A DNA stretch of 64,000 nt from an uncultured Chloroflexia bacterium (GTDB lineage: Bacteria > Chloroflexota > Limnocylindria > Limnocylindrales > CSP1-4), in contig CAVUJW010000013.1 of NCBI GenBank assembly GCA_963741915.1, positions 203,791 to 267,790 of the forward strand, given 5' to 3'. Below are positions 1-64,000 of the stretch, in pieces (the stretch's first letter is position 1; each line of letters begins with the position of its first letter). The notes beneath the pieces were generated by a model. The model did no database searches and had not been told where the DNA came from. It saw only the letters and a program-made list of their open reading frames with translations. Made by a program: the position numbers and the translations under genes.

Positions 1-1219
1 GCTTCACGATCGAGCCCTCCGGCGCCAGGCTGCCCTTGAGGATCGCGTGGCCGCCGGTCTCCTTGATCGGTGACTCGATCGGGTGGACCACCTGCTGGCC
101 CGGTGTCTCCACCACGTCGGCCGCGATCCGGGCGATCGTCCGGCCGTCGACGGTTCGCTCGTCGCCGTGGAGCAGCCCCCGCTTGAGCAGCTCGCGCATG
201 ACCAGCGCCACGCCCCCGGCGTCGTGCATGTCGGCCGCGGCATAGCGGCCGCCCGGGCGCATGTCGGCGAGCAGCGGCGTCCGGTCGACGACCGCGGCGA
301 AGTCGTCCAGCGTCAGGGGGATGCCGAACTCGGCGGCGATCGCGGGCAGGTGGAGCGCGGCGTTGGTGCTGCCGCCGGTGGCCGACACCGACGCGATCGC
401 GTTCTCCAGCGAGCCCTGGGTCACCACCTGGCGCGGCCGGATGTCGTGATGGACGAGCGTCATTACCAGCTCGCCTGCCCGACGCGCCGCCTGCTCCTTG
501 GCGGGATCCTCGGCGGGGATGCCGTTGAGGCCGGCCGGCGACAGGCCCATGAACTCGAGCACAGTGGACATCGTGTTGGCCGTGAACTGGCCACCGCAGG
601 CCCCGGCGCCCGGACAGGCCCCGTTCTCGGCGTCGTACAGCTCCTCGAGCGTGATCTTGCCGGCGCGGTAGGCCCCGATGGCCTCGAACACCGTGACCAC
701 GTCGGCCGGCTTGCCCTTGTAGGTGCCCGGATAGATGGTGCCGTTGTAGAGGATGAGCCCCGGGATGTCGAGGCGGCCGAGCGCCATCGCCCCCGCCGGG
801 ATCGTCTTGTCGCAGCCCACCAGGCACACCAGGCCGTCGAACAGGTGGCCTCGGGCGACGAGCTCGATCGAGTCGGCGATGACCTCGCGGCTGACCAGCG
901 AGGCCTTCATGCCCTCGCTGCCCATCGAAACGCCGTCGGAGATCGCGATCGTGTTGAACTCCATGGGCGTGCCGCCGGCCGCCCGGATGCCCTCCTTGAC
1001 GAGCTCGGCCAGCCGTCGCTGGTTCAGGTTGCAGGGCATGGTCTCGATCCACGACGTGGCCACGCCGACGATCGGCTGGGCGAGGTCGTCGTCGGTGAAG
1101 CCGACCGCCTTGAGCATCGCCCGCGCGGCGGCTCGATCCGGGCCGTCGGTCAGGGCATGGCTGTGGCGCTTGCCGGGGTCGGTGGGACGACCGTAGGGAA
1201 GCTGGCGGTCGGCAGGCAT
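1..1219 (-). CDS. ilvD: dihydroxy-acid dehydratase, N-terminal ~406 aa (3' end lies beyond the window start)
   Basis: Own translation of the minus strand from ATG at 1219: MPADRQLPYGRPTDPGKRHSHALTDGPDRAAARAMLKAVGF...LVGCDKTIPAGAMALGRLDIPG...CPGAGACGGQFTANTM...SATGGSTNAALHLPAIA. Absent from the ORF track only because it has no stop in the window. The + ORFs 83..1594 and 753..1196 are its shadows. Confidence 0.92.
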   Translation of the reverse strand, partial: MPADRQLPYGRPTDPGKRHSHALTDGPDRAAARAMLKAVGFTDDDLAQPIVGVATSWIETMPCNLNQRRLAELVKEGIRAAGGTPMEFNTIAISDGVSMGSEGMKASLVSREVIADSIELVARGHLFDGLVCLVGCDKTIPAGAMALGRLDIPGLILYNGTIYPGTYKGKPADVVTVFEAIGAYRAGKITLEELYDAENGACPGAGACGGQFTANTMSTVLEFMGLSPAGLNGIPAEDPAKEQAARRAGELVMTLVHHDIRPRQVVTQGSLENAIASVSATGGSTNAALHLPAIAAEFGIPLTLDDFAAVVDRTPLLADMRPGGRYAAADMHDAGGVALVMRELLKRGLLHGDERTVDGRTIARIAADVVETPGQQVVHPIESPIKETGGHAILKGSLAPEGSIVK

Positions 1220-1338
1220 GAGGTCCTCGCGGGCGCGATGGGGCGTTGGTCAGGCTCCAAGTATGGCCCGCGCCGTCGGCATCCTGCCGTGCGTCGCGCC
1301 TCGTTGCCCGAGACCGCGGGCGGGCTCATCCCTCGGCC

Positions 1339-2988
1339 TCATCCCTCCGAGCGGAGCCGCGCCTCGACGATCGCCTCGGCCGCGGCCGTGCTGGGGGAGT
1401 GGCCCGACACGGCGTCCACGAACGTCTCGCAGTCGACCGACCACGCGCGGACGGGCTCGAGCGCGGTCACGGTCGCGGTCCTCGGCATCTCGCGCAGCAG
1501 CGCGATCTCGCCGATCCCGTCGCCCGGACCCTGCCGGTGCCGGAACCGGCCGTCGATCTCGACCTCCACCGTTCCCGAGTCGATGACGAGGTAGGTGTCG
1601 CCCGGCTCGCCCTGCGTCATCAGCGCCTCGCCGGTCGCGAAGCCGACCTGATGCATCCCACCGGCCACCCGCTCGAGGGCCGTCAGCGGGAGGCTGGCGA
1701 ACAGGGGGATCCCGCGCAGCAGCGTCGCCTGGCGCTCCGGGACCACCCCCTCCGCGTCCAGCCGCCGGACCAGCGGCCAGCCGATCGCGGCCGCGAGCGG
1801 CAGCACGAGGCCGGCGAGGACGAGGGCAGCGTGGATTCCGAAGCCGGTGATCAGCGCCGAGCCGAGCAATCCGCCGATCGACGTCCCCAGGCTGGCGGCC
1901 ACCTCGAGCGTCGCGAACACGGCGGCACGCGCCCGGTTCGTCGTCCCGCGCTGGAGCAGGGTGAAGCCGGCCACGTCGATCAGGGCGTTCCCGACGCCCA
2001 CCACGGCCAGCGCCAGCAGCGCCGCGACGGTGCCCGGCACGACGCCCATGACGGCGATCGGGGCGCCCCAGGCGACCAGGGCGAACGCGAACAGCGGGGC
2101 GAGCCGGCGCCGCCGTCCGACGGCCAGCGCTCCCAGGGCTCCGGCGATCCCGCCCAGCCCCATCGCGGCACCCAGCAGCCCCACGCCGGCGTCGCCCAGC
2201 CCCAGCACCTCGATGGCGAGGATGGCGAGAAACGTCGTCAGCGCGCCCCGCACGATCGTCTGGACGATGAACGACACGAGGACGGCGCCCGCCGGCCGGT
2301 GGGCCGCGAGCTCCCGGATCCCGGCGACCAGCGGCAGCCCGCGCGGTTGGTCGGTGCGCCGCAAACGGGCCGCGTCCGGAACCCGGACCGCGAGCACGAT
2401 CGCCGCGGCGGCGAGGCAGGCCAGCGCCGCGAGGACCGCCGCGGGCGCGGCACCCGCACCGGCGACGACGAGCCCCGCGACCAGCGGCCCGACGGTGGTG
2501 CCGAGGCTTTCGCCGAGGGCCCCGGCGGTGTTGGCGCCCACGAGCTGGGCGGGCGTGACGGCGACCGCGGGCAGCAGGGCGAGGGTCGTCGGTCGCACCG
2601 GCGCCCAGGCCGCGGCGGCGATGCCCACGGCAACCAGCACCAGCGCAGGCTGGCCGACCAGCACGCCGGCCGCGATCGTGGCGGCCGCCGCGGCGCGCAC
2701 GAGGCTGACCGCGACCAGCGCCCGCTCGGGCCTCGCCAGGGCCCCCGTGTCGACGAGCACGTTGGTGGCCGTGGCCGGGATCATCCGGATCAGCGACACG
2801 AGCCCGACGGCCAGCGGGCCGCCGGCGGCGTAGGCGACGACCAGCGCGACGACCAGCAGCGCCCAGTCCGCGGCCACGCCCAGGGTCCAGGCCAGCTCGA
2901 GCGACCGGATGTCGCGATTGCCGAGCACGTCGAGCAGCGATTGCGCTGCCGCTCGCGCCGGCGATGGACGGGACGCAGCCGGCGTCAC
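1339..2988 (-). CDS. MFS-type transporter fused to a C-terminal cyclic-nucleotide-binding (cNMP/CAP-like) domain
   Basis: 549 aa ORF. The first ~410 aa are Ala/Gly/Leu/Val-rich multi-TM segments typical of MFS. The last ~125 aa (GIPLFASLPLTALERVAGGMHQVGFATGEALMTQGEPGDTYLVIDSGTVEV...GEIALLREMPRTATVTALEPV) match the cNMP-binding beta-roll pattern. Confidence 0.75.
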   Translation of the reverse strand: MTPAASRPSPARAAAQSLLDVLGNRDIRSLELAWTLGVAADWALLVVALVVAYAAGGPLAVGLVSLIRMIPATATNVLVDTGALARPERALVAVSLVRAAAAATIAAGVLVGQPALVLVAVGIAAAAWAPVRPTTLALLPAVAVTPAQLVGANTAGALGESLGTTVGPLVAGLVVAGAGAAPAAVLAALACLAAAAIVLAVRVPDAARLRRTDQPRGLPLVAGIRELAAHRPAGAVLVSFIVQTIVRGALTTFLAILAIEVLGLGDAGVGLLGAAMGLGGIAGALGALAVGRRRRLAPLFAFALVAWGAPIAVMGVVPGTVAALLALAVVGVGNALIDVAGFTLLQRGTTNRARAAVFATLEVAASLGTSIGGLLGSALITGFGIHAALVLAGLVLPLAAAIGWPLVRRLDAEGVVPERQATLLRGIPLFASLPLTALERVAGGMHQVGFATGEALMTQGEPGDTYLVIDSGTVEVEIDGRFRHRQGPGDGIGEIALLREMPRTATVTALEPVRAWSVDCETFVDAVSGHSPSTAAAEAIVEARLRSEG

Positions 2989-2989
2989 G

Positions 2990-4705
2990 CTAGCGGCCGG
3001 TCACGACGATCCATGCCTGGACCTCGTCCCGCAGCGCCGCCAGCGGGATGGCACCGTTGCCCAGGACCAGGTCATGGAAGGCCCGGATGTCGAACGCGCC
3101 GCCCAGCCGCGCCATGGCCTGGCCGCGCAGGCGCAGCAGCTCCAGCTGGCCCATCTTGTAGGCGAGCGCCTGGCCGGGCATGACGATGTAGCGGTCGATC
3201 TCGTTGGCGATGTTGTTGCCCGCCAGCGCGGTGTGCTCGTGCATGAACGCGAGCGCCCGGTCCCGCGACCACCCGAGGGCGTGCATGCCGGTGTCCACGA
3301 CCAGCCGCGCAGCGCGCCATGCGTCGAAGGACAGGACCCCGATGCGGTCGAGATCGCCGGTGTACAGCCCCATCTCGTCGGCCAGCCGCTCGGCGTAGAG
3401 GCCCCAGCCCTCGACGAAGGCCGTCGACCCGAGATGGCGCTGGAAGTCGGGCAGCTGCGGCAGCTCCTGGGCGATCGTGATCTGGAGGTGGTGGCCGGGC
3501 ACGGCCTCGTGGTAGGCGAGCGCCTCCGCCTCGTACCGCGGCCGAGTATGGGGCTCCGCCGTGTTGATGAAGTACTGCCCGGGTCGGGAGCCATCGACCG
3601 ACGGCTGGCGGTAGTAGGCGATGGTCGAGTGGGCCTCCTCGTGGGCACCCATGCGGACCACCACGCAGCCGGCCCGCGGCAGCCGCCCGAACCAGTCGGG
3701 GATTGCCGCGTTGGCCCGTTCGAGCGCGGTCGTCGCCTGCCGGAACACCTCGTCCCGGGTGGTGAACGACAGGGCCGGGTCGGCGCGCAGCCTCGTGAGC
3801 GCGTCGGGCAGGGAGGTCGTGCCGATCGTGCGGCGAGCCAGGGCGTCCAGCTCGCCGTCGATCCGGGCGATCTCGTCCAGGCCGATCCGGTGGAGCGCCC
3901 CCGGGTCCAGGTCGAGGGATGTATGCGCGCGGACCAGCGCGCCGTAGCCGTCGAGGCCACCCGGCACCTCGGCCATGCCCGGCCGGTCCGGTGCCCGGGC
4001 AAGGGGCAGGATCTCGCCTCCGAGAGCTGCGTGCAGCCGGAAGAACGCGGGCCGGACATCGTCGCGCACGGCGGCCCGGAGGGCATCGGCGAACCGCTCG
4101 CGATCGGCGGTGGACCAGCCCGCCGCGCGATCCAGGGTCGCGAGCGGTGCGAGCAACGGCCATGCCTCGTCGGGCAAGGCCAGCAGCCCCGCCAGCCCGG
4201 CGACCGCTCGCTCGACAGGCGCGCGGCACGCGACGCGTCCCGCGGACCGGCTGCGGCGCAGGTTCGCGATATGGGCATCGGTGAGCTCGGCCATCGCCCG
4301 CCAGCGCGCCACCATTCGTCGCCCGTCGCCCGGGGTCTCGAGGCGCTGGTAGTCGGGCACCAGGAGCAGTCCCGCGGGCACGCCCTCGACCGGATCGACG
4401 TTCCAGTCGCCGAGGCCGGTGTCGAGCGTCGCGAGGTCCGAGGCCAGGACCTCGCGCAGGGCGAGCCGCGTCATCCGATGGCGCTCGTCCAGCCCATCGG
4501 CAGGGAGCGCGTCCAGCCGTCGTGCCTGGCGGGTCAGCGTTCGGTGCCTGGCCTCAGTGCCCGAAGGAGACGGGTCGGGCAGGCGGTCGTCGAAGCGCCG
4601 GTCGCCGATCGAGGTGGCGAACAACGGCTCGGCCTCGAGGAACGACGCCCAGTAGTCGGCCGCCAGGCCGTCGATCGCGGCATTGCCGTCGATCTGCTGC
4701 TGCAT
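2990..4705 (-). CDS. DUF885 family protein (putative metallopeptidase-like)
   Basis: 571 aa ORF with high GC3. It has the characteristic C-terminal block ...EAEALAYHEAVPGHHLQITIAQEL...FVEGWGLYAERLADEMG...RAARLVVDTGMH... seen in DUF885 proteins. Confidence 0.8.
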   Translation of the reverse strand: MQQQIDGNAAIDGLAADYWASFLEAEPLFATSIGDRRFDDRLPDPSPSGTEARHRTLTRQARRLDALPADGLDERHRMTRLALREVLASDLATLDTGLGDWNVDPVEGVPAGLLLVPDYQRLETPGDGRRMVARWRAMAELTDAHIANLRRSRSAGRVACRAPVERAVAGLAGLLALPDEAWPLLAPLATLDRAAGWSTADRERFADALRAAVRDDVRPAFFRLHAALGGEILPLARAPDRPGMAEVPGGLDGYGALVRAHTSLDLDPGALHRIGLDEIARIDGELDALARRTIGTTSLPDALTRLRADPALSFTTRDEVFRQATTALERANAAIPDWFGRLPRAGCVVVRMGAHEEAHSTIAYYRQPSVDGSRPGQYFINTAEPHTRPRYEAEALAYHEAVPGHHLQITIAQELPQLPDFQRHLGSTAFVEGWGLYAERLADEMGLYTGDLDRIGVLSFDAWRAARLVVDTGMHALGWSRDRALAFMHEHTALAGNNIANEIDRYIVMPGQALAYKMGQLELLRLRGQAMARLGGAFDIRAFHDLVLGNGAIPLAALRDEVQAWIVVTGR

Positions 4706-4739
4706 CGGCCCATGCTATCGGCGCCCGCCAGCGGTGACC

Positions 4740-5915
4740 TCAGCGGATGCAGCCGCCTACGTCCACCGCACGGGTGCGCCCGATCGCGTGCCCGATCCGC
4801 GCCTCGACCGCCGTCGGGCTGATGGCGTAGCCGACGTTCGGGTCCGCGCGGGACTCGGCGAACACCAGGCCGCCGACGGTGCCGTCGGCGAGGATCAGCG
4901 GCCCGCCCAAATCGCCGGGTTCGATCGCCGCGCGCAGCTCGAGGATCTGGCGGGTCACCAGCGCGTGGTCGTAGATGTCCCGCCCCGTGGCCTGGTAGGA
5001 GCCGGCGACCGCGGCCGGCAGTACCACCAGCGGACCGCCTCCCGCGTAGCCGAGGGTGGCGCCGGTCGTGCCGCGGTCCGGCACCGTCGAGGCGAACGCG
5101 AGCGGCGTCCCGCGCAATGACGGCGCGTACAGGAGCGCGACATCGAGGTCCGGATCGAACAGCACGGGGACGCCGTCGGCCAGCCCCGAGCCGAGCGCCA
5201 CCCGTATGGTCGACGCGCCGGCGACGACGTGGGCGTTGGTGACGAGATAGCCGGGCGCGACGAGCACCGCTGTGCCGGTGACCTGGGTGGTGCAGGCACG
5301 GGTCGTCACCCGGCCCGTGCCCGCCAGCGCCGGAGCCGCGATCCGCTGGGCCTCGCGCCTGGTGGGCGTGTCGACCGCGGGCAGCGGCAGCGGGTCGAGG
5401 CCGACGAACACGTCCGGCAGGCCCGACGCATCGAGGACGCCGGCGATCTGGCCGATGACCTGGACCGGCGACGGCAGAAGCTGGTCCATTCCCCGCACGA
5501 CCACGGACTGGGTCGCCGCTCGACCGAGCGTCGGGAACGGGCCGGCCGCGAGCAGGCCGCCCGCCAGCCAGATGATCAGGATGGCCTGCGCCCCGCCCAG
5601 CACGCCCCCCGCGAGACGGTCCATGCCCGACAGCACGCCCTGGCGCAGCCGGCCGGCCGCGGCCCGTCCGGCGGTCGAGCCGATGGCCTCGCAGATCACG
5701 ACCGAGCCGAGCACCGCGCCCAGCACCACGAGCGCCCGCGGGATCGGCTCGAGGCCGCGGGTGACGTCGAGCATCCAGGGCGCGATGGCCAGGATCAGCC
5801 CGATGCCCGTCAGCGCGCCGGCGATGCCGCCCACCTGCGGCAGCGCGCCGGTCCTGATGCCGGCCAGGATCGCGGCCGCGAGCACGACCACGGCACCGAC
5901 GTCGAACAGGTTCAC
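4740..5915 (-). CDS. CvpA-family membrane domain fused to a trypsin-like (S1) serine protease, MarP-like
   Basis: 391 aa. The N-terminus (MNLFDVGAVVVLAAAILAGIRTGALPQVGG..., 4 TM) resembles colicin V production protein CvpA. The C-terminal half (GTAVLVAPGYLVTNAHVVAG...DVALLYAP...GDLGGPLI) carries a His/Asp/Ser-type chymotrypsin-fold pattern, but the residue in the GDxGGP position is L, not S. Confidence 0.72.
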   Translation of the reverse strand: MNLFDVGAVVVLAAAILAGIRTGALPQVGGIAGALTGIGLILAIAPWMLDVTRGLEPIPRALVVLGAVLGSVVICEAIGSTAGRAAAGRLRQGVLSGMDRLAGGVLGGAQAILIIWLAGGLLAAGPFPTLGRAATQSVVVRGMDQLLPSPVQVIGQIAGVLDASGLPDVFVGLDPLPLPAVDTPTRREAQRIAAPALAGTGRVTTRACTTQVTGTAVLVAPGYLVTNAHVVAGASTIRVALGSGLADGVPVLFDPDLDVALLYAPSLRGTPLAFASTVPDRGTTGATLGYAGGGPLVVLPAAVAGSYQATGRDIYDHALVTRQILELRAAIEPGDLGGPLILADGTVGGLVFAESRADPNVGYAISPTAVEARIGHAIGRTRAVDVGGCIR

Positions 5916-5955
5916 CGGGGGAGTATCGGGGAGGGCGACGATGCCTGCCGCCGGG

Positions 5956-6210
5956 TCAGCAGGGGATCGTGACCGTGACCGGCGCGGCCTCTTCGTATGC
6001 CGCCACCGTGTAGTCGCCCAGCGCCAGTGTGCCCAGGTCCACGATCGTTGCCTTGTACTGGGCGATGTCGCTGCACGCCACGTCGCGGGCGGCGCTGCCC
6101 TCGCGGACGGTCAGGTTGAACGTGGCCCCGTCGCGGACGACGTCGACGCCGGACGGCACGGTGCACGGTGCGACGCCGCTCCACCAGGCGACGCGGACCG
6201 CCAGCCGCAT
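5956..6210 (-). CDS. hypothetical small protein (84 aa)
   Basis: This is the last 84 codons of the artefactual 826-aa ORF 5956..8436. They run from ATG 6210 with high GC3: MRLAVRVAWWSGVAPCTVPSGVDVVRDGATFNLTVREG...DYTVAAYEEAAPVTVTIPC. It lies between leuD and the MarP-like gene. No family was recognised. Confidence 0.35.
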   Translation of the reverse strand: MRLAVRVAWWSGVAPCTVPSGVDVVRDGATFNLTVREGSAARDVACSDIAQYKATIVDLGTLALGDYTVAAYEEAAPVTVTIPC

Positions 6211-6244
6211 GCCTTCGACCGCCGGGTCGAGGGCCGTGGGGGCG

Positions 6245-6877
6245 TCAGCCGCCGGCTGGCGCGCCGAGCCGCGTGTCCACCCGCGGCGGATGGGCGGTCT
6301 CCCAGGCATCGATCGCCTCGCCGCGCGCCAGGACGTAGCCGATCTCGTCGGTGCCCGCGAGCAGCATCGCCTTGGCGAAGGGATCGATCTCGAAGTCGAT
6401 CGTCGAGCCGTCCGGCAGCAGGATGCCCTGCTCGGCCAGGTCGACCCGCAGCTGGGCGTCGGGGTCCACGGCGACGAGGTCGAACAGGCGGCGGTGCGTG
6501 TCCGGGTCCACGACGATCGGGAGCACGCTGTTCTTGAGCGCGTTGCTCCGGAAGATGTCCGCGAACGAGGTGGACAGGATCGCCTCGATGCCCCACGCGC
6601 GGAGCGCCCAGGGTGCGTGCTCGCGCGAGCTCCCGGTGCCGAAGTTGTCCCCCGCGAGCAGGATCCGGCGGCCCGCCATGCCCGGCCGGTCGAGCACGAA
6701 TGGCGGGTCCTTGGGGGAGCCGTCCTCCTCGAACCGCCAGTCGCGGAACAGCGCGTCGGCAAGCCCAGCCTTGTCGGTGACCTTGAGGTAGCGGGCCGGC
6801 ACGACCTGGTCCGTGTCCACGTTCTCGGCGGCGAGCGGCACGACCTTGGAGCTGAAGCTGCGGAACCCCTCGGCCAT
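6245..6877 (-). CDS. leuD: 3-isopropylmalate dehydratase small subunit
   Basis: 210 aa, MAEGFRSFSSKVVPLAAENVDTDQVVPARYLK...GDNFGTGSSREHAPWAL. It sits immediately downstream of leuC with a 1-nt gap. Confidence 0.95.
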   Translation of the reverse strand: MAEGFRSFSSKVVPLAAENVDTDQVVPARYLKVTDKAGLADALFRDWRFEEDGSPKDPPFVLDRPGMAGRRILLAGDNFGTGSSREHAPWALRAWGIEAILSTSFADIFRSNALKNSVLPIVVDPDTHRRLFDLVAVDPDAQLRVDLAEQGILLPDGSTIDFEIDPFAKAMLLAGTDEIGYVLARGEAIDAWETAHPPRVDTRLGAPAGG

Positions 6878-6878
6878 C

Positions 6879-8321
6879 TCAGTAGCCTCCGCCCACCGTG
6901 GCCGGCGCCTCGATGCCCTGGAGGGTCCGGGGATCGGTGACCACGCCCTTGACGGCCGTCGCCGCCGCGGTCAGGGGCGAGGCCAGGAACGTCCGGCCAC
7001 CCTTGCCCTGGCGACCCTCGAAGTTGCGGTTCGAGGTGCTCACCGCGTACTGGCCGGGCGCCAGCTGGTCGCCGTTCATGGCGATGCACATCGAGCACCC
7101 GGACTCCCGCCATTCGGCGCCCGCCGCACGGAAGATCTCGTGCAGGCCCTCGCGCTCGGCCTGCGCCTTCACCTGCTGCGAGCCCGGCACGACCATCAGC
7201 CTGACGCCGTCGGCGGCCCGCCGGCCCTTGAGCACGCTGGCCGCCAGGCGCAGGTCGCTGATCCGGCTGTTGGTGCACGACCCGATGAACACCACGTCCA
7301 CCGGCTGGCCGGCGATCGCCTGCCCCGGCTGGAGGCCCATGTACTCGAGCGCCCGCTCGGTCGCGCGCCGCGACGCCGGGTCCTCGACCTCGTCGGGGCG
7401 CGGGATGCGGCCGGAGACCGGGATGCCCATGCCGGGGTTGGTCCCCCAGGTGACCATCGGTTCCAGGGCGGCGGCGTCGAGCACGATCGAGCGGTCGAAG
7501 CGGGCGCCGTCGTCGGTCGGCAGGCTCCGCCAGCGGGCAACGGCGGCATCCCAGGCCGCACCCTGCGGCGCGTGCCGCCGGCCATGCAGGTAATCGAACG
7601 TCGTGTCGTCGGGCGCAACCAGCCCGGCCCGGGCACCACCCTCGATGCTCATGTTGCAGATCGTCATCCGCTGCTCCATCGACAGCGCGCGGATGGCGTC
7701 GCCGCGATACTCGAACACGTGACCGGTGCCGCCCCCGATGCCGATCCGCGCGATCAGGGCGAGGATCACGTCCTTGGCGCTCACGCCCGGCCGCAGCCGT
7801 CCATCGACGCGGACCTCGTACGTCCGCGGCTGGCGCTGGAGCAGGGTCTGGGTCGCGAGAACCATCTCGACCTCGCTGGTCCCGATGCCGAAGGCCAGCG
7901 CCCCGAACGCGCCATGCGTCGCGGTATGGGAGTCGCCGCACACGATCGTCATCCCCGGCTGAGTGAGGCCGAGCTCGGGGCCGATCACGTGCACGATCCC
8001 CTGGGTGTCGCTTCCGAACGCATGGATCGGGATCCCGAACTCCCGGCAGTTGGCCTCCAGCTGGGCGACCTGGGCGGCCGCCTGGAGGTCGATCATCGGC
8101 AGCCCGCGCGGCGTGGTGGGTGTCGAATGGTCGGCCGTCGCGACGGTCTTGTCCGGCCGGCGGACCGCCAGGCCCCGCTGGCGAAGGCCGGTGAAGGCCT
8201 GCGGGCTGGTCACCTCGTGGACGAGGTGGAGGTCGACCGCGAGGATGGCGGGCGCGCCCGGCGCCTCGGTGACGACGTGCTCGTCCCAGATCTTCTGGAC
8301 GAGGGTGCGGGGACTGCTCAT
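6879..8321 (-). CDS. leuC: 3-isopropylmalate dehydratase large subunit
   Basis: 480 aa, [17 protein letters not shown]...[23 protein letters not shown]...[12 protein letters not shown]...[10 protein letters not shown]. These are aconitase-family Fe-S ligand motifs. Confidence 0.95.
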
Positions 8322-8585
8322 GCGGCGGATCTGCCCTGCTCATGCGCTGCGCTGCGGTGCGGGCGACAAGGGTACCAGCGACCCCGACGCGCACGTCGCA
8401 GCCGATCCGGGGCGCGGGCCGTGCCCGGCGCTCCACGCGACCCCGGGTGAGCGGTTAGTACCTTTGGGGTGTGGTTGGCTGGGTACCGATGGGGTACAAC
8501 GCCCCTCGACGGGGTGCCCGCATCGTCGGGGCCCCTCCGGCGATCCCCTGGTCGTCGGTCGCTCGGAGACCTGGATGATCGAGGG

Positions 8586-11201
8586 ATGACCCCGCTCGAG
8601 ACCGTCGCGAATGCGCCCGACCAGCCGGACCATGCCCGGAGCGAGGCCGTGCTGCTCCGCCTCCGCCGTGTCCCGGCGGCGGCCCGGGTGGCGCTGTTCA
8701 GCGTGGCGCTCACGGCCCTGGCCTGGCTGCTGTTCGTCGGATACCTGGCGCACCAGCCTGCGCATCCCACCCCGGTCAGCGTCCCGTGGTACCTGATCGC
8801 GCTGGGCTTCCTCGTCGCGGAGCTCAAGGTGGTCGACGTGCAGTTCCGGCGCGAGAAGCACTCGTTCTCGCTGGGCGACGTGCCGGTCGTGCTCGGGTTC
8901 TTCCTGCTGACCCCGGGCGACTACTTCCTGGCCATGCTCTCGGGCACCGGCGCTGCGCTGCTGCTGGGCCGCCAGCCGTTGCTCAAGGTCGCCTTCAACC
9001 TGGCCGATTTCAGCTTCGTCTCGGCGGCGGCGATGACCGTGCTCTACGGCGTGCACGCCCCGCTCGGTGCGCCGGACGTCCCCGACTGGGCGGCCGCGTT
9101 CGCCGCCACGGGCGCGGCGGCGGTGCTCAGCGCGTTCTCGATCGCCGCCGTGATCTCCATGTCCGGCGGCGCGCCGCAGTTCCAGAAGCTGCCCGAGATG
9201 ATCCAGTTCGGCGGCCTGGTCGCCGTGGCCAACACCAGCTTCGCGCTGCTCGCGGTCTCGACGCTGTGGGTCGAGCCGAAGCTGCTGGCCCTGATGGTGG
9301 TGCCCCTGGTCGTGGTGTTCCTCGCCTACCGTGCCTACGCGTCCGAGCGCGAGAAGCACCAGCGCCTGGAGCTGCTCTACCAGTCGAGCCGGATCCTCCA
9401 GCACTCGCCCGAGCTGGATTCCGCCCTGGCGGCGCTGCTCGAGCACACGCGCGAGATGCTGCGTGCCGAGCGCGCGGAGGTCCTGCTGTGGCCGCGCGAC
9501 GGGGGTGAGGAGGGCCTGCTCACCTCGTCCCTGCCCGATGGGCCGTCGCTGACCATGGAGCCCGTCGCGATCGCCGGCGTGCACGAGCTGCACCGCAGGA
9601 TCGGCCGTGAGCGCCGCGCGTTCCAGTACGACGTGCCCCCGCGCGTCCACGACCCGATCCGGCACGCGATGGCCGTGCCGCTGCTCGGGGAGTCGGGCCT
9701 GATCGGCTCGATGATCGTCGCCAACCGGCTGACCGAGGGCACCACCTTTGGCCACGACGACCTGCGGCTGCTCGAGACGTTGGCCAACCAGGCGGCCGTC
9801 GCCCTCGAGAACGGGCAGCTGGAGCAGTCGCTCAGCGAGCTCTCGCGGCTCAAGGAGGAGCTCCGGTTCCAGGCGTACCACGATCCGCTCACGGGTCTCG
9901 CCAACCGGAGCCTGCTCACGGAGCGGGTCGATGCCGCGCTCGCGGTGGATCGGGGGCCGGAGCTCCCGGTGGTGCTGTTCATCGACCTCGACAACTTCAA
10001 GGACGTCAACGACACCCTCGGCCACGCGGCCGGCGACCGGTTGCTCACGGCGGTCGCGGAGCGGGTCCGGACCTGCATCCGCACCCAGGACCTGGCGGCC
10101 CGGCTGGGCGGCGACGAGTTCGCGATCCTGCTGCTCGACGATCCGCGCCTGGCCAGCGCGCTGTCGGTTGCCACGCGCGTGATCGAGGCCCTGGCCGTGA
10201 CGTTCCCGATCCAGGGCCACGAGCTCAAGGTCTCGGCCAGCATCGGGATCGCCGCCAGCCAGGGCGGGATCGAAGGCGCGGACGACCTGCTGCGCAACGC
10301 GGACGTGGCGATGTACACCGCGAAGCAGGCCGGCAAGAACCGGTTCTCCGTGTTCGAGCCGACCATGCACGCGGCGATCGTGGCGCGCCATGCGACCTCG
10401 ACCGAGCTGTCGCGCGGCATCTCGGGCGGCGAGATCGACGTCTTCTACCAGCCGCTGATCCGGCTGGCGTCCGGAGCCCCGTACGGCGCCGAGGCGCTCG
10501 CGCGCTGGCGTCATCCGGTCCGGGGGATCGTGGCGCCCGACGAGTTCATCCCGCTCGCGGAGGAGAGCGGGGCCATCCTGGAGCTCGGTCGCGCCGTCCT
10601 GTTCGAGGCATGCCGCGAGGCATCGACCTGGCGCTCGGCGGGCGGCCCGCTGGCGGTGACCGTCAACCTCTCGGCCGCCCAGCTCGGTCACGACGACTTC
10701 ATTCGCGACCTCGTCGACATCCTAAGGGCCACCGGGCTGCCACCGTCCCGGCTCGTGCTCGAGATGACCGAGACCGCGATGTTCCACGACACCCAGACGA
10801 CGATCGCGCGGCTGATCGCCCTGCGCGACCTGGGGGTGCGGGTCGCGATCGATGACTTCGGCACCGGCTACTCGTCGCTGGGCTACCTCCGACGGTTCCC
10901 GGTCGACATCCTCAAGATCGCCCGGGAGTTCGTGGCGGATGCCGACGCGGGGCAGGACGGCTGGGCGTTCGCGCACTCGATCATCGCCCTCGGCCGAACC
11001 CTCGGCCTGCAGATCGTGGCCGAAGGCATCGAGGCGCCGGGGCAGCTCGACCAGCTGCGCGAGATGGGCTGCGAGCTGGGACAGGGGTTCCTGTTCGCGC
11101 ATCCCATGCCCGGCGAGCAGATCGCGGCCCTGTTCGCGCCGCCGCCCCGCACTGCCGCCCGGGCCGCGCAGCGGTCGCTGCCCGCGGTGCGGCCGGGCTG
11201 A
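8586..11201 (+). CDS. membrane-anchored GAF-GGDEF-EAL protein (c-di-GMP synthase/phosphodiesterase)
   Basis: The ORF is open from 8469; the ATG at 8586 (MTPLETV...) is the likelier start. It has a multi-TM N-terminus and a GAF-like segment. The GGDEF domain has an intact GGDEF and an RxxD I-site (RTQD, 5 aa upstream). The EAL domain has EALARW, DDFGTGYSSL, EGIE and QGF. Confidence 0.85.
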   Translation: MTPLETVANAPDQPDHARSEAVLLRLRRVPAAARVALFSVALTALAWLLFVGYLAHQPAHPTPVSVPWYLIALGFLVAELKVVDVQFRREKHSFSLGDVPVVLGFFLLTPGDYFLAMLSGTGAALLLGRQPLLKVAFNLADFSFVSAAAMTVLYGVHAPLGAPDVPDWAAAFAATGAAAVLSAFSIAAVISMSGGAPQFQKLPEMIQFGGLVAVANTSFALLAVSTLWVEPKLLALMVVPLVVVFLAYRAYASEREKHQRLELLYQSSRILQHSPELDSALAALLEHTREMLRAERAEVLLWPRDGGEEGLLTSSLPDGPSLTMEPVAIAGVHELHRRIGRERRAFQYDVPPRVHDPIRHAMAVPLLGESGLIGSMIVANRLTEGTTFGHDDLRLLETLANQAAVALENGQLEQSLSELSRLKEELRFQAYHDPLTGLANRSLLTERVDAALAVDRGPELPVVLFIDLDNFKDVNDTLGHAAGDRLLTAVAERVRTCIRTQDLAARLGGDEFAILLLDDPRLASALSVATRVIEALAVTFPIQGHELKVSASIGIAASQGGIEGADDLLRNADVAMYTAKQAGKNRFSVFEPTMHAAIVARHATSTELSRGISGGEIDVFYQPLIRLASGAPYGAEALARWRHPVRGIVAPDEFIPLAEESGAILELGRAVLFEACREASTWRSAGGPLAVTVNLSAAQLGHDDFIRDLVDILRATGLPPSRLVLEMTETAMFHDTQTTIARLIALRDLGVRVAIDDFGTGYSSLGYLRRFPVDILKIAREFVADADAGQDGWAFAHSIIALGRTLGLQIVAEGIEAPGQLDQLREMGCELGQGFLFAHPMPGEQIAALFAPPPRTAARAAQRSLPAVRPG

Positions 11202-11746
11202 TGTTCATCCTGTACGCCGTCGCAGTCGGGCTGCTCGCCGGGTTCCTCGCGGGTGGCGGGATCAGCGGTCTGGCCAGGCTGCGCATCCGGTGGGCGCCGG
11301 TGATCGTCCTCGGGCTGGTCAGCCAGGTGATCCTGTTCAGCGGCCCGGTCGCCGAGCGGGTTGGATCCCTCGGCCCGCCGCTGTACGTCGGCTCCACCCT
11401 GCTGGTCCTCGCTGCGGTCATCCGCAACCGTGCCATTCCCGGCATCCCGGTGGTGATCGCCGGCGCCGTGTGCAATCTCGCCGCGGTCGTCGGCAACGGC
11501 GGGTACATGCCGGCGTCGGCGGCGGCGCTCGAGGCCTCGGGCAAGACCGCGCCGGTCGTCTACTCCAACAGCTTGCTGGCGAGCGATCCGGCGCTGTGGC
11601 CGCTGACCGACATCTTCGCGCTGCCGGCGTGGATGCCGCTCGCGAACGTGTTCAGCGTGGGCGACGTGCTGATCGGGATCGGGATCGCGCTGATCGCGGT
11701 GCTCGCGATGCGCGGGTCGGCCGCCGCCCCCGAGGTCGCCGGCTGA
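11201..11746 (+). CDS. DUF5317-like small membrane protein
   Basis: 181 aa with ~5 TM segments and the motif NLAAVVGNGGYMPAS, resembling the NGGxMP signature of DUF5317. Its ATG overlaps the stop of the GGDEF-EAL gene (TGATG), implying co-translation. Confidence 0.6.
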   Translation: MFILYAVAVGLLAGFLAGGGISGLARLRIRWAPVIVLGLVSQVILFSGPVAERVGSLGPPLYVGSTLLVLAAVIRNRAIPGIPVVIAGAVCNLAAVVGNGGYMPASAAALEASGKTAPVVYSNSLLASDPALWPLTDIFALPAWMPLANVFSVGDVLIGIGIALIAVLAMRGSAAAPEVAG

Positions 11747-11881
11747 TCGTCGCCAGCGACCGGTGCTGGCCCGCACTGGCCCGCACCGGCCCGAACCGGG
11801 ACGTCCGGGGCAGGACCTATGGGCCATTGGTAAGGGGGGGCGCGGCGATTAGGGTCTGGCTCGAGGGATCAACCCTCCACC

Positions 11882-11986
11882 GGGACAACCGTCCAGGGCA
11901 AACCCGTCGTGAGGCGGGGACGCAAAGCCAGGGATCTTCGTTGGAAGGCCGCCCGGCTGCCGGAGTCCAGGGGTATCGAGTTCCCA
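11882..11986 (+). promoter_or_regulatory. c-di-GMP-I (GEMM-I) riboswitch aptamer, copy 1
   Basis: CAGGGCAAACCCGUCGUGAGGCGGGGACGCAAAGCCAGGG...CCGGAGUCCAGGGGUAUCGAG aligns with the V. cholerae Vc2 core CAGGGCAAACCAUUCGAAAGAGUGGGACGCAAAGCCUCCGG...GGUAGCGGGGUUACCGA. P2 is CCCGUC/GGCGGG closed by a GNRA loop (GUGA). P1 is GGGA (11882-85) with UCCC (11982-85). Confidence 0.8.
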
Positions 11987-12003
11987 GCAAGGGAGTCAGC
12001 ATC

Positions 12004-12090
12004 GTGAAGGCGAACCTGGCGCGCTTCACCTGGGCCGTCGCGCTGCTCGCGTCGATGGCCCTCACCACCGGCGCATGGATGCGCTGGTAG
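12004..12090 (+). CDS. 28-aa hydrophobic micro-ORF downstream of riboswitch 1
   Basis: GTG at 12004, 8 nt after the SD-like GGGAG (11991-95): MKANLARFTWAVALLASMALTTGAWMRW*. It resembles a signal peptide or single TM segment. No convincing coding continues after the TAG in any frame. Confidence 0.35.
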   Translation: MKANLARFTWAVALLASMALTTGAWMRW

Positions 12091-12226
12091 CGCCCGTGTG
12101 CACCGCCGGCGTGGCCTCGGCCCGTCGCGGGCAGGCGGCCGCTGCATCGTCGGATGGGCCCGGTCCCGGCATCGAGTCCTGGCACCGCTGGTAGGTCCTG
12201 ACCGCTCGGGATCCCAAATGAGCGAC

Positions 12227-12252
12227 GAGACCGCCGGAGGCCCGGTGGTCTC
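12227..12252 (+). terminator. candidate stem-loop terminator after the micro-ORF
   Basis: GAGACCGCCGG-AGGC-CCGGUGGUCUC (11-bp stem with one G-U pair), followed by the moderately U-rich GUCGCGUUCGGUUGUCCGGUUCGUUCG. Confidence 0.3.
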
Positions 12253-12315
12253 GTCGCGTTCGGTTGTCCGGTTCGTTCGCGGCGGGCACCGGCCGGAACG
12301 ATGCGGTGGGGGTGG

Positions 12316-12345
12316 TTGCGCCCTCGCGGGATGTACGGCTAGACT
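12316..12345 (+). promoter_or_regulatory. candidate promoter for the ilvB leader (TTGCGC - 18 nt - TAGACT)
   Basis: TTGCGC at 12316-21 and TAGACT at 12340-45, 24 nt upstream of the ATG at 12370. This is pattern match only. Confidence 0.25.
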
Positions 12346-12369
12346 GCGCAAACCCGCCGCCGGCGGGGC

Positions 12370-12603
12370 ATGGGAGTCAGTCGCTTGGGCTTCTTCTCGG
12401 ATCGCCAGCGCAGCAAGGTCGCCGTCGTCGTGACGGCCGACGGTCGCCGCGTGAGCGTTCCGCTGCGCGACCTCCAGCCCCGTGACGGATCCCTGCTCGG
12501 CCTCCTTCACTCGCTGCTTGCCGGTCTCGAGGACCTTCTCGGGCTCCTCATTACCGGCTCCCGGCGGGAGAACCGAGGAACGCGGAGGGATGAGCGCCGC
12601 TGA
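12370..12603 (+). CDS. 77-aa Leu/Val-rich leader-type ORF upstream of ilvB
   Basis: MGVSRLGFFSDRQRSKVAVVVTADGRRVSVPLRDLQPRDGSLLGLLHSLLAGLEDLLGLLITGSRRENRGTRRDERR, GC3 ~80%. It has 11 Leu within 21 residues plus a VAVVV run. The stop lies 25 nt before a terminator-like hairpin. The antisense frame also has high GC3, so coding status is uncertain. Confidence 0.3.
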   Translation: MGVSRLGFFSDRQRSKVAVVVTADGRRVSVPLRDLQPRDGSLLGLLHSLLAGLEDLLGLLITGSRRENRGTRRDERR

Positions 12604-12628
12604 GGCGCCGGCCACCGAACACCGAAGG

Positions 12629-12656
12629 GACCCTCGCCGGGAGGCGGGGGTCTTTG
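12629..12656 (+). terminator. intrinsic-terminator-like hairpin (candidate ilvBNC attenuator)
   Basis: GACCCUCGCC-GGGA-GGCGGGGGUC followed by UUUG. It is a 10-bp GC stem with one G-U pair, and lies between the leader ORF stop (12603) and the ilvB start region. Confidence 0.45.
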
Positions 12657-12701
12657 CATGTCCGGGCGGTCGCGGGCTGTCGGGACGGAGGGACCACGCG
12701 A

Positions 12702-14633
12702 ATGACGATGACCAGGGGTGAGCCACCCGCCGGTCGGGCCACGCCGGCGCCCGGTACGCCCACCGGCGGCTCCGGCGGCACCGGCGGCACCGGCCGCGCC
12801 ACGCCGGCCGCGCCCGCCCGCCGCAGCCACGTGCCGGGCGAAGGGTCGGCGACCGCGGCCGCGGTCGAGCAGGCACGACGGGACATGCTCCACGAGGTGC
12901 GGCCGCGCAAGCGCACCCGGATCGGCGCCGACGCGCTGATGGAGGCGCTCATCCGCCAGGGCGCCGACACGCTGTTCAGCTACCCGGGCGGGGTCATCCT
13001 CCCGATCTACGACATCCTGGGCGACTACCCGGAGATCCGGCACGTGCTGGTCCGGCACGAGCAGGGCGGCGGTCACGCGGCCGACGGGTATGCCCGCGCC
13101 AGCGGCAAGGTCGGCGTGTGCATGGGCACCAGCGGGCCGGGTGCGACCAACCTGGTGACGGCGCTGGCGACCGCCCAGCTCGACTCGATCCCGGTCGTCG
13201 CGATCACGGGCAACGTGCCCACGGCGCTGCTCGGCAAGGACGCGTTCCAGGAGATCGACATCACCGGCATCACCCTGCCCATGACCAAGCACAACTATCT
13301 CGTCCGCGATGCCGACGACATCCCGCGGGTCGTCGCCGAGGCGTTCTACCTCGCCAGCCACGGTCGTCCCGGCCCGGTCCACATCGACATCACCAAGGAC
13401 GCCCTGCAGCAGGAGACCCGGGTCGAGCATCCCTCCCTCGACCAGATCGTCGCCGGCCTGCCGGGCTTCCGACCCACGCTGGCAGGGCATCCCCGGCAGC
13501 TGAAGCTCGCCGCCAGGGAGATCAGCGAGGCGAAGCGCCCCCTGATCCTGGCCGGCCACGGGATCCTGATCGCCGAGGCGTGGGACGAGCTTCGGGCGTT
13601 CGCCGAGAAGGCGCGGATCCCCGTGGCCTGGACGCTGCTGGGCATCGGCGCGATCGACGAGCAGCACCCGCTGGCCTACGGCTACATGGGGATGCACGGC
13701 TGGAAGCACGTGAACCGCGCGATCCAGTCGGCCGACCTGCTGATCGCGATCGGCATGCGCTTCGACGACCGGGTCACGGGCAGCGTTCGGACGTACGCTC
13801 CGTACGCCCGGATCATCCACGCCGACATCGACCCGGCGGAGATCGGCAAGAACGTCGCCGTCGAGGTGCCGATCGTGGGCGACGCGAAGCACGTGCTCGC
13901 CGGCCTGACCCGTCTGGTCCCCGCGGTGGAGCCGGCAGCCCGGGCGGAGTACCTCGAGCAGCTGGCCGAGTGGCGCGCGGAGTCCGAGGGCTCGTCGTGG
14001 CACGGGTCCGGCGCGTGGCGCGATGGCCTGCTGTCGGCCGACTTCGTGATCACCCGGATCGGCGAGCTCACCGACCACGTGGCGACCTACGTCGCGGACG
14101 TCGGCCAGAACCAGATGTGGCTCGCCCGGTACGCGCGGTTCCGGCGGCCGCACAGCCACATCAGCTCGGGCGGCCTGGGGACCATGGGCTTCGCGGTCCC
14201 GGCGGCCATGGGGGCAGCTCTCGGCAACCCCGACGCCGAGACATGGGCGATCTGCGGCGACGGCGGGTTCCAGATGACGAGCCAGGAGCTGATGACGCTC
14301 GCCGCAGACCGGATCCCGGTCAAGATCGCGCTGCTCGACAACAAGAAGCTGGGGATGATCCGCCAGTGGCAGGAGATCATCTACGCGGGCAACTACCATT
14401 CCTCGCACCTGCCGGGCCCGGACTTCGTCAAGCTGGCCGACGCCTACGGCATCCCGGCCTTCCGGGCAACCTCGACCGACGATGTCGACCGGACCATCCG
14501 CGCGGCCCAGGCGGTCGACGGCCCGGCGCTCATCTGGTTCGAGATCGCCGAGGACCAGAACGTGTTCCCGATGATGCCGGCGGGCAAGGGCCTGTCCGAC
14601 CTGATCGAGACCTGGGGGGCGCCGGAGGAATGA
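12702..14633 (+). CDS. ilvB: acetolactate synthase (acetohydroxyacid synthase) large subunit
   Basis: The ORF is open from TTG 12654. The ATG at 12702 has GGAGGGA about 8 nt upstream; an alternative ATG lies at 12885. The conserved core runs from ...GADALMEALIRQGADTLFSYPGG..., with the ThDP motif GLGTMGFAVPAAMGA...GDGGFQM. ilvN follows with an ATGA overlap. Confidence 0.9.
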   Translation: MTMTRGEPPAGRATPAPGTPTGGSGGTGGTGRATPAAPARRSHVPGEGSATAAAVEQARRDMLHEVRPRKRTRIGADALMEALIRQGADTLFSYPGGVILPIYDILGDYPEIRHVLVRHEQGGGHAADGYARASGKVGVCMGTSGPGATNLVTALATAQLDSIPVVAITGNVPTALLGKDAFQEIDITGITLPMTKHNYLVRDADDIPRVVAEAFYLASHGRPGPVHIDITKDALQQETRVEHPSLDQIVAGLPGFRPTLAGHPRQLKLAAREISEAKRPLILAGHGILIAEAWDELRAFAEKARIPVAWTLLGIGAIDEQHPLAYGYMGMHGWKHVNRAIQSADLLIAIGMRFDDRVTGSVRTYAPYARIIHADIDPAEIGKNVAVEVPIVGDAKHVLAGLTRLVPAVEPAARAEYLEQLAEWRAESEGSSWHGSGAWRDGLLSADFVITRIGELTDHVATYVADVGQNQMWLARYARFRRPHSHISSGGLGTMGFAVPAAMGAALGNPDAETWAICGDGGFQMTSQELMTLAADRIPVKIALLDNKKLGMIRQWQEIIYAGNYHSSHLPGPDFVKLADAYGIPAFRATSTDDVDRTIRAAQAVDGPALIWFEIAEDQNVFPMMPAGKGLSDLIETWGAPEE

Positions 14634-15304
14634 CGACGAGGCACGACCCGGGCGACCCGCACCCGCAGCCTGCCCATGCCAGCCCGCCCACCCGGGCGCT
14701 CCCGGGCTCGGGCGAGACCCGCCGGCACCTCCTGGTGGTCCTGGTCATGGACCGTCCGGGGGTCCTCAACCGGGTGGCGAGCCTGATGCGGGCGCGCAAC
14801 TTCAACATCGATTCCCTCGCGGTGTCCCGTACCGACAAGCCGCACATCAGCCGGATGACGCTGACGCTGCACGGTGACGACGTCGCCGTCGAGCAGGCGG
14901 CCAAGCAGCTGTACCGCCTCGTGGACGTGCTCAAGGTCCAGGACGTCACCGCCGACCAGGTCGTGGAGCACGAGCTGGCGTTCGTGAAGGTCCGGGTAAC
15001 CGACGCCAACCGGGCCGAGGTGATCAAGATCGTCGAGCTCTACAAGGGCCGGATCATGGATGTCGCCCCGGAGTCGGTGATCGTCGAGGCCACGGGCACC
15101 GAGGGCGAGATCGACGCGCTGGTCGCGCTCCTGCGCGGCTACGGCATCCGCGAGCTGGTCCGTACCGGCGCGGTCGTGATGCTCCGCGGGCCGGGCTCGA
15201 TCGAGACCTCCGGCCGGGGGATGGCCGGAGCGGCGCCGGGGCCGGAGGGCGAGCAGATGGGCGAGGCCGAGGGTGCCGGTTCGCCGGCCGAAGGAGAGGC
15301 ATAG
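14630..15304 (+). CDS. ilvN: acetolactate synthase small (regulatory) subunit
   Basis: The ATG at 14630 overlaps the ilvB stop. ACT-domain sequence: RHLLVVLVMDRPGVLNRVASLMRARNFNIDSLAVSRTDKPHISRMTLTL...VDVLKVQDV. Confidence 0.9.
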   Translation: MTTRHDPGDPHPQPAHASPPTRALPGSGETRRHLLVVLVMDRPGVLNRVASLMRARNFNIDSLAVSRTDKPHISRMTLTLHGDDVAVEQAAKQLYRLVDVLKVQDVTADQVVEHELAFVKVRVTDANRAEVIKIVELYKGRIMDVAPESVIVEATGTEGEIDALVALLRGYGIRELVRTGAVVMLRGPGSIETSGRGMAGAAPGPEGEQMGEAEGAGSPAEGEA

Positions 15305-16360
15305 ATGACGGCGAAGATGTACTACGACGCCGACGCGGACGCGTCGGCGCTGGACGGGCAGACCGTCGCCGTCATCGGCTACGGCAGCCAGGGCCACGCC
15401 CACGCGCTCAACCTGCGCGACAGCGGGGTGGACGTGGTGGTGGGCCTGGCCCCGGGCTCGAAGAGCCGGGCCCTGGCGGAAGCCGCCGGGTTCCGCGTCC
15501 TCGACGTGGCCGACGCCGTGCGCGCCGCCGACGTGGTCATGATCGCGGTGCCCGACACGATCCAGAAGTCGGTATACGACGCCGAGATCGCGCCCAACCT
15601 GCGGCCGGGGGTGCTGCTGATGTTCGCCCACGGCTTCAACATACGGTTCGGGCGCATCCAGCCGCCGCCCACCATCGACGTGGGCATGGTCGCGCCCAAG
15701 GGTCCCGGCCACCTGCTGCGCAGCGTGTACGAGCAGGGCGGTGGGGTGCCGTCGCTGTTCGCGGTCGAGCAGGATCCGTCGGGCACGGCCCGGGCGCGGG
15801 TGCTCGCCTACGCGCGGGGCATCGGGTCGACCCGCGCCGGCGTCCTCGAGACGACGTTCAAGGAGGAGACGGAAACCGACCTGTTCGGCGAGCAGGCGCT
15901 CCTGTGCGGCGGCGTGTCGGCGCTGGTCAAGGCGGCGTTCGAGACCCTGGTCGAGGCCGGCTACCAGCCGGAGCTCGCGTACTTCGAAACCATGCACGAG
16001 CTCAAGCTGATCGTGGACCTGATGTACCGGGGCGGCCTCAACTTCATGCGGTTCAGCGTCAGCGACACCGCGGAGTTCGGGGACTACGTGTCCGGCCCGC
16101 GGGTCACCGAGGGCGCGAAGGCGGCCATGAAGGACGTGCTGTCGGACATCCAGAGCGGCGCCTTCGCGACCCGCTGGATCGCGGTCCAGGAGGCTGGCGG
16201 CGAGGAGTTCCGGCGCTTGCGCGAGCAGGACCGCAACCACCAGATCGAGCAGGTGGGCGCCGACCTGCGCGCCAGGATGCCATTCCTCAAGCCGGTGGTC
16301 GTGGACGCCGGCCAGGCGCAGGCGGTCGCCAGCAGCCATCCCGGGGAGGGATCCCGATGA
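15305..16360 (+). CDS. ilvC: ketol-acid reductoisomerase
   Basis: 351 aa, [44 protein letters not shown]...[10 protein letters not shown]. Confidence 0.95.
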
Positions 16361-18000
16361 CGTTCGATGCCACGCACCCCCGGTTCGGCGGTGGCGTCGC
16401 CGCCGGGGCGGTCCGGATCTTCGACACCACCCTGCGCGACGGCGAGCAGGCACCCGGCGCCGGGCTGACGGCGGCCGAGAAGCTGGAGGTCGCACGCCAG
16501 CTCGCCCGCCTCCACGTCGACGTGATCGAGGCGGGCTTTCCGGCCGCTTCCCCCGGGGACTTCGAAGCCGTGCGCCGGATCGCGCAGGAGACCAAGGGCG
16601 GGATCGCGGTCGCCGCGCTGGCCCGATGCCGGGACGGCGATCCGCAGCGGGCGGTGGAGGCGATCGGGATCGCGGAGCGGCCGCACCTCCACCTGTTCAT
16701 CGCGACCAGCGACATCCACCTCAAGCACAAGCTCCGGATCTCGCGCGAGCAGGCGCTGGCCGACGCCCGCCACTGGGTGACGTGGGCCCGCGAGACGCTG
16801 GGCCGCGATGCCGAGATCGAGTTCTCGGCGGAGGACGCCTCGCGCACGGAGGAGTCGTTCCTGCTCGAGGTGTACCAGGCGGTCGTGGAGGCGGGCGCGT
16901 CCACGGTCAACATCCCGGATACCGTGGGCTACGCCATCCCGGCCGAGTTCGGGCGACTGGTCGCCTCGGTCGTCGACCTCGTCGGCCGCGACGCGACCGT
17001 CAGCGTCCACTGCCACAACGACCTGGGGTTGGCCACGGCCAACACGCTGGCTGCCGTGCAGGCCGGGGCTCGCCAGGTGGAGGTCACCATCAACGGGCTC
17101 GGCGAGCGCGCCGGCAACGCCTCCCTGGAGGAGGTCGTGATGGCGCTGCGGACGCGGCCGACGCAGTTCCCGGATCTCGCAGCGGGCGTCCAGACCGAGC
17201 AGATCACCCCGGCGTCGCGGCTGGTCTCGTACCTCACCGGGTTCGCGATCCAGCCCAACAAGGCGATCGTGGGCGCCAACGCGTTCGCCCACGAGTCGGG
17301 GATCCACCAGGACGGGTTCCTCAAGAACCCGCTCACGTACGAGATCATGACGCCCCAGTCCGTGGGCCTCGGCGGCAGCACCCTGTCGATCGGGAAGCTG
17401 TCCGGCCGACGCGGCCTCCAGGGCAAGCTGCGGGAGCTGGGGCACGAGGTCGACGGCGAGGCCCTCGACGCGGTCTACCGAGCGGCGATCGCGCTGGCCG
17501 ACGCCAAGAAGGACGTCACCGACGCCGACCTGCTGGCCCTGCTCGAGCAGCGCGCGGCCGACGTGCCGCGCTCGATCGAGCTGCTGGGCTGGAACATCAG
17601 CTCCTCCAGCGGTGGTCACTCGGTGGGCAGCGTGTCGCTGGTGGTCGCCGGCGAGCCGAAGGCAGCCAACGCCACCGGCAATGGGCCCGTCAACGCGCTG
17701 TTCGCCGCGGTCGACGAGGCCGTCCGGCCCGTCCTTGGCTGGCACCCGGTGCTGTCCGAGTACGAGATCAAGGCGGTGTCCGCCGGGGAGGATGCGCAGG
17801 GCCAGGTGCTGGTCCGCTGCCGCCGCTCGTCGGACGAGGGCCCGGGAGCGCTCGTGGTCACCGGCCATGGCCTGTCGACCAACATCATCGAGGCGTCGCT
17901 CGAGGCCTACCTCGTGGCCGCCAACAAGCTGCACGGCGCCGAGATCAACGGGATCGAGGTGGCGTTCGTCGGGCGGCGCGCCGCGGAGGAGCTCCCGTGA
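16357..18000 (+). CDS. leuA: 2-isopropylmalate synthase
   Basis: The ATG at 16357 overlaps the ilvC stop (ATGA). Sequence: [46 protein letters not shown]...[17 protein letters not shown], plus a C-terminal LeuA_dimer domain ([13 protein letters not shown]...[13 protein letters not shown]). Confidence 0.9.
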
Positions 18001-19152
18001 GCCGCGACGGGAGGGCATCGGGGACCAGCTACCGGATCGCGCTGATCCCCGGCGACGGCGTGGGGCGCGAGGTCGTCGCGGGAGCCGTGGACGTCCTCGA
18101 GACGACCGGCCGGGTGTTCGGGTTCGGGTTCGACTGGTCGGAGCTGACCGTGGGCGGCGCGGGCATCGATGCCTATGGCGTGGCCATCCGGCCCGAGGAC
18201 ATCGAGGCGTGCCGGGCCGCGGACGCCGTGCTGCTGGGCGCCGTCGGCGGGCCCAGGTGGGACGATCCCGATGCGCCGGTCCGGCCCGAGCAGGCGCTGT
18301 TCGCCCTCCGGGGCGGCCTTGGGCTGTTCGCCAACCTGCGGCCGATCACCGTGCACCCGGCCCTGATCTCGGCCTCGCCCCTCAGGCCGGAGCTGCTCGA
18401 GGGCGTGGACTGCCTGATCGTCCGGGAGCTGACCTCAGGGCTCTACTTCGGCAGGCCCTCCGAGCCGCGAGAGACGCCCGAGGGCCGCGCCGCGATCGAC
18501 ACCCTGTGGTACACGGAGGGCGAGATCCGGCGGATCGTCACCCTCGCGTTCGAGCTCGCCCGGGGCCGGCGTCGCCAGCTGACCCAGGTCGACAAGGCCA
18601 ACGTGCTGGCCACCTCGCGGCTGTGGCGCAAGGTCACCGAGGAGGTCCACGCGGACTTCCCCGACGTCAGCCTCGAGCACCGGCTGGTGGACTCCGCGGC
18701 CATGGCCCTGGCCAGGTGGCCGGCGAGCTTCGACGTGATCGTGACCGAGAACCTGTTCGGCGACATCCTGTCCGACGAGGCCGCGGTGATCGCCGGCTCG
18801 CTGGGCATGTTGCCCTCGGCCTCGCTGGGCACGCGGTCCACGGCCCACGGCCGCCACGGCCTGTATGAGCCCATCCACGGGTCCGCGCCCGACATCGCCG
18901 GCCGGGACGTGGCCAACCCGCTGGGCACGATCCTGTCCTCGGCGATGATGCTCCGCTGGTCGCTGGGCCAGGAGGCCGCCGCGAGTGCCGTGGAGGCGGC
19001 GGTGGCCGATGCGCTCGCCGGGGGGCTGCGGACCGCGGACCTCGTGCCGGTGGATCCCGCGGCCGCCGCGACCTGCACCGTCGTCGGCACCCGGGACATG
19101 GCCCGCGAGGTCGGGGGAGCGGATCGCGATTCGCCGGCCGGTGCCCGCCTGA
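17997..19152 (+). CDS. leuB: 3-isopropylmalate dehydrogenase (3' end uncertain: apparent frameshift at G5 run 19113-19117)
   Basis: The GTG at 17997 overlaps the leuA stop. Sequence: [16 protein letters not shown]...[27 protein letters not shown]. As written, the frame has no stop until 19802 and overlaps cimA by ~590 nt. Removing one G gives ...[17 protein letters not shown] ending at 19152. Confidence 0.8.
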
Positions 19153-19209
19153 GGCGGGGCATCGGCCGAACCGAGTCGACCCTCCCGCAGCCGCACTGGA
19201 CCCCGACCC

Positions 19210-20893
19210 ATGAGCACCCCCGCCGACCACCCGGTCATCCTCTACGACACGACCCTCCGCGACGGCACCCAGGGCGAGAACATCACCCTCTCGCTGGCCG
19301 ACAAGCTGCGCATCGCGCGGATGCTCGACGAATACGGGTTCCCGTTCATCGAGGGCGGCTGGCCCGGCTCCAACCCCAAGGACGTCGAGTTCTTCGCCGC
19401 TGCCCGCCGGCAGCGCTGGGAGCGGGCGCGCCTGGCCGCCTTCGGGTCCACGCGCCACCGGTCCAACGCGGCGGCGGACGACCCCAACCTCCGGGAGCTG
19501 GTGGCCGCCGAGACTCCGGTGGTGACGATCTTCGGCAAGAGCTGGCTGCTCCACGTGACCGAGGTCCTGGGCGCCACCCCGGCCGAGAACCTGGACATGA
19601 TCGCCGACTCCATCGGCTTCATCGTCGACCACGGGCGGGAGGCCGTATACGACGCGGAGCACTTCTTCGACGGCTACCGGGCCGACCGCGAATACGCGCT
19701 CGCCACGCTGCGGGCGGCCCGCGACGCCGGCTCGCGCACGCTCGTGCTGTGCGACACCAACGGGGGCACCCTGACCGACGACCTGGTGGCCATCCTGGGT
19801 GACGTGCTCGGGACGCTCGAGGCCGATGCCGCTGCCCCCGCCGTCACGTGGGGCATCCACACCCACAACGACGCCGAGCTTGCCGTGGCGAACTCGATCG
19901 CGGCGGTCCGGGCGGGCGTCCGCCACGTCCAGGCGACGATCAACGGCTACGGCGAGCGGTGCGGCAACGCGAACATGGTCGTCGGTCCTCGCCAACCTCG
20001 CGCTCAAGACCCCCAACGAGCTGTCGCCGGCCGGCGGCGGCGACCTGGGTGCCCTGACCCAGCTGTCACGGTCGGTGGCCGAGATCGCCAACGTCAGCCC
20101 CGACGACTACCAGCCCTACGTCGGGCGATCGGCGTTCGCCCACAAGGGCGGCGTCCACGGTGCGGCGGTGGCCAAGGTGGAGCGCAGCTACCAGCACGTG
20201 GACCCCGTGGTCGTGGGCAACGCGGGACGGCTGGTGGTGTCCGAGCTGGGCGGCCGCGCCAACACGGCCATCCGCGCCCGGCAGCTGGGCCACCAGCTCG
20301 AGGGGGTCGACCCGCGCGAGCTGTCCAACGTCATCAAGCGGCTGGAGCACGAAGGCCTCGCGTTCGAGGGCGCCGAGGCCTCGTTCGAGCTCCTGATTCG
20401 GCGCCATTCGCCCCACTACGTCGCCCCGTTCCGGATCGTGGACTACACGGTCCTGGTCGAGCAGCGGTCGGGCCGCGAGCTGCTGGCGGAGGCGACCGTC
20501 AAGGTGGAGGTGGCGGGCGAGATCCTGCACACGGCCGCCGACGGCAACGGCCCGGTCAACGCGCTCGACGGCGCGCTGCGCAAGGCGCTGGCCGCGTTCT
20601 ACCCGGTCCTCGACGCGGTCCATCTCGTGGACTACAAGGTGCGCATCCTGGACGGGGCGACCGCGACGGCGGCGCGCACTCGCGTCATCATCGACTCGCA
20701 GGACGGATCCCGCACCTGGTCCACCATGGGCAGTGACACCAACATCATCGCGGCCTCCGCGCAGGCGCTTGCCGACTCGCTGGAGTACGCGATCTGGAAG
20801 TCCGGCGCCGAGCTCCGGCGGCGCGACGAACGCCAGTTCACGACGACCAACGGCGCCGGCACGGCCGGGGCCACTCCGGGAGGCCCAGCATGA
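19210..20893 (+). pseudogene. cimA: citramalate synthase / 2-isopropylmalate synthase family, interrupted by a +1 frameshift near 19978-19985
   Basis: The first frame (19210..) reads [23 protein letters not shown]...HTHNDAELAVANSIAAV...NGYGERCGNANMV, then degenerates. The frame of ORF 19799..20893 continues ...SVLANLALKTP...AFAHKGGVHG...[14 protein letters not shown]...DTNIIAASAQAL. One extra nucleotide in gtcgtcggtcc restores a ~560-aa protein. Confidence 0.8.
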
Positions 20894-21444
20894 GCGATGA
20901 CGCCGTCCGCTCCGACACCCGACCCGAGCCCGCCCGGCTCGCCCGCTGGACGGTGACCTCGGGAAGCAGCGTCAACAGCCGGGCCGCCGTCGTGATCCGG
21001 GCCGGCGACCACGACTGGAAGGCCTCCGCCGAAGGCAACGGCGCCGTCGACGCGCTGTACAAGGCCGTGGACCGTGCCCTCGCCGACGTCCTGGGCGGAC
21101 ACCCGCTGCTGCTCGCCTATGACGTCCACGCGCTCGCCGAGGGTCCCGATGCCGAGGGCCGGGTGACGGTGCGCATCGCCCCCCCGATGTCCGCGGAGGG
21201 CGCCCGGGGCGACGGGCGGTTCACGGGCGAGGTCACCAGCACCAACATCGTGGCCGCGTCCGTGGAAGCGTACGTGTACGCCATCAACGCGATGCTGGGC
21301 GACGAGTCGTGGGCGGGGGCCACCGAGGAAGCCGGCACCCGCGGCCGCGGCCGGTCGCGGAGCGCAGAGGCGGCGGCCGAGACGCAGGCCGAGTTCGACG
21401 ACCAGGCCCGCCCGATCGACACGACCGAGTGGTTCAACCGCTAG
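20890..21444 (+). CDS. stand-alone LeuA_dimer (allosteric/regulatory) domain protein
   Basis: 184 aa; the ATG overlaps the cimA stop (ATGA). AEGNGAVDALYKAVDRAL...DAEGRVTVRI...STNIVAASVEAYVYAINAML matches the C-terminal regulatory domain of LeuA/CimA. There is no catalytic TIM-barrel part. Confidence 0.6.
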   Translation: MSDDAVRSDTRPEPARLARWTVTSGSSVNSRAAVVIRAGDHDWKASAEGNGAVDALYKAVDRALADVLGGHPLLLAYDVHALAEGPDAEGRVTVRIAPPMSAEGARGDGRFTGEVTSTNIVAASVEAYVYAINAMLGDESWAGATEEAGTRGRGRSRSAEAAAETQAEFDDQARPIDTTEWFNR

Positions 21445-21574
21445 TGGCCCGCGACCGGGGTCGGAGTAGTGCGGAACGGGGACGGATCCGGCTGGGCCGG
21501 CCCGCGCGAACGTCCCGGCACCGGTGCCGGCGCCGTCCGACGCCCGCGGGTCGCGCGCGGGGCGCGCGTGGACG

Positions 21575-22453
21575 ATGACGGCGCCCGGGCACCCGCCGAT
21601 CGTCGCCGCGTACACCGGCGAGCCGGGCGCCTTCGCCGAGGAGGCCGTGCTCGCCTTCTTCGCCATGCCGGAAGCCCGACCCCTGCCATCGTTCCGTGCC
21701 GTGTTCGAGGCCGTGCGCGACGGCGCGGCGGCGGCCGGGGTGGTCCCGGTCGAGAGCTCCCTGCTGGGGACCATCCGCGAGAACCTTGACCTGCTGTACG
21801 AGTTCGGGCTGCCCATCGCCGGCGAGGTCACCGTCCCGGTGCGGCTTGCCCTCCTCGCCCTGCCCGGCGAGCGCCTGGAGACGGTGCGCCTGGTCTACTC
21901 GATCGCCGCCGCGCTTGCCCAGGCCGACGAGTTCCTGCGCTCGCACCCGTGGACGGTGCAGACGACCTACAACACGGCCGGTGCCGCGAAGCAGATCGCC
22001 GACCGGCGCGAGCGGGGCGCCGCAGCGGTCGCGTCGGCGCGGGTCGCACCCATCTACGGCCTCGAGGTCCTGGCGGATGGGATCCAGACCGGGAGCGACA
22101 ACCGGACTCGGTTCGCGGTGATCACGCGGGCGGGCCGGGAGGCGGCTGTCGTCGAGGCGGCCCGGCCCGAGGCGATCTCCGGGCACCCGAAGACGACCTT
22201 CGTGTTCGCGGTGCGCAACGTGCCGGGATCCCTCCACCGGTCCCTGGGAGCGTTCGCCGCCCGCGGGCTCAACCTGTCACGGCTCGAATTGCGGCCGTGG
22301 ACCGAGCGCGGATCGCGCTGGGAGTACCTGTTCTGGGTCGACCTGGACGCCGACCCGGCAGACCCGGCCTGCGCGGACGCGCTCGATGAGCTGCGAGGCG
22401 AGACCGAGCTGGTCCGGATCCTGGGCACGTACCCGCGAACTGCCGAGGACTGA
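21575..22453 (+). CDS. pheA: prephenate dehydratase
   Basis: The ORF is open from 21524; the ATG at 21575 (MTAPGHPPIVAAYTGEPGAFAEEA...) is the likelier start. It has a PDT domain plus a C-terminal ACT domain (KTTFVFAVRNVPGSLHRSLGAFAARGLNLSRLELRP). Confidence 0.85.
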   Translation: MTAPGHPPIVAAYTGEPGAFAEEAVLAFFAMPEARPLPSFRAVFEAVRDGAAAAGVVPVESSLLGTIRENLDLLYEFGLPIAGEVTVPVRLALLALPGERLETVRLVYSIAAALAQADEFLRSHPWTVQTTYNTAGAAKQIADRRERGAAAVASARVAPIYGLEVLADGIQTGSDNRTRFAVITRAGREAAVVEAARPEAISGHPKTTFVFAVRNVPGSLHRSLGAFAARGLNLSRLELRPWTERGSRWEYLFWVDLDADPADPACADALDELRGETELVRILGTYPRTAED

Positions 22454-22507
22454 CCGGCGGCCCGCGGCGCGGGACCGCTCTCCGCACGTGAGCAGACCGG
22501 CGCCCAA

Positions 22508-24229
22508 GTGCGAGAATGGATCCCGTGTCGTGAGCCGTGCGAGGTGGTCGTGGACGAGGCGTTTCGGTCGGAGATGGTGGCGGGCTACTCGCTGGACGAG
22601 CCGGCCGTTGTCCTCGGCGCGCCACTCCTGGGCGACGAGATCCTGCCCGAGGTTCGGGTCCAGGTCGCCCTGTCGCGCGTCAACCGTCACGGGCTGATCG
22701 CCGGCGCCACCGGCACCGGCAAGACCAAGACCCTCCAGATCCTCGCCGGCCAGCTGTCGTCCCTGGGCGTGCCCGTGTTCGCCGTTGACGTCAAGGGGGA
22801 CCTCTCGGGCGTCGGCGCGCCGGGGGACGCGGCCAACTCCAAGATCCAGGAGCGCGCCGCCTCCATGGGCTGGCCGTTCCAGCCGGCCGCCCACCCGCTG
22901 GAGCTGATGTCGCTTTCGGGCAAGGTGGGCGCGCACGTCCGGGCCAGCATCTCGTCCTTCGGACCCCTGCTGCTGGGCAAGGTCCTCGACCTCAACGACA
23001 CCCAGACCTCGATCCTGTCGCTGGTGTTCCGCTACTGCGACGACCAGCACCTGCCGCTGCTCGACCTGGCCGACCTGCGGACCACCCTCAAGTTCCTCGC
23101 CTCGGACGACGGCAAGCCCGCGCTCGAGGACCTGGGCGGCATCAGCCCCGCGTCGCTGGGCGTGATCCTGCGCGCGATCGTGACCCTGGAGCAGGAGGGG
23201 GCGGGCGAGTTCTTCGGCGAGCCGGAGTTCGACGTCGACGACCTGCTGCGAACGACCTCCGACGGCCGGGGCGTGATCACGCTGCTCGAGGTGGCGGACG
23301 TCATGGACCGGCCCCGGCTGTACTCGACGTTCGTGCTGTGGATCCTCGCCCGCCTGTACGAGAGCCTGCCCGAGGTGGGTGACCTGCCCAGGCCCAAGCT
23401 CGCGTTCTTCTTCGACGAGGCCCACCTGCTGTTCAAGGACGCCTCGGACGCGCTGATGGAGCAGATCGAGCGCACGGCGCGGCTCATCCGCTCCAAGGGC
23501 GTCGGCGTGTACTTCGCGACCCAGGCACCGACCGACGTCCCGTCATCGGTCCTGTCGCAGCTGGGCAACCGGGTGCAGCACGCGCTGCGCGCGTTCACGC
23601 CCGAGGATGCCGACGCCCTCCACAAGGCGGCGCGCACCTTCCCCATGACCGACCACTATGACGTCGAGCGGACGATCACCTCGCTGGGCATCGGCGAGGC
23701 GCTGGTCACCGTGCTCTCGCCCAAGGGAGTCCCGACGCCGCTGGCCGCGACCCGGCTCGTGCCGCCCGACTCGCGGATGGCCCCGCTGACGGATGCCGAG
23801 ATCGCCCAGGTCGTGGCTGCCTCGCCGCTGACTGCCCGCTACGGGCAGGCCATCGACCGCGAGAGCGCCCACGAGATGATCACGGCGAGGCTGGCGGCGG
23901 CGCACGCGGCGGCCGCCGCCGCGGCCGGCGTGCCGGCCGAGGGGGCCGCTCCGGCGGCAGACCGGGGATCCGGTGCCATGGCCGGGACGCTGACGCCGGC
24001 CCAGCAGGAGCGCGAGATCCGGCGCCGGGCGGCGGAGCTCGAGAAGGAGCGCCGGGCTGCGGAGCGCGAGGCGAAGGCCGCGGATCGCGAGCGCAAGGCC
24101 GAGGAGCGGCAGCGACAGCGGATGCTCGAGACGTCCATCCGCACCGCGGGCCGGGTAGCCACCTCGCGCGCGGGCCAGTCGATCCTGCGGGGCGTGTTCT
24201 CGACCATCTTCGGCAGCGGCAAGCGCTGA
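22508..24229 (+). CDS. HerA-like / DUF853 (YjgR-like) P-loop ATPase
   Basis: 573 aa with Walker A NRHGLIAGATGTGKTKTLQ and Walker B-like LAFFFDEAHLLF. The Lys/Arg/Glu-rich C-terminal tail is typical of DUF853. The exact start (22508 versus GTG near 22544-22550) is uncertain. Confidence 0.8.
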   Translation: MREWIPCREPCEVVVDEAFRSEMVAGYSLDEPAVVLGAPLLGDEILPEVRVQVALSRVNRHGLIAGATGTGKTKTLQILAGQLSSLGVPVFAVDVKGDLSGVGAPGDAANSKIQERAASMGWPFQPAAHPLELMSLSGKVGAHVRASISSFGPLLLGKVLDLNDTQTSILSLVFRYCDDQHLPLLDLADLRTTLKFLASDDGKPALEDLGGISPASLGVILRAIVTLEQEGAGEFFGEPEFDVDDLLRTTSDGRGVITLLEVADVMDRPRLYSTFVLWILARLYESLPEVGDLPRPKLAFFFDEAHLLFKDASDALMEQIERTARLIRSKGVGVYFATQAPTDVPSSVLSQLGNRVQHALRAFTPEDADALHKAARTFPMTDHYDVERTITSLGIGEALVTVLSPKGVPTPLAATRLVPPDSRMAPLTDAEIAQVVAASPLTARYGQAIDRESAHEMITARLAAAHAAAAAAAGVPAEGAAPAADRGSGAMAGTLTPAQQEREIRRRAAELEKERRAAEREAKAADRERKAEERQRQRMLETSIRTAGRVATSRAGQSILRGVFSTIFGSGKR

Positions 24230-24248
24230 CGGTGCAGGCCCGTCGCGG

Positions 24249-24899
24249 TCAGGCAGGGTCCGGCTCGGCCACGCGCTCGGCATCGAGGAGCGCGGCCGGG
24301 ATCCCCGGGATAACCTCGAAGTGCTCCGCCGTCCAGTCCTCGAGCAGCGCCTCGTGGCGGGTCCGGTCCGCCCGCTCGAGATCGGAGCCGGTGGCGCCGG
24401 CGACGTCCGACCAGCCCGTCCACAGCGACAGGGTCACGAACCGGACCGGGGGCTCGGTGGCGAGGTACAGGCGCTGCGGTCCCCGTCCGGCCGCCCGGTC
24501 GGCGAGCGTCCCGTCGCGGGCCTGGGTGACGTAGTCGGCCAGTCGGCTCGCCCGCGCCCGCCCGGTCACCAGCCGTGCGATGCCGACGTCGGGCTGCCGG
24601 TCGGACCCGATCTCGACGGCGACCTCGAGCACGTCGAGGCGATGGTCGGTCGACTGGCCGAGGAGCTCCGGATGGAACCGGGCCGGTTCGAAGTCGGTGC
24701 CGACGGCACTGGCCATCGCCTCGTACGACACCCACACCGACGCCACCAGGCGTTCCCCGATGTTGTCGGGCCCGATCCGGCCGGCGACCACGGCGCGGAT
24801 CCCCGGCTGCTGCAGCAGGTCCGGGACGAGGATGGTGCGAAGCGTCGCGTCGAACTCGGTGCGTGCGGGACGGAACCGGAACAGGCGGAGCACTGACAT
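24249..24899 (-). CDS. hypothetical protein (216 aa)
   Basis: The ORF is open to 25043; the ATG at 24899 (MSVLRLFRFRPARTEFDATL...) is the likelier start. It has high GC3 and two similar halves (possibly ferredoxin-like/ABM folds). No family was confidently recognised. Confidence 0.5.
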   Translation of the reverse strand: MSVLRLFRFRPARTEFDATLRTILVPDLLQQPGIRAVVAGRIGPDNIGERLVASVWVSYEAMASAVGTDFEPARFHPELLGQSTDHRLDVLEVAVEIGSDRQPDVGIARLVTGRARASRLADYVTQARDGTLADRAAGRGPQRLYLATEPPVRFVTLSLWTGWSDVAGATGSDLERADRTRHEALLEDWTAEHFEVIPGIPAALLDAERVAEPDPA

Positions 24900-25042
24900 C
24901 GCCAACCCCGACCTCATCGTGGTGCCAGCGTGCGACGGGCGTAGTGTGGGGGGTCCCCGGGCGGGCCGCAAGCGGTGTTTGCCGGCTCGATCCGGCATGA
25001 TGCCACGGGACAGCACGATCCGAGCCGCCAGGAGCCACGCCA

Positions 25043-26488
25043 ATGGCCACGACCACCGCCGCGACCCCGCACCCGATCTATCTTGCCGGACGGTGGGTTG
25101 ACTCGCCCGAGCCGCTGGTCATCGAGAACCCGGCTCGTCCGGGGGAGCCCGCAGGCGCCACCTACCAGGCCACGCCCGAGCAGTACGAGCAGGCGGTGCA
25201 GGCTGCCGTCCGCGCGTTCGAGGTCACCCGGACGCTGCCCGCCTACGAGCGCGGCCGGATCCTGCGCGAGATCAGTGCCGGGGTCAAGGCTCGCCGCGAG
25301 GAGCTCGGCGCGCTGATCGCGGCCGAGGCCGGCAAGCCGATCCGGGATGCGCTGGTGGAGGTCGATCGGGCGGTGCTCACGTTCCGGCTGGGTGCCGAGG
25401 AGGCGGAGCGCATGGTGGGCGAGATGATCCCGCTCGACCTGATGCCGTCATCGAGGGACCGCGTGGGCATCACCCGGCGCTTCCCGATCGGTCCGATCGC
25501 CGGCATCAGCCCGTTCAACTTCCCGCTCAACCTGGCCGCCCACAAGGTCAGCCCGGCCATTGCCTCGGGCAACCCGATCGTGCTCAAGCCGCCGTCCAAG
25601 GACCCGCTGGTCATGCTCACCGTGGGCGAGATCATCGATGCCGCCGGGGTGCCCGAGGGCATGGTAAGCATCCTGCCCATGAGCCGCGAGCTCGGCGACC
25701 GCATGGTGTCGGACGAGCGGTTCAAGCTGCTGACGTTCACCGGCAGCCCATCGGTCGGCTGGCGGATGAAGGCGCGGGCTGGCAAGAAGAAGGTGGTGCT
25801 CGAGCTGGGCGGCAATGCCGGCGTGATCGTCGATCGCAGCGCCGACATCGACTGGGCGGTCAAGCGCACCGTCACCGGCGCCTTCGCCTACTCGGGCCAG
25901 GTGTGCATCAGCGTCCAGCGGATGTTCGTCCACGAGGACGTGTGGGACGAGTTCATGGGCAAGTTCGTCGCGGCCGTGGCGGCGCTCAAGGTGGGTGACC
26001 CTGCGGACCAGACGACCGACGTGGGCCCGATGGTCGACGAGAAGAACGCCCTGCGGACCCAGGCCTGGGTCGACGAGGCCGTGGCGCTCGGGGGCAAGGT
26101 GCTCACGGGCGGCAAGGCGGACGGCACGTTCTTCCCGCCGACCGTCCTCACCGAAACCCCGTTCCATGCCCAGGTGTGCTCCAACGAGGCGTTCGCGCCG
26201 CTCGTCGTCGCGTTCAGGTTTCGCGAGATGGACGAGGCCATCCGGGCGGTCAACGACAGCTTCTTCGGGCTCCAGACCGGCGTGTTCACCAACGACCTCG
26301 ACCACGCCTGGGCCGCCTTCGGTGGACTCGAGGTCGGCGGCGTGATCGTGAACGACATCCCCACCTACCGGATCGACCACATGCCCTACGGCGGTGTCAA
26401 GGATTCCGGGCTGGGGCGCGAGGGACTGCGCTGGGCGATCGAGGACATGACCGAGATCCGGATCATGGTCCTCGCCTGGCCCCAGTAG
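25043..26488 (+). CDS. NAD(P)-dependent aldehyde dehydrogenase family protein
   Basis: 481 aa. Sequence ...FTGSPSVGWRM...VVLELGGNAGVIVD...FAYSGQVCISVQR...PYGGVKDSGLGREG shows the catalytic Cys and Glu motifs of the ALDH superfamily. Confidence 0.9.
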   Translation: MATTTAATPHPIYLAGRWVDSPEPLVIENPARPGEPAGATYQATPEQYEQAVQAAVRAFEVTRTLPAYERGRILREISAGVKARREELGALIAAEAGKPIRDALVEVDRAVLTFRLGAEEAERMVGEMIPLDLMPSSRDRVGITRRFPIGPIAGISPFNFPLNLAAHKVSPAIASGNPIVLKPPSKDPLVMLTVGEIIDAAGVPEGMVSILPMSRELGDRMVSDERFKLLTFTGSPSVGWRMKARAGKKKVVLELGGNAGVIVDRSADIDWAVKRTVTGAFAYSGQVCISVQRMFVHEDVWDEFMGKFVAAVAALKVGDPADQTTDVGPMVDEKNALRTQAWVDEAVALGGKVLTGGKADGTFFPPTVLTETPFHAQVCSNEAFAPLVVAFRFREMDEAIRAVNDSFFGLQTGVFTNDLDHAWAAFGGLEVGGVIVNDIPTYRIDHMPYGGVKDSGLGREGLRWAIEDMTEIRIMVLAWPQ

Positions 26489-26616
26489 CCCGGAGCTCCG
26501 CATCGCCCAGGCACGCTCACGGCCGCGAGGCGCGGGCTCCCGGGAGGCAGGACACCGGCCGAACCGCGCGCGGATTGAACGAACGGGGTCCCACGCGGGC
26601 GCGTCGCGTCGGCGGG

Positions 26617-26622
26617 TAGACT
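26617..26622 (+). promoter_or_regulatory. TAGACT -10-like hexamer 6 nt upstream of the GTG start (possible leaderless transcript)
   Basis: gggTAGACTccgggcGTG. The spacing fits a transcription start at or next to the start codon at 26629. No convincing -35 was found. Confidence 0.25.
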
Positions 26623-26628
26623 CCGGGC

Positions 26629-28329
26629 GTGGGTACGCCGTCTCCGCGAACTGCCGCCGATCTGCTCGTCGAATGCCTCGAGGCCGAGGGCTGCGAGTGG
26701 GTGTTCTCGGTTCCCGGCGAGGAGACGATGGACATCCTCGAGGCGCTCGCCGATCATCCGCGGGTCCGCCACGTCACCACGCGCCACGAGCAGGGCGCCG
26801 CGTTCATGGCCGACGTCCACGGAAGGATCACTGGCCGGTGCGCGGTCGCGATGGCCACGCTCGGGCCCGGCGCGACCAACCTCGTCACCGGGATCGCCGA
26901 CGCGTATCTCGATCGCGCGCCCATGGTGGCGCTCACCGGCCAGACCGGGATCGACAAGATCCACAAGGAGGCGCACCAGTACGTCGACATCCCGCGCATG
27001 CTCGAGCCGGTGACCAAGGTCACGACGCGCATCGAACGGGCAGGGGCGATTCCCGAGATCGTGGCCAAGGCGTTCCGCGTCGCGCGCCTGGAGAAGCCCG
27101 GGCCGACGCACATCGAGCTGCCCGAGGACGTGGCGGCCACGCCCGTGGACGCAGGCCTCGTGCCGCTCGTCGAGTCCCGTGCCTACTTCCCAGAGCCGAC
27201 CGACGAGGCCATCGGCCACGCCGCCGAGCTCATCGCGGGATCCACCCGACCCATCGTGCTCGCCGGGAACGGGGTGCTCCGTCGGCGCGCGTCGGCGGAG
27301 CTCCGGGCCTTCGCGCGCGGGCTGCACGTACCGGTCGCCGTCACGTTCATGGGCAAGGGCGCGGTCGACGACCGGTCCCATCTGTCGCTGATGGCCGTCG
27401 GCCTCCAGGCGCGGGACCATGTGCTGTCGGGCTTCGATCGCGCGGACCTGGTCATCTCGGTGGGCTACGACCCGGTCGAGTACGCTCCCGCGCGCTGGAA
27501 CCCGGACGGCCGCAAGCCGATCGTCCACATCGACACCACGCCTGCGGAGGTGGATGCCGCCTACCGGCCGGCGGTGGAGCTGATCGGCGACATCGAGGGC
27601 ACGCTGCCGCGGCTGCTCGACGCCGTGCTGCCACTCGGGATCAACGGCCGCGACGCCTCGGCGCGCCATGCATCGCGCGAGCTGCTGGTGCACGCGGACC
27701 TGCGCGCGCGCCTGCTCGAGGACCTGGGGGCGTTCGCCCACGATGACGGCTGGCCGATCCGGCCCCAGAAGGCGATCGCGGACCTGCGGGATGCGCTCGC
27801 GCCCGAGGACATCGTGGTGTCGGACGTGGGTGCCCATAAGATCTGGGTGGCGCGCCTGTACCAGGCGTACGAGCCGAACACCGTGATCATCTCCAACGGC
27901 TTCGCCTCGATGGGCATCGCGCTGCCCGGCGCGATCGCGGCGGCCCTCGTCCATCCCGAGCGGCACGTGGTCGCGCTGTGCGGCGACGGTGGCCTGCTGA
28001 TGAACGTCCAGGAGCTGGAGACGGCGGTCAGGCTCGGCGTGCGGGTGACGGTCGTCGTGTGGCGCGACGACGCGTATGGCCTGATCGACTGGAAGCAGCG
28101 CAACGCATTCGGCCGGCCGTTCGGGGTCTCGTTCGGCAACCCGGACTTCGTGGCGCTCGCGGAGTCGTTCGGGATGCCCGCCTTCCGGCCCTCGTCATCG
28201 GCCGAGCTGGCGCCGGTGCTGGGGCGGGCCCTCGACGTCGACGGACCCTCGCTGGTCGAGGTGCCGATCGACTACCGCGAGAACCTGCGCCTGACCGAGC
28301 GGCTGGGGGCGCTCGACCCGGGCGCCTGA
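26629..28329 (+). CDS. thiamine-diphosphate enzyme, acetolactate synthase (AlsS-like) family
   Basis: 566 aa, TAADLLVECLEAEGCEWVFSVPGEE...TRHEQGAAFMAD...GPGATNLVTG...ALCGDGGLLMNVQELET. There is no adjacent small regulatory subunit. Confidence 0.85.
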   Translation: MGTPSPRTAADLLVECLEAEGCEWVFSVPGEETMDILEALADHPRVRHVTTRHEQGAAFMADVHGRITGRCAVAMATLGPGATNLVTGIADAYLDRAPMVALTGQTGIDKIHKEAHQYVDIPRMLEPVTKVTTRIERAGAIPEIVAKAFRVARLEKPGPTHIELPEDVAATPVDAGLVPLVESRAYFPEPTDEAIGHAAELIAGSTRPIVLAGNGVLRRRASAELRAFARGLHVPVAVTFMGKGAVDDRSHLSLMAVGLQARDHVLSGFDRADLVISVGYDPVEYAPARWNPDGRKPIVHIDTTPAEVDAAYRPAVELIGDIEGTLPRLLDAVLPLGINGRDASARHASRELLVHADLRARLLEDLGAFAHDDGWPIRPQKAIADLRDALAPEDIVVSDVGAHKIWVARLYQAYEPNTVIISNGFASMGIALPGAIAAALVHPERHVVALCGDGGLLMNVQELETAVRLGVRVTVVVWRDDAYGLIDWKQRNAFGRPFGVSFGNPDFVALAESFGMPAFRPSSSAELAPVLGRALDVDGPSLVEVPIDYRENLRLTERLGALDPGA

Positions 28330-28383
28330 GGCGTCGTTCGATGGGCCCGATCGGCCGCATTCGGCCGGAATGCCAGGTCAGGA

Positions 28384-28389
28384 TAGACT
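28384..28389 (+). promoter_or_regulatory. TAGACT -10-like hexamer 7 nt upstream of ATG 28397 (possible leaderless start of the polysaccharide operon)
   Basis: aggaTAGACTctcggccATG. This has the same hexamer and spacing as at 26617. Pattern match only. Confidence 0.25.
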
Positions 28390-28396
28390 CTCGGCC

Positions 28397-28582
28397 ATGG
28401 CCATCGAGGCCGGCCGGGCGCGCCGCGTGGCGGTCGTGACCGGGCGGACACGAGGTGCGATGAGCACGGGCGCACGATCGAACGCCGCATGGCCGGGATC
28501 GACGGTCCATGGCCGTTGCCGAACAGACTCGGTTGTCCGGTCACCGCCCGGCAGCTCCCAAGGATCGAGCAACCTCGAGTGA
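28397..28582 (+). CDS. 61-aa ORF, possibly a remnant of an SDR N-terminus
   Basis: MAIEAGRARRVAVVTGRTRGAMSTGARS... The stretch RVAVVTGxTRG resembles the SDR Rossmann start, but the rest is not SDR-like. Its stop overlaps the GTG of the next gene (GTGA). GC3 is ~75%. Confidence 0.25.
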   Translation: MAIEAGRARRVAVVTGRTRGAMSTGARSNAAWPGSTVHGRCRTDSVVRSPPGSSQGSSNLE

Positions 28583-29775
28583 GAACCGAGCTTCTGCGTC
28601 CTCAGGATCCCGCCTGGCCGACCTGGCTGCGCGAGGGCGCGCACGACATCTACCAGACGGCCGGCTTCCACGCCTACGCGGAGGGGTCGGGCGAGGGCCG
28701 AGCGTTCCTTGCCGTCCTGGGTGATCGTCACCGGGGACTGGCCTGGCCGTACCTGCTCCGCGATGTCGCCGGCGTCCCGGGTCTGGCCGGATCCGACGCC
28801 ACCGACGTCACCTCGGTCTATGGCTACCCCGGGCCCGTCGCGTGGGGATGCGATCCCGGTGACCGGTTCCTCGGGCTCGCGTGGACGGAGCTCCTGGCCC
28901 TGTGGCGCGACCAGCGCGTGGTCGCCGCCTTCACCAGGTTTCATCCGTTGATCGAGAACGTCTCGCTGGTCGCGGGCTTCCGGGGCGAGGAGGGCCTCCG
29001 GATCGGGATCCAGCCCGTCATCCGGCTCGGCGAGACGGTCTCCATCGACTGCGCCATCGACGATGAGGCGGCGCGGGGTGCGTATCACTCCAGCGAGCGG
29101 CGCAACATCGAGCGGGCCCGCGACGACGGGCTGATCACGGTCGAGGACGAAGGCTGGGCATCCCTGGGCGAGTTCGCCCGGCTCTATCGCGCGACGATGG
29201 CGCTCAACAGGGCGTCCCCGTACTACTACTTCTCCGACGCGGACCTCGTGCGTCTCCGCGATGCGCTCGCGGATCACGCCCATCTGCTGGTGACCCGCCG
29301 CGGGGACGACATGGTCGCCGCCGGGATCCTGATCGAGTACGCGGGGATCGTCCACACGTACCTGTCGGCTTCGGATCGTGGGGTCCGCCCATCACCCAAG
29401 CCGCTGTTCTACGACGATGCGCGGCGGTGGGCGCGCGCCCGCCGCAACCGCCTGCTGCACCTGGGAGGCGGTCGCGGCTCGACCGACGACTCGCTGCTCG
29501 CGTTCAAGCGCCGCTTCTCCGCGCTACGGCACGCCTTCCACGTTGGCAGGTGGGTGCTGGATGCACGGGCTTACCGCGACCTGGTGGTGATGCGCAAGGC
29601 CGTCAACGGACCCCATCCGAGCCTGGATCCCGCCTACTTTCCCGCGTATCGCGCCGAGCGGCCAGCCCGCTCGGCAGGGGTCGGGGCGGCCGACACCGCC
29701 GCGCCGGCCATGAACGGAGGGCCGATGACCGGCCGCGATCCCGGCGATCGCCCGCCCCAACGCGACGCCCGGTGA
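28579..29775 (+). CDS. FemAB/BioF2-like (Acetyltransf_6, GNAT-fold) acyltransferase, paralog 1
   Basis: The ORF is open from 28489. The GTG at 28579 aligns with the paralog N-termini (VRTELLRPQDPAWPTWLREGAHDIYQTAGFHAY). Shared blocks: VYGYPGP, FTRFHPL, RRNIERA, IVHTYLSAS, RLLHLGGGRG...LLAFKRRFS. Confidence 0.7.
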   Translation: MRTELLRPQDPAWPTWLREGAHDIYQTAGFHAYAEGSGEGRAFLAVLGDRHRGLAWPYLLRDVAGVPGLAGSDATDVTSVYGYPGPVAWGCDPGDRFLGLAWTELLALWRDQRVVAAFTRFHPLIENVSLVAGFRGEEGLRIGIQPVIRLGETVSIDCAIDDEAARGAYHSSERRNIERARDDGLITVEDEGWASLGEFARLYRATMALNRASPYYYFSDADLVRLRDALADHAHLLVTRRGDDMVAAGILIEYAGIVHTYLSASDRGVRPSPKPLFYDDARRWARARRNRLLHLGGGRGSTDDSLLAFKRRFSALRHAFHVGRWVLDARAYRDLVVMRKAVNGPHPSLDPAYFPAYRAERPARSAGVGAADTAAPAMNGGPMTGRDPGDRPPQRDAR

Positions 29776-30461
29776 TCGTCCAGCGGCGCCTCAAGCGTGC
29801 CGGCGACGTCCTGGGTGCCGCCGTCGGCCTGGTCGCGCTCGGTCCGCTCATCGCCGGGACGGCGCTCCTGGTCCTCGCGATCGACGGCCGCCCCGTGCTG
29901 TTCCGTCACCAGCGACCCGGGCTGGGCGGTCGGCCGTTCACGATGCTCAAGTTCCGCACGATGCGCGACCCTGCCCCGGGTGAGGGCTGGCGGATGGGCG
30001 ACGGCCGGCGCGTCACGAGGCTGGGCCGCATCCTGCGCTCGACCAGCCTCGATGAGCTGCCCGAGCTGTGGTGCGTCCTGCGCGGCGAGATGAGCCTGGT
30101 CGGGCCACGCCCCTTGCTCGTCGAGCATCTCGCCGCCTACACGGCGCAGGAGCGACGCCGTCATGACGTGCTTCCGGGGATCACCGGCTGGGCGGTCGTC
30201 CACGGTCGCCACACGAGCAGCTTCCAGGAACGGCTCGCCCTCGACGTGTGGTACGTCGACCACTGGAGCCTGCTGCTCGACCTCCGGATCCTCGTGCTGA
30301 CGATCGTCCAGCTCCTTCGACGGTCCGACGTCGTCTCGGTCCAGGACCCCGCGCTCGTGAATCTCCCGACGCGGTTTGCCGCTGCGGAGGAGGGGCTGCG
30401 CTTCGGGATCCCGAGCGGCGGCCGGTCTGATCCGGGCGAGCCACGAGCGGACGCCGGCTGA
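29772..30461 (+). CDS. small monotopic phosphoglycosyl transferase (bacterial sugar transferase, PglC/WbaP-C-like), copy 1
   Basis: The GTG at 29772 overlaps the upstream stop. Sequence: [25 protein letters not shown]...[27 protein letters not shown]...[21 protein letters not shown]...[12 protein letters not shown]. Confidence 0.85.
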
Positions 30462-30462
30462 T

Positions 30463-31883
30463 TCAGGCCCGGACACCGCCGCGGGGCGGCACGCCGATCC
30501 CGAGAACGCGGACCCGGCCGGGCCAGGCGAGGTCGCGGAACCCGTTGCGTCCGTCGAGCACGACCTCGAGGTCCGGGAACCACGCGGAATCCAGGTTGCG
30601 AAAGGCCGGGTCCGCCGGTCTGGAACACGATCGCCCGGGCGCCGGACGGCGACGCCCAGGTCCACGGCTCCGCGCCGCAACCCCTCACCTCGTCGGTCGA
30701 GAGCAGCGGATCCCAGGCCGCGACGTACGCACCCCGGGCGGCCAGCGCACCGATGAGCGGGATCGCCCTCGAGTAGGCCAGCTCATGGACGCCCTCGCGG
30801 TAGGTCAGGCCGAACACCAGCACCGGCACGCCATCCAGACGCCCGATCGCATCCTCGAGCGCTCCCACGGCGACCTCGACCTGGCCGTCATTGACCCGTC
30901 GGGCCCGCTCGACCAGGCCCATCTCGGGCGCCCGCGACAGGAGGAAGTGCGGGTACACCGGGATGCAGTGGCCACCGACCCCCAGCCCGGGCTGGTGGAT
31001 ATGGCTGTACGGCTGGCTGTTCGCGGCGCGGATGACCTCCAGCACGTCGATCCCCACCCGGTCCGCGTACCGGGCGAGCTCGTTGGCAAAGGCGATGTTG
31101 AGGTCGCGATAGGTGGTGTCGGCGAGCTTGCTCAGCTCGGCCGCCTCGGCGCTGCTCATCGCCACCACCTCCGCATCGAGCACGGAGGCGTAGAACCTCG
31201 CCGCCCGGTCCGTGGAGGCGCGGCCCGATCCCGCCGACGAGCTTGGGATACGTCGCGAGGTTCCGGAACACTGCGCCGGTGAACAGCCGCTCGGGCGAGA
31301 ACGCGAGGTGGAAGTCGCGTTCGACGACCAGCCCGCTGGCCCCCTCGAGCAGCGGGCCGTAGCGACGGCGGGTGTCGCCGACCGGCAGCGTGGTCTCGAA
31401 GATCACGGTCGCGCCCGCGCGGACCCCTGGGGCGATCGCGCTGGCCGCGGCGTCCATGTGCCGGTAGTCGGGTTGGTGATCGCCGTCGAGCATGACCGGC
31501 ACGATGAGCACGATGACGTCCGACTGGCGGGCCGCCGCCGCGCCGTCGAGCGTTGCCCGCAGCCTGCCCGCCGCGTGGGCCCCCGCGACGCGCTCTGCGA
31601 GGCCCGGCTCTTCCGCGACGTGCGCCCGGCCCCCGTTGACCGCCTCGACCACGGCCGGGTTCACGTCGACCGCGATGACGTTCCACCCGTGGGATGCGAA
31701 CTGGGCGGCGAGCGGCAGCCCCATCTTGCCGGCGCCGACAACGGTGACCGTGCCGGCCGTGCCCGGCTCGCCCGACCATGGCGTCACCGACCGCACCGGT
31801 CCGTGATCGCACGGCTGCGCGGGCAGCTGGATCGTGCCCCCGATCACGCTCGCGGAGGTCGACGGTCGGTCGGTGATGGTCAT
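30463..31883 (-). pseudogene. UDP-N-acetyl-D-glucosamine/nucleotide-sugar 6-dehydrogenase (WbpA-like) with two apparent 1-nt frameshifts (~31220 and ~30616)
   Basis: There are three colinear pieces. The first is VTVVGAGKMGLPLAAQF...YPKLVGGIGP (frame of ORF 30888..32369). The second is ASTDRAARFYASVLDAEVVAMSSAEAAELSKL...GLGVGGHCIPVYP...AIVFQT (frame of ORF 30161..31183). The third is ADPAFRNLD...VVLDGRNGF...GVRA* (third frame, stop 30463). Confidence 0.8.
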
Positions 31884-32905
31884 CGCGCGGGGATCCTCGC
31901 CGCGAGCTCGGTCAGGTCGGTCGGCCGGCCCTCGGCGGCTGCCTGCAGCAGGCCGGCAGCGATGGCCAGCGCCCACAGCCCGTCCTCGCCGTCCACGACC
32001 GGGCGACCGCCCGACCGCGCGACCTCGAGGAACGCGTCGAGCTCGGCCGCGAGCGGCTCGTGGCTGGCCACCTCCATCGGCACCACGTTGCCCTCGAACG
32101 TCGTTGCGTAGCCGTCGATGATCGTCGGGCTGCTGATGTCCGCGCTGGTGAACGTCAGCCGCTGGGTGAGGTAGTCGAGCTCGAACATCCCCGCCTCGCC
32201 CACGACCGTCAGCTGGCGCCGCTTGGCGGGCGTCAGCCAGTTGACGTCGAGCATGCCGGTCGCGCCCGAGGGGAAGTGGAGCAGGCCGAACAGCAGGTCC
32301 TCGTTGGTGGCGTGGAGCCGCTGGGCGGTCTCCGCGTAGACCCGGGTCGGCCGCTCGCCCGCGACCCACGACAGGATGTCCGCGTCGTGGGTGGCGAGGT
32401 CGATGGTCACCCCGACGTCGCGGATCCGGGCCGGGAACGGTCCCGCCCGCCGGCTGGTGATCGAGTACAGCGTCCCGACCCAGCCCTTGGCCAGCCGACG
32501 CCCGAGCTCCAGGACGGCGGGGTTGAACCGCTCCACGTGGCCGACCTGGAGGGGGACGCCTCGCCGCTCGACGGCCGCCACCAGCTCGATCCCCTCGTCG
32601 ACGGTCGCCGCGAGCGGCTTCTCGACGAGGACCGGCAGGCCACGCTCGATCGCCGCCAGCGCCAGCGCCCGGTGGGTGGTCGTGGGCGAGGCGACGACCA
32701 TCGCGTCCAGCCGCGCCTCGTCGATCATCGCTCGCGCATCGCTGAAGGGCGCGGCGCCGGTCTTGGCCACGGCGTCGGCCACCAGCGCCCGATCGGGGTC
32801 GGCCACCGCGGCCAGCGTGCAGTCATCCCGTGCGGACAGGTGGCGCAGGTGGTTGCGGCCCATCGAGCCCAGGCCGGCGAGCCCGACCCTGAGGGGCGCC
32901 GGCAT
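31880..32905 (-). CDS. Gfo/Idh/MocA family oxidoreductase (WbpB-like)
   Basis: 341 aa from ATG 32905: MPAPLRVGLAGLGSMGRNHLRHL...VLVEKPLA...GHVERFNP. It overlaps both neighbours by 1-4 nt. Confidence 0.8.
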   Translation of the reverse strand: MPAPLRVGLAGLGSMGRNHLRHLSARDDCTLAAVADPDRALVADAVAKTGAAPFSDARAMIDEARLDAMVVASPTTTHRALALAAIERGLPVLVEKPLAATVDEGIELVAAVERRGVPLQVGHVERFNPAVLELGRRLAKGWVGTLYSITSRRAGPFPARIRDVGVTIDLATHDADILSWVAGERPTRVYAETAQRLHATNEDLLFGLLHFPSGATGMLDVNWLTPAKRRQLTVVGEAGMFELDYLTQRLTFTSADISSPTIIDGYATTFEGNVVPMEVASHEPLAAELDAFLEVARSGGRPVVDGEDGLWALAIAAGLLQAAAEGRPTDLTELAARIPAR

Positions 32906-34020
32906 CAGGCCGCCCCTCCGGCCGCCGGGGCGGCCCCGACCGGCGTCGCGACCTCGCGGATGGCGGTGATCACGGCTTCCAGCTCGTCCAGCGCGAGGTT
33001 GGGTCGCACCGGGATCGAGACGACCTCGTCGGCGAGGCGATTGGTCACCGGCAGGTCCTGCTCGGCGGCCCGGGGAAGGTAGGCCTGGAGGTACCCCTGG
33101 CGATGGACGGGCACGGGGTAGTAGACGAGCGTCCCGATGCCACGCTCGGTAAGGCCGTCGATCACCGCCTGCCGCTGGCCAGGGAAGCGCATCGTGTACT
33201 GGTGCCACACGTGCTCGCGCCCCTCGGGGATACCGGGGACCAGGTAGCCTCGCAGGCCCTCGGTGAGGCGGGCCGCATGGTGACGGCGGCGCTCGGTGCG
33301 CTCGTCGAGCCGCGCCAGCTGCGCGAGCCCCAGCGCCGCCGCAAGATCCGTGGGCTTGAGGTTGGTCCCCAGCGACTCGTGGTGGTAGCGGACCCGCATG
33401 CCGTGGTTGCGGAACAGGCGCAGGCGATCCGCGACCGCGTCGTCATCGGTCGTCGCGAGGCCGCCCTCGCCGGTCATCAGGTTCTTGGTCGCGTACAGGC
33501 TGAACATCGCCGGCCCGAACTGGCCGGCCCGGCGGCCCCGGTAGGTGGCGCCGTGGGCCTGGGCCGCGTCCTCCACGAGCCGGATCCTGCGGCGTCGCGC
33601 GATGTCGACGAGGGGATCCATGTCCGCCATCAGGCCGTACAGGTGCACCGGCATGATCGCCCGCGTGCGGGGCGTGATCGCCGCCTCCACGAGGTCCGGA
33701 TCGAGGCAGAAGTCATCCGCCCGGATATCCACGAAGACCGGGCGAGCGCCGACTCGCAGGATCGCGCTGACGGTCGCGTTGAAGGTGAAGCTGGTCGTGA
33801 TCACCTCGTCGCCGGGGCCGATCCCGAGCGCCTCGAGGATCGCCTCGAGGGCGACGGTCCCGTTGGCCATGAACACCGCGTGCCGGACGCCGCAGTAGGC
33901 GGCCCACGCCTCCTCGAACTCGACGCTGCGGCGGCCCATCGCAAGCATGCCCGAGCGGAGCACGTCGATCACGGCCTGCTCCTCGGCCGGGCCCAGGTCT
34001 GGCTTCGAGATCGGGATCAC
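32905..34020 (-). CDS. DegT/DnrJ/EryC1/StrS family aminotransferase (WbpE-like)
   Basis: The GTG at 34020 is preceded by GAAGGAG 8 nt upstream. Sequence: VIPISKPDLGPAEEQAVIDVLRSGMLAMG...EDAAQAHGA...SLYATKNLMTGEGG (PLP-Lys motif). Confidence 0.85.
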   Translation of the reverse strand: MIPISKPDLGPAEEQAVIDVLRSGMLAMGRRSVEFEEAWAAYCGVRHAVFMANGTVALEAILEALGIGPGDEVITTSFTFNATVSAILRVGARPVFVDIRADDFCLDPDLVEAAITPRTRAIMPVHLYGLMADMDPLVDIARRRRIRLVEDAAQAHGATYRGRRAGQFGPAMFSLYATKNLMTGEGGLATTDDDAVADRLRLFRNHGMRVRYHHESLGTNLKPTDLAAALGLAQLARLDERTERRRHHAARLTEGLRGYLVPGIPEGREHVWHQYTMRFPGQRQAVIDGLTERGIGTLVYYPVPVHRQGYLQAYLPRAAEQDLPVTNRLADEVVSIPVRPNLALDELEAVITAIREVATPVGAAPAAGGAA

Positions 34021-34658
34021 GTTGCTGACTCCTTCGTGCGCTCGAGGCACCGGTCGCCATCGATGGCATAGCGGTCGCCGCACGCCGGGCACCTCGCCTC
34101 GCCCGACGCATCGCCGGGCAGGGGCAGCCCGTCTCGGCCGACCAGCCGCCTCCCGCAGGCACACACCCAGCCGAGCCGGCGGGCGGGGTTGCCCGCCACC
34201 AGCGCGTGGTCGGGCACGTCGCGGGTGACCACCGCGCCGGCGCCCACCGTGGCGAACCGCCCCACGTCCCGGCCGGCGACGACGACGGCACCCGCGCCGA
34301 TCGAGCAGCCGGTGCGGAGGCGGATCGGGCTCACCACCCAGTCGTCGGCGCGGGCGAGGTCCCCGGCTGCGGTGATCGCCCGGGGGAACCGGTCGTTGGT
34401 GAGGATCGCGTTGGGCCCGATGAACACCCCGTCCTCGACCGTCACGCCGTGGTAGACGAGGGCCGCGTTCTGAATCTTGACCCGGTCGCCGATCTCGACG
34501 CCCTCGTCGATGAACGCGTCGCGGCCGACGATGCAGTCGGCACCGATCCGGGCCCCGGTCCGAACCTGCGCTCGGTGCCAGATGCTCGTTCGCGGCCCGA
34601 CCGACACGTCGGGCTCGAGATCGGCGCTGGCGTGGATGCGGGCGGAGGGATCGATCAC
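34017..34658 (-). CDS. left-handed beta-helix (hexapeptide) N-acetyltransferase (WbpD/WlbB-like)
   Basis: 213 aa, MIDPSARIHASADLEPDVSVGPRTSIWHRAQV...NDRFPRA...VAGNPARRLGWVCACG. It has hexapeptide repeats and a C-terminal Cys-rich tail. Confidence 0.8.
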   Translation of the reverse strand: MIDPSARIHASADLEPDVSVGPRTSIWHRAQVRTGARIGADCIVGRDAFIDEGVEIGDRVKIQNAALVYHGVTVEDGVFIGPNAILTNDRFPRAITAAGDLARADDWVVSPIRLRTGCSIGAGAVVVAGRDVGRFATVGAGAVVTRDVPDHALVAGNPARRLGWVCACGRRLVGRDGLPLPGDASGEARCPACGDRYAIDGDRCLERTKESAT

Positions 34659-34969
34659 GGACGGGAAGGGCTCCTACGGCGGGCAGGGCACGGTCCGCCC
34701 GCACGCAGGACCATAGCAGGGGCTCCGCGGACTCGGCGGCGGTCCTCGATCCGAGGGCGCGTCCGCGGGATCTATTCGTTGCTCGCCGGCACCGAATTGC
34801 ATGCCGCCTGGGATTGGGCCAGTCGGGGGTGCGCTACCTTGGAGGCGCGCCGCTGCAACCGCCGGGCGCCCCGAAGAGGTAGGTCTTTGGAGTTCCGGAT
34901 CTTCGTGCTGCGTTCATGCGCCACCGTCCGCGTCCGGCGCCCGTACGAACCACGCTATCGCGGCGAGGA

Positions 34970-36133
34970 ATGGGTGAGCTCATCATGAAGGTCGCACTAC
35001 GGCGGGAACTTGCTCGCCTGGATGCAGCCGACGGCGTGACGCTCATCCGCCTGGGTGGCTCGGCCTGGGACGACGCGCTACAAGCCGTCCCGGCGAGCGT
35101 GTTCCATGGCGCCGGGTACCACCGCTACAGCCGTGGATACGGGGAGGGCGAGCCCTACCTGGCGGTCGTGGGGGATCGGGTCAGGGGCCTGGCATGGCCG
35201 TACATCCTTCGGCCGATCACGGACCTCCCCTGGCTGGCCGGCAGCGGCGCCACGGACGTGCATTCCGTGTACGGATATCCTGGGCCGCTGGCCTGGGGTC
35301 ATGCTCCCGGTGACGGCTTCGTCGCGTGGGCCCTGGGCCAGGTCGGCGAGACCTGGAGAAGGCAGGGGGCGGTGAGCGCCTTCACTCGCTTCAATCCCGT
35401 GCTCGACAACGCCGGGCTCGTCCGGGACCTTGCGAGCGACGACGGCTGGATCACCCCCGCGGGCGTGAAGGCAGCAGGAGCGACGGTGTCCGTGGATCTC
35501 ACGCTCGACCAGGACCTGGTTCGCGCGCAGTACGGGCGCGACCTGGCTCGATCGATCGCGGCGCTCCGGCGACACGGGCTGGTGACCGTGCACGACGAGT
35601 GGTGGGATCACCTGTCGACGTTCGCCGATCTCTATCGCAACACGATGACGCGGATCGGCGCGGCAGATTTCTACTGGTTCCAGGAGCGCGACTTCGAGCG
35701 GCTGAGGGCCGACGTGGGAGACCACCTGCACCTGCTGGTCACGACGCTCGACGACGTCGTGGTAGCCGCCGGCCTGTTCCTCGAGCACGATGGTGTCGTC
35801 GAGTGGCACCTCGTCGGATCGAACGACCGGTTTCGCGACCTCTCGCCGTCCAAGCTGCTCGTCGACGACGCGATCCAGTGGTCGAGGGAGCGTGGCAACC
35901 GCGTGCTGCACCTCGGAGGCGGCCGCGGTGGTCGCGAGGACTCCCTGTACTGGTTCAAGAGCCGCTTCTCGCCCCAGCGCCACCAGTTCAGCACGGGTCG
36001 CTGGATCCTGGAGCCCGACCGGTATGCAGCATTCACGGCGGCTCGGCAGGCCGCGCTGCCTTCGGGGGCCTCGAGCGATCCGGACTTCTTCCCAGCCTAC
36101 CGGGCGCCGGTGCGCCCGGACGGCGCCTCCTGA
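34970..36133 (+). CDS. FemAB/BioF2-like acyltransferase, paralog 2
   Basis: The ORF is open from 34916; the start is ATG 34970 or 34985. Shared blocks: VYGYPGP, FTRFNPVL, VVEWHLVGS, RVLHLGGGRGGREDSLYWFKSRFS. Confidence 0.7.
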   Translation: MGELIMKVALRRELARLDAADGVTLIRLGGSAWDDALQAVPASVFHGAGYHRYSRGYGEGEPYLAVVGDRVRGLAWPYILRPITDLPWLAGSGATDVHSVYGYPGPLAWGHAPGDGFVAWALGQVGETWRRQGAVSAFTRFNPVLDNAGLVRDLASDDGWITPAGVKAAGATVSVDLTLDQDLVRAQYGRDLARSIAALRRHGLVTVHDEWWDHLSTFADLYRNTMTRIGAADFYWFQERDFERLRADVGDHLHLLVTTLDDVVVAAGLFLEHDGVVEWHLVGSNDRFRDLSPSKLLVDDAIQWSRERGNRVLHLGGGRGGREDSLYWFKSRFSPQRHQFSTGRWILEPDRYAAFTAARQAALPSGASSDPDFFPAYRAPVRPDGAS

Positions 36134-36153
36134 CCGGAGGCGCGGCAGTCATC

Positions 36154-36856
36154 CTAAGGGCTGCCGGACGTCGAGACTGATGCCTCCGGGTCCGCTGCCG
36201 ACAGGGCGCTCGCAGATGATCCGCCGTTGGGCAGGACGAGGCCCGCATCGATCGAGGCGAGGAAGCGCGGGGGCATGATGATGTCATCGAGCGTCTGTGT
36301 GACGCGCACGCCCCGCCGGCCCAGGACCTGCCCGACGGTGCGGCCGATGATCTGGACGTCGAGCCACAGGCTCCAGTGATCGATGTACCAGATGTCCATC
36401 TCGAGCCGTTCTTCGAACGGCACCATGTGGCGGCCGGAGATCGCTGCCCAGCCGGTGATCCCAGGCCTCATCTCGTGGCGCCTGGCCTCGCGCGGCGTGT
36501 AGCAGGCCGAGATACTCCTCGAGCAGCGGTCGCGGGCCGACCAGGCTCATGTCGCCGCGCAGCACGTTCCACAGCTCGGGCAGCTCATCGAGGCTGGAGG
36601 CCCGCAGGAACCGACCGAGCCTGGTGACCCGGATCTCATCGGTACGAAACCAGGTATCGCCGGGCGGGACTGGTCGCATCGTCCGGAACTTGACGATCGT
36701 GAACGGCCGCCCGTCCCGACCCGGCCGGCGCTGGCGGAACAGGATCGGCCGGCCCATCGTCGCCGCGATGGCGACGGCCGTCCAGGCGAGGATCGGCGAC
36801 AGGACCAGAATGCCCAGGATGGCCCCGACGATATCCATCGCGCGCTTCAAGGCCAT
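36154..36856 (-). pseudogene. small phosphoglycosyl transferase, copy 2, with an apparent 1-nt frameshift near 36502
   Basis: MALKRAMDIVGAILGILVLSPILAW...GRPILFRQRRPGRDGRPFTIVKFRTMR...[29 protein letters not shown] is in the frame of ORF 36284..37885. It continues as YTPREARRHEMRPGITGWAAISGRH...DHWSLWLD in the frame of ORF 36154..36471. Confidence 0.8.
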
Positions 36857-37885
36857 TGACGCAGGCCTGGAGGCTGGAACGCCGCCCCCGCCGGCGGCGC
36901 CCGTGCGGCCCATCCGCCCCGATCTCCCGCGCAGAACCCGCTCGCGGAGCCGATGCACGGCGCCGCCGGGGACCCGTCGCAGGCAGCCCAGCACGTAGGT
37001 GTACCACTGGTCGCCGTACGGCACGTAGCAGCGCACCCGGAACCCCTCGCGCACCAGCCGGCGCTGGAGGTCTGGGCGGACCCCCATGAGCATCTGGAGC
37101 TCGAACGAGGACCGGTCCCGGCCGGCGACGTCCGCCGCACGGCGGACGGTCTCGATCGCGGCTGGATCGTGGGTTGCGATCGCCGGGTCGGTCGCTCCCG
37201 CCATGAGCGTCTCGATGTCGGCCAGGAACGCCCGATCGACCTCGTCCTTCGCGTGGAACACGATCTCGGGGGACTCCCAGTAGCCGCCCTTGACCAGCCG
37301 GATCCGACTCCCGTCCGCCATCAACCGCGGCAAGTCCTCGCGATGACCGAGGAGATAGGACTGCAGCACGATGCCGACGCGCTCGGATCCGAACGCCGCA
37401 CGCGCCTGCTCGAACAGGCCGATCGTGGCCTCGACGTAGCGCGACTCCTCCATGTCGATCCGCACGAAGATGCCGTGGTCGCGGGCGCGCTCGAGGATCC
37501 GCCACAGCTGGGTCCGGCACAGCCCGCCGTCGATGTCCAGGCCGATCTGGGTGAGCTTCAGCGACAGGTGCAAATCGACCCCTGACGCCAGGATCCCGTC
37601 GAGCGCCCCGATGACCTCATCCACGGCGGCCACCGCCTCGGACTCAACCGTCACGTGCGTGCCGACGTGGTTGAGCGTGGCCGCGATCCCCTGCGCGTTG
37701 AGCGCCCGGACCTTGTCCAGCGCGGCGGGTAGGTCCTCCCCGGCAACGAACCGCCAGGCGACGTCGCGCACGAACGGCGTGCTCATCGCGAACCTACGCA
37801 CCGTCGACTTGCCGGCGACCCAGCCCAGCACCCGGCGCGCGGCCGATCGGCGCGGCTCGGCGGCCTCGGGCGTAGCCGTCAACAC
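36857..37885 (-). CDS. proline dehydrogenase family domain, reading without a stop into the sugar transferase
   Basis: FVAGEDLPAALDKVRALNAQGIAATLNHVG...SLKLTQIGLD...FVRIDMEESRY...VGIVLQSYL...IRLVKGGYWE...ATHDP...FELQMLMGV...RCYVPYGDQWYTYVLG follows the Pro_dh domain pattern. There is no in-frame stop before ATG 36856. Confidence 0.75.
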
Positions 37886-39016
37886 TCGATCGCCTCGCGC
37901 AGGGCCGCGGCCACCCGCCCGACCTCCTCGTCGCTCAGCCGGCTGGAGAAGGGGAGAGCGAGCGTGGACGCGGCGACCCGCTCCGTGACCGGGAAGTCAC
38001 CCGGCGCGAAACCGAAGGTCGAGCGATAGAACGGTTGGAGGTGGAGCGGCGCGAAGTACGGACGGGCCGGGACGCCGAGCTCGGCCAGGGACCCGATCAC
38101 ACGGTCGCGGTCGATCGCCGGGTCGAGCCGGACGACGTAGACGAACCAGTCCACGAGCTCGCCCGCACCGGCACGTGGGAGACGGACCCAGGCTTCCTCG
38201 CCCAGCGCGTCCTCGTAGGCCGCGGCGACCCGGGCGCGGCCGGCGCGCAGCTCGGCCAGACGCTCGACCTGGGCCACGCCGAGCGCGGCCGAGAGCTCGT
38301 CGAGTCGGTAGTTGTATCCGAGCCGCACGTGACGCAGCCACGTCCCGTCCTGGTCGCGTCCCTGGTTGCGCAGGCTGCGCATGGTGTCGGCGAGCGTGCT
38401 GTCGTCGGTCACCACCATCCCGCCCTCGCCGGTGGTGATCTGCTTGTTGGGGTAGAAGGCGAACACCGCGACGTCGCCGAAGTTGCCGAGCGGGCGCCCG
38501 CCGACCGTGGAGCCGAGACCCTCGCACGAATCCTCGACGATCATCCAGCCGTGGCTCCTGGCGATGCGCTCGATTTCGACGATGCGGCACGGCCGGCCGA
38601 ACACGTGGACGGGGAGCACCGCGCGAGTTCGGTCGGACGGCGGCCGCCTCGACCAGATCGGGATCGAGCCCGAGGCTGTCCTCCTCGATGTCCACGAACC
38701 GGGGGATGGCACGCTCGTAGAGCAGGCAGTTGGCCGATGCGACGAAGCTGAACGGGGTGGTGATGACCTCGTCGCCCTCGCCGATTCCGAGCGCTCGCAC
38801 GCTCATGTGGAGGCCGGCCGTTCCGCTCGAGCAGGCGACCCCGTCTCGCCGACCGGCGAGCGCCGCGATCGCGGCCTCGAACCTCGGCGCGAACGGGCCA
38901 AGCGCGAGCACGTCGCTCTGGAGGACCTGCGTCACGAGTTCGACCTCGCGTGGCCCGATGTCGGCCCGCGCGAGGGGGATCGACCGGCGCGTGGCAGGGT
39001 TCGGCGAGGAAGGCAT
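37879..39016 (-). pseudogene. DegT/DnrJ/EryC1/StrS family aminotransferase, copy 2 (PglE-like), apparent 1-nt frameshift near 38638
   Basis: N-terminal part (frame of ORF 37997..39076): IPLARADIGPREVELVTQVLQSDVLALGP...CSSGTAGLHM...DPDLVEAAA. C-terminal part (frame of ORF 37879..38712): SDRTRAVLPVHVFGRPC...EDSCEGLGS...FAFYPNKQITTGEGG. Confidence 0.8.
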
Positions 39017-39227
39017 CGCATCTCCGGAACTGGACGGCAACTTCCCCGCGAGATGCCGCACGCGGGCCGCTCGCACCCTATCACGCGAGCGGCTGGCATT
39101 GGGCCGAGCGCATTGGACGACTCGTTGCCGGTTGGCAACGCAAGCGTCTGCGCCGAGGATGCACTGGCGTCAGGTCGGCTACATTCTTGCCGGACTCCAA
39201 TCCCAGGTTTCGTCCAACGAGGTTCGT

Positions 39228-39532
39228 GTGGGCTTCCGTCTCGTTGGCCCGGGCGACGGGCCGCTGCTGGCCAACCTCTTCGACCACCTCGACACCACGT
39301 CTTCGTCCGCACCCGTCGGGGCCGCCGGGCGCACGGCGGGTCGCCATCCGCAAGGGGCGCCACGACCTCATCCTGGTCGAGCGCAGGAGGGCCATCGCCA
39401 CGGCATGCTCCGAGGCTGGAGGAGGGCGAGTCGATCGGCCCTTGCTACGCGAGGAGGGAGCTGGGCGAGCTCGTGATGGAGGTGGAGCTGACGGACGACG
39501 CCGACGGCGCCGCGCAGGTGGCGCCCGGATGA
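39228..39532 (+). pseudogene. possible degraded small GNAT-type acetyltransferase remnant
   Basis: GNAT-like pieces are scattered over three frames: VGFRLVGPGDGPLLANLFDHLDTT, then LRPHPSGPPGARRVAIRKGRHDLILVERRRAIA, then HGMLRGW, then EEGESIGP...ELGELVMEVELTD...APG*. The last frame's stop overlaps the next ATG (ATGA). Interpretation is tentative. Confidence 0.25.
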
Positions 39533-40551
39533 CCGCGCGGCTGCTCACGCCGGAGTCGGACGAGTGGACGGCGTTCCTCGGCCGGGTCCGCCACGACTTC
39601 TATCACCTGCCCGCGTACGCCGCGGTGGGCGCTACGCACGAGCCCGGCGAGCCGCTGGCGCTGCTCGTCCAGCGTGGCGGCGGCAGCCTGTTGCTGCCGC
39701 TCATCGCGCGGGACACCGGGTCGGGTGGCCGCGATGCCGTCTCCCCGTACGGGTATCCGGGTCCGCTGCTGGACGGCGCGATTGGGCCCGACCTCGAGCG
39801 GGAGGCCCTCGCCGAGGGCATCAGCGCGCTCCACGACGCCGGCTTCGTGTCGCTGTTCGTGCGCTACCACCCGCTGCTGAACGGCCAACCGCCGGCCGGG
39901 CTGGGGACCGCAGTCCGCCATGGTGACACCGTGGTGGTCGATCTGGCCCTGTCCGAGCCCACGATGTGGCACCAGACGCGGGAGAACCATCGCCGCAACA
40001 TCACCCGGGCCCAGAGCCTCGGCTATGCGCCGCGGATGGACACGACCTGGGCGCGCTTCGAGGGGTTCAAGCGCCTGTACGCGGTCACCATGGATCGCAT
40101 CGCGGCGTCGCCCTTTTACCGGTTCGATGACGCCTACTTCGACGGGCTCCGCGACGCGCTCGGCGGGTCCGTCCATCTGGCGGTCCTGGAGAAGGGAGAC
40201 GACCTCGCGGCGGCGGCGCTGTACGTGGAGACCGACGGCATCGTCGAGTACCACCTGTCGGGGTACGCGGACGAGCACGCGGACGTCCAGCCGACCAAGC
40301 TGCTGATGGACTTCGCGCGCCGCTGGGCGAAGGCGCGCGGGAACCGGTACCTGCACCTCGGTGGTGGTGTCGGTGCGCAGCGGGACTTCCTGTTCTCGTT
40401 CAAGCGCGGCTTCTCGCCGCTCCTTCGGACCTACTGGACCCTGCGGGTCGTCATCGACGAGCCGCGCTACCGGGAGCTGGTCGCGGCTCGGGGCTTCGCG
40501 CTCGTGGAAGATGCGGACGGGTACTTCCCGCTCTACCGGGCCCCGGCGTGA
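39529..40551 (+). CDS. FemAB/BioF2-like acyltransferase, paralog 3
   Basis: 340 aa from ATG 39529: MTARLLTPESDEWTAFLGRVRHDFYHLPAYAAV...SPYGYPGP...FVRYHPLL...HRRNITRA...IVEYHLSGY...RYLHLGGGVG...FSFKRGFS. Confidence 0.75.
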   Translation: MTARLLTPESDEWTAFLGRVRHDFYHLPAYAAVGATHEPGEPLALLVQRGGGSLLLPLIARDTGSGGRDAVSPYGYPGPLLDGAIGPDLEREALAEGISALHDAGFVSLFVRYHPLLNGQPPAGLGTAVRHGDTVVVDLALSEPTMWHQTRENHRRNITRAQSLGYAPRMDTTWARFEGFKRLYAVTMDRIAASPFYRFDDAYFDGLRDALGGSVHLAVLEKGDDLAAAALYVETDGIVEYHLSGYADEHADVQPTKLLMDFARRWAKARGNRYLHLGGGVGAQRDFLFSFKRGFSPLLRTYWTLRVVIDEPRYRELVAARGFALVEDADGYFPLYRAPA

Positions 40552-42016
40552 GCTTCCTGGGCGTCACGCCATCCGCTGCCGTCGCCGTGGTGGCCCCGGC
40601 CTCGGGGGAGCAGCTCACCTACGCGGAGCTCGTCCGGCGTGGGACAGCCATCGCCGCCGAGCTTGGCGGGGGAAGCAACTCCTGTTCGTCGTGGCCCGGA
40701 ACGCCGTGGCGAGCGCGGCGACCTACTGGGGCGCATTGGACGCCGGGCATGCGGTGGCGCTCCTCGACGGGCACGCCGCGGACGCGGTGACGGCCGCGCT
40801 GGTCGACACCTACCGACCGACGTGGCTGGCCGGCCCGGCGGACCTGCCCGACCGCCTTGCGGCGTCCGGCGTCGACATCGCCGCGACCCGTGTGGTCGCC
40901 GGCCTGACGCTGATCCGCACGGGTGCGGATAGAGCCGGCAACATCCACCCTGACCTCGGTCTGCTGCTCACCACGTCGGGCACGACGGGAAGCCGGAAGC
41001 TGGTCCGCCTGCGGGTAGGAAGCGTCGAGGCGAACGCGCGATCGATCGCCACGTGCCTCTCGCTGGCGGATGACGAGCGCCCGCTCGCCGCCCTGCCGAT
41101 CCACTACTCGTTCGGCCTGTCGGTGGTCAACAGCCACTGGCTGGTCGGGGCGACCGTCGTCCTCTCGGACCACAGCGTGCTGCAGCGCGAGCTGTGGGAC
41201 ACGTTCGACGACGCGGCGTGCACCTCCCTGGCTGGCGTCCCGTACACGTACCAGTTGCTGGAGCGGGTGGGGTTCCGCGAGATGCGGCTGCCGAGCCTCC
41301 GCTCGCTCCAGCAGGCCGGCGGCGCGCTCGATCTCAAGCTGGCGGCCATCTACCGCGACCATATGGCCGCTCGCGGTGGCCGGTTCTTCGTGATGTACGG
41401 CCAGACGGAGGCGACGGCCCGGATCGCGGTTGTTCCGCCGCACCGACTCGTCGACAAGCTTGGCTCAGCCGGCCTGCCCATCCCGGGAGGCCGGCTGCGG
41501 ATCGAGCTCGACGCCGCGGAGGACGACTCGCGTCGGCCCACCCCGGCTGACTCGCGAGCGGTCGGCGGCGTCGGTGTGTCACCCGTCGGTGAGCTCGTCT
41601 ACGAGGGGCCCAACGTCATGCTCGGCTATGCCTCCACCGCCGCCGACCTGGCCCTTGGCGATGAGCTCGGGGGCGTCCTCCGAACCGGTGATCTGGGCTA
41701 CCTTGACGACGAGGGCTTCGCCTTCCTGGTCGGTCGCAGCAAGCGGATTGCCAAGGTGTTCGGCCACCGCGTCAACCTCGATGAGGTCGAGGCGCTGGTC
41801 CGCGAAGCGGGCCCGGCGGCCGTCGTGGGCGGCCTAGACGCGATCTGGGGCTTCTGTGCGTTCGGCACGCAGGCGGAGCTCGACGCGCTTGGGCGGCAGC
41901 TTGCCCAGCGGCTCCGCCTTCACCATTCCGCGTTCCACTTCCGGCGTATCGAAGCCATCCCCACCACCGGGTCGGGGAAGATCGACTACCGGGCGGTCCA
42001 GGCATGGGTGGACTGA
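40548..42016 (+). pseudogene. AMP-dependent synthetase/ligase (adenylate-forming, DltA/acyl-carrier-loading type) with an indel in G5 run 40668-40672
   Basis: The GTG at 40548 overlaps the upstream stop: VSFLGVTPSAAVAVVAPASGEQLTYAELVRRGTAIAAELGGG. The frame then switches to that of ORF 40361..42016: KQLLFVVARNAVASAATYWGALDAGHAV...LLLTTSGTTGSRKLV...FFVMYGQTEAT...RTGDLGYLDDEGFAFLVGRSKR...GSGKIDY. Confidence 0.8.
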
Positions 42017-42102
42017 CAAACCCCGGCTCCGCGGGCGCTGGGTTTCGAGATGGTCAAGTTCCAGCCGGTGCGCGAGGATGAGCGTGTCGTGAGGGATGAA
42101 CG

Positions 42103-42765
42103 ATGAGCCGGGTCGTGCTGTTCGGAACGGGCGCGGTCGCCCGGGTGGCGCGCTTCCTGTTCGAACAGGAGTCGCCGCACGAGGTCGTCGCGCATGCCGT
42201 CGACCGCGACCACTGGGAGGGTGGACGGATCGACAGGGCCCCGATCGTCCCATTCGAGGACCTGCTGGCCGACTACCCGCCGGGCGAAGTGAAGCTGTTC
42301 GTCGCCGTCGGCTACAGCCGGATGAACGGGTTCCGGGCCGAGCGGTGTGCGCGTGCGAGGGCGATGGGCTACGAGCTCGTCACGCACGTCAGCCCGCGCG
42401 CCTCGACGTGGCCCGATCTCACCATCGGAGACAACTGCCTGGTGATGGACGAGGTGATCATCCACCCGTTTGCCAGGGTGGGCAGCGACGTGATCCTGTG
42501 GAGTGGCAGCCACATCGGCCACGATTCAGTGATCGGCGACCATTGCTTCGTATCGTCGCATGCTGTCGTCTCGGGCTACGCGACGGTCGAGGAGCGCTCC
42601 TTCCTGGGGTCCAACTGCACGATCCGCGATGGGATCACCATTGCCCGGGAGTGTGTGATCGGGGCCGGCGCCGTGGTGACCCGGTCCACCACGCCGCGCT
42701 CCGTCCACGCGGCGGCAGCCGCAATCCGGCTGCCGGCGACCAGCGACCGCCTCCCGAATCTGTGA
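42103..42765 (+). CDS. NeuD/PglD/VioB-family sugar N-acetyltransferase (hexapeptide fold)
   Basis: 220 aa. It has an N-terminal Rossmann-like part (MSRVVLFGTGAVARVARFLF...) followed by hexapeptide repeats (IGDNCLVMDEVIIHPFARVGSDVILWSGSHIGHDSVIGDHCFV...). Confidence 0.8.
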   Translation: MSRVVLFGTGAVARVARFLFEQESPHEVVAHAVDRDHWEGGRIDRAPIVPFEDLLADYPPGEVKLFVAVGYSRMNGFRAERCARARAMGYELVTHVSPRASTWPDLTIGDNCLVMDEVIIHPFARVGSDVILWSGSHIGHDSVIGDHCFVSSHAVVSGYATVEERSFLGSNCTIRDGITIARECVIGAGAVVTRSTTPRSVHAAAAAIRLPATSDRLPNL

Positions 42766-42837
42766 TCCGGGGCGCTCCAGCGGGGACCTCGCGGATGGAC
42801 CTGACCGGGCGGCCGACGTCGGCGTTCTCGCGGAGGG

Positions 42838-43686
42838 TCATTCCGCTGCCGGCTTCCGGGGCGCCGCGTGACGTGTCACCAGGTAGGCCTGCGAGTCGCG
42901 TCCATAACCCAGATCGGGTCGGGGCGTCGCCTCCATCTCGGGGTGATCGGCCAGCCAGAGCTCGAACGCGCGCGCCTCGCCCAGGCCCCGCTCGTCGAGG
43001 TGGGCCGCCGACCAGTCATCGAAGAAGATGACCGACCGATCCGCGATCAGCGGGGTGCAGAACTCGAGCGCCGTCCGCGTCGACGACTCGAGCACGCAGT
43101 CCATCATGATCAGTGGCGCTCGTTCCACTCCCAGCCGCGCGCGGGTGTCGGCGGTCAGCGTCTCCTCGTACCAGCCGGGCACGAACTCGATGCGGCCCTT
43201 GGGCACGCCCAGCCGGCGAAGGTTCGCGTTGGTCAGCCGCAGGTCCGAGTACAGCTGACCGGGCTGCAGGGTCCAGATGCCGTCGTGACCTTGATCCTCG
43301 GGCATGCCCTGGAAGGAGTCGAACCCGATCAGTCGCAGGCGATCGGCGCCGACGATCATGGTCGCGCGATACATGCACGCCATCGACGTGCCGACATAGA
43401 CGCCGAATTCGAGGTACGCGGAACCCGGGCCCAGGCCGTCGGGCTCCAGCAGCCTCAGGCTGGCCGTCAGGCGATCCACGAGATCGGCCTCGGGAACCTT
43501 GATCAGGCCCTCCATCAGCCCGAGCCGGACCTGGAGCAGCCCGAGGCGCGCGCGAACGGGCCTGGGCAGGCGCTTGAAGATCCAGCGCAGCAGGGGGCGC
43601 AGGTGGAGGCGGTCGACCATGCGGAGTCCGGCGACCGCAACGGTCCGAGCGATAGGTTCGGACATGTGTGGCGGGAACCATAGCAT
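42838..43686 (-). CDS. TylF/MycF-like class I SAM-dependent (O-)methyltransferase
   Basis: 282 aa (alternative start 43665). Sequence: AYLEFGVYVGTSMACM...IGFDSFQGMPE...FVPGWYEETL...IMMDCVLESSTRTALEF resembles macrocin-O-methyltransferase-family proteins. Confidence 0.7.
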   Translation of the reverse strand: MLWFPPHMSEPIARTVAVAGLRMVDRLHLRPLLRWIFKRLPRPVRARLGLLQVRLGLMEGLIKVPEADLVDRLTASLRLLEPDGLGPGSAYLEFGVYVGTSMACMYRATMIVGADRLRLIGFDSFQGMPEDQGHDGIWTLQPGQLYSDLRLTNANLRRLGVPKGRIEFVPGWYEETLTADTRARLGVERAPLIMMDCVLESSTRTALEFCTPLIADRSVIFFDDWSAAHLDERGLGEARAFELWLADHPEMEATPRPDLGYGRDSQAYLVTRHAAPRKPAAE

Positions 43687-43963
43687 CGCCCCGTTGGCGA
43701 CGCGATGCGGAAGATGCCACCTGTTGCCGGAGCCCGGTGGAACCCGGGTTTGCCCGGTGCGTGCCTATACTGGCGCGGCGTCCACCCCTGCGGGCGGACC
43801 AGCCCTCATTCGGCTCGTCGGAGGCGCTCGGGCATGTGGCCCAACCAACCCGCGTCCAGTCGTCGTTGGCGACGGTCCCGCGATCGGTTTCGAGTGCCTG
43901 CGTGGCGCCGGAGGTCATTCCAGGAGCGGCCGTCACGAGCGAGGGCCGAGTCGGGTTGCCGAG

Positions 43964-44848
43964 GTGCGTGAGGCGCCGGCAGCGACGCCCCGGCCGGCCG
44001 GGAATGGCAATGCATCGGTCTCGATCCCGGAGCTCGAGGAGCTCGCCCGCCAGGTCCGGGTCGAGGTCGTCCGCGCCGTGGCCAGGGCAGGAGGCGGCCA
44101 CCTGGGTGCCTCGCTGTCCGCCGCGGAGGTGCTGGTGGCGCTGTACTTCTCTGAGCTCGCCGTCCGTCCGGACGATCCATTGTGGGACGGTCGCGATCGG
44201 TTCGTCCTTTCGAAGGGACACGCGGCCCTGGCCCTGTACGCAACGCAGGCGCTGCGTGGCTACTTCCCGCTCGACGAGCTGGCCACGTTCGGCCGCATTG
44301 ACTCCCGGCTCCAGGGCCACCCGGACATGACTCGCCTACCGTCGGTGGACATGTCGTCGGGCGCGCTCGGGGTCGGCTTTTCGGCGGCGGTCGGGATCGC
44401 CCTGGGCAATCGTCTCCGGGGCAGCACGGCTCGCACCTGGACGATGCTCGGCGATGGCGAGTGCCAGGAGGGCGAGGTCTGGGAGGCCGCCTTCATCGCG
44501 GCTCGCTACGGGCTGGACAACCTGGTCGCGATCGTCGACCTCAACGGCTTCCAGGTCATCGGCTGGCCGGGAACCCGACCCGGAACGCGGCTGCCACCGT
44601 GGCCCGCCGGTCCGCTCGGGCGACAGTGGGCGGCCTCGGGCTGGCGCGTGATCACCATGGACGGTCACGACATGGCGGCCGTCGTGCAGACCCTGGAGGG
44701 TGCCCGTCGGCTGCGGGGCAAGCCCACCGTCATCATCTCCAAGACCCTGAAGGGACAAGGCGTCTCGTTCCTGCGTGGCGTCCACTCTCGCCCGCTCACC
44801 GACGCCGAGCTGGCCCTCGCCCTGGAGGAGCTCGGTGAAGCGGGCTGA
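43964..44848 (+). CDS. transketolase, N-terminal (ThDP-binding) subunit
   Basis: Lies in the frame of ORF 43499..44848: LARQVRVEVVRAVARAGGGHLGASLSAAEVLVALYF...DRFVLSKGHAALALYA...GHPD...SSGALGVGFSAAVGIAL...MLGDGECQEGEVWEAA. The start is uncertain (GTG 43964 chosen; there is no in-frame ATG). Confidence 0.8.
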   Translation: MREAPAATPRPAGNGNASVSIPELEELARQVRVEVVRAVARAGGGHLGASLSAAEVLVALYFSELAVRPDDPLWDGRDRFVLSKGHAALALYATQALRGYFPLDELATFGRIDSRLQGHPDMTRLPSVDMSSGALGVGFSAAVGIALGNRLRGSTARTWTMLGDGECQEGEVWEAAFIAARYGLDNLVAIVDLNGFQVIGWPGTRPGTRLPPWPAGPLGRQWAASGWRVITMDGHDMAAVVQTLEGARRLRGKPTVIISKTLKGQGVSFLRGVHSRPLTDAELALALEELGEAG

Positions 44849-45817
44849 GGCCGCCGATCGCGGTCCGGGCCTCACCCTGCGCGAGGCGTTCAACCGCACA
44901 CTGGTCGAATTGGCCCGCGATCACCCCGAGATCGTGATGCTCGACGCGGACAATGCGACCGCGACCGACCGAAGGGATCTTCGCCGAGGCGCACCCGTCG
45001 AAGTTCCTCCAGATGGGGGCTGCCGAGCAGAACATGGTCGGCGTGGCGGCCGGCCTTGCCGCCACAGGGTTCATCCCGTTCGTCTCATCGTACGCTTGCT
45101 TCCAGGTATTCCGGGCTCACGATCAGGTTCGCGTCCTGCTGGCGCAGACAGGGTTGCCCGTCCGGCTCGTCGGTCAGTCAGCCGGGATCCTCACCGGACT
45201 GACCGGCAAGACGCACCAGAGCATCGACGACGTTGCGGCAATGCGCGCGATGCCGGGCATGACCGTGGTCGTGCCAGGTGACGAACACGAGACGCGCGAG
45301 GTCCTGCGCTGGTCGCTCGGCCACCGTGGTCCTGTTTACATCCGGTTGGCGCGCGGAACCGCTCCGCTCATGTTCGACGATCAGTACCGGTTCGAGATCC
45401 CCGAGCGCGATCCTGGTCCGCGAGGGCGAGCAGCTCGCGATCATGAGCACCGGGCTGCAGACCTCAAGGGTGCTGGCTGCCCTGCCAGCCCTCGAAGCCG
45501 CCGGCATCCGACCATCGGTCCTGCACCTGCCGACGATCAAGCCGCTCGACGAGGAGGCGGTCGTTGAGGTCGCTGGCCTGGCCCGACGGGTCGTCACGGT
45601 CGAGGACCACGTGATCATCGGCGGGCTCGGCGGCGCCGTGTGCGAGGTGCTCGGCGCCCGATGCCCGGTGCCGGTCCTGCGGCTCGGCATCGACGACAGG
45701 TACGCCGAATCCGCCCCGCACGACGAGCTCGTCGAGCGCTACGGCATCTCCCCCGGTGTCGTAGCGCGAAAGATCATCGCGTGGGCATCGGGCGTGGCGG
45801 GCGACCGCGGTGCCTGA
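44835..45817 (+). pseudogene. transketolase, C-terminal (pyrimidine-binding) subunit with two apparent frameshifts (~44956-44972 and C4 run 45399-45402)
   Basis: There are three colinear pieces. The first is LTLREAFNRTLVELARDHPEIVMLDADNATAT. The second is EGIFAEAHPSKFLQMGAAEQNMVGVAAGLAATGFIPFVSSYACF...MTVVVPGDEHE...YIRLARG...YRFEI. The third is AILVREGEQLAIMSTG...LHLPTIKPLDEEAV...VTVEDHVIIGGLG. Confidence 0.8.
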
Positions 45818-46967
45818 GCCGGCCGATCGTGGGCCAGCGCAGCGCGTGGACGCGACCCGGCTTCATGCCTGGACGGCGGCGATCGCGCGCCGGGTGGGCA
45901 CGCCGGGCGACATTGCCACGGACGTGGCCGACGTGCTCATCGCCGCCGACCTGCGGGGCGTGGAGTCGCACGGCACGTTCCGGCTCCCCGTTTACGCTCG
46001 GCTTGCGGAGGCGTCCGTGATCATGACCGACGCCCGGCCCGTGGCCGACGGCGGGACGCCGGTGCTCCGTCGCTGGAACGCCGGCGACGGTTGGGGTCCG
46101 CACGCCGGACGGGTGCTCATGGATGACGCGATCGAACGGGCCCGGGAGCTCGGCATGGCGGGCTCGATCGCCTACCGCGCGAGCCATTTCGGGATCGCCG
46201 GCTGGTATGCGATGCGCGCCGCGGCGCAGGGCATGATCGGGCTGACCCTCACCAACGCATCGCCGCTGGTCGCCCCCACGCGGTCGCATCAGCGGCTGCT
46301 GGGCACCAACCCCATCGCCGTCGCCGCCCCAGCCGGCCGGTTCGGGATGTTCGTGCTCGACATGGCGACGTCGGCGATCACGTGGGGTCGGGTGCTCGTC
46401 GCCGACCGCCGCGGGCGGGAGCTTCCCGCCGGGGTGGCGATGGACGCCGATGGCGGTCCGTCGGTCCTTCCGGCCGATGTCCTCCGCTCCGGGGCTCTCC
46501 TGCCGCTCGGGGGAACTGAGGCAACGGCCGGCTACAAGGGCTACGGCCTCGCCATGATGGTCGACGTCCTGACCGGGGTCCTGGCGGGCGCCAACTTCGG
46601 ATCGGGTGTAATCCCGTTCTCGACGACCCGGGGCCCCTCCAACCTGGGCCAACTGTTCCTGGTCGTGAACCCGGCGGCGCTCGGCGACGATGGGTTCGTG
46701 GCGCGAATGGAGGCGCTGTGCGGCGAGCTCGTCGCTGCCCCTGCGCTGTCCGATGCGCCCGGCCCGGTGCTTATCCCCGGCCAGCCCGAGGCAGTGATGG
46801 AGGACGAGCAACGGCGGGACGGGATCCGGCTCGAGGCGGGACACCTTGAAGCGCTGGTTCAGCTCGGCGAGCGGCTCGGGGTCGCGTTTCCGCGCACAAC
46901 ACGATCGGATCGCTCCAGCTCGGCCGCCGCGGCGCCTTATCCGATCAGGGATGGGGCAACCCGATGA
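45810..46967 (+). CDS. Ldh_2 family (malate/L-lactate/sulfolactate/pyrroline-2-carboxylate type) NAD(P)H oxidoreductase
   Basis: 385 aa, ...VADVLIAADLRGVESHGTFRLPVYARL...SHFGIAGWYAMRAA...TNPIAVAAPAG...DMATSAITWGRV...GYKGYGLAMMVDVL. Confidence 0.8.
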   Translation: MPEPADRGPAQRVDATRLHAWTAAIARRVGTPGDIATDVADVLIAADLRGVESHGTFRLPVYARLAEASVIMTDARPVADGGTPVLRRWNAGDGWGPHAGRVLMDDAIERARELGMAGSIAYRASHFGIAGWYAMRAAAQGMIGLTLTNASPLVAPTRSHQRLLGTNPIAVAAPAGRFGMFVLDMATSAITWGRVLVADRRGRELPAGVAMDADGGPSVLPADVLRSGALLPLGGTEATAGYKGYGLAMMVDVLTGVLAGANFGSGVIPFSTTRGPSNLGQLFLVVNPAALGDDGFVARMEALCGELVAAPALSDAPGPVLIPGQPEAVMEDEQRRDGIRLEAGHLEALVQLGERLGVAFPRTTRSDRSSSAAAAPYPIRDGATR

Positions 46968-47215
46968 CCGCCATCGACGTCCTCGGCAAGACTTTCCGGG
47001 AGGCGCTCGGTCTGCCCTACGATGCCGCTCTCGACGGGGCTGCGTACGGCCGGACCGAGGGCTGGGACTCCGTGGGGCACCTGCAGCTGATGGTCGGGCT
47101 CGAGACCACGTTCCGGATCTCCGTGGCGGCGGACGACGTGTTCGAGATGAGCACCTTCGAGGCAGTCCGCCAGGTCCTCCGGGATCGCTACGCCATCGAT
47201 CTGCCGGACCGATGA
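46964..47215 (+). CDS. acyl/peptidyl carrier protein
   Basis: 83 aa; the ATG overlaps the upstream stop. The motif EGWDSVGHLQLM contains the phosphopantetheine-attachment Ser in a DS context. Size and helix pattern fit a carrier protein. Confidence 0.75.
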   Translation: MTAIDVLGKTFREALGLPYDAALDGAAYGRTEGWDSVGHLQLMVGLETTFRISVAADDVFEMSTFEAVRQVLRDRYAIDLPDR

Positions 47216-47301
47216 TCAAGGCCCTGACCACCTCGCACCCGAGTGGCTCCGACGTTACCGCGCCAGCAAGCGACTCAATCGCCCCCTGGCGCGGTGGCTG
47301 A
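47212..47301 (+). CDS. 29-aa coupled micro-ORF between the carrier protein and FemAB paralog 4
   Basis: The ATG overlaps the carrier-protein stop (ATGA): MIKALTTSHPSGSDVTAPASDSIAPWRGG*. GC3 is ~79%. The stop lies 3 nt before GTG 47305. Confidence 0.2.
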   Translation: MIKALTTSHPSGSDVTAPASDSIAPWRGG

Positions 47302-47304
47302 TCC

Positions 47305-48408
47305 GTGCTCGCAGCACTGCTCGAACCCGGCGATCCCCGCTGGATCGACGTCCTCGAGCGGATCCCGCACGACATGTACCACCTCCCCGGGTATGCCACG
47401 TTCGCGACGCGCTGGCACGAGTCAGGCGAGGCCATGGCGTTCGTCGCCAGCGAGCGGGATTCGGACTTCCTGGTCCCGCTGATCGTGCGCGCGGTCCCGC
47501 CCCGGATCGCAGATCGCTCGGGGTCGTTCGATGCCACCGGCCCACGCGGCTACCCGGGCCCCATCGTGCGTTCGGGTCCGGATGGACCGGACCTGCCATT
47601 CCTCGAGAGTGCCATCGAAGCGCTCGTTGGCGAGCTGCACCAACGGCAGATCGTGACGGCGTTCGTGCGCTGCCACCCGCTGCTCTCGCCGCCACTCGAC
47701 GTGCTGCGCACGTTCGGCGACGTAGTCGACCACGGCGAATCGGTGTCGATCGATCTCGCCCGCTCGGCGGAACAGGCCTGGGCCGACACCCGCGAGAACC
47801 ACCGGCGGGCGGTCAATCGGGCACGGCGCAGCGGGTATGCCGTACGGATCGACACGGCGTGGACGCGGCTCGATGAGTTCCTCGCGATCCATGCGGCCGC
47901 CATGGACCGGCTTGGCGCCGCGCCGAGCCAGCGCATTGTCCGCGGCCAGATCCTGGACCTCCGCTCGTCGACGGGGAGCGCGCTCCACCTGGCCCTCGTC
48001 GAGCATGCCGGCGATCTCGCCGCCGCAGCGCTCCTGAGCGAGGTCGACGGGATCGTCGAGTACCACCTCGCCGCCACGGCGCCCGACCACGTGGCGGCGA
48101 GCCCGACGAAGCTGCTGATCGCCGAGATCACCGGCTGGGCGCGCGATCGCGGCGATCGAGTGTTCCACCTGGCCGGGAGCCTGCGACACGACGACCCCCT
48201 CATCCATTTCAAGCGCGGCTTCTCGCCGCTGGTCCACCGAGTGGCATCCTGGCGGCTCGTGGCCGACCCGGACGCGTACGCACGACTGGTCGATCGCTGG
48301 GAGCGGCTCAGCGGCCGGCCCGCGGAAGCCGCCGATGGCGACGCGCCGTTCTTCCCGGCCTATCGCCGCGAGATCGGCAGGGTGAACGGGGAGGACGGCA
48401 CGCCCTGA
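47305..48408 (+). CDS. FemAB/BioF2-like acyltransferase, paralog 4
   Basis: 367 aa, MLAALLEPGDPRWIDVLERIPHDMYHLPGYATF...PRGYPGP...FVRCHPLL...HRRAVNRA...IVEYHLAAT...RVFHLAGSLR...HFKRGFS. Confidence 0.75.
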   Translation: MLAALLEPGDPRWIDVLERIPHDMYHLPGYATFATRWHESGEAMAFVASERDSDFLVPLIVRAVPPRIADRSGSFDATGPRGYPGPIVRSGPDGPDLPFLESAIEALVGELHQRQIVTAFVRCHPLLSPPLDVLRTFGDVVDHGESVSIDLARSAEQAWADTRENHRRAVNRARRSGYAVRIDTAWTRLDEFLAIHAAAMDRLGAAPSQRIVRGQILDLRSSTGSALHLALVEHAGDLAAAALLSEVDGIVEYHLAATAPDHVAASPTKLLIAEITGWARDRGDRVFHLAGSLRHDDPLIHFKRGFSPLVHRVASWRLVADPDAYARLVDRWERLSGRPAEAADGDAPFFPAYRREIGRVNGEDGTP

Positions 48409-48671
48409 CCGGCGCATCGATCGTCGTTGACCGCGCGGATTGGTGGTGCGCGGGCGCACAGGCCGAAGGGGACGGCGCCCCCTGCCACGTGGCCCGATGC
48501 CGGGTCGGTCCGGACGGGCGGAGATCGGTCCGGAGGGGTCGTCCCGGACGCGTTAAGGCATTGGGTCCCGTACCAAGGTTCCTCTAGGCCAGTGCATCGG
48601 GTCGCCAGTAGGCTCGGTGCGCGTCCCGGATACCCCCCAAGTTGGCTGACCGCGAGCATCATCCGGCCGGC

Positions 48672-48752
48672 CTCCTCGAAATAGCACACCCGTCGCGAGG
48701 CGGGGCCGCAAAGCCACGGGGCTCACCGAGCCAGCCGGGTTGCCGAAAGGAG
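48672..48752 (+). promoter_or_regulatory. GEMM-I-type cyclic-dinucleotide riboswitch, copy 2 (variant J1/2)
   Basis: AUAGCACACCCGUCGCGAGGCGGGGCCGCAAAGCCACGGGGCUCACCGAGCCAGCCGGGUUGCCGAAAGG. It shares the P2 CCCGUC-GNRA-GGCGGG, the GCAAAGCC core and the 3' GGGUUGCCGA with copy 1 and Vc2. The outer stem pairs CUCCU (48672-76) with AGGAG (48748-52), and AGGAG is the SD of the ATG at 48763. Confidence 0.68.
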
Positions 48753-48762
48753 CGCCCATCTC

Positions 48763-50598
48763 ATGTTCTGGGATGGCTCGCGTTGGATCGACGAGCGTGA
48801 ACACGCCGCCCAGTTGCAGTCCGCCAAGGCCCCGACCCACCATCCGCGTCGCTGGCTGACTGCCCTGGCCGTCATGGCCGGCCTGGCCATCCTGGTCATG
48901 CCGTCGCCCACTCCGGCGGCGGCCAGGTACGAGGCAGCCGCGCTGACCGCGGCGTGGGGCCCGGGCTACACGATGCGCCTGGCGCAGGAGTCCGACACGC
49001 GCGTCTCCGCCAACGGTGCCTGGCACCGCAGGGCGGCCCGCGGGTACCTCGGCGAGCGCGCGATCACGTCGTGGCAACGCGGGGCCCGGATCAGCTACAC
49101 GTTTTCGGGAACCGGGATCGCGATCATCGGTCCCACCAGCGCCCGGAGCGGCAAGGCCCGGATCTACGTGAACGGGAAGCTCGTCAAGACCGTCAACGCC
49201 CGGTCGGCGCGCTACCGGCGCCAGGTGCCCCTGTTCGTGACGAGCTGGACGACGGAGCAGACCCGGACGGTCACGATCGAGGTGGTCGGCACCACCCGCT
49301 CGGCCAAGTTCACGGTCGACGCGTTCGCCGTCAAGCGCGGCAAGCGCAAGGCTGCGCTGCTGCCGGCTCCGACGCCTGCGCCGACCTCGACGCCCGCGCC
49401 GACGCTCGCGGTCGATCCGCAGCCGACACCCCAGCCGACACCCCAGCCGACGCCGGACCCCGCCGTCGCGCCGGATCCGACCGCCGCGCCGACATCGATG
49501 CCGACGGCGACACCCGTGCCCACGGCCACCCCGTCGCCCACCGCGACGGTGACGCCCGCCCCAACGGCGACACCCGTGCCCACGGCCACCCCGACCCCCA
49601 CCCCGCGGCCGACGCCAACGCCGACGCCCCGACCCACGCCCACGCCGGTTTCGCTGACGGGCGAATTCCCCGTTCCCAGCAGCATTGACGCGACCGGCAG
49701 CACTGACGTGACCGCCGCACTTAACAACTGGATCGCCACCGTCCCTGACGGCTCGACGATCCTGTTCAAGGCGGGAGGGACGTATCGCCTCTCGCAGGGC
49801 ATCCAGATCGCGAATCGCCACGGCCTGACGTTTGCGGGCAACGGGGCGACCCTGCGCTCCACGGGGTCTGGCAGCGACCAGCTCGCCAGCCTGTTCGTGA
49901 TGGGGCACCAGTACGGCAGCTATTGGCGGTTCGGCAACACGGACATCACCGTCCGCGACTTCACGCTGCTCGGCAATGACCCGACTCCCGGCTCCTACGG
50001 TGGCGGCGAGAACCAGGCGGGCATGGAGATCGAGGGCGTGGCCGGGCTCGACGTAGCAAACGTGACCGTGCGCGCCGTCTACGGCGACGCGTTTAAGGTG
50101 GGCGTGGCATCGTCCGATGTGGTGATCCACGACTCGCACGTCGAGACGGCCGGGCGCAACGGGCTCACCGTCACGTCCGGGACCAACGTGCTCATGGAGC
50201 GGGTGAGTGTCACGCGCGCGGGCTACTGCGTGTTCGACATCGAGCCGAACCAGGCATCCGAGTCGGCGACCTCGATCACCATTCGGAACAACACGGCGGG
50301 CACCTGGGGCAACGCCTTCTTCGCCACCGAGGGGAGTCACACGGGCGCGACCATCAACGGGATCACGGTCACCGGGAACACGATCAGTGGCGCCTCGCTG
50401 CTGACGGTCGTCGACAACGGCGGCACGAGCCGGATGCGCAGCATCACGTTCAGCAACAACACGTCGACCGTGAAGGCCGCCGGACCCGTCCTGCGCTTTG
50501 CGCACATCGACGGCCTCACGGTCACCGGCAACGTCCAGCCGCTCTCGTCGGGACCCCTCGCGAGCATCACCGACAGCACCTCGGTCACCTATCCATAG
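48763..50598 (+). CDS. secreted/anchored right-handed beta-helix protein, paralog 1 (TM anchor, jelly-roll/CBM-like domain, Pro/Thr linker, pectate-lyase-fold domain)
   Basis: 611 aa. It has an N-terminal TM segment (WLTALAVMAGLAILVM), a ~140-aa beta-rich domain and a PT linker (aa 201-296). The beta-helix part begins VPSSIDATGSTDVTAALNNWIATVPDGSTILFKAGGTY with repeated xNVxVxxV/GxNG turns. Confidence 0.8.
   Translation: MFWDGSRWIDEREHAAQLQSAKAPTHHPRRWLTALAVMAGLAILVMPSPTPAAARYEAAALTAAWGPGYTMRLAQESDTRVSANGAWHRRAARGYLGERAITSWQRGARISYTFSGTGIAIIGPTSARSGKARIYVNGKLVKTVNARSARYRRQVPLFVTSWTTEQTRTVTIEVVGTTRSAKFTVDAFAVKRGKRKAALLPAPTPAPTSTPAPTLAVDPQPTPQPTPQPTPDPAVAPDPTAAPTSMPTATPVPTATPSPTATVTPAPTATPVPTATPTPTPRPTPTPTPRPTPTPVSLTGEFPVPSSIDATGSTDVTAALNNWIATVPDGSTILFKAGGTYRLSQGIQIANRHGLTFAGNGATLRSTGSGSDQLASLFVMGHQYGSYWRFGNTDITVRDFTLLGNDPTPGSYGGGENQAGMEIEGVAGLDVANVTVRAVYGDAFKVGVASSDVVIHDSHVETAGRNGLTVTSGTNVLMERVSVTRAGYCVFDIEPNQASESATSITIRNNTAGTWGNAFFATEGSHTGATINGITVTGNTISGASLLTVVDNGGTSRMRSITFSNNTSTVKAAGPVLRFAHIDGLTVTGNVQPLSSGPLASITDSTSVTYP
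49363..49650 (+). repeat. Pro/Thr-rich linker-coding low-complexity repeat
   Basis: It encodes PAPTPAPTSTPAPT...PQPTPQPTPQPTP...TATPVPTATP...PRPTPTPTPRPTPTP. It contains a perfect 30-bp direct repeat, acggcgacacccgtgcccacggccaccccg, at 49504-49533 and 49564-49593. Confidence 0.7.
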
Positions 50599-50745
50599 TG
50601 GCGGGCGAGGTCGCCGGCGCGACTTGCACCCCGTTGGCATACTGACTGGTGCCCCCCGTCACCGGGTGCTCGCCTGCCATCCAGCCGCGGCGCAAGCCTG
50701 CGTGAACCACGCCCATCGCCACAGACGAGGCCTTGACGATAGCCT

Positions 50746-52527
50746 GTGATCTCTGAAGCCCGCGCCCTGCCGTGCCCTTCGCGATCCTGGCGGCTCGTCC
50801 CCCTGGTCGCCCTGGCGGTGCTCGTCGCCTTGCTGGCGACATCGTCGTTCGCGCCTCCGGTGGCCGCAGCCTCGGGCTCCAAGGTGGCCATCATCGTGGG
50901 CCCATCCGGCTCCCGGACGGCGGCGAACCGGGATCAGGGCCTTGCCGCCGCCGCCGAGGCGGCCCGCCACACGTCGAACGTGGTCACGGTGTTCAGCCCC
51001 AACGCGACGTGGACACGCGTGAAGCGGGCGATCACGGGCGCCTCGCTGGTCGTGTACATCGGTCGGGGACGCGGCTACCCCTCGCGCTACAGCTCGTCGC
51101 TGCGGACCACGGACGAGGACGGGTTCGGGCTGAACCCGGTCGCCGGGGTGAACAACCGTCGGACGAGGTTCTACGGGGAGCGCTACATCCGCAGCACGGC
51201 GCTGGCACCGAACGCCCTCGTGGTCCTGTCGCGGGCCGCCTATGCCTCGGGCTCCGGCGACCCGGGCATGGCCCAGCCCACCCTGCGGGTCGCTCGCCGG
51301 CGAGTCGACAACTACGGGGCAGGCTTCCTCGCCGCCGGCGCCTCCGTCGTGATCGCGGATTCCTCGGCGGCCCCCAGGTACTACGTCCGAGCGCTGTTCG
51401 GCGCGACGCGGACGCTCGACGCGGTGTGGCGGTCCGCGCCGTCACGCCATGGTCACGTCACCTCCTTCTCCTCGACCCGGACGCCCGGCGCGACCGGCCG
51501 TACCGACCCGGTCCACCCCCATGCCGGGTTCACGCGATCGATCGTCGGGTGGCTGTCCACGACGACCTCGATGATCCTTTCACGCGGCGTGGTCTCGTTG
51601 CCGCCCGGGAGCGGTCCGGTGGTCGCGGTCCCGTCGTCGATCGACGCGACCGGCTCGGCCGATGCGAGCGCGGCCCTCAACGCGTTCATCGGCACGGTGC
51701 CCGACGGGGCCACGATCGTGTTCAAGGCCGGGGGCGTCTACCGGATGGCCGGGGCGCTCAAGTTCGCCCATCGCCGCAACCTCACGTTCGAGGGCAACGG
51801 GTCGACCCTCAAGGGAGCCGGCGGAACCACCGAGTCCGGCTCCCTGATCTGGCTCGGCTCCTACGGCGGTGCCAACGCGGGGATCGCGATCCGCAACTTC
51901 CGGCTCACGGGCAACAGCTCCACGCCGGGCACCTACCAGGCCGGCCGCGAGGGCGCCCACGGCATCATGCTCGACGGGGGCAACGGGATCGAGATCACGA
52001 ACGTGACGATCAGCGCCGTGTGGGGCGACTGCCTCAAGCTCACCACCTGGGCGGACGGGGTCTCGTTCCATGACTCGACCTGTGCCTCCAGCGGGCGCAA
52101 CGGCATCACGATCCTGGCCGCGAGGAACGTCGCCGTGCAGCGAGTCGGATTCACCAGGACGGGCTACTGCACGTTCGACATCGAGCCGATGAGCTCCAGC
52201 CAGGGCGCAAGCAACATCCGCTTCCTGGACAACACCGCCGGCACCTGGAGCAACTCGTTCCTGTCGGCGGACGGCGCGGCCGGCTCGGTCGTCAACGGCC
52301 TGACGGTGAGCGGCAACACCGTTACCGGCAAGTCGCTGCTCACGGTCATCGACCTCGCCCGCCGCCAGAACGTCGTGTTCACCAACAACACCTCGATGGT
52401 CAAGGCCCCGGGCCCGGTCCTGCGCTTCGCGCACATCGACGGCCTGACGGTCACCGGCAACGTCCAGCCGCTCTCGTCGGGACCCCTCGCGAGCATCACC
52501 GACAGCACCTCGGTCACCTATCCCTGA
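50746..52527 (+). CDS. secreted right-handed beta-helix protein, paralog 2 (signal peptide, ~270-aa unknown N-domain, beta-helix)
   Basis: 593 aa with signal-like WRLVPLVALAVLVALLATSSFAPPVAAASG. The beta-helix part (VPSSIDATGSADASAALNAFIGTVPDGATIVFKAGGVY...) is homologous to paralogs 1 and 3. The last ~110 codons are identical to paralog 3. Confidence 0.8.
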   Translation: MISEARALPCPSRSWRLVPLVALAVLVALLATSSFAPPVAAASGSKVAIIVGPSGSRTAANRDQGLAAAAEAARHTSNVVTVFSPNATWTRVKRAITGASLVVYIGRGRGYPSRYSSSLRTTDEDGFGLNPVAGVNNRRTRFYGERYIRSTALAPNALVVLSRAAYASGSGDPGMAQPTLRVARRRVDNYGAGFLAAGASVVIADSSAAPRYYVRALFGATRTLDAVWRSAPSRHGHVTSFSSTRTPGATGRTDPVHPHAGFTRSIVGWLSTTTSMILSRGVVSLPPGSGPVVAVPSSIDATGSADASAALNAFIGTVPDGATIVFKAGGVYRMAGALKFAHRRNLTFEGNGSTLKGAGGTTESGSLIWLGSYGGANAGIAIRNFRLTGNSSTPGTYQAGREGAHGIMLDGGNGIEITNVTISAVWGDCLKLTTWADGVSFHDSTCASSGRNGITILAARNVAVQRVGFTRTGYCTFDIEPMSSSQGASNIRFLDNTAGTWSNSFLSADGAAGSVVNGLTVSGNTVTGKSLLTVIDLARRQNVVFTNNTSMVKAPGPVLRFAHIDGLTVTGNVQPLSSGPLASITDSTSVTYP

Positions 52528-52582
52528 GGCCGGACCACCGGTGCCGGGCACCCCGGGCCGGCGGCCGCCCCGCGGGACGGGC
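52198..52582 (+). repeat. 385-bp near-identical duplicate, copy A (3' end of paralog 2 plus 55 nt past the stop)
   Basis: Identical to 53498..53882 apart from two substitutions (52215 C/T, 52574 G/T), at a constant offset of 1300 nt. Confidence 0.9.
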
Positions 52583-52708
52583 AGAATGGCCGCGGCGGCG
52601 GGCTCGCGTCTCGGCTGATCTCGCTCGGATCGGCGGCGGTGTCCCAGCTGGCTTTCGCGGCGTGCAGATGGGCGTTCCGGCCCGGTCTATTGGAGGAGGT
52701 GGGCCGAT

Positions 52709-53827
52709 TTGTCCGGGCCGGGTGACGAGCCGGAGGTGATGCGCAGGCCGACGCGCCGCCACGACGCGGCGCTCGTGGCCGTCGGTGCCGCCGTCATGCT
52801 GGGCGCGGTCCTCGTGGCCGGCCGCGTGCTCGATGTCGGCTCCGGCCAGCCGCCGGTGACATCCCCGTCGGGCCCCGTGGCGACCCCGTCCCGCGTCCCG
52901 GTCACCGACGGCATCGCCGTCCCGAGCTCGATCGATGCCACGGGAGCCCGCGATGCATCCGCGGACCTGGCTTCCTGGCTGGCGACCGTGCCCGACGAAT
53001 CCACGATCCTGTTCAAGCCGGGTGGCCTCTACCGGCTCGACCACGGCCTGGAGCTCAAGGATCGGCGCGGCCTAACGTTCGAGGGCAACGGATCGACATT
53101 CCAGGGGAGCGGCGGCGCCACCTGCGGGCGCGAATGCTCGCTGTTCTACCTGAACGGCGGGAACCACGGCATCATCATCCGCGGCTTCACCCTCGCGGGG
53201 AACAGCCCGACGCCGGGGGTCTTCGACCCGGACCGAGAGCACCAGGCGGCCGTCGCCATCGTCGGCGGCAGCCAGGTCGAGATTGCGGACGTCACGATCA
53301 GCGGCGTCGGCGGGGATGGCCTGACGCTGAGCGGGGACGCGCCCGATTGGGCATCCGACGTCTGGTTCCACGACGCCCGCGTCGCGTCCAGCGGGCGCAA
53401 CGGCATCGCGGTCGTGGCCGGGCGCGACGTCATCGTGGAGCGGGTCGCCATCGACGCCAGCGGATACAGCACGTTCGACGTCGAGCCCAACACGAGCAGC
53501 CAGGGCGCAAGCAATATCCGCTTCCTGGACAACACCGCCGGCACCTGGAGCAACTCGTTCCTGTCGGCGGACGGCGCGGCCGGCTCGGTCGTCAACGGCC
53601 TGACGGTGAGCGGCAACACCGTTACCGGCAAGTCGCTGCTCACGGTCATCGACCTCGCCCGCCGCCAGAACGTCGTGTTCACCAACAACACCTCGATGGT
53701 CAAGGCCCCGGGCCCGGTCCTGCGCTTCGCGCACATCGACGGCCTGACGGTCACCGGCAACGTCCAGCCGCTCTCGTCGGGACCCCTCGCGAGCATCACC
53801 GACAGCACCTCGGTCACCTATCCCTGA
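52709..53827 (+). CDS. membrane-anchored right-handed beta-helix protein, paralog 3 (TM anchor directly followed by the beta-helix)
   Basis: 372 aa. The TTG at 52709 has GGAGGAGG 8 nt upstream. TM segment: AALVAVGAAVMLGAVLVAG. Then VPSSIDATGARDASADLASWLATVPDESTILFKPGGLY... Confidence 0.8.
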   Translation: MSGPGDEPEVMRRPTRRHDAALVAVGAAVMLGAVLVAGRVLDVGSGQPPVTSPSGPVATPSRVPVTDGIAVPSSIDATGARDASADLASWLATVPDESTILFKPGGLYRLDHGLELKDRRGLTFEGNGSTFQGSGGATCGRECSLFYLNGGNHGIIIRGFTLAGNSPTPGVFDPDREHQAAVAIVGGSQVEIADVTISGVGGDGLTLSGDAPDWASDVWFHDARVASSGRNGIAVVAGRDVIVERVAIDASGYSTFDVEPNTSSQGASNIRFLDNTAGTWSNSFLSADGAAGSVVNGLTVSGNTVTGKSLLTVIDLARRQNVVFTNNTSMVKAPGPVLRFAHIDGLTVTGNVQPLSSGPLASITDSTSVTYP

Positions 53828-53882
53828 GGCCGGACCACCGGTGCCGGGCACCCCGGGCCGGCGGCCGCCCCGCTGGACGGGC
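53498..53882 (+). repeat. 385-bp near-identical duplicate, copy B (3' end of paralog 3 plus 55 nt past the stop)
   Basis: See copy A. A shorter 95-nt version with 1 mismatch ends paralog 1 (50500..50594 versus 52429..52523). Confidence 0.9.
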
Positions 53883-53977
53883 TATCCTCAGGCAACCTTA
53901 CCCGTCCGGATGCGAGGGCCGGAACGTCCCGGCAGAGCGCCATTCACCGGCACCCTCGCGCCGGCGGGGTATGCCAT

Positions 53978-55210
53978 TTGATGACGGACCAGACGATCAC
54001 GAATCTAGACGAGGCGCCCAGCGACCGCTCGGTCCCGGTCGTCTCGGTCCTGATGATCACGACGGTCTGGACCACCCTGCGGTTCGTCGTCCCGTATGCG
54101 GAGCATCTCCGCTCGCGCGGCTGGCGGGTCGATGCCGCGGGGAACGGGGCTACCGGGGACCCGATCCTGGCTGCCGCGTTCGACGGCGTCCACGAGCTGC
54201 CCCTGTCGCGTTCGCTGCGCGACGTGGCGAGCCTGCGGCGAGGCCAGCGCGTCCTGCACGAGCTGCTCGAGACGGGTCCCGACATCGTCCACGTCCACAC
54301 CCCCATCGCCGGCTTCCTGACCCGGCTCGCCATCCGGCAGATGCCGGCACGGCTCCGGCCGGCGGTCGCCTACACTGCCCACGGCTTCCACTTCCACCAG
54401 GGCGGCCACCCCATCGCCAACGCCGCGTACCTGCTGGCGGAGCGCATCGCCGGGCGCTGGACCGACCGCCTGATCGTGATCAACGAGGAGGACGAGGCCG
54501 CCGCGCTGCGGTACCGGATCGTGCCCCGGCGCCGGCTGGTCCACATGCCCGGGATCGGCGTGGACACGGCCCGGTACGCGCCGGCGACGGTCGCCCCCGA
54601 CGCGCCGTCGCACCTCCGCGATCAGCTGGGGATCCCCGCCGGAGCGCCGGTGTTCGTGGTCGTCGGGGAGCTCAGCCGGCGGAAGCGGCAGCGGGATGCC
54701 GTCGCGGCGTTGCGGGCGATGCGCCACCAGGATGCTCATCTCGTGCTGGCCGGGGCGGGGCCGACCCGGGCGATGCTGGAGGCCCAGGCCCGCGACCTCG
54801 GCCTCGCCCATCGCGTCCACCTCCTGGGCAACGTCGCCGACATCCGGCCCGTCGTCCGGACCGCCACCGCGCTCATCCTGCCCAGCGAGCGGGAGGGCCT
54901 GGCGAGGTGCCTGATGGAGGCACTCTCGCTCGAGGTCCCCGTGATCGCGTCGACGGCGAGGGGTAACGACGAGGTGATCGGGCCCGACTGCGGGATCCTG
55001 TTCACGACCGGTGACGTCGACGCGCTGGCGGCGGCCATGGATCACTTCGTCGATCATCCCGACGAGGCGGTCGCCACGGGGATCCGGGGCCGGCAGCGGA
55101 TGATCGACCGCTTCGACGTGCCGATCCTCCGGCGGCACCATGACGCCCTCTACGCGGAGCTTCTCGCCGAGCGGGCCGAGCGGCTGGATCGGGCGCAGCG
55201 AACGGGCTGA
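53978..55210 (+). CDS. GT-B fold glycosyltransferase (GT4 family-like)
   Basis: 410 aa. Sequence: ...VVSVLMITTVWTTLRFVVPYAEHLRSRGWRV...HVHTPIAGF...LILPSEREGLARCLMEALSLEVPVIAS. This is the E(x7)E-type C-terminal motif. Confidence 0.85.
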   Translation: MMTDQTITNLDEAPSDRSVPVVSVLMITTVWTTLRFVVPYAEHLRSRGWRVDAAGNGATGDPILAAAFDGVHELPLSRSLRDVASLRRGQRVLHELLETGPDIVHVHTPIAGFLTRLAIRQMPARLRPAVAYTAHGFHFHQGGHPIANAAYLLAERIAGRWTDRLIVINEEDEAAALRYRIVPRRRLVHMPGIGVDTARYAPATVAPDAPSHLRDQLGIPAGAPVFVVVGELSRRKRQRDAVAALRAMRHQDAHLVLAGAGPTRAMLEAQARDLGLAHRVHLLGNVADIRPVVRTATALILPSEREGLARCLMEALSLEVPVIASTARGNDEVIGPDCGILFTTGDVDALAAAMDHFVDHPDEAVATGIRGRQRMIDRFDVPILRRHHDALYAELLAERAERLDRAQRTG

Positions 55211-55248
55211 GCGGGCCCTGCGCGGCCGGCCCTAGCCCTGGCCCGGCC

Positions 55249-56412
55249 CTATCCGGCCGGTCCCACGTGCTCGCGGGCTCGCCGCTCGGCGGCCAGGTCG
55301 TCCAGGAGCGCGGCCGTCTGGACGGCACGCACATCCCATGAGTACCGCTCGACGGCGGCCTGACGGCCGCGCGTGCCCATCGCGGCCGCTTCCGCCGGGT
55401 CGGCGACCAGCTGCGCCACGGCACGGGCGAGCGCGTCGGCGTCTCCCGCCGGAAACGTCAGCCCACAGGCGTGCTCCCGCACGATGTCGCCCAGGCCCGG
55501 CAGGGCCGAGGCCACGACGGGAACCCCCGAGGCCATGCCCTCGAACAGCTTGAGGGGCGACAGGCCGAACTGCGAGCGGGGCACGTCGGTCATCGGCACG
55601 AGGGCCGCGAGGCTGCCGGCAACCAGCGACGGGATCTGGTCGTAGGGGACCGTCCCCAGCCACCGGATGTCGGGCCGCCGACGCACCGCCGCCTCGACGA
55701 CCCCGCGCTCGTTGCCGTCGCCGGCGATGATCAGCTCGACCCCACCGGGCCACGACGCCGAGCCGACCGCCTCGACGATCGTGTCGACACCCTGCCACGG
55801 TGCGAGCGCCCCGACGAACACCACGTATCGATCGGGCGAGGCGGGGTCCTCGCCGCGGCGCCCCGGCGCCCGGGTGGTGGTGGTGGCCCGCGGGGTGAAC
55901 CGATCGACATCGGCGCCGTTGCCGATGACGCGATAGCCGTCGAGCCGCCCGGAGTGCTCCTGCATGTATCCGACCAGGCCCGGGGTCACGACCACGATGG
56001 CATCGGCGGTGCGGACCTGGATCCGCGACACCAGCGACAGCAGCCCTCGCGCGAACCGCAGCAGCGGCCACGCGTCGTAGGTGTCCGAGGCCGGCCCGTT
56101 GATCTCCTGGACCACGATCGACCCTGCCATGCGGGCCACGATCGCGATCGGCAGGGCCAGGAAGTGCGCCCTGATGTAGACGAACCCGGCGGGCCGGAAC
56201 CGGCAGCTCACGAGATAGGCAAGCTGGCTACTGGCCGCGACCAGCGCCCGCCGCAAGCCGTCGGCCCGACCGGGTCGCGGGTGCGCGGGCTCGACCAGCC
56301 TCACCTCCCAACCGTGGCGCCGCAACCCGGCCACGATCTCGTTGACGTGCGCGTAGCTGGCCTGGCCCTGGCGGGTCGGCTGCATGCAGATGTAGTCGAC
56401 GGTCCTGCGCAT
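55249..56412 (-). CDS. GT-B fold glycosyltransferase (GT4 family-like)
   Basis: 387 aa from ATG 56412 (the ORF is open to 56832): MRRTVDYICMQPTRQGQASYAHVNEIVAGLRRHGWEV...FGLSPLKLFEGMASGVPVVAS. Confidence 0.85.
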   Translation of the reverse strand: MRRTVDYICMQPTRQGQASYAHVNEIVAGLRRHGWEVRLVEPAHPRPGRADGLRRALVAASSQLAYLVSCRFRPAGFVYIRAHFLALPIAIVARMAGSIVVQEINGPASDTYDAWPLLRFARGLLSLVSRIQVRTADAIVVVTPGLVGYMQEHSGRLDGYRVIGNGADVDRFTPRATTTTRAPGRRGEDPASPDRYVVFVGALAPWQGVDTIVEAVGSASWPGGVELIIAGDGNERGVVEAAVRRRPDIRWLGTVPYDQIPSLVAGSLAALVPMTDVPRSQFGLSPLKLFEGMASGVPVVASALPGLGDIVREHACGLTFPAGDADALARAVAQLVADPAEAAAMGTRGRQAAVERYSWDVRAVQTAALLDDLAAERRAREHVGPAG

Positions 56413-57878
56413 CAGCGGTCGCCCCGTGCCCCGCCGCCTCGCGGTCCGCCGGCGGGTCCCGGCCGGCGCTTCGCCCGAGGGACGGCGACCGCCGCGCGCG
56501 CGCCCCGCCGCCATCCGGGCGGGCCGACGGATGCCGGCGGGCGACGCACGGCCCGGTCCGCGACGGACGACTGGAGCGCCGCGCCGAGCAGCGCCCAGTA
56601 CAGGAAGATGATCGGGTAGTCGAGGGGCGTCTGGGTGAGGCCGGCGACCGCGATCAGGATCGTGATCGGGACGAGCGCATCGCCGAACCTCGCTTTGAGC
56701 AGGGCGAACGGGGCGACCAGGAGCAGGATCAGGGCGCCGACGAGCGGTACCGAGCCCTGCGCGAAGGCCCGGAACCACGTGCTGTCCACCGCGGTCCCCA
56801 GCAGCAGCTCGGGTGAGCCCCAGGTCCCCCACGGGTAGACGGCGTTCAGGTCGATCACGGACCGCCAGTAGTCGAGCCGGCCGGCGAGGTTCGCATCGGC
56901 CTGGGGTCCTTGGGTCCAGACCGCGATCAGGGCGCTGAACCGGTCCACCAGGCCCTGCGAAGGCTCAACCGCGACGACCACGGTGATCGCCACCAGCGCG
57001 GCCACGCCGACGGAGATCGCCGTCCGGGCCGCTCCCGGCGCGCTCGTTCGGCCACGCAGGAACGCCAGAACCACGCCCACGCACGCCGCCGCGACGAGGG
57101 CGACCGAGGCTCCTCGCGACTGGCTGAGGCCCAAGGTCAGCACGGCCAGCAGCACGCCCGCCACCCGGAGGCGGGTCGTCAGGATCGTCCAGGCGAGGAT
57201 CGTGGCCACGCCGGCCCACAGGCCGAGCTCGTTGGGATTGAAGTAGAGGCCGGTTGGCCGGGCCTGGACGAAGCTGCCGTACAGCGCCTGCAGCGACAGG
57301 TCCCACGCATGGAACGGGGCGAACAGCTCCCACGCCGGCCCACGGCCGAGGTACGCGATCTGCCCCAGCGCGTAGGCGAGCTGCAGCCCGATCGCCATGG
57401 CCAGCCACGGCCGCCAGCGCCGCATCGGTGCGGCGGACGCTGCCGCTCCGAGGACCATGAACGACAGGGCCGACGTCGACCCGGTGATCGAGATCAGGGT
57501 CCGGTACGGATACCGGTTGAACATGACCCCCAGCACCGGCAGGACCAGCTCGAGCACGAGGTAGGGGGCCACGGCGATGATGAACACCGGGCTCCGCAGG
57601 AAGCGAAGCGTCGATCCGGTGCCGTAGCGGATGACTGCTACCGCGGCCGCCGCAGGCGCCCCGAAGCTCAACAGCTCCAACGCGCCCCGGCCTCCGGTCG
57701 AGACCCCCACCACGAGCCGATCGCCGAGAAGCGCGCAGAGCACGACGAACCCGATGATCAGGGCCATGCCGAGGTCGGCCTCATGGGCGGCCTCGCTCGC
57801 GATGGCGGCCTCGCTCCCGGTCGCCGTCCGGGCGCCCGGGCGCGGCCACGTCCCGCGACGAGCGACCCCCCCGCTCAC
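56412..57878 (-). CDS. O-antigen ligase/polymerase family (Wzy_C) membrane protein
   Basis: 488 aa with ~10-12 TM segments. The loop ...TGLYFNPNELGLWAGV...LGLSQSRGASVAL is typical of the Wzy_C domain. The GTG at 57878 overlaps the upstream stop (GTGA); an alternative start is at 57767. Confidence 0.8.
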   Translation of the reverse strand: MSGGVARRGTWPRPGARTATGSEAAIASEAAHEADLGMALIIGFVVLCALLGDRLVVGVSTGGRGALELLSFGAPAAAAVAVIRYGTGSTLRFLRSPVFIIAVAPYLVLELVLPVLGVMFNRYPYRTLISITGSTSALSFMVLGAAASAAPMRRWRPWLAMAIGLQLAYALGQIAYLGRGPAWELFAPFHAWDLSLQALYGSFVQARPTGLYFNPNELGLWAGVATILAWTILTTRLRVAGVLLAVLTLGLSQSRGASVALVAAACVGVVLAFLRGRTSAPGAARTAISVGVAALVAITVVVAVEPSQGLVDRFSALIAVWTQGPQADANLAGRLDYWRSVIDLNAVYPWGTWGSPELLLGTAVDSTWFRAFAQGSVPLVGALILLLVAPFALLKARFGDALVPITILIAVAGLTQTPLDYPIIFLYWALLGAALQSSVADRAVRRPPASVGPPGWRRGARAAVAVPRAKRRPGPAGGPRGGGARGDR

Positions 57879-58822
57879 GCGCGGCCCCCGATGAGGGCCG
57901 CCAGGCGCGCTACGAGCCGATCCGGGTCGTAGGCTTCGAGCGCGTAGGCCCGGCCCTCGAGGTTCAGTTCGAGCGACCCGGCCCGGTGGGCGTCGTGGAG
58001 CGCGGCCAGCTCCGCGACGAGCCCGTCAGCGGTCACGGGCTCGAGCGTCCGGACGAACGGGAGCCGGTAGGAGTAGATGACCTGGCGTCCATGGAGCAGG
58101 GCCTCGACCACGGTGTGCCCGAGGCCGTCATGACGCGGGATGCGGACGACCGCCGCGGCGCGCGCGTACAGGTCGTTCATGCCCGCCACCCAGCCATGCC
58201 ACGTGACGTTGGGCTGGACGGGACGCTCGGCTGGCCCGGGCGGGCCGACTACGTCGAACGTTATGTCGGGAAGCCGCCGCGCGGCCTCGAGCACGACCTC
58301 GCCGCCATAGAAGGCGAACCGGTCGCCGGGCAGGTAGGTCAGCACCCGGAAGGTCTCCGGCATGGGCGACGGCACGGCGGGCGCCTCGTAGGGCTGCGGC
58401 ACGTGGACCACCTCGGCGTTGTACCCGAGCTCCTGGAGCTCGACGGCGAGCCACGGTGCGGTCGTGATGTGGAGATCGGCGCGGGCCATGTCGACGGCAC
58501 GTCGGCGGAGCGTCCCCGCGCGGGACTCGGCTAGCGTGTCCATCACATCCGTGCCCAGCCAGTAGTGGCAGCCGCGCGCGTGCGGCATCCGCCGTCGCAG
58601 CATTGACCAGTACGCGTCGAACAGCCGACCGCGGAGCGTCGTCGCCCCGACGCGATACCCGGCCCGGACGAGGACGAGGTCGCGTGCTCGCGGCGGGCGA
58701 GCCAGCACCTGGGGGTATGCCCCCTGGTGGATGAACCGCGCCTCGATGTCGCTCCGGCCGTCGAGCGCGCTGGCAATCCTCGACCCCCAGTACGGCTGCC
58801 CGAGCACGAGGACCTCAATCAT
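57875..58822 (-). CDS. putative glycosyltransferase (GT-B-like C-terminal half)
   Basis: 315 aa. Sequence ...VRIPRHDGLGHTVVEALLHGRQVIYS... resembles the nucleotide-sugar-binding half of GT4 enzymes. The N-terminal half is not recognisable. Confidence 0.6.
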   Translation of the reverse strand: MIEVLVLGQPYWGSRIASALDGRSDIEARFIHQGAYPQVLARPPRARDLVLVRAGYRVGATTLRGRLFDAYWSMLRRRMPHARGCHYWLGTDVMDTLAESRAGTLRRRAVDMARADLHITTAPWLAVELQELGYNAEVVHVPQPYEAPAVPSPMPETFRVLTYLPGDRFAFYGGEVVLEAARRLPDITFDVVGPPGPAERPVQPNVTWHGWVAGMNDLYARAAAVVRIPRHDGLGHTVVEALLHGRQVIYSYRLPFVRTLEPVTADGLVAELAALHDAHRAGSLELNLEGRAYALEAYDPDRLVARLAALIGGRA

Positions 58823-60368
58823 CGGAGCCAGAGACTAGCGCCCGGATCTGGGGCGTGACGCGGGAGGCTGAGGCGACCGAGCCTGCCCAGCCGACGCCCG
58901 CGATCGCGACGACGGCGATCGGTGCCCAGCCCAGTGCCGAAGCCAGGACGACGAGCGCGGCGGACGGCAGCGTGACCGCCAGGATCCGAAGACCGGGCGG
59001 GACGAGATCGAGGACGCTGGCGCCGGCGACTCGCAGGATCCTCCACAGTGCCCCGATGTTGATCAGGATCGTCGCCAGCGACAGGGCGACGATGCCGACG
59101 ATGAGGGACCCGGTCACCGCGCCCAGCAGGAGCGATGCCGCCTTGAGCAGCAGCTCCGCGAGCGTGAACGCGAGGCTCTCGGCTTCGCGACGCCCGACCA
59201 GGAGCAGGGTGGAGATCGGGCTGGCGACGCTCCACAGGATCAGCGAGGGGGCCATGATCTGCGCATAGGTCCCGGCCGTCGCCCATCGGCTGCCGAACAG
59301 GAGCTCGATCATGTCCGGGCCGCCCACCATGACGATCGTGTAGGTGGGGATCGAGAACACGAGCAGCGACACGGCGACGTTGAGCGCGATGTCATGAAGT
59401 CGCTTGCGGTCGTCGCGGCGGTGCGACGCCTCGCCGAAGAAGACCTGGCTCACGCCCGCGCCGACGATTGACGCCGGGAGCACGAGCATCCGGTACGCCA
59501 GGAAGTACTCGCCCGACGAGTCGAGGTCGAACAGGCCCGGGATCAGCAGGAACGGCACCTGGAGCGAGAGGGCATTGAGGAGGGACGCCACCGACATCAC
59601 GCGCGCGAAGCCCCACCTCGCCCGGGCCTGGCGGAGCATCAGTCGGATGTCGACCTGCGTGATCCGCAGGGTCGCAACCAGCGGCCTGATCAGCTGCTCC
59701 GTGCCGAGGACCCGCCCGACGACGTCGCCCACGATCAGGCCGCCTGGACCTGCCCGAACGACGCCAAGGCCGGACTGGAAGATCGCCTGCGCCAGCCCCT
59801 GGATCGCCCGCATCCGACCAAGGGCCGGGAACGTGCGGTGGTAGACGGCCCAGGAGGCGACGCCCTGGGAGATGCTCGCCACGAACAGCGCGATGGGCAA
59901 TAGCCACAGCAGCGGCGCCAGCTGCGACGCACCTGCGAACTGCGCGATCCGGGAGCCCCACAGGAGCAGGACGACACCCAGCACGATGCTGGTGATGAGC
60001 GCCACGAGCACCGAGAACAGGAGCAGGTGAACCGCCTCTCGCGCATCGTCCGCGATCGGCACCGCGAGATCGAAGCGGAGCGACGAGACCGCAAGCATCA
60101 CCGTCAGCGAGGCCGAGTAGATGGACAGCAGCCCGAAGGCCTGCGGGCTGTACAGCCGCGCGAGCACGGGGCTGGCGAGCACGAGCGCACCCTGGCCGAT
60201 GGCCGCGGCTGCGCCGACCAGAACGACGCTTCGCGCGACGCCACCGATCGCGATCCCAGGCCTTCGGAGGCCGAGGCCACGGAGCGTCATGCGCCGCGCC
60301 CTGCGTCGCGGACCGCGTTCCTGGCGTTCAGAGCGGTCGGCTATGGCAGGCGCTGCCGGCCGGTGCAC
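58815..60368 (-). CDS. polysaccharide flippase (Wzx/MOP superfamily)
   Basis: 517 aa (a likelier start is ATG 60290, MTLRGLG...). It has ~12-14 TM segments and the N-terminal pattern ...GQGALVLASPVLARLYSPQAFGLLSIY... typical of oligosaccharide flippases. Confidence 0.8.
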   Translation of the reverse strand: MHRPAAPAIADRSERQERGPRRRARRMTLRGLGLRRPGIAIGGVARSVVLVGAAAAIGQGALVLASPVLARLYSPQAFGLLSIYSASLTVMLAVSSLRFDLAVPIADDAREAVHLLLFSVLVALITSIVLGVVLLLWGSRIAQFAGASQLAPLLWLLPIALFVASISQGVASWAVYHRTFPALGRMRAIQGLAQAIFQSGLGVVRAGPGGLIVGDVVGRVLGTEQLIRPLVATLRITQVDIRLMLRQARARWGFARVMSVASLLNALSLQVPFLLIPGLFDLDSSGEYFLAYRMLVLPASIVGAGVSQVFFGEASHRRDDRKRLHDIALNVAVSLLVFSIPTYTIVMVGGPDMIELLFGSRWATAGTYAQIMAPSLILWSVASPISTLLLVGRREAESLAFTLAELLLKAASLLLGAVTGSLIVGIVALSLATILINIGALWRILRVAGASVLDLVPPGLRILAVTLPSAALVVLASALGWAPIAVVAIAGVGWAGSVASASRVTPQIRALVSGSDD

Positions 60369-60383
60369 ACCGCTGGGCGGGGG

Positions 60384-62003
60384 TCACGGCGTCGAGCTCG
60401 GCCGCGAGTCGCGCAGCTCGGGCGGCGTCGTCGCCGCGTCGGCGGCCGCATCGACCACCTCGGCGTAGCTCGGGTAGTACCCGCCGTCCGCCACGCGGGC
60501 TGGGTCCCGGATCAGGTTCAGGACGACCCCGATCACGCGGGCCCCCGCCCGCTCGAGGGACTCGCGCCCCATCTGCACCGTCGCGCGATGGCCCTTGCCG
60601 CCCCCGATCACGAGCACGGTCGCATCCATGAACGAGGACAGGATCGCCGCGTCGGCGACGCTCTGGATGGGCGGGCTGTCCAGGATGATGAGGTCGTACC
60701 CGGACTTCAACCCGTCCATGATGGCTCCCATGCGACGGGACCCCAGGAGCTCAGCCGGGTTGGGCGGCAGGGGCCCCGTGGTCAGGATCCACAGGTTCTC
60801 CTGCTCGGTCGCCTGTGCAAAGGCATGGTGGTCGTCCTCGCCCCGCAGGAGCGTGGTCAGCCCGTGCGTGTTGGGGCGGTCGAACAGGCGCTGGAGGCCC
60901 GGTCGCCGGAGGTCCGCATCCATGAGCAGCACCCGCCGCCCGGTCTGCGCGAACACGATCGCCAGGTTCGCGGCGGTGACCGACTTGCCCTCGCCCGGCA
61001 CCGAGCTGGTGACGAGCAGGGTCTTGATCGGATCGTCGACGGCGGCGAACTCGATGTTCGCGCGGAGCGTTCGATAGGACTCCGTTGCGGACGATCGCGG
61101 TTGGAGCAGGGCCACGAGGCGGTAGATCTCGTTCCGTCCGCGCTCGCCCGACATCTTCCGGATCACGCCCAGGGCCGGCAGGCCGACCGAGGTCTCGGCG
61201 TCTTCCGGCGTCTTGATCGTGTCGTCAAGCCGATCCTTGACCAGCGTCACCGCACCGCCGAACAGTAGGCCCAGCAGGCCGCCCAGGAGCACGTTGAGCA
61301 GGACCCTGGGCGAGATCGGCGCCTTCGGAACCTCTGCGGGCTCGATCAGGGTGAGCAGGTTCGAGGCATTGCCGGACGAGTACGCCAGCAGTGCGGCATA
61401 GGTCGAGCGGAGGGAGACCAGGCGGGATTCCAGCGTCTCCAGCCGGGTCTGCTGCGCCGCCGTGCGGTCGGTCAGCGCCGTCAGCGACTCCAGCTCAGTC
61501 TGGGTCGAGTCGATCTGGTCCTGGGTCGTCCGAAGATTCTCATCGATGGACTGCTGGATGTCGGTCTGTCGGCCCTCGATCGCCGGCGACACCGCGATCA
61601 GCTGGGTCGCCACGGCGTTGGCGATCGCGGCTGCCTGCTTTGGATCGGTGTCCTGGGCGGAGATCGTCACCAGCGTGCTGTCCAGCGGGGCGTCGGCCGT
61701 TACGCTCGCGGCAAGGTCGTCGGCCGTCTGGCTCAGCCCGAGCTTGTCGATCACGGCCTGGAGGTTGGGCCTCGTGGTCGCGACGGTGGCATAGGTGGCG
61801 GACAGCCGCTGCGACACGAGGATCTGGTTGTAGTCGGGGCTGACCCCGGACAGCGACTGGCCGACGATCAGCGTCGCCTTCGCTTCGTAGACCTTGGGCA
61901 GGCTGCTGCTGAGGAAGAACGCCAAGCCAGCGGCAACGACCACGCACATGGCGAGGAACAGGAGCCACGCTCGAACGATCGCGAGCAAGCGCCGGAGGTC
62001 CAC
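60384..62003 (-). CDS. polysaccharide co-polymerase (Wzz-like) fused to a BY-kinase ATPase domain
   Basis: 539 aa. It has an N-terminal TM segment, a chain-length-determinant part (PKVYEAKATLIVGQ), a coiled-coil region and a second TM segment. These are followed by Walker A SSVPGEGKSVTAANLA, LLMDADLRRP and ILDSPP, and a Tyr-containing tail (GGYYPSY). Confidence 0.9.
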   Translation of the reverse strand: MDLRRLLAIVRAWLLFLAMCVVVAAGLAFFLSSSLPKVYEAKATLIVGQSLSGVSPDYNQILVSQRLSATYATVATTRPNLQAVIDKLGLSQTADDLAASVTADAPLDSTLVTISAQDTDPKQAAAIANAVATQLIAVSPAIEGRQTDIQQSIDENLRTTQDQIDSTQTELESLTALTDRTAAQQTRLETLESRLVSLRSTYAALLAYSSGNASNLLTLIEPAEVPKAPISPRVLLNVLLGGLLGLLFGGAVTLVKDRLDDTIKTPEDAETSVGLPALGVIRKMSGERGRNEIYRLVALLQPRSSATESYRTLRANIEFAAVDDPIKTLLVTSSVPGEGKSVTAANLAIVFAQTGRRVLLMDADLRRPGLQRLFDRPNTHGLTTLLRGEDDHHAFAQATEQENLWILTTGPLPPNPAELLGSRRMGAIMDGLKSGYDLIILDSPPIQSVADAAILSSFMDATVLVIGGGKGHRATVQMGRESLERAGARVIGVVLNLIRDPARVADGGYYPSYAEVVDAAADAATTPPELRDSRPSSTP

Positions 62004-62366
62004 GAGGTCTCACTCTCCGCCCAGGAGCTCCATGGGCTGTCGGCGCGCAGAACTCAGGGGCGACGCGCGTCCTCGATGATCATCGGCCAGCCCCTTCGCC
62101 ACCGTCAACCGTGGCGCCGAGCCTCGGGGACCCGTCCGCCCACCGCTCGCGGGAGGCGCGGGCCAGCGACCGTTGCGCGTGCGCACCGAAAAGCCACCCG
62201 GATGCAATGCCGATACCCCTTTGGTACTAGGCACGCCACACCAATTGCCCTAGCCTGAACGGCCTTGGGGAGGCAAGGGGGTCCGACGCTCAGGACAGCG
62301 GGGATGCGCCCGTCGGCCCGTGCCATGCCCAGACGCCACGCGGCAGCCAAGGCCGCGCATGGCCAC

Positions 62367-64000
62367 ATGGGGAGTCTCCGTAGCGCCGAGGGTGCATTGG
62401 CAGTCCGCCGCTCTTTCCGTACATCGCCTCGTCCCTGGAGGGACACTGTCATCGGCCGACGCGGCGAGGCAGGCCAGGAACGACGGCTCAGCCTCTCGCA
62501 GCTGTCGCTTCGGCTCGCCCGGGGCGTCCGCGGTCGATACCTGCTCGCGATCGACCTTGTCGGCATCGTGTCGGCGGCCTACGTGGCGATGGCGATCCGC
62601 CTCGACGAGCTCACCGGCTTGCTCGCCGTCCCGGCATTCCCGCTGATCGTCATCCTGCTGCTGTCCGTTCGCACCGTCGTCAACATCCTGCTCGGGCTGT
62701 ACAGCCGGCGCTGGCGATACGCCAGCATCCCCGAGCTGGAGCGGATCGTCGGCGCGGCAACGCTGGGTTCCGTGGTCAGCATCGCGGTGTTCTACGGGAC
62801 GGCCATCATCTCGGACGGCGGCTGGACCAGCGGCTATCCCGCGGTCCTTCTGGCCCATCGAGCTGATGCTCAGCATCGCGATCCTGGGCGGCGTCCGGTT
62901 CGGCATCCGCGCAGCGGCCGAGGGCGTTCACCGCGATGGCGGGACGGCGCTCCAGCCCCAACCCACGCTGTTGTACGGCGCCGGTGACGCGGGCGTGCTG
63001 ATGGCCAGGAGCGCCGCGCGCTACCCGGGCTCCGGGGTGCGACCGGTGGGGTTCCTCGACGACGATCCGACCCTCGCCGGTGGGATCATCGCCGGCTACC
63101 GCGTCTTCGGTAGCCTGGACGCCCTTGGGCCCGCGGTCGTTTCGACGGGTGCCAAGGTCCTCCTGATCACGATGCCCAGCGCCTCCGGCGAAGCCGTCCG
63201 TCGCGTCGTCGAGGCTGCCCTCGCGCTTCATCTCGACGTGCGGACGGTGCCCTCCATCTCGGATCTCCTCGACGGCAGCATCGACGCCGGTCGCATCCGG
63301 CGCGTCCGGGTCGAGGATCTCCTCCGGCGCCCGATCGTCACCGATCATCACCCCGACGTCGAGCGGATCATCCGCGGTCGCACGGTCGTGATCACGGGCG
63401 GCGCTGGCTCGATCGGCTCCGAGCTGGCGCGCCAGGTGCTCGCCATCGGGCCCCGGCGGCTGGTGCTCGTGGACCGGGCCGAGAGCCCTTTGTACCTCGT
63501 CCAGCGGGAGCTCGAGACGCGACGCAACCGCGGGCGCGGGAGCGGCGAGCTGCGGATGCACCTCGCCAACGTCGCGAACCGCTCGGCGATGCAGCGGCTG
63601 ATCAGCGAGGAGGCGCCCGACGTCATCTTCCACGCCGCGGCCTACAAGCACGTGCCGCTCATGGAGGAGCATCCCTCGGACGCGGCCTACGTCAACATGG
63701 GTGGCACGCTCGCCCTGCTCGAAGCCGCGGAGGCCGGCGGTGTCGAACGGTTCGTGTTCGTGTCGACGGACAAGGCCGTCAAGCCGTCCAGCGTGATGGG
63801 GGCCAGCAAGCGGATCGGCGAGATGCTCGTCGCGAGCACCGCGGCCCGGACGGGTCGGCCGTACGTGTCGGTCCGGTTCGGCAACGTTCTGGGCTCGACG
63901 GGCAGCGTCGTGCCGATCTTCCAGGAGCAGCTCGAGAGCGGCGAGCCCCTCACCGATCACGGACGCGGAGATGACCCGGTTCTTCATGACCATCCCGGAG
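62367..64000 (+). pseudogene. membrane-bound nucleotide-sugar 4,6-dehydratase/epimerase (CapD/PglF/WbpM-like), 3'-partial, with two apparent 1-nt frameshifts (C3 run 62838-62840 and ~63955)
   Basis: The TM part is in the frame of ORF 62265..62987 (RYLLAIDLVGIVSAAYVAMAIRLD...YSRRWRYASIPEL). It continues in another frame: PRSFWPIELMLSIAILGG...LLYGAGDAGVLMAR...VGFLDDDP...VVITGGAGSIGSEL...FHAAAYKHVPLME...STDKAV.PSSVMGASKR...FGNVLGS.GSV.P.F. The final piece is ITDAEMTRFFMTIPE in a third frame. The start is uncertain. Confidence 0.8.

Follow-up and report, generated by a model that had tools for sequence, protein, structure and literature searches.

A GEMM-I-fold cyclic-dinucleotide aptamer with adenine at the G20 position heads a beta-helix gene array in a Chloroflexia polysaccharide locus

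Three beta-helix paralogs within a polysaccharide locus

The 64,000-nucleotide stretch of DNA analyzed here (the window), from an uncultured Chloroflexia bacterium, contains three consecutive beta-helix genes that are preceded by a cyclic-dinucleotide aptamer and lie between the two halves of a polysaccharide locus:

36284–48408: upstream half of the polysaccharide locus (Pfam)
48675–48748, + strand: GEMM-I-clan cyclic-dinucleotide aptamer (RF03167 match and RF01051 scores of near-identical relatives)
48763–50598, + strand: gene 1, 611 aa (Pfam PF12708 and PF13229; AF2; Foldseek; hydropathy)
50746–52527, + strand: gene 2, 593 aa (Pfam PF13229)
52709–53827, + strand: gene 3, 372 aa (Pfam PF13229, 40.9 bits)
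53978–62003, mixed strands: downstream half of the polysaccharide locus (Pfam), with the six genes that follow
53978–55210, + strand: GT4 glycosyltransferase
55249–56832, − strand: GT4 glycosyltransferase
56412–57878, − strand: Wzy_C
57875–58822, − strand: glycosyltransferase (GT)
58815–60368, − strand: Polysacc_synt_3/Wzx
60384–62003, − strand: Wzz, GNVR, and P-loop kinase (Wzz/BY-kinase)

The upstream half encodes an initiating sugar transferase (Bac_transf), a DegT aminotransferase, two FemAB-like GNAT proteins, an AMP-binding enzyme, a PglD-like acetyltransferase, a TylF methyltransferase, a split transketolase, Ldh_2, and an ACP. The glycosyltransferase, Wzx, Wzy, and Wzz-kinase genes that an earlier note on this DNA had placed around the array were all recovered by Pfam in the downstream half, and its description of three same-strand paralogs with export signals is borne out as well. 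Each paralog matches Beta_helix or Pect-lyase_RHGA_epim in Pfam and begins with an N-terminal hydrophobic segment (KD(17) of 2.1–2.6), and over ≈305 aa genes 1 and 2 are 54% identical (E 1e-106) and genes 2 and 3 are 69% identical (E 2e-139).

The gene 1 product consists of a cytoplasmic MFWDGSRW tail, a transmembrane helix (aa 32–48), a CBM6/35-like beta-sandwich (aa 69–193) that resembles CBM6, CBM35, and CE2-N in Foldseek, a Pro/Thr linker (aa 196–300), and a right-handed beta-helix (aa 304–611), with AF2 pLDDT values of 83 for the N-terminal module and 95.7 for the beta-helix. Gene 2 encodes a Sec-type signal peptide (aa 17–33, followed by AAAS), a conserved domain of ≈250 aa with no Pfam match, and a beta-helix (aa 295–593); the N-terminal domain is conserved at 53 to 63% downstream of gene 1 homologs in five relatives (L001, L002, L003, L005, and L006). 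In gene 3, an N-terminal transmembrane anchor (aa 20–36) leads into a beta-helix whose final ≈120 aa are identical to those of gene 2 (repeat families D1–D4).

Modeling of the beta-helix domain, as the earlier note had proposed, places RbmB, the VPS lyase of Vibrio cholerae, as the top PDB fold match of gene 1 (Foldseek E 6e-7, TM 0.56), and further matches include GH110, GH28, AlgE4, AlgE6 epimerase, an alginate epimerase/lyase, tailspikes, and the PfbA adhesin. RbmB is likewise a right-handed beta-helix enzyme encoded within an EPS/matrix cluster (vps/rbm). However, sequence identity to RbmB is only 12 to 13%, and its proposed Lys base, K227, has no conserved counterpart here; across the family, every Lys stays below 75% conservation, and an acidic cluster (E416, D442, D457, D492, and E494) is conserved instead. 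RbmB is not known to be under riboswitch control.

On the basis of these models, the gene products look like modular, surface-anchored, putative glycan-active enzymes. The earlier expectation of a lyase, hydrolase, or epimerase agrees with this putative glycan activity, as judged from AF2, Foldseek, and the GH16 and GH26 fusions described below, but no single class is supported. It is possible, although we think it doubtful, that these proteins are not matrix-degrading but are biosynthetic or modifying enzymes (e.g., C5-epimerase-like) or adhesins, as might be expected from the epimerase and adhesin matches in Foldseek, the absence of any sequence match to a solved enzyme or of any NCBIfam match, and the position of the genes within a biosynthetic locus. 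Against this stand the acidic cluster, the matrix lyase as top structural match, a CBM-like module and PT linker that make up a classic secreted-glycanase architecture, and homologs that combine this riboswitch and N-terminal module with GH16 and GH26 hydrolase domains. Were the proteins not matrix-degrading, the logic of a dispersal enzyme that is off at high signal, developed below, would fall.

A GEMM-I-fold aptamer precedes gene 1

Rfam cmscan identifies a full-length GEMM-I-clan match at 48675–48748 on the + strand, ending 15 nt ahead of gene 1 (RF03167, model positions 1–80, 59.6 bits with a gathering score of 59; E 1.6e-11 over the whole window and 9.9e-14 in a local scan). A second clan member also exceeds its own gathering score at this site and was removed by clan competition, and near-identical relatives score 55 to 61 bits against RF01051 (gathering score of 35). 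The RNAfold minimum free energy (MFE) structure of 48664–48765 is the GEMM-I fold. As in RF01051 and its V. cholerae member Vc2, a three-helix junction is present, P2 is capped by a GNRA tetraloop (GCGA), P3 contains the conserved bulge or receptor (an A bulge and an AG internal loop), and the equivalents of A47 and C92 are retained; unlike Vc2, the RNA has A in place of G20, a J1/2 of 5 nt rather than 6, and a P1 of ≈10 pairs that includes the Shine–Dalgarno (SD) sequence. The site is therefore a genuine GEMM-I-fold aptamer heading the array, as first proposed.

The proposed check against RF01051 came out in part: the clan match is clear, but the top model is RF03167, the c-di-GMP-I-GGC variant, whose P2 and P3 sequences are very similar to those here. 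We rejected the GGC identity, since that variant is diagnosed by a G at model position 37, the equivalent of A47, where this RNA (48710) and all relatives examined have an A. The high RF03167 score probably reflects lineage similarity of the sequences rather than variant identity.

The same aptamer ends 10 to 15 nt ahead of the start codon in all nine genome relatives of gene 1 and is also found in 4/4 homologs chosen by protein similarity alone. It co-occurs with a conserved N-terminal module composed of an MFWDGxRW tail, a transmembrane helix, and the CBM6/35-like sandwich; in Chloroflexia EPS clusters, this module is joined to a beta-helix, GH16, or GH26 domain. The aptamer is an additional instance of a known riboswitch type, linked to one gene family.

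The ligand pocket contains adenine at the G20 position

Three bases define the pocket relative to Vc2:

48683, + strand: A at the Vc2 G20 position, last base of J1/2 (AAAUA) (alignments)
48710, + strand: A at the Vc2 A47 position, the intercalating adenine (cmscan; consensus A in RF01051 and G in RF03167)
48743, + strand: conserved C at the Vc2 C92 position (cmscan, model position 75)

In Vc2, C92 forms a Watson–Crick pair with G-beta of the ligand. The pocket here reads "AAC" versus the canonical "GAC." A48683 stands immediately 5′ of the G48684–C48709 pair in a J1/2 of five bases, and in relatives L009 and L005, the unpaired G of RF01051 (the first of GGC) aligns with the A at this same position. 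The discrimination of wild-type Vc2 (cGAMP at 10 μM versus c-di-GMP at pM) depends on G20; the G20A variant binds c-di-GMP at 53 nM and cGAMP at 120 nM, and A20 alone leads to bispecificity in Vc2 and Cbe 1-2 (PMC6140456). Geobacter A20 riboswitches are ≈1200-fold selective for cGAMP, a preference reversed by A20G (PMC6456294; PMC6140456); in Gmet_0970, A20G yields c-di-GMP selectivity, which makes A20 the cGAMP determinant (PMC6456294). An A at the G20 position is the signature of c-AMP-GMP/bispecific GEMM-Ib riboswitches. The earlier note took c-di-GMP as the ligand, an assignment that is overstated, as a known determinant of c-AMP-GMP recognition or bispecificity replaces G20; given A48683, the ligand could, by analogy, be c-di-GMP and/or 3′3′-cGAMP.

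Like this RNA, the Geobacter GEMM-Ib (Gs1761 and Gmet_0970) and Cbe 1-2 aptamers place an A at the G20 position of a GEMM-I fold, occur alongside G20 aptamers in one genome region, and are associated with cell-surface and polysaccharide genes. The Geobacter elements, however, are transcriptional ON switches with terminators rather than putative translational OFF switches, and their hosts are Deltaproteobacteria rather than Chloroflexia. Syntenic orthologs here, unlike those elements, swap G (L006), C (L003), and A at the G20 position, and no cGAMP synthase is in evidence in the ≈0.8 Mb examined.

One could suppose that the A20 clade is a cGAMP-selective, GEMM-Ib-type Chloroflexota regulon of surface glycanases, apart from a G20 c-di-GMP regulon exemplified by the canonical aptamer at 11888. 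This would fit the Geobacter precedent, where such elements likewise precede polysaccharide genes (PMC6456294), the presence of both pocket types in one window, and the strong enrichment of A20 in the gene family (14/26 aptamers of this regulon versus 4/112 other GEMM-I matches in the same scan). We nevertheless judge it unlikely: the G20 and C20 orthologs are from sister MAGs, exchange between A and G recurs, on three J1/2 backgrounds, A20 by itself gives only bispecificity in Vc2 and Cbe 1-2, and no Hypr-GGDEF was seen in the ≈0.8 Mb examined, where 11/11 GGDEF domains have the canonical Asp. Less likely still is the canonical, c-di-GMP-specific riboswitch of the earlier note, with which the GEMM-I fold, the intact A47 and C92 positions, the G20 versions ahead of orthologs, and a canonical GGDEF-EAL gene in the window (GHAAGD…GGDEF) all agree; because discrimination against cGAMP in Vc2 depends on G20, strict c-di-GMP specificity is unlikely here even with c-di-GMP as the physiological signal. 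The occurrence of A20 and G20 aptamers in one window is a pattern like the two-signal arrangement of Geobacter.

An extended P1 contains the Shine–Dalgarno sequence on its 3′ side

CUCCU (48672–48676), AGGAG (48748–48752), and the ATG at 48763 lie exactly where the earlier note placed the outer stem, ribosome-binding site, and start codon. In the RNAfold MFE structure, P1 extends to two strands that cover GGAG:

48669–48678, + strand: 5′ strand of extended P1, with the anti-SD CUCC at 48672–48675 and core CG at 48677–48678 (RNAfold MFE, pair counts)
48744–48756, + strand: 3′ strand of extended P1, with the SD GGAG at 48749–48752 (RNAfold MFE, pair counts)

The 3′ strand contains an AA bulge at 48746–48748, and a 10-nt spacer separates the SD from the ATG. 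Among 17 relatives, the P1 core pairs are in register in 17/17 and the anti-SD/SD pairs in 16/17, 17/17, and 15/17, and GGAG, GGGA, or GGUG is retained at the SD site in every case; in L008, CACC/GGUG replaces CUCC/GGAG. The inner pair covaries (U-A in two, A-U in eight of the 17). On the other side, formal covariation is weak, with an aptamer core that is near-invariant in the clade, and a duplex-energy permutation of native versus swapped strands gives only p=0.079. No + strand terminator was found in 48300–54100, and there is no space for one. With the SD held on the 3′ side of extended P1, no terminator, and a layout conserved in relatives, the occlusion of the ribosome-binding site put forward earlier, that is, an OFF switch on translation initiation, is probably the best reading. 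A clean two-state switch does not emerge from the thermodynamic modeling: the prediction has extended P1 forming even without ligand, and the cost of releasing the SD is 0 to 5 kcal/mol, varying with the length of flanking RNA folded.

We therefore favor, with somewhat more confidence than doubt, a GEMM-I-fold riboswitch whose ligand-bound state represses translation of gene 1. Ligand bound at the three-helix junction would stabilize P1, which runs ≈8 pairs further outward; since the SD is the 3′ strand of this stem, the bound state would mask the site at which ribosomes load for the ATG at 48763. Binding of both c-di-GMP and 3′3′-cGAMP would be expected from the behavior of Vc2 G20A and of natural A20 aptamers. 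For the signal in vivo we lean to c-di-GMP, given the A, G, and C bases of syntenic orthologs, the GGDEF-EAL protein of the window, and the canonical Asp of 11/11 GGDEF domains, with A20 perhaps serving as an affinity-lowering tuning variant for an equilibrium translational switch; the A20 base itself and its enrichment in this regulon point to cGAMP instead. The regulated product would be a membrane-anchored, CBM-bearing beta-helix glycan-active enzyme from the cell's own EPS locus, such that a high matrix-building signal would mean no matrix-cutting or trimming enzyme.

An improbable alternative is that the P1/SD helix is near-constitutive and that ligand acts on mRNA stability, on Rho-dependent termination, or as an ON switch, the last perhaps by letting the anti-SD strand pair instead with CGAGG in P2. 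GEMM-I elements are ON or OFF by context (PMC6366702), the MFE prediction already includes the SD-containing P1, the anti-SD pairs with the P2 3′ half (GAGGCGGGG) in some contexts, and in others (L003 and L063), the whole leader may refold with the SD free; yet GEMM-I ligands stack on and stabilize P1, which holds the SD here, the P2 alternative pairing is confined to the CUCCUCG subgroup and missing from the UCCACG subgroup, and the terminator search described above was negative.

The OFF switch that we favor would act directly on gene 1. The earlier note had a switch over the tandem array, and the aptamer does head gene 1, but no aptamer precedes gene 2 or gene 3, even at E≤10, and each of these genes starts from a region of its own. 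Translational control of gene 1 would therefore reach paralogs 2 and 3 only through polarity, and only if they are cotranscribed with it. A precedent for the logic is the Clostridioides difficile class I OFF riboswitch of zmpI (PPEP-1), a cyclic-dinucleotide switch that turns off an extracellular enzyme able to release or dismantle surface or matrix structures; that enzyme, however, is a protease controlled by transcription termination, whereas the product here is a putative glycanase under ribosome-binding site control (PMC6366702).

A GEMM-I aptamer ahead of three tandem beta-helix genes

A whole-window Rfam scan places two aptamers of the GEMM-I clan in the window, at 48675-48748 (+) and 11888-11965. 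The former is matched by its model from end to end (cmscan, 59.6 bits, E 1.6e-11) and lies, as the earlier note had proposed, directly ahead of the first of three same-strand paralogs that encode beta-helix proteins. All three paralogs score above the Pfam cut-offs for beta-helix domains, and each begins with a strongly hydrophobic segment. They share 54% and 69% identity (E 1e-106 and 2e-139). The features of this region are as follows.

48672-48675, +, anti-Shine-Dalgarno (anti-SD) CUCC
48675-48748, +, GEMM-I aptamer
48749-48752, +, Shine-Dalgarno (SD) GGAG
48763-50598, +, gene 1, beta-helix (PF12708, 28.6 bits against a cut-off of 27)
50746-52527, +, gene 2, beta-helix (PF13229, 27.4 bits against a cut-off of 25.9)
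52709-53827, +, gene 3, beta-helix (PF13229, 40.9 bits against a cut-off of 25.9)

The segments CUCCU (48672-76) and AGGAG (48748-52) and the ATG at 48763 lie exactly where the sequence reading had put them, and RNAfold of 48664-48765 returns the GEMM-I fold with an extended P1 (48669-48678/48744-48756) that spans GGAG. The three-way junction typical of the class is complete, with P1, P2 closed by a GCGA loop of the GNRA type and P3 carrying the conserved bulge/internal loop; all aptamer helices are reproduced in the minimum free energy structure, and 98-100% of the P2 and P3 cells are paired across 17 relatives. The riboswitch is genuine and belongs to a known class, and its expression platform is of a known type; the host lineage is new, as is the coherent gene family that it precedes.

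The top-scoring model is RF03167 (c-di-GMP-I-GGC); this score is marginal, only 0.6 bit above the gathering threshold of 59 bits. In gathering mode each of the two window sites is also overlapped by a lower-scoring match of the same clan, which places both above the RF01051 threshold of 35 bits, and RF01051 scores 55-61 bits for the near-identical aptamers of five related loci (L003, L004, L005, L009 and L130). The RF03167 and RF01051 consensus lines (ACGC-G-AAgCc and ACGC-A-AAgCc) differ by a G at model position 37, equivalent to A47 of the Vibrio cholerae Vc2 aptamer; from this comparison, we take that G to be what the "GGC" label denotes. The window aptamer has A at this position (48710, blank in the match line), as do the 11888 aptamer and every relative aligned, and we therefore reject its identity as a GGC variant. 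The high RF03167 score most likely reflects similarity to the lineages of the seed sequences, and the "GGC" label calls for caution in annotation, since the sequences that receive it here do not contain the diagnostic base.

The riboswitch is linked to an N-terminal module

Scanning genomes with gene 1 recovered nine loci, all from uncultured Chloroflexia MAGs, and in 9/9 a GEMM-I aptamer ends 10-15 nt ahead of the start codon of the homolog. A pattern scan of metagenomes for the aptamer core added 120 loci, in 12 of which the aptamer precedes a gene starting with M(x)FW(D/N)GxxW, with others preceding unrelated genes. As an independent test, four homologs were chosen by protein similarity alone; all four have the aptamer at the same place and lie in an exopolysaccharide (EPS) cluster, and in two of them a GH16 or GH26 catalytic domain replaces the beta-helix. 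Because the aptamer also precedes these fusions, the RNA is linked to the N-terminal module (the M(x)FW(D/N)GxxW tail, a transmembrane [TM] helix and a CBM6/35-like sandwich) and not to the beta-helix as such. In the two fusion loci, L130 (3001-4536) and L131 (3001-4692), both inside EPS clusters, the aptamer is followed by this module joined to GH16 or GH26; in L131 a second GH26 gene lies directly downstream.

The near-invariant start M(x)FW(D/N)GxxW is found in every riboswitch-linked gene (window 48763-48792; L001-L009, L020, L032, L061-L063, L069, L070, L076, L081, L095, L100, L115 and L130-L133), encoded by varying codons and followed by a basic tail and a TM helix. The peptide has no Pfam match; it resembles half of the actinobacterial DUF2510 motif. 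The gene 1 homologs of L006, L007 and L009 break after 50-112 codons, with similarity continuing in another frame, which probably reflects frameshifts introduced by long-read MAG assembly or else pseudogenization.

An expression platform that probably sequesters the Shine-Dalgarno

No intrinsic terminator is found on the + strand after the aptamer, and only 14 nt separate the aptamer end from the ATG, so that control must act at translation initiation. The pairing that would exert it is conserved among the 17 relatives. An initial column-wise count on a MAFFT alignment left four sequences out of P1 register (those with a J1/2 of 6 nt), and pairs were therefore recounted by script in the structural register; the two P1 core pairs are formed in 17/17 relatives, and the three joining UCC (anti-SD) to GGA (SD) in 16/17, 17/17 and 15/17. 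The P1 pair adjoining the bulge covaries (U-A in 2, A-U in 8), and L008 has CACC/GGUG instead of CUCC/GGAG. Formal statistics are weak because the clade is so similar: P2 and P3 are nearly invariant in the MAFFT alignment, which makes covariation there uninformative, and a permutation of duplex energies over 22 relatives, comparing native with swapped 5'/3' P1 strands (means of -10.5 versus -9.8 kcal/mol), is not significant (p = 0.079) because the shared CUCC/GGAG core dominates. Even so, pairing with the SD is the only reason for a pyrimidine tract to be conserved just outside the aptamer.

Ligand bound in the GEMM-I fold stacks on P1. Since P1 here holds the SD, ligand binding would be expected to lock the SD away and the riboswitch to act as an OFF switch. 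This mechanism, which the earlier note had put forward, is favored by the SD-in-P1 pairing, the conserved layout and the lack of a terminator; it draws no support from the permutation or from modeling of the unbound state, in which the ΔΔG for freeing the SD depends on the flank included (5.0, 3.2 and 0 kcal/mol in three contexts) and is not used as evidence. Two further RNA elements were considered and rejected. Pairing of the anti-SD with the CGAGG segment of P2 is possible in the CUCCUCG subgroup only and is not a general mechanism. A possible 7-bp hairpin enclosing the start codon (CAUCUCAUGUUCUGGGAUG, 48756-48783) is shared by the window with L001, L002 and L063 and absent from L005 and L006; because codons vary where the N-terminus is conserved, that conservation marks a peptide motif and not an RNA element.

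A variant pocket base and the identity of the ligand

In this class, the choice between c-di-GMP and cGAMP is known to depend on the pocket base at position 20. Among the three ligand-contact bases of Vc2 (PMC6140456, PMC5888326), A47 (48710) and C92 (48743) are present in the window aptamer, and G20, which in Vc2 reads the Hoogsteen face of the ligand Gα (PMC6140456, PMC5888326), is replaced by A48683. This base is the last of J1/2 (AAAUA), directly 5' of the invariant pair that closes P2 (G48684-C48709), and its homology with Vc2 G20 is unambiguous because relatives with G differ at that base alone (AAAUA/AAAUG, AACUA/AACUG and ACAAGA/ACAAGG). A GEMM-I fold with A at position 20 is the signature of c-AMP-GMP (GEMM-Ib) riboswitches, and the straightforward assignment to c-di-GMP made in the earlier note is thus unsafe.

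The base is variable among relatives. Of 26 aptamers that precede M(x)FW(D/N)GxxW genes, 14 have A, 11 have G and 1 has C, as compared with A in 4 and C in 1 of the 112 remaining GEMM-I hits from that scan. Within the group that shares the riboswitch-gene 1-gene 2 synteny, the window, L001, L002 and L005 have A, L003 has C and L006 has G. C at this position occurs in two aptamers, those of L003 (about 5920; a syntenic ortholog of the window locus) and L034, and is either a functional variant or a sequencing or assembly error.

We lean toward c-di-GMP as the in vivo signal, read through a bispecific, affinity-tuned pocket. Orthologs carry G20, and the pocket base toggles on three J1/2 backgrounds, a pattern that suggests relaxed constraint or affinity tuning; a canonical GGDEF-EAL-GAF gene lies within the window, and the regulatory logic matches that of the C. 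difficile zmpI class I OFF riboswitch (PMC6366702). Synthesis of 3'3'-cGAMP would be marked by a Hypr-GGDEF, in which Ser/Thr replaces the Asp, or by a DncV/CD-NTase; in the ~0.8 Mb of DNA examined, 11/11 GGDEF domains, the window's own included, carry the canonical GHxxGD. An aptamer selective for cGAMP is unlikely. A20 is a proven determinant, A20G turning a cGAMP-selective Geobacter aptamer c-di-GMP-selective (PMC6456294), but by itself it yields bispecificity, both in Vc2 G20A, which binds c-di-GMP at 53 nM and cGAMP at 120 nM (10 μM for cGAMP in the wild type), and in the natural A20 aptamer Cbe 1-2 of C. beijerinckii (PMC6140456). The enrichment of A20 ahead of M(x)FW(D/N)GxxW genes and the presence of a canonical G20 aptamer 37 kb away would also fit cGAMP or dual sensing. 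Other outcomes share the remaining probability.

It is a speculative and rather improbable prospect that glycanases of the FWDGxRW-TM-CBM family belong, through their A20 aptamers, to a regulon of Chloroflexota that responds to 3'3'-cGAMP or has a true dual input. Were this true, the A/G/C toggling in syntenic orthologs would amount to repeated natural rewiring of the same matrix-remodeling genes between two second messengers, and Chloroflexota would harbor an as yet undescribed cGAMP pathway. The pocket polymorphism in near-identical aptamers of orthologous genes offers a natural mutant series with which affinity tuning can be set against a switch of ligand.

The encoded proteins

Gene 1 encodes a protein of five segments.

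N-terminus: cytoplasmic tail, MFWDGSRW
aa 32-48: TM helix
aa 69-193: beta-sandwich resembling CBM6, CBM35, CBM36 and the CE2 N-domain
aa 196-300: Pro/Thr linker (34% P, 27% T)
aa 304-611: beta-helix

The beta-helix fold read from the sequence is modeled with confidence by AF2 (pLDDT 95.7, pTM 0.92). Its 89 PDB structure matches at E≤1e-3 are all beta-helix CAZymes, tailspikes or adhesins, the best neighbors being RbmB, GH110, GH28 polygalacturonases, AlgE epimerases and phage tailspikes; sequence searches of PDB and NCBIfam with the beta-helix proteins gave no match. The domain has an Asn ladder (N510, N539, N566 and N590) and a family-conserved acidic cluster (E416, D442, D457, D492 and E494) together with R465. 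The family conserves no Lys and thus has no counterpart to K227 of the top fold neighbor, the V. cholerae matrix lyase RbmB. A role for gene 1 as a glycan-active enzyme, whether a polysaccharide lyase such as RbmB, a GH28 or GH110 hydrolase or a C5-epimerase, is well supported. The riboswitch provides a function-level handle on the uncharacterized secreted beta-helix/GH16/GH26 proteins of uncultured soil Chloroflexia. Encoded within EPS loci and wired there, directly at the RNA level, to a cyclic-dinucleotide signal, these proteins become candidate matrix-trimming or dispersal enzymes.

The polysaccharide locus and the paralog array

Pfam families of the flanking ORFs agree with the proposed polysaccharide setting and describe a Wzx/Wzy-type locus: GT4 (two genes), a further GT, Wzy_C, Polysacc_synt_3 (Wzx), a Wzz/GNVR/P-loop kinase, Bac_transf, DegT, a PglD-like hexapeptide transferase, FemAB-like GNATs, an AMP-binding enzyme and an ACP. 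The segment 38950-48408 contains two FemAB-like GNATs, the AMP-binding enzyme and the ACP, along with a split transketolase, an Ldh_2 dehydrogenase and a TylF-type methyltransferase, which suggests that the sugar repeat is unusually decorated, by aminoacyl or acyl modification. At 36284-37885 (-), a single 533-aa ORF combines proline dehydrogenase (aa 56-292) and Bac_transf sugar-transferase (aa 347-458) domains and may be an odd fusion or an ORF-calling artifact.

Gene 2 encodes a Sec signal, a conserved 250-aa domain that has no Pfam match and the beta-helix; gene 3 encodes a TM anchor and the beta-helix. In L001 and L005, too, a single aptamer heads the three-gene array. That the riboswitch heads the array holds for gene 1; genes 2 and 3 are preceded by no aptamer of their own, even a degenerate one at E≤10, and the riboswitch would regulate them only given co-transcription and polarity. 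The 3' ends of all three paralogs share a 147-nt repeat that is 93-100% identical (50448-50594, 52377-52523 and 53677-53823); the last 40 aa are identical in genes 1, 2 and 3, and genes 2 and 3, with further homogenized segments at 52048-52347/53348-53647, agree throughout their last ~120 aa. The 3' ends have thus been homogenized, which indicates that gene conversion or unequal recombination took place recently in the array.

The second aptamer

The GEMM-I aptamer at 11888 (region 11888-12091; context 8469-11746) scores 63.1 bits and has the canonical G20/A47/C92 pocket. It sits after a GAF-GGDEF-EAL gene and a DUF5317 gene and precedes a 28-codon ORF encoding MKANLARFTWAVALLASMALTTGAWMRW, which looks like a conserved, riboswitch-controlled micro-protein with a single TM segment. 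At least 11 metagenome loci pair this aptamer subtype with the same micro-protein (MKANLARFT...LGAG.[RK]W), and a GGDEF gene lies close by in several of them.
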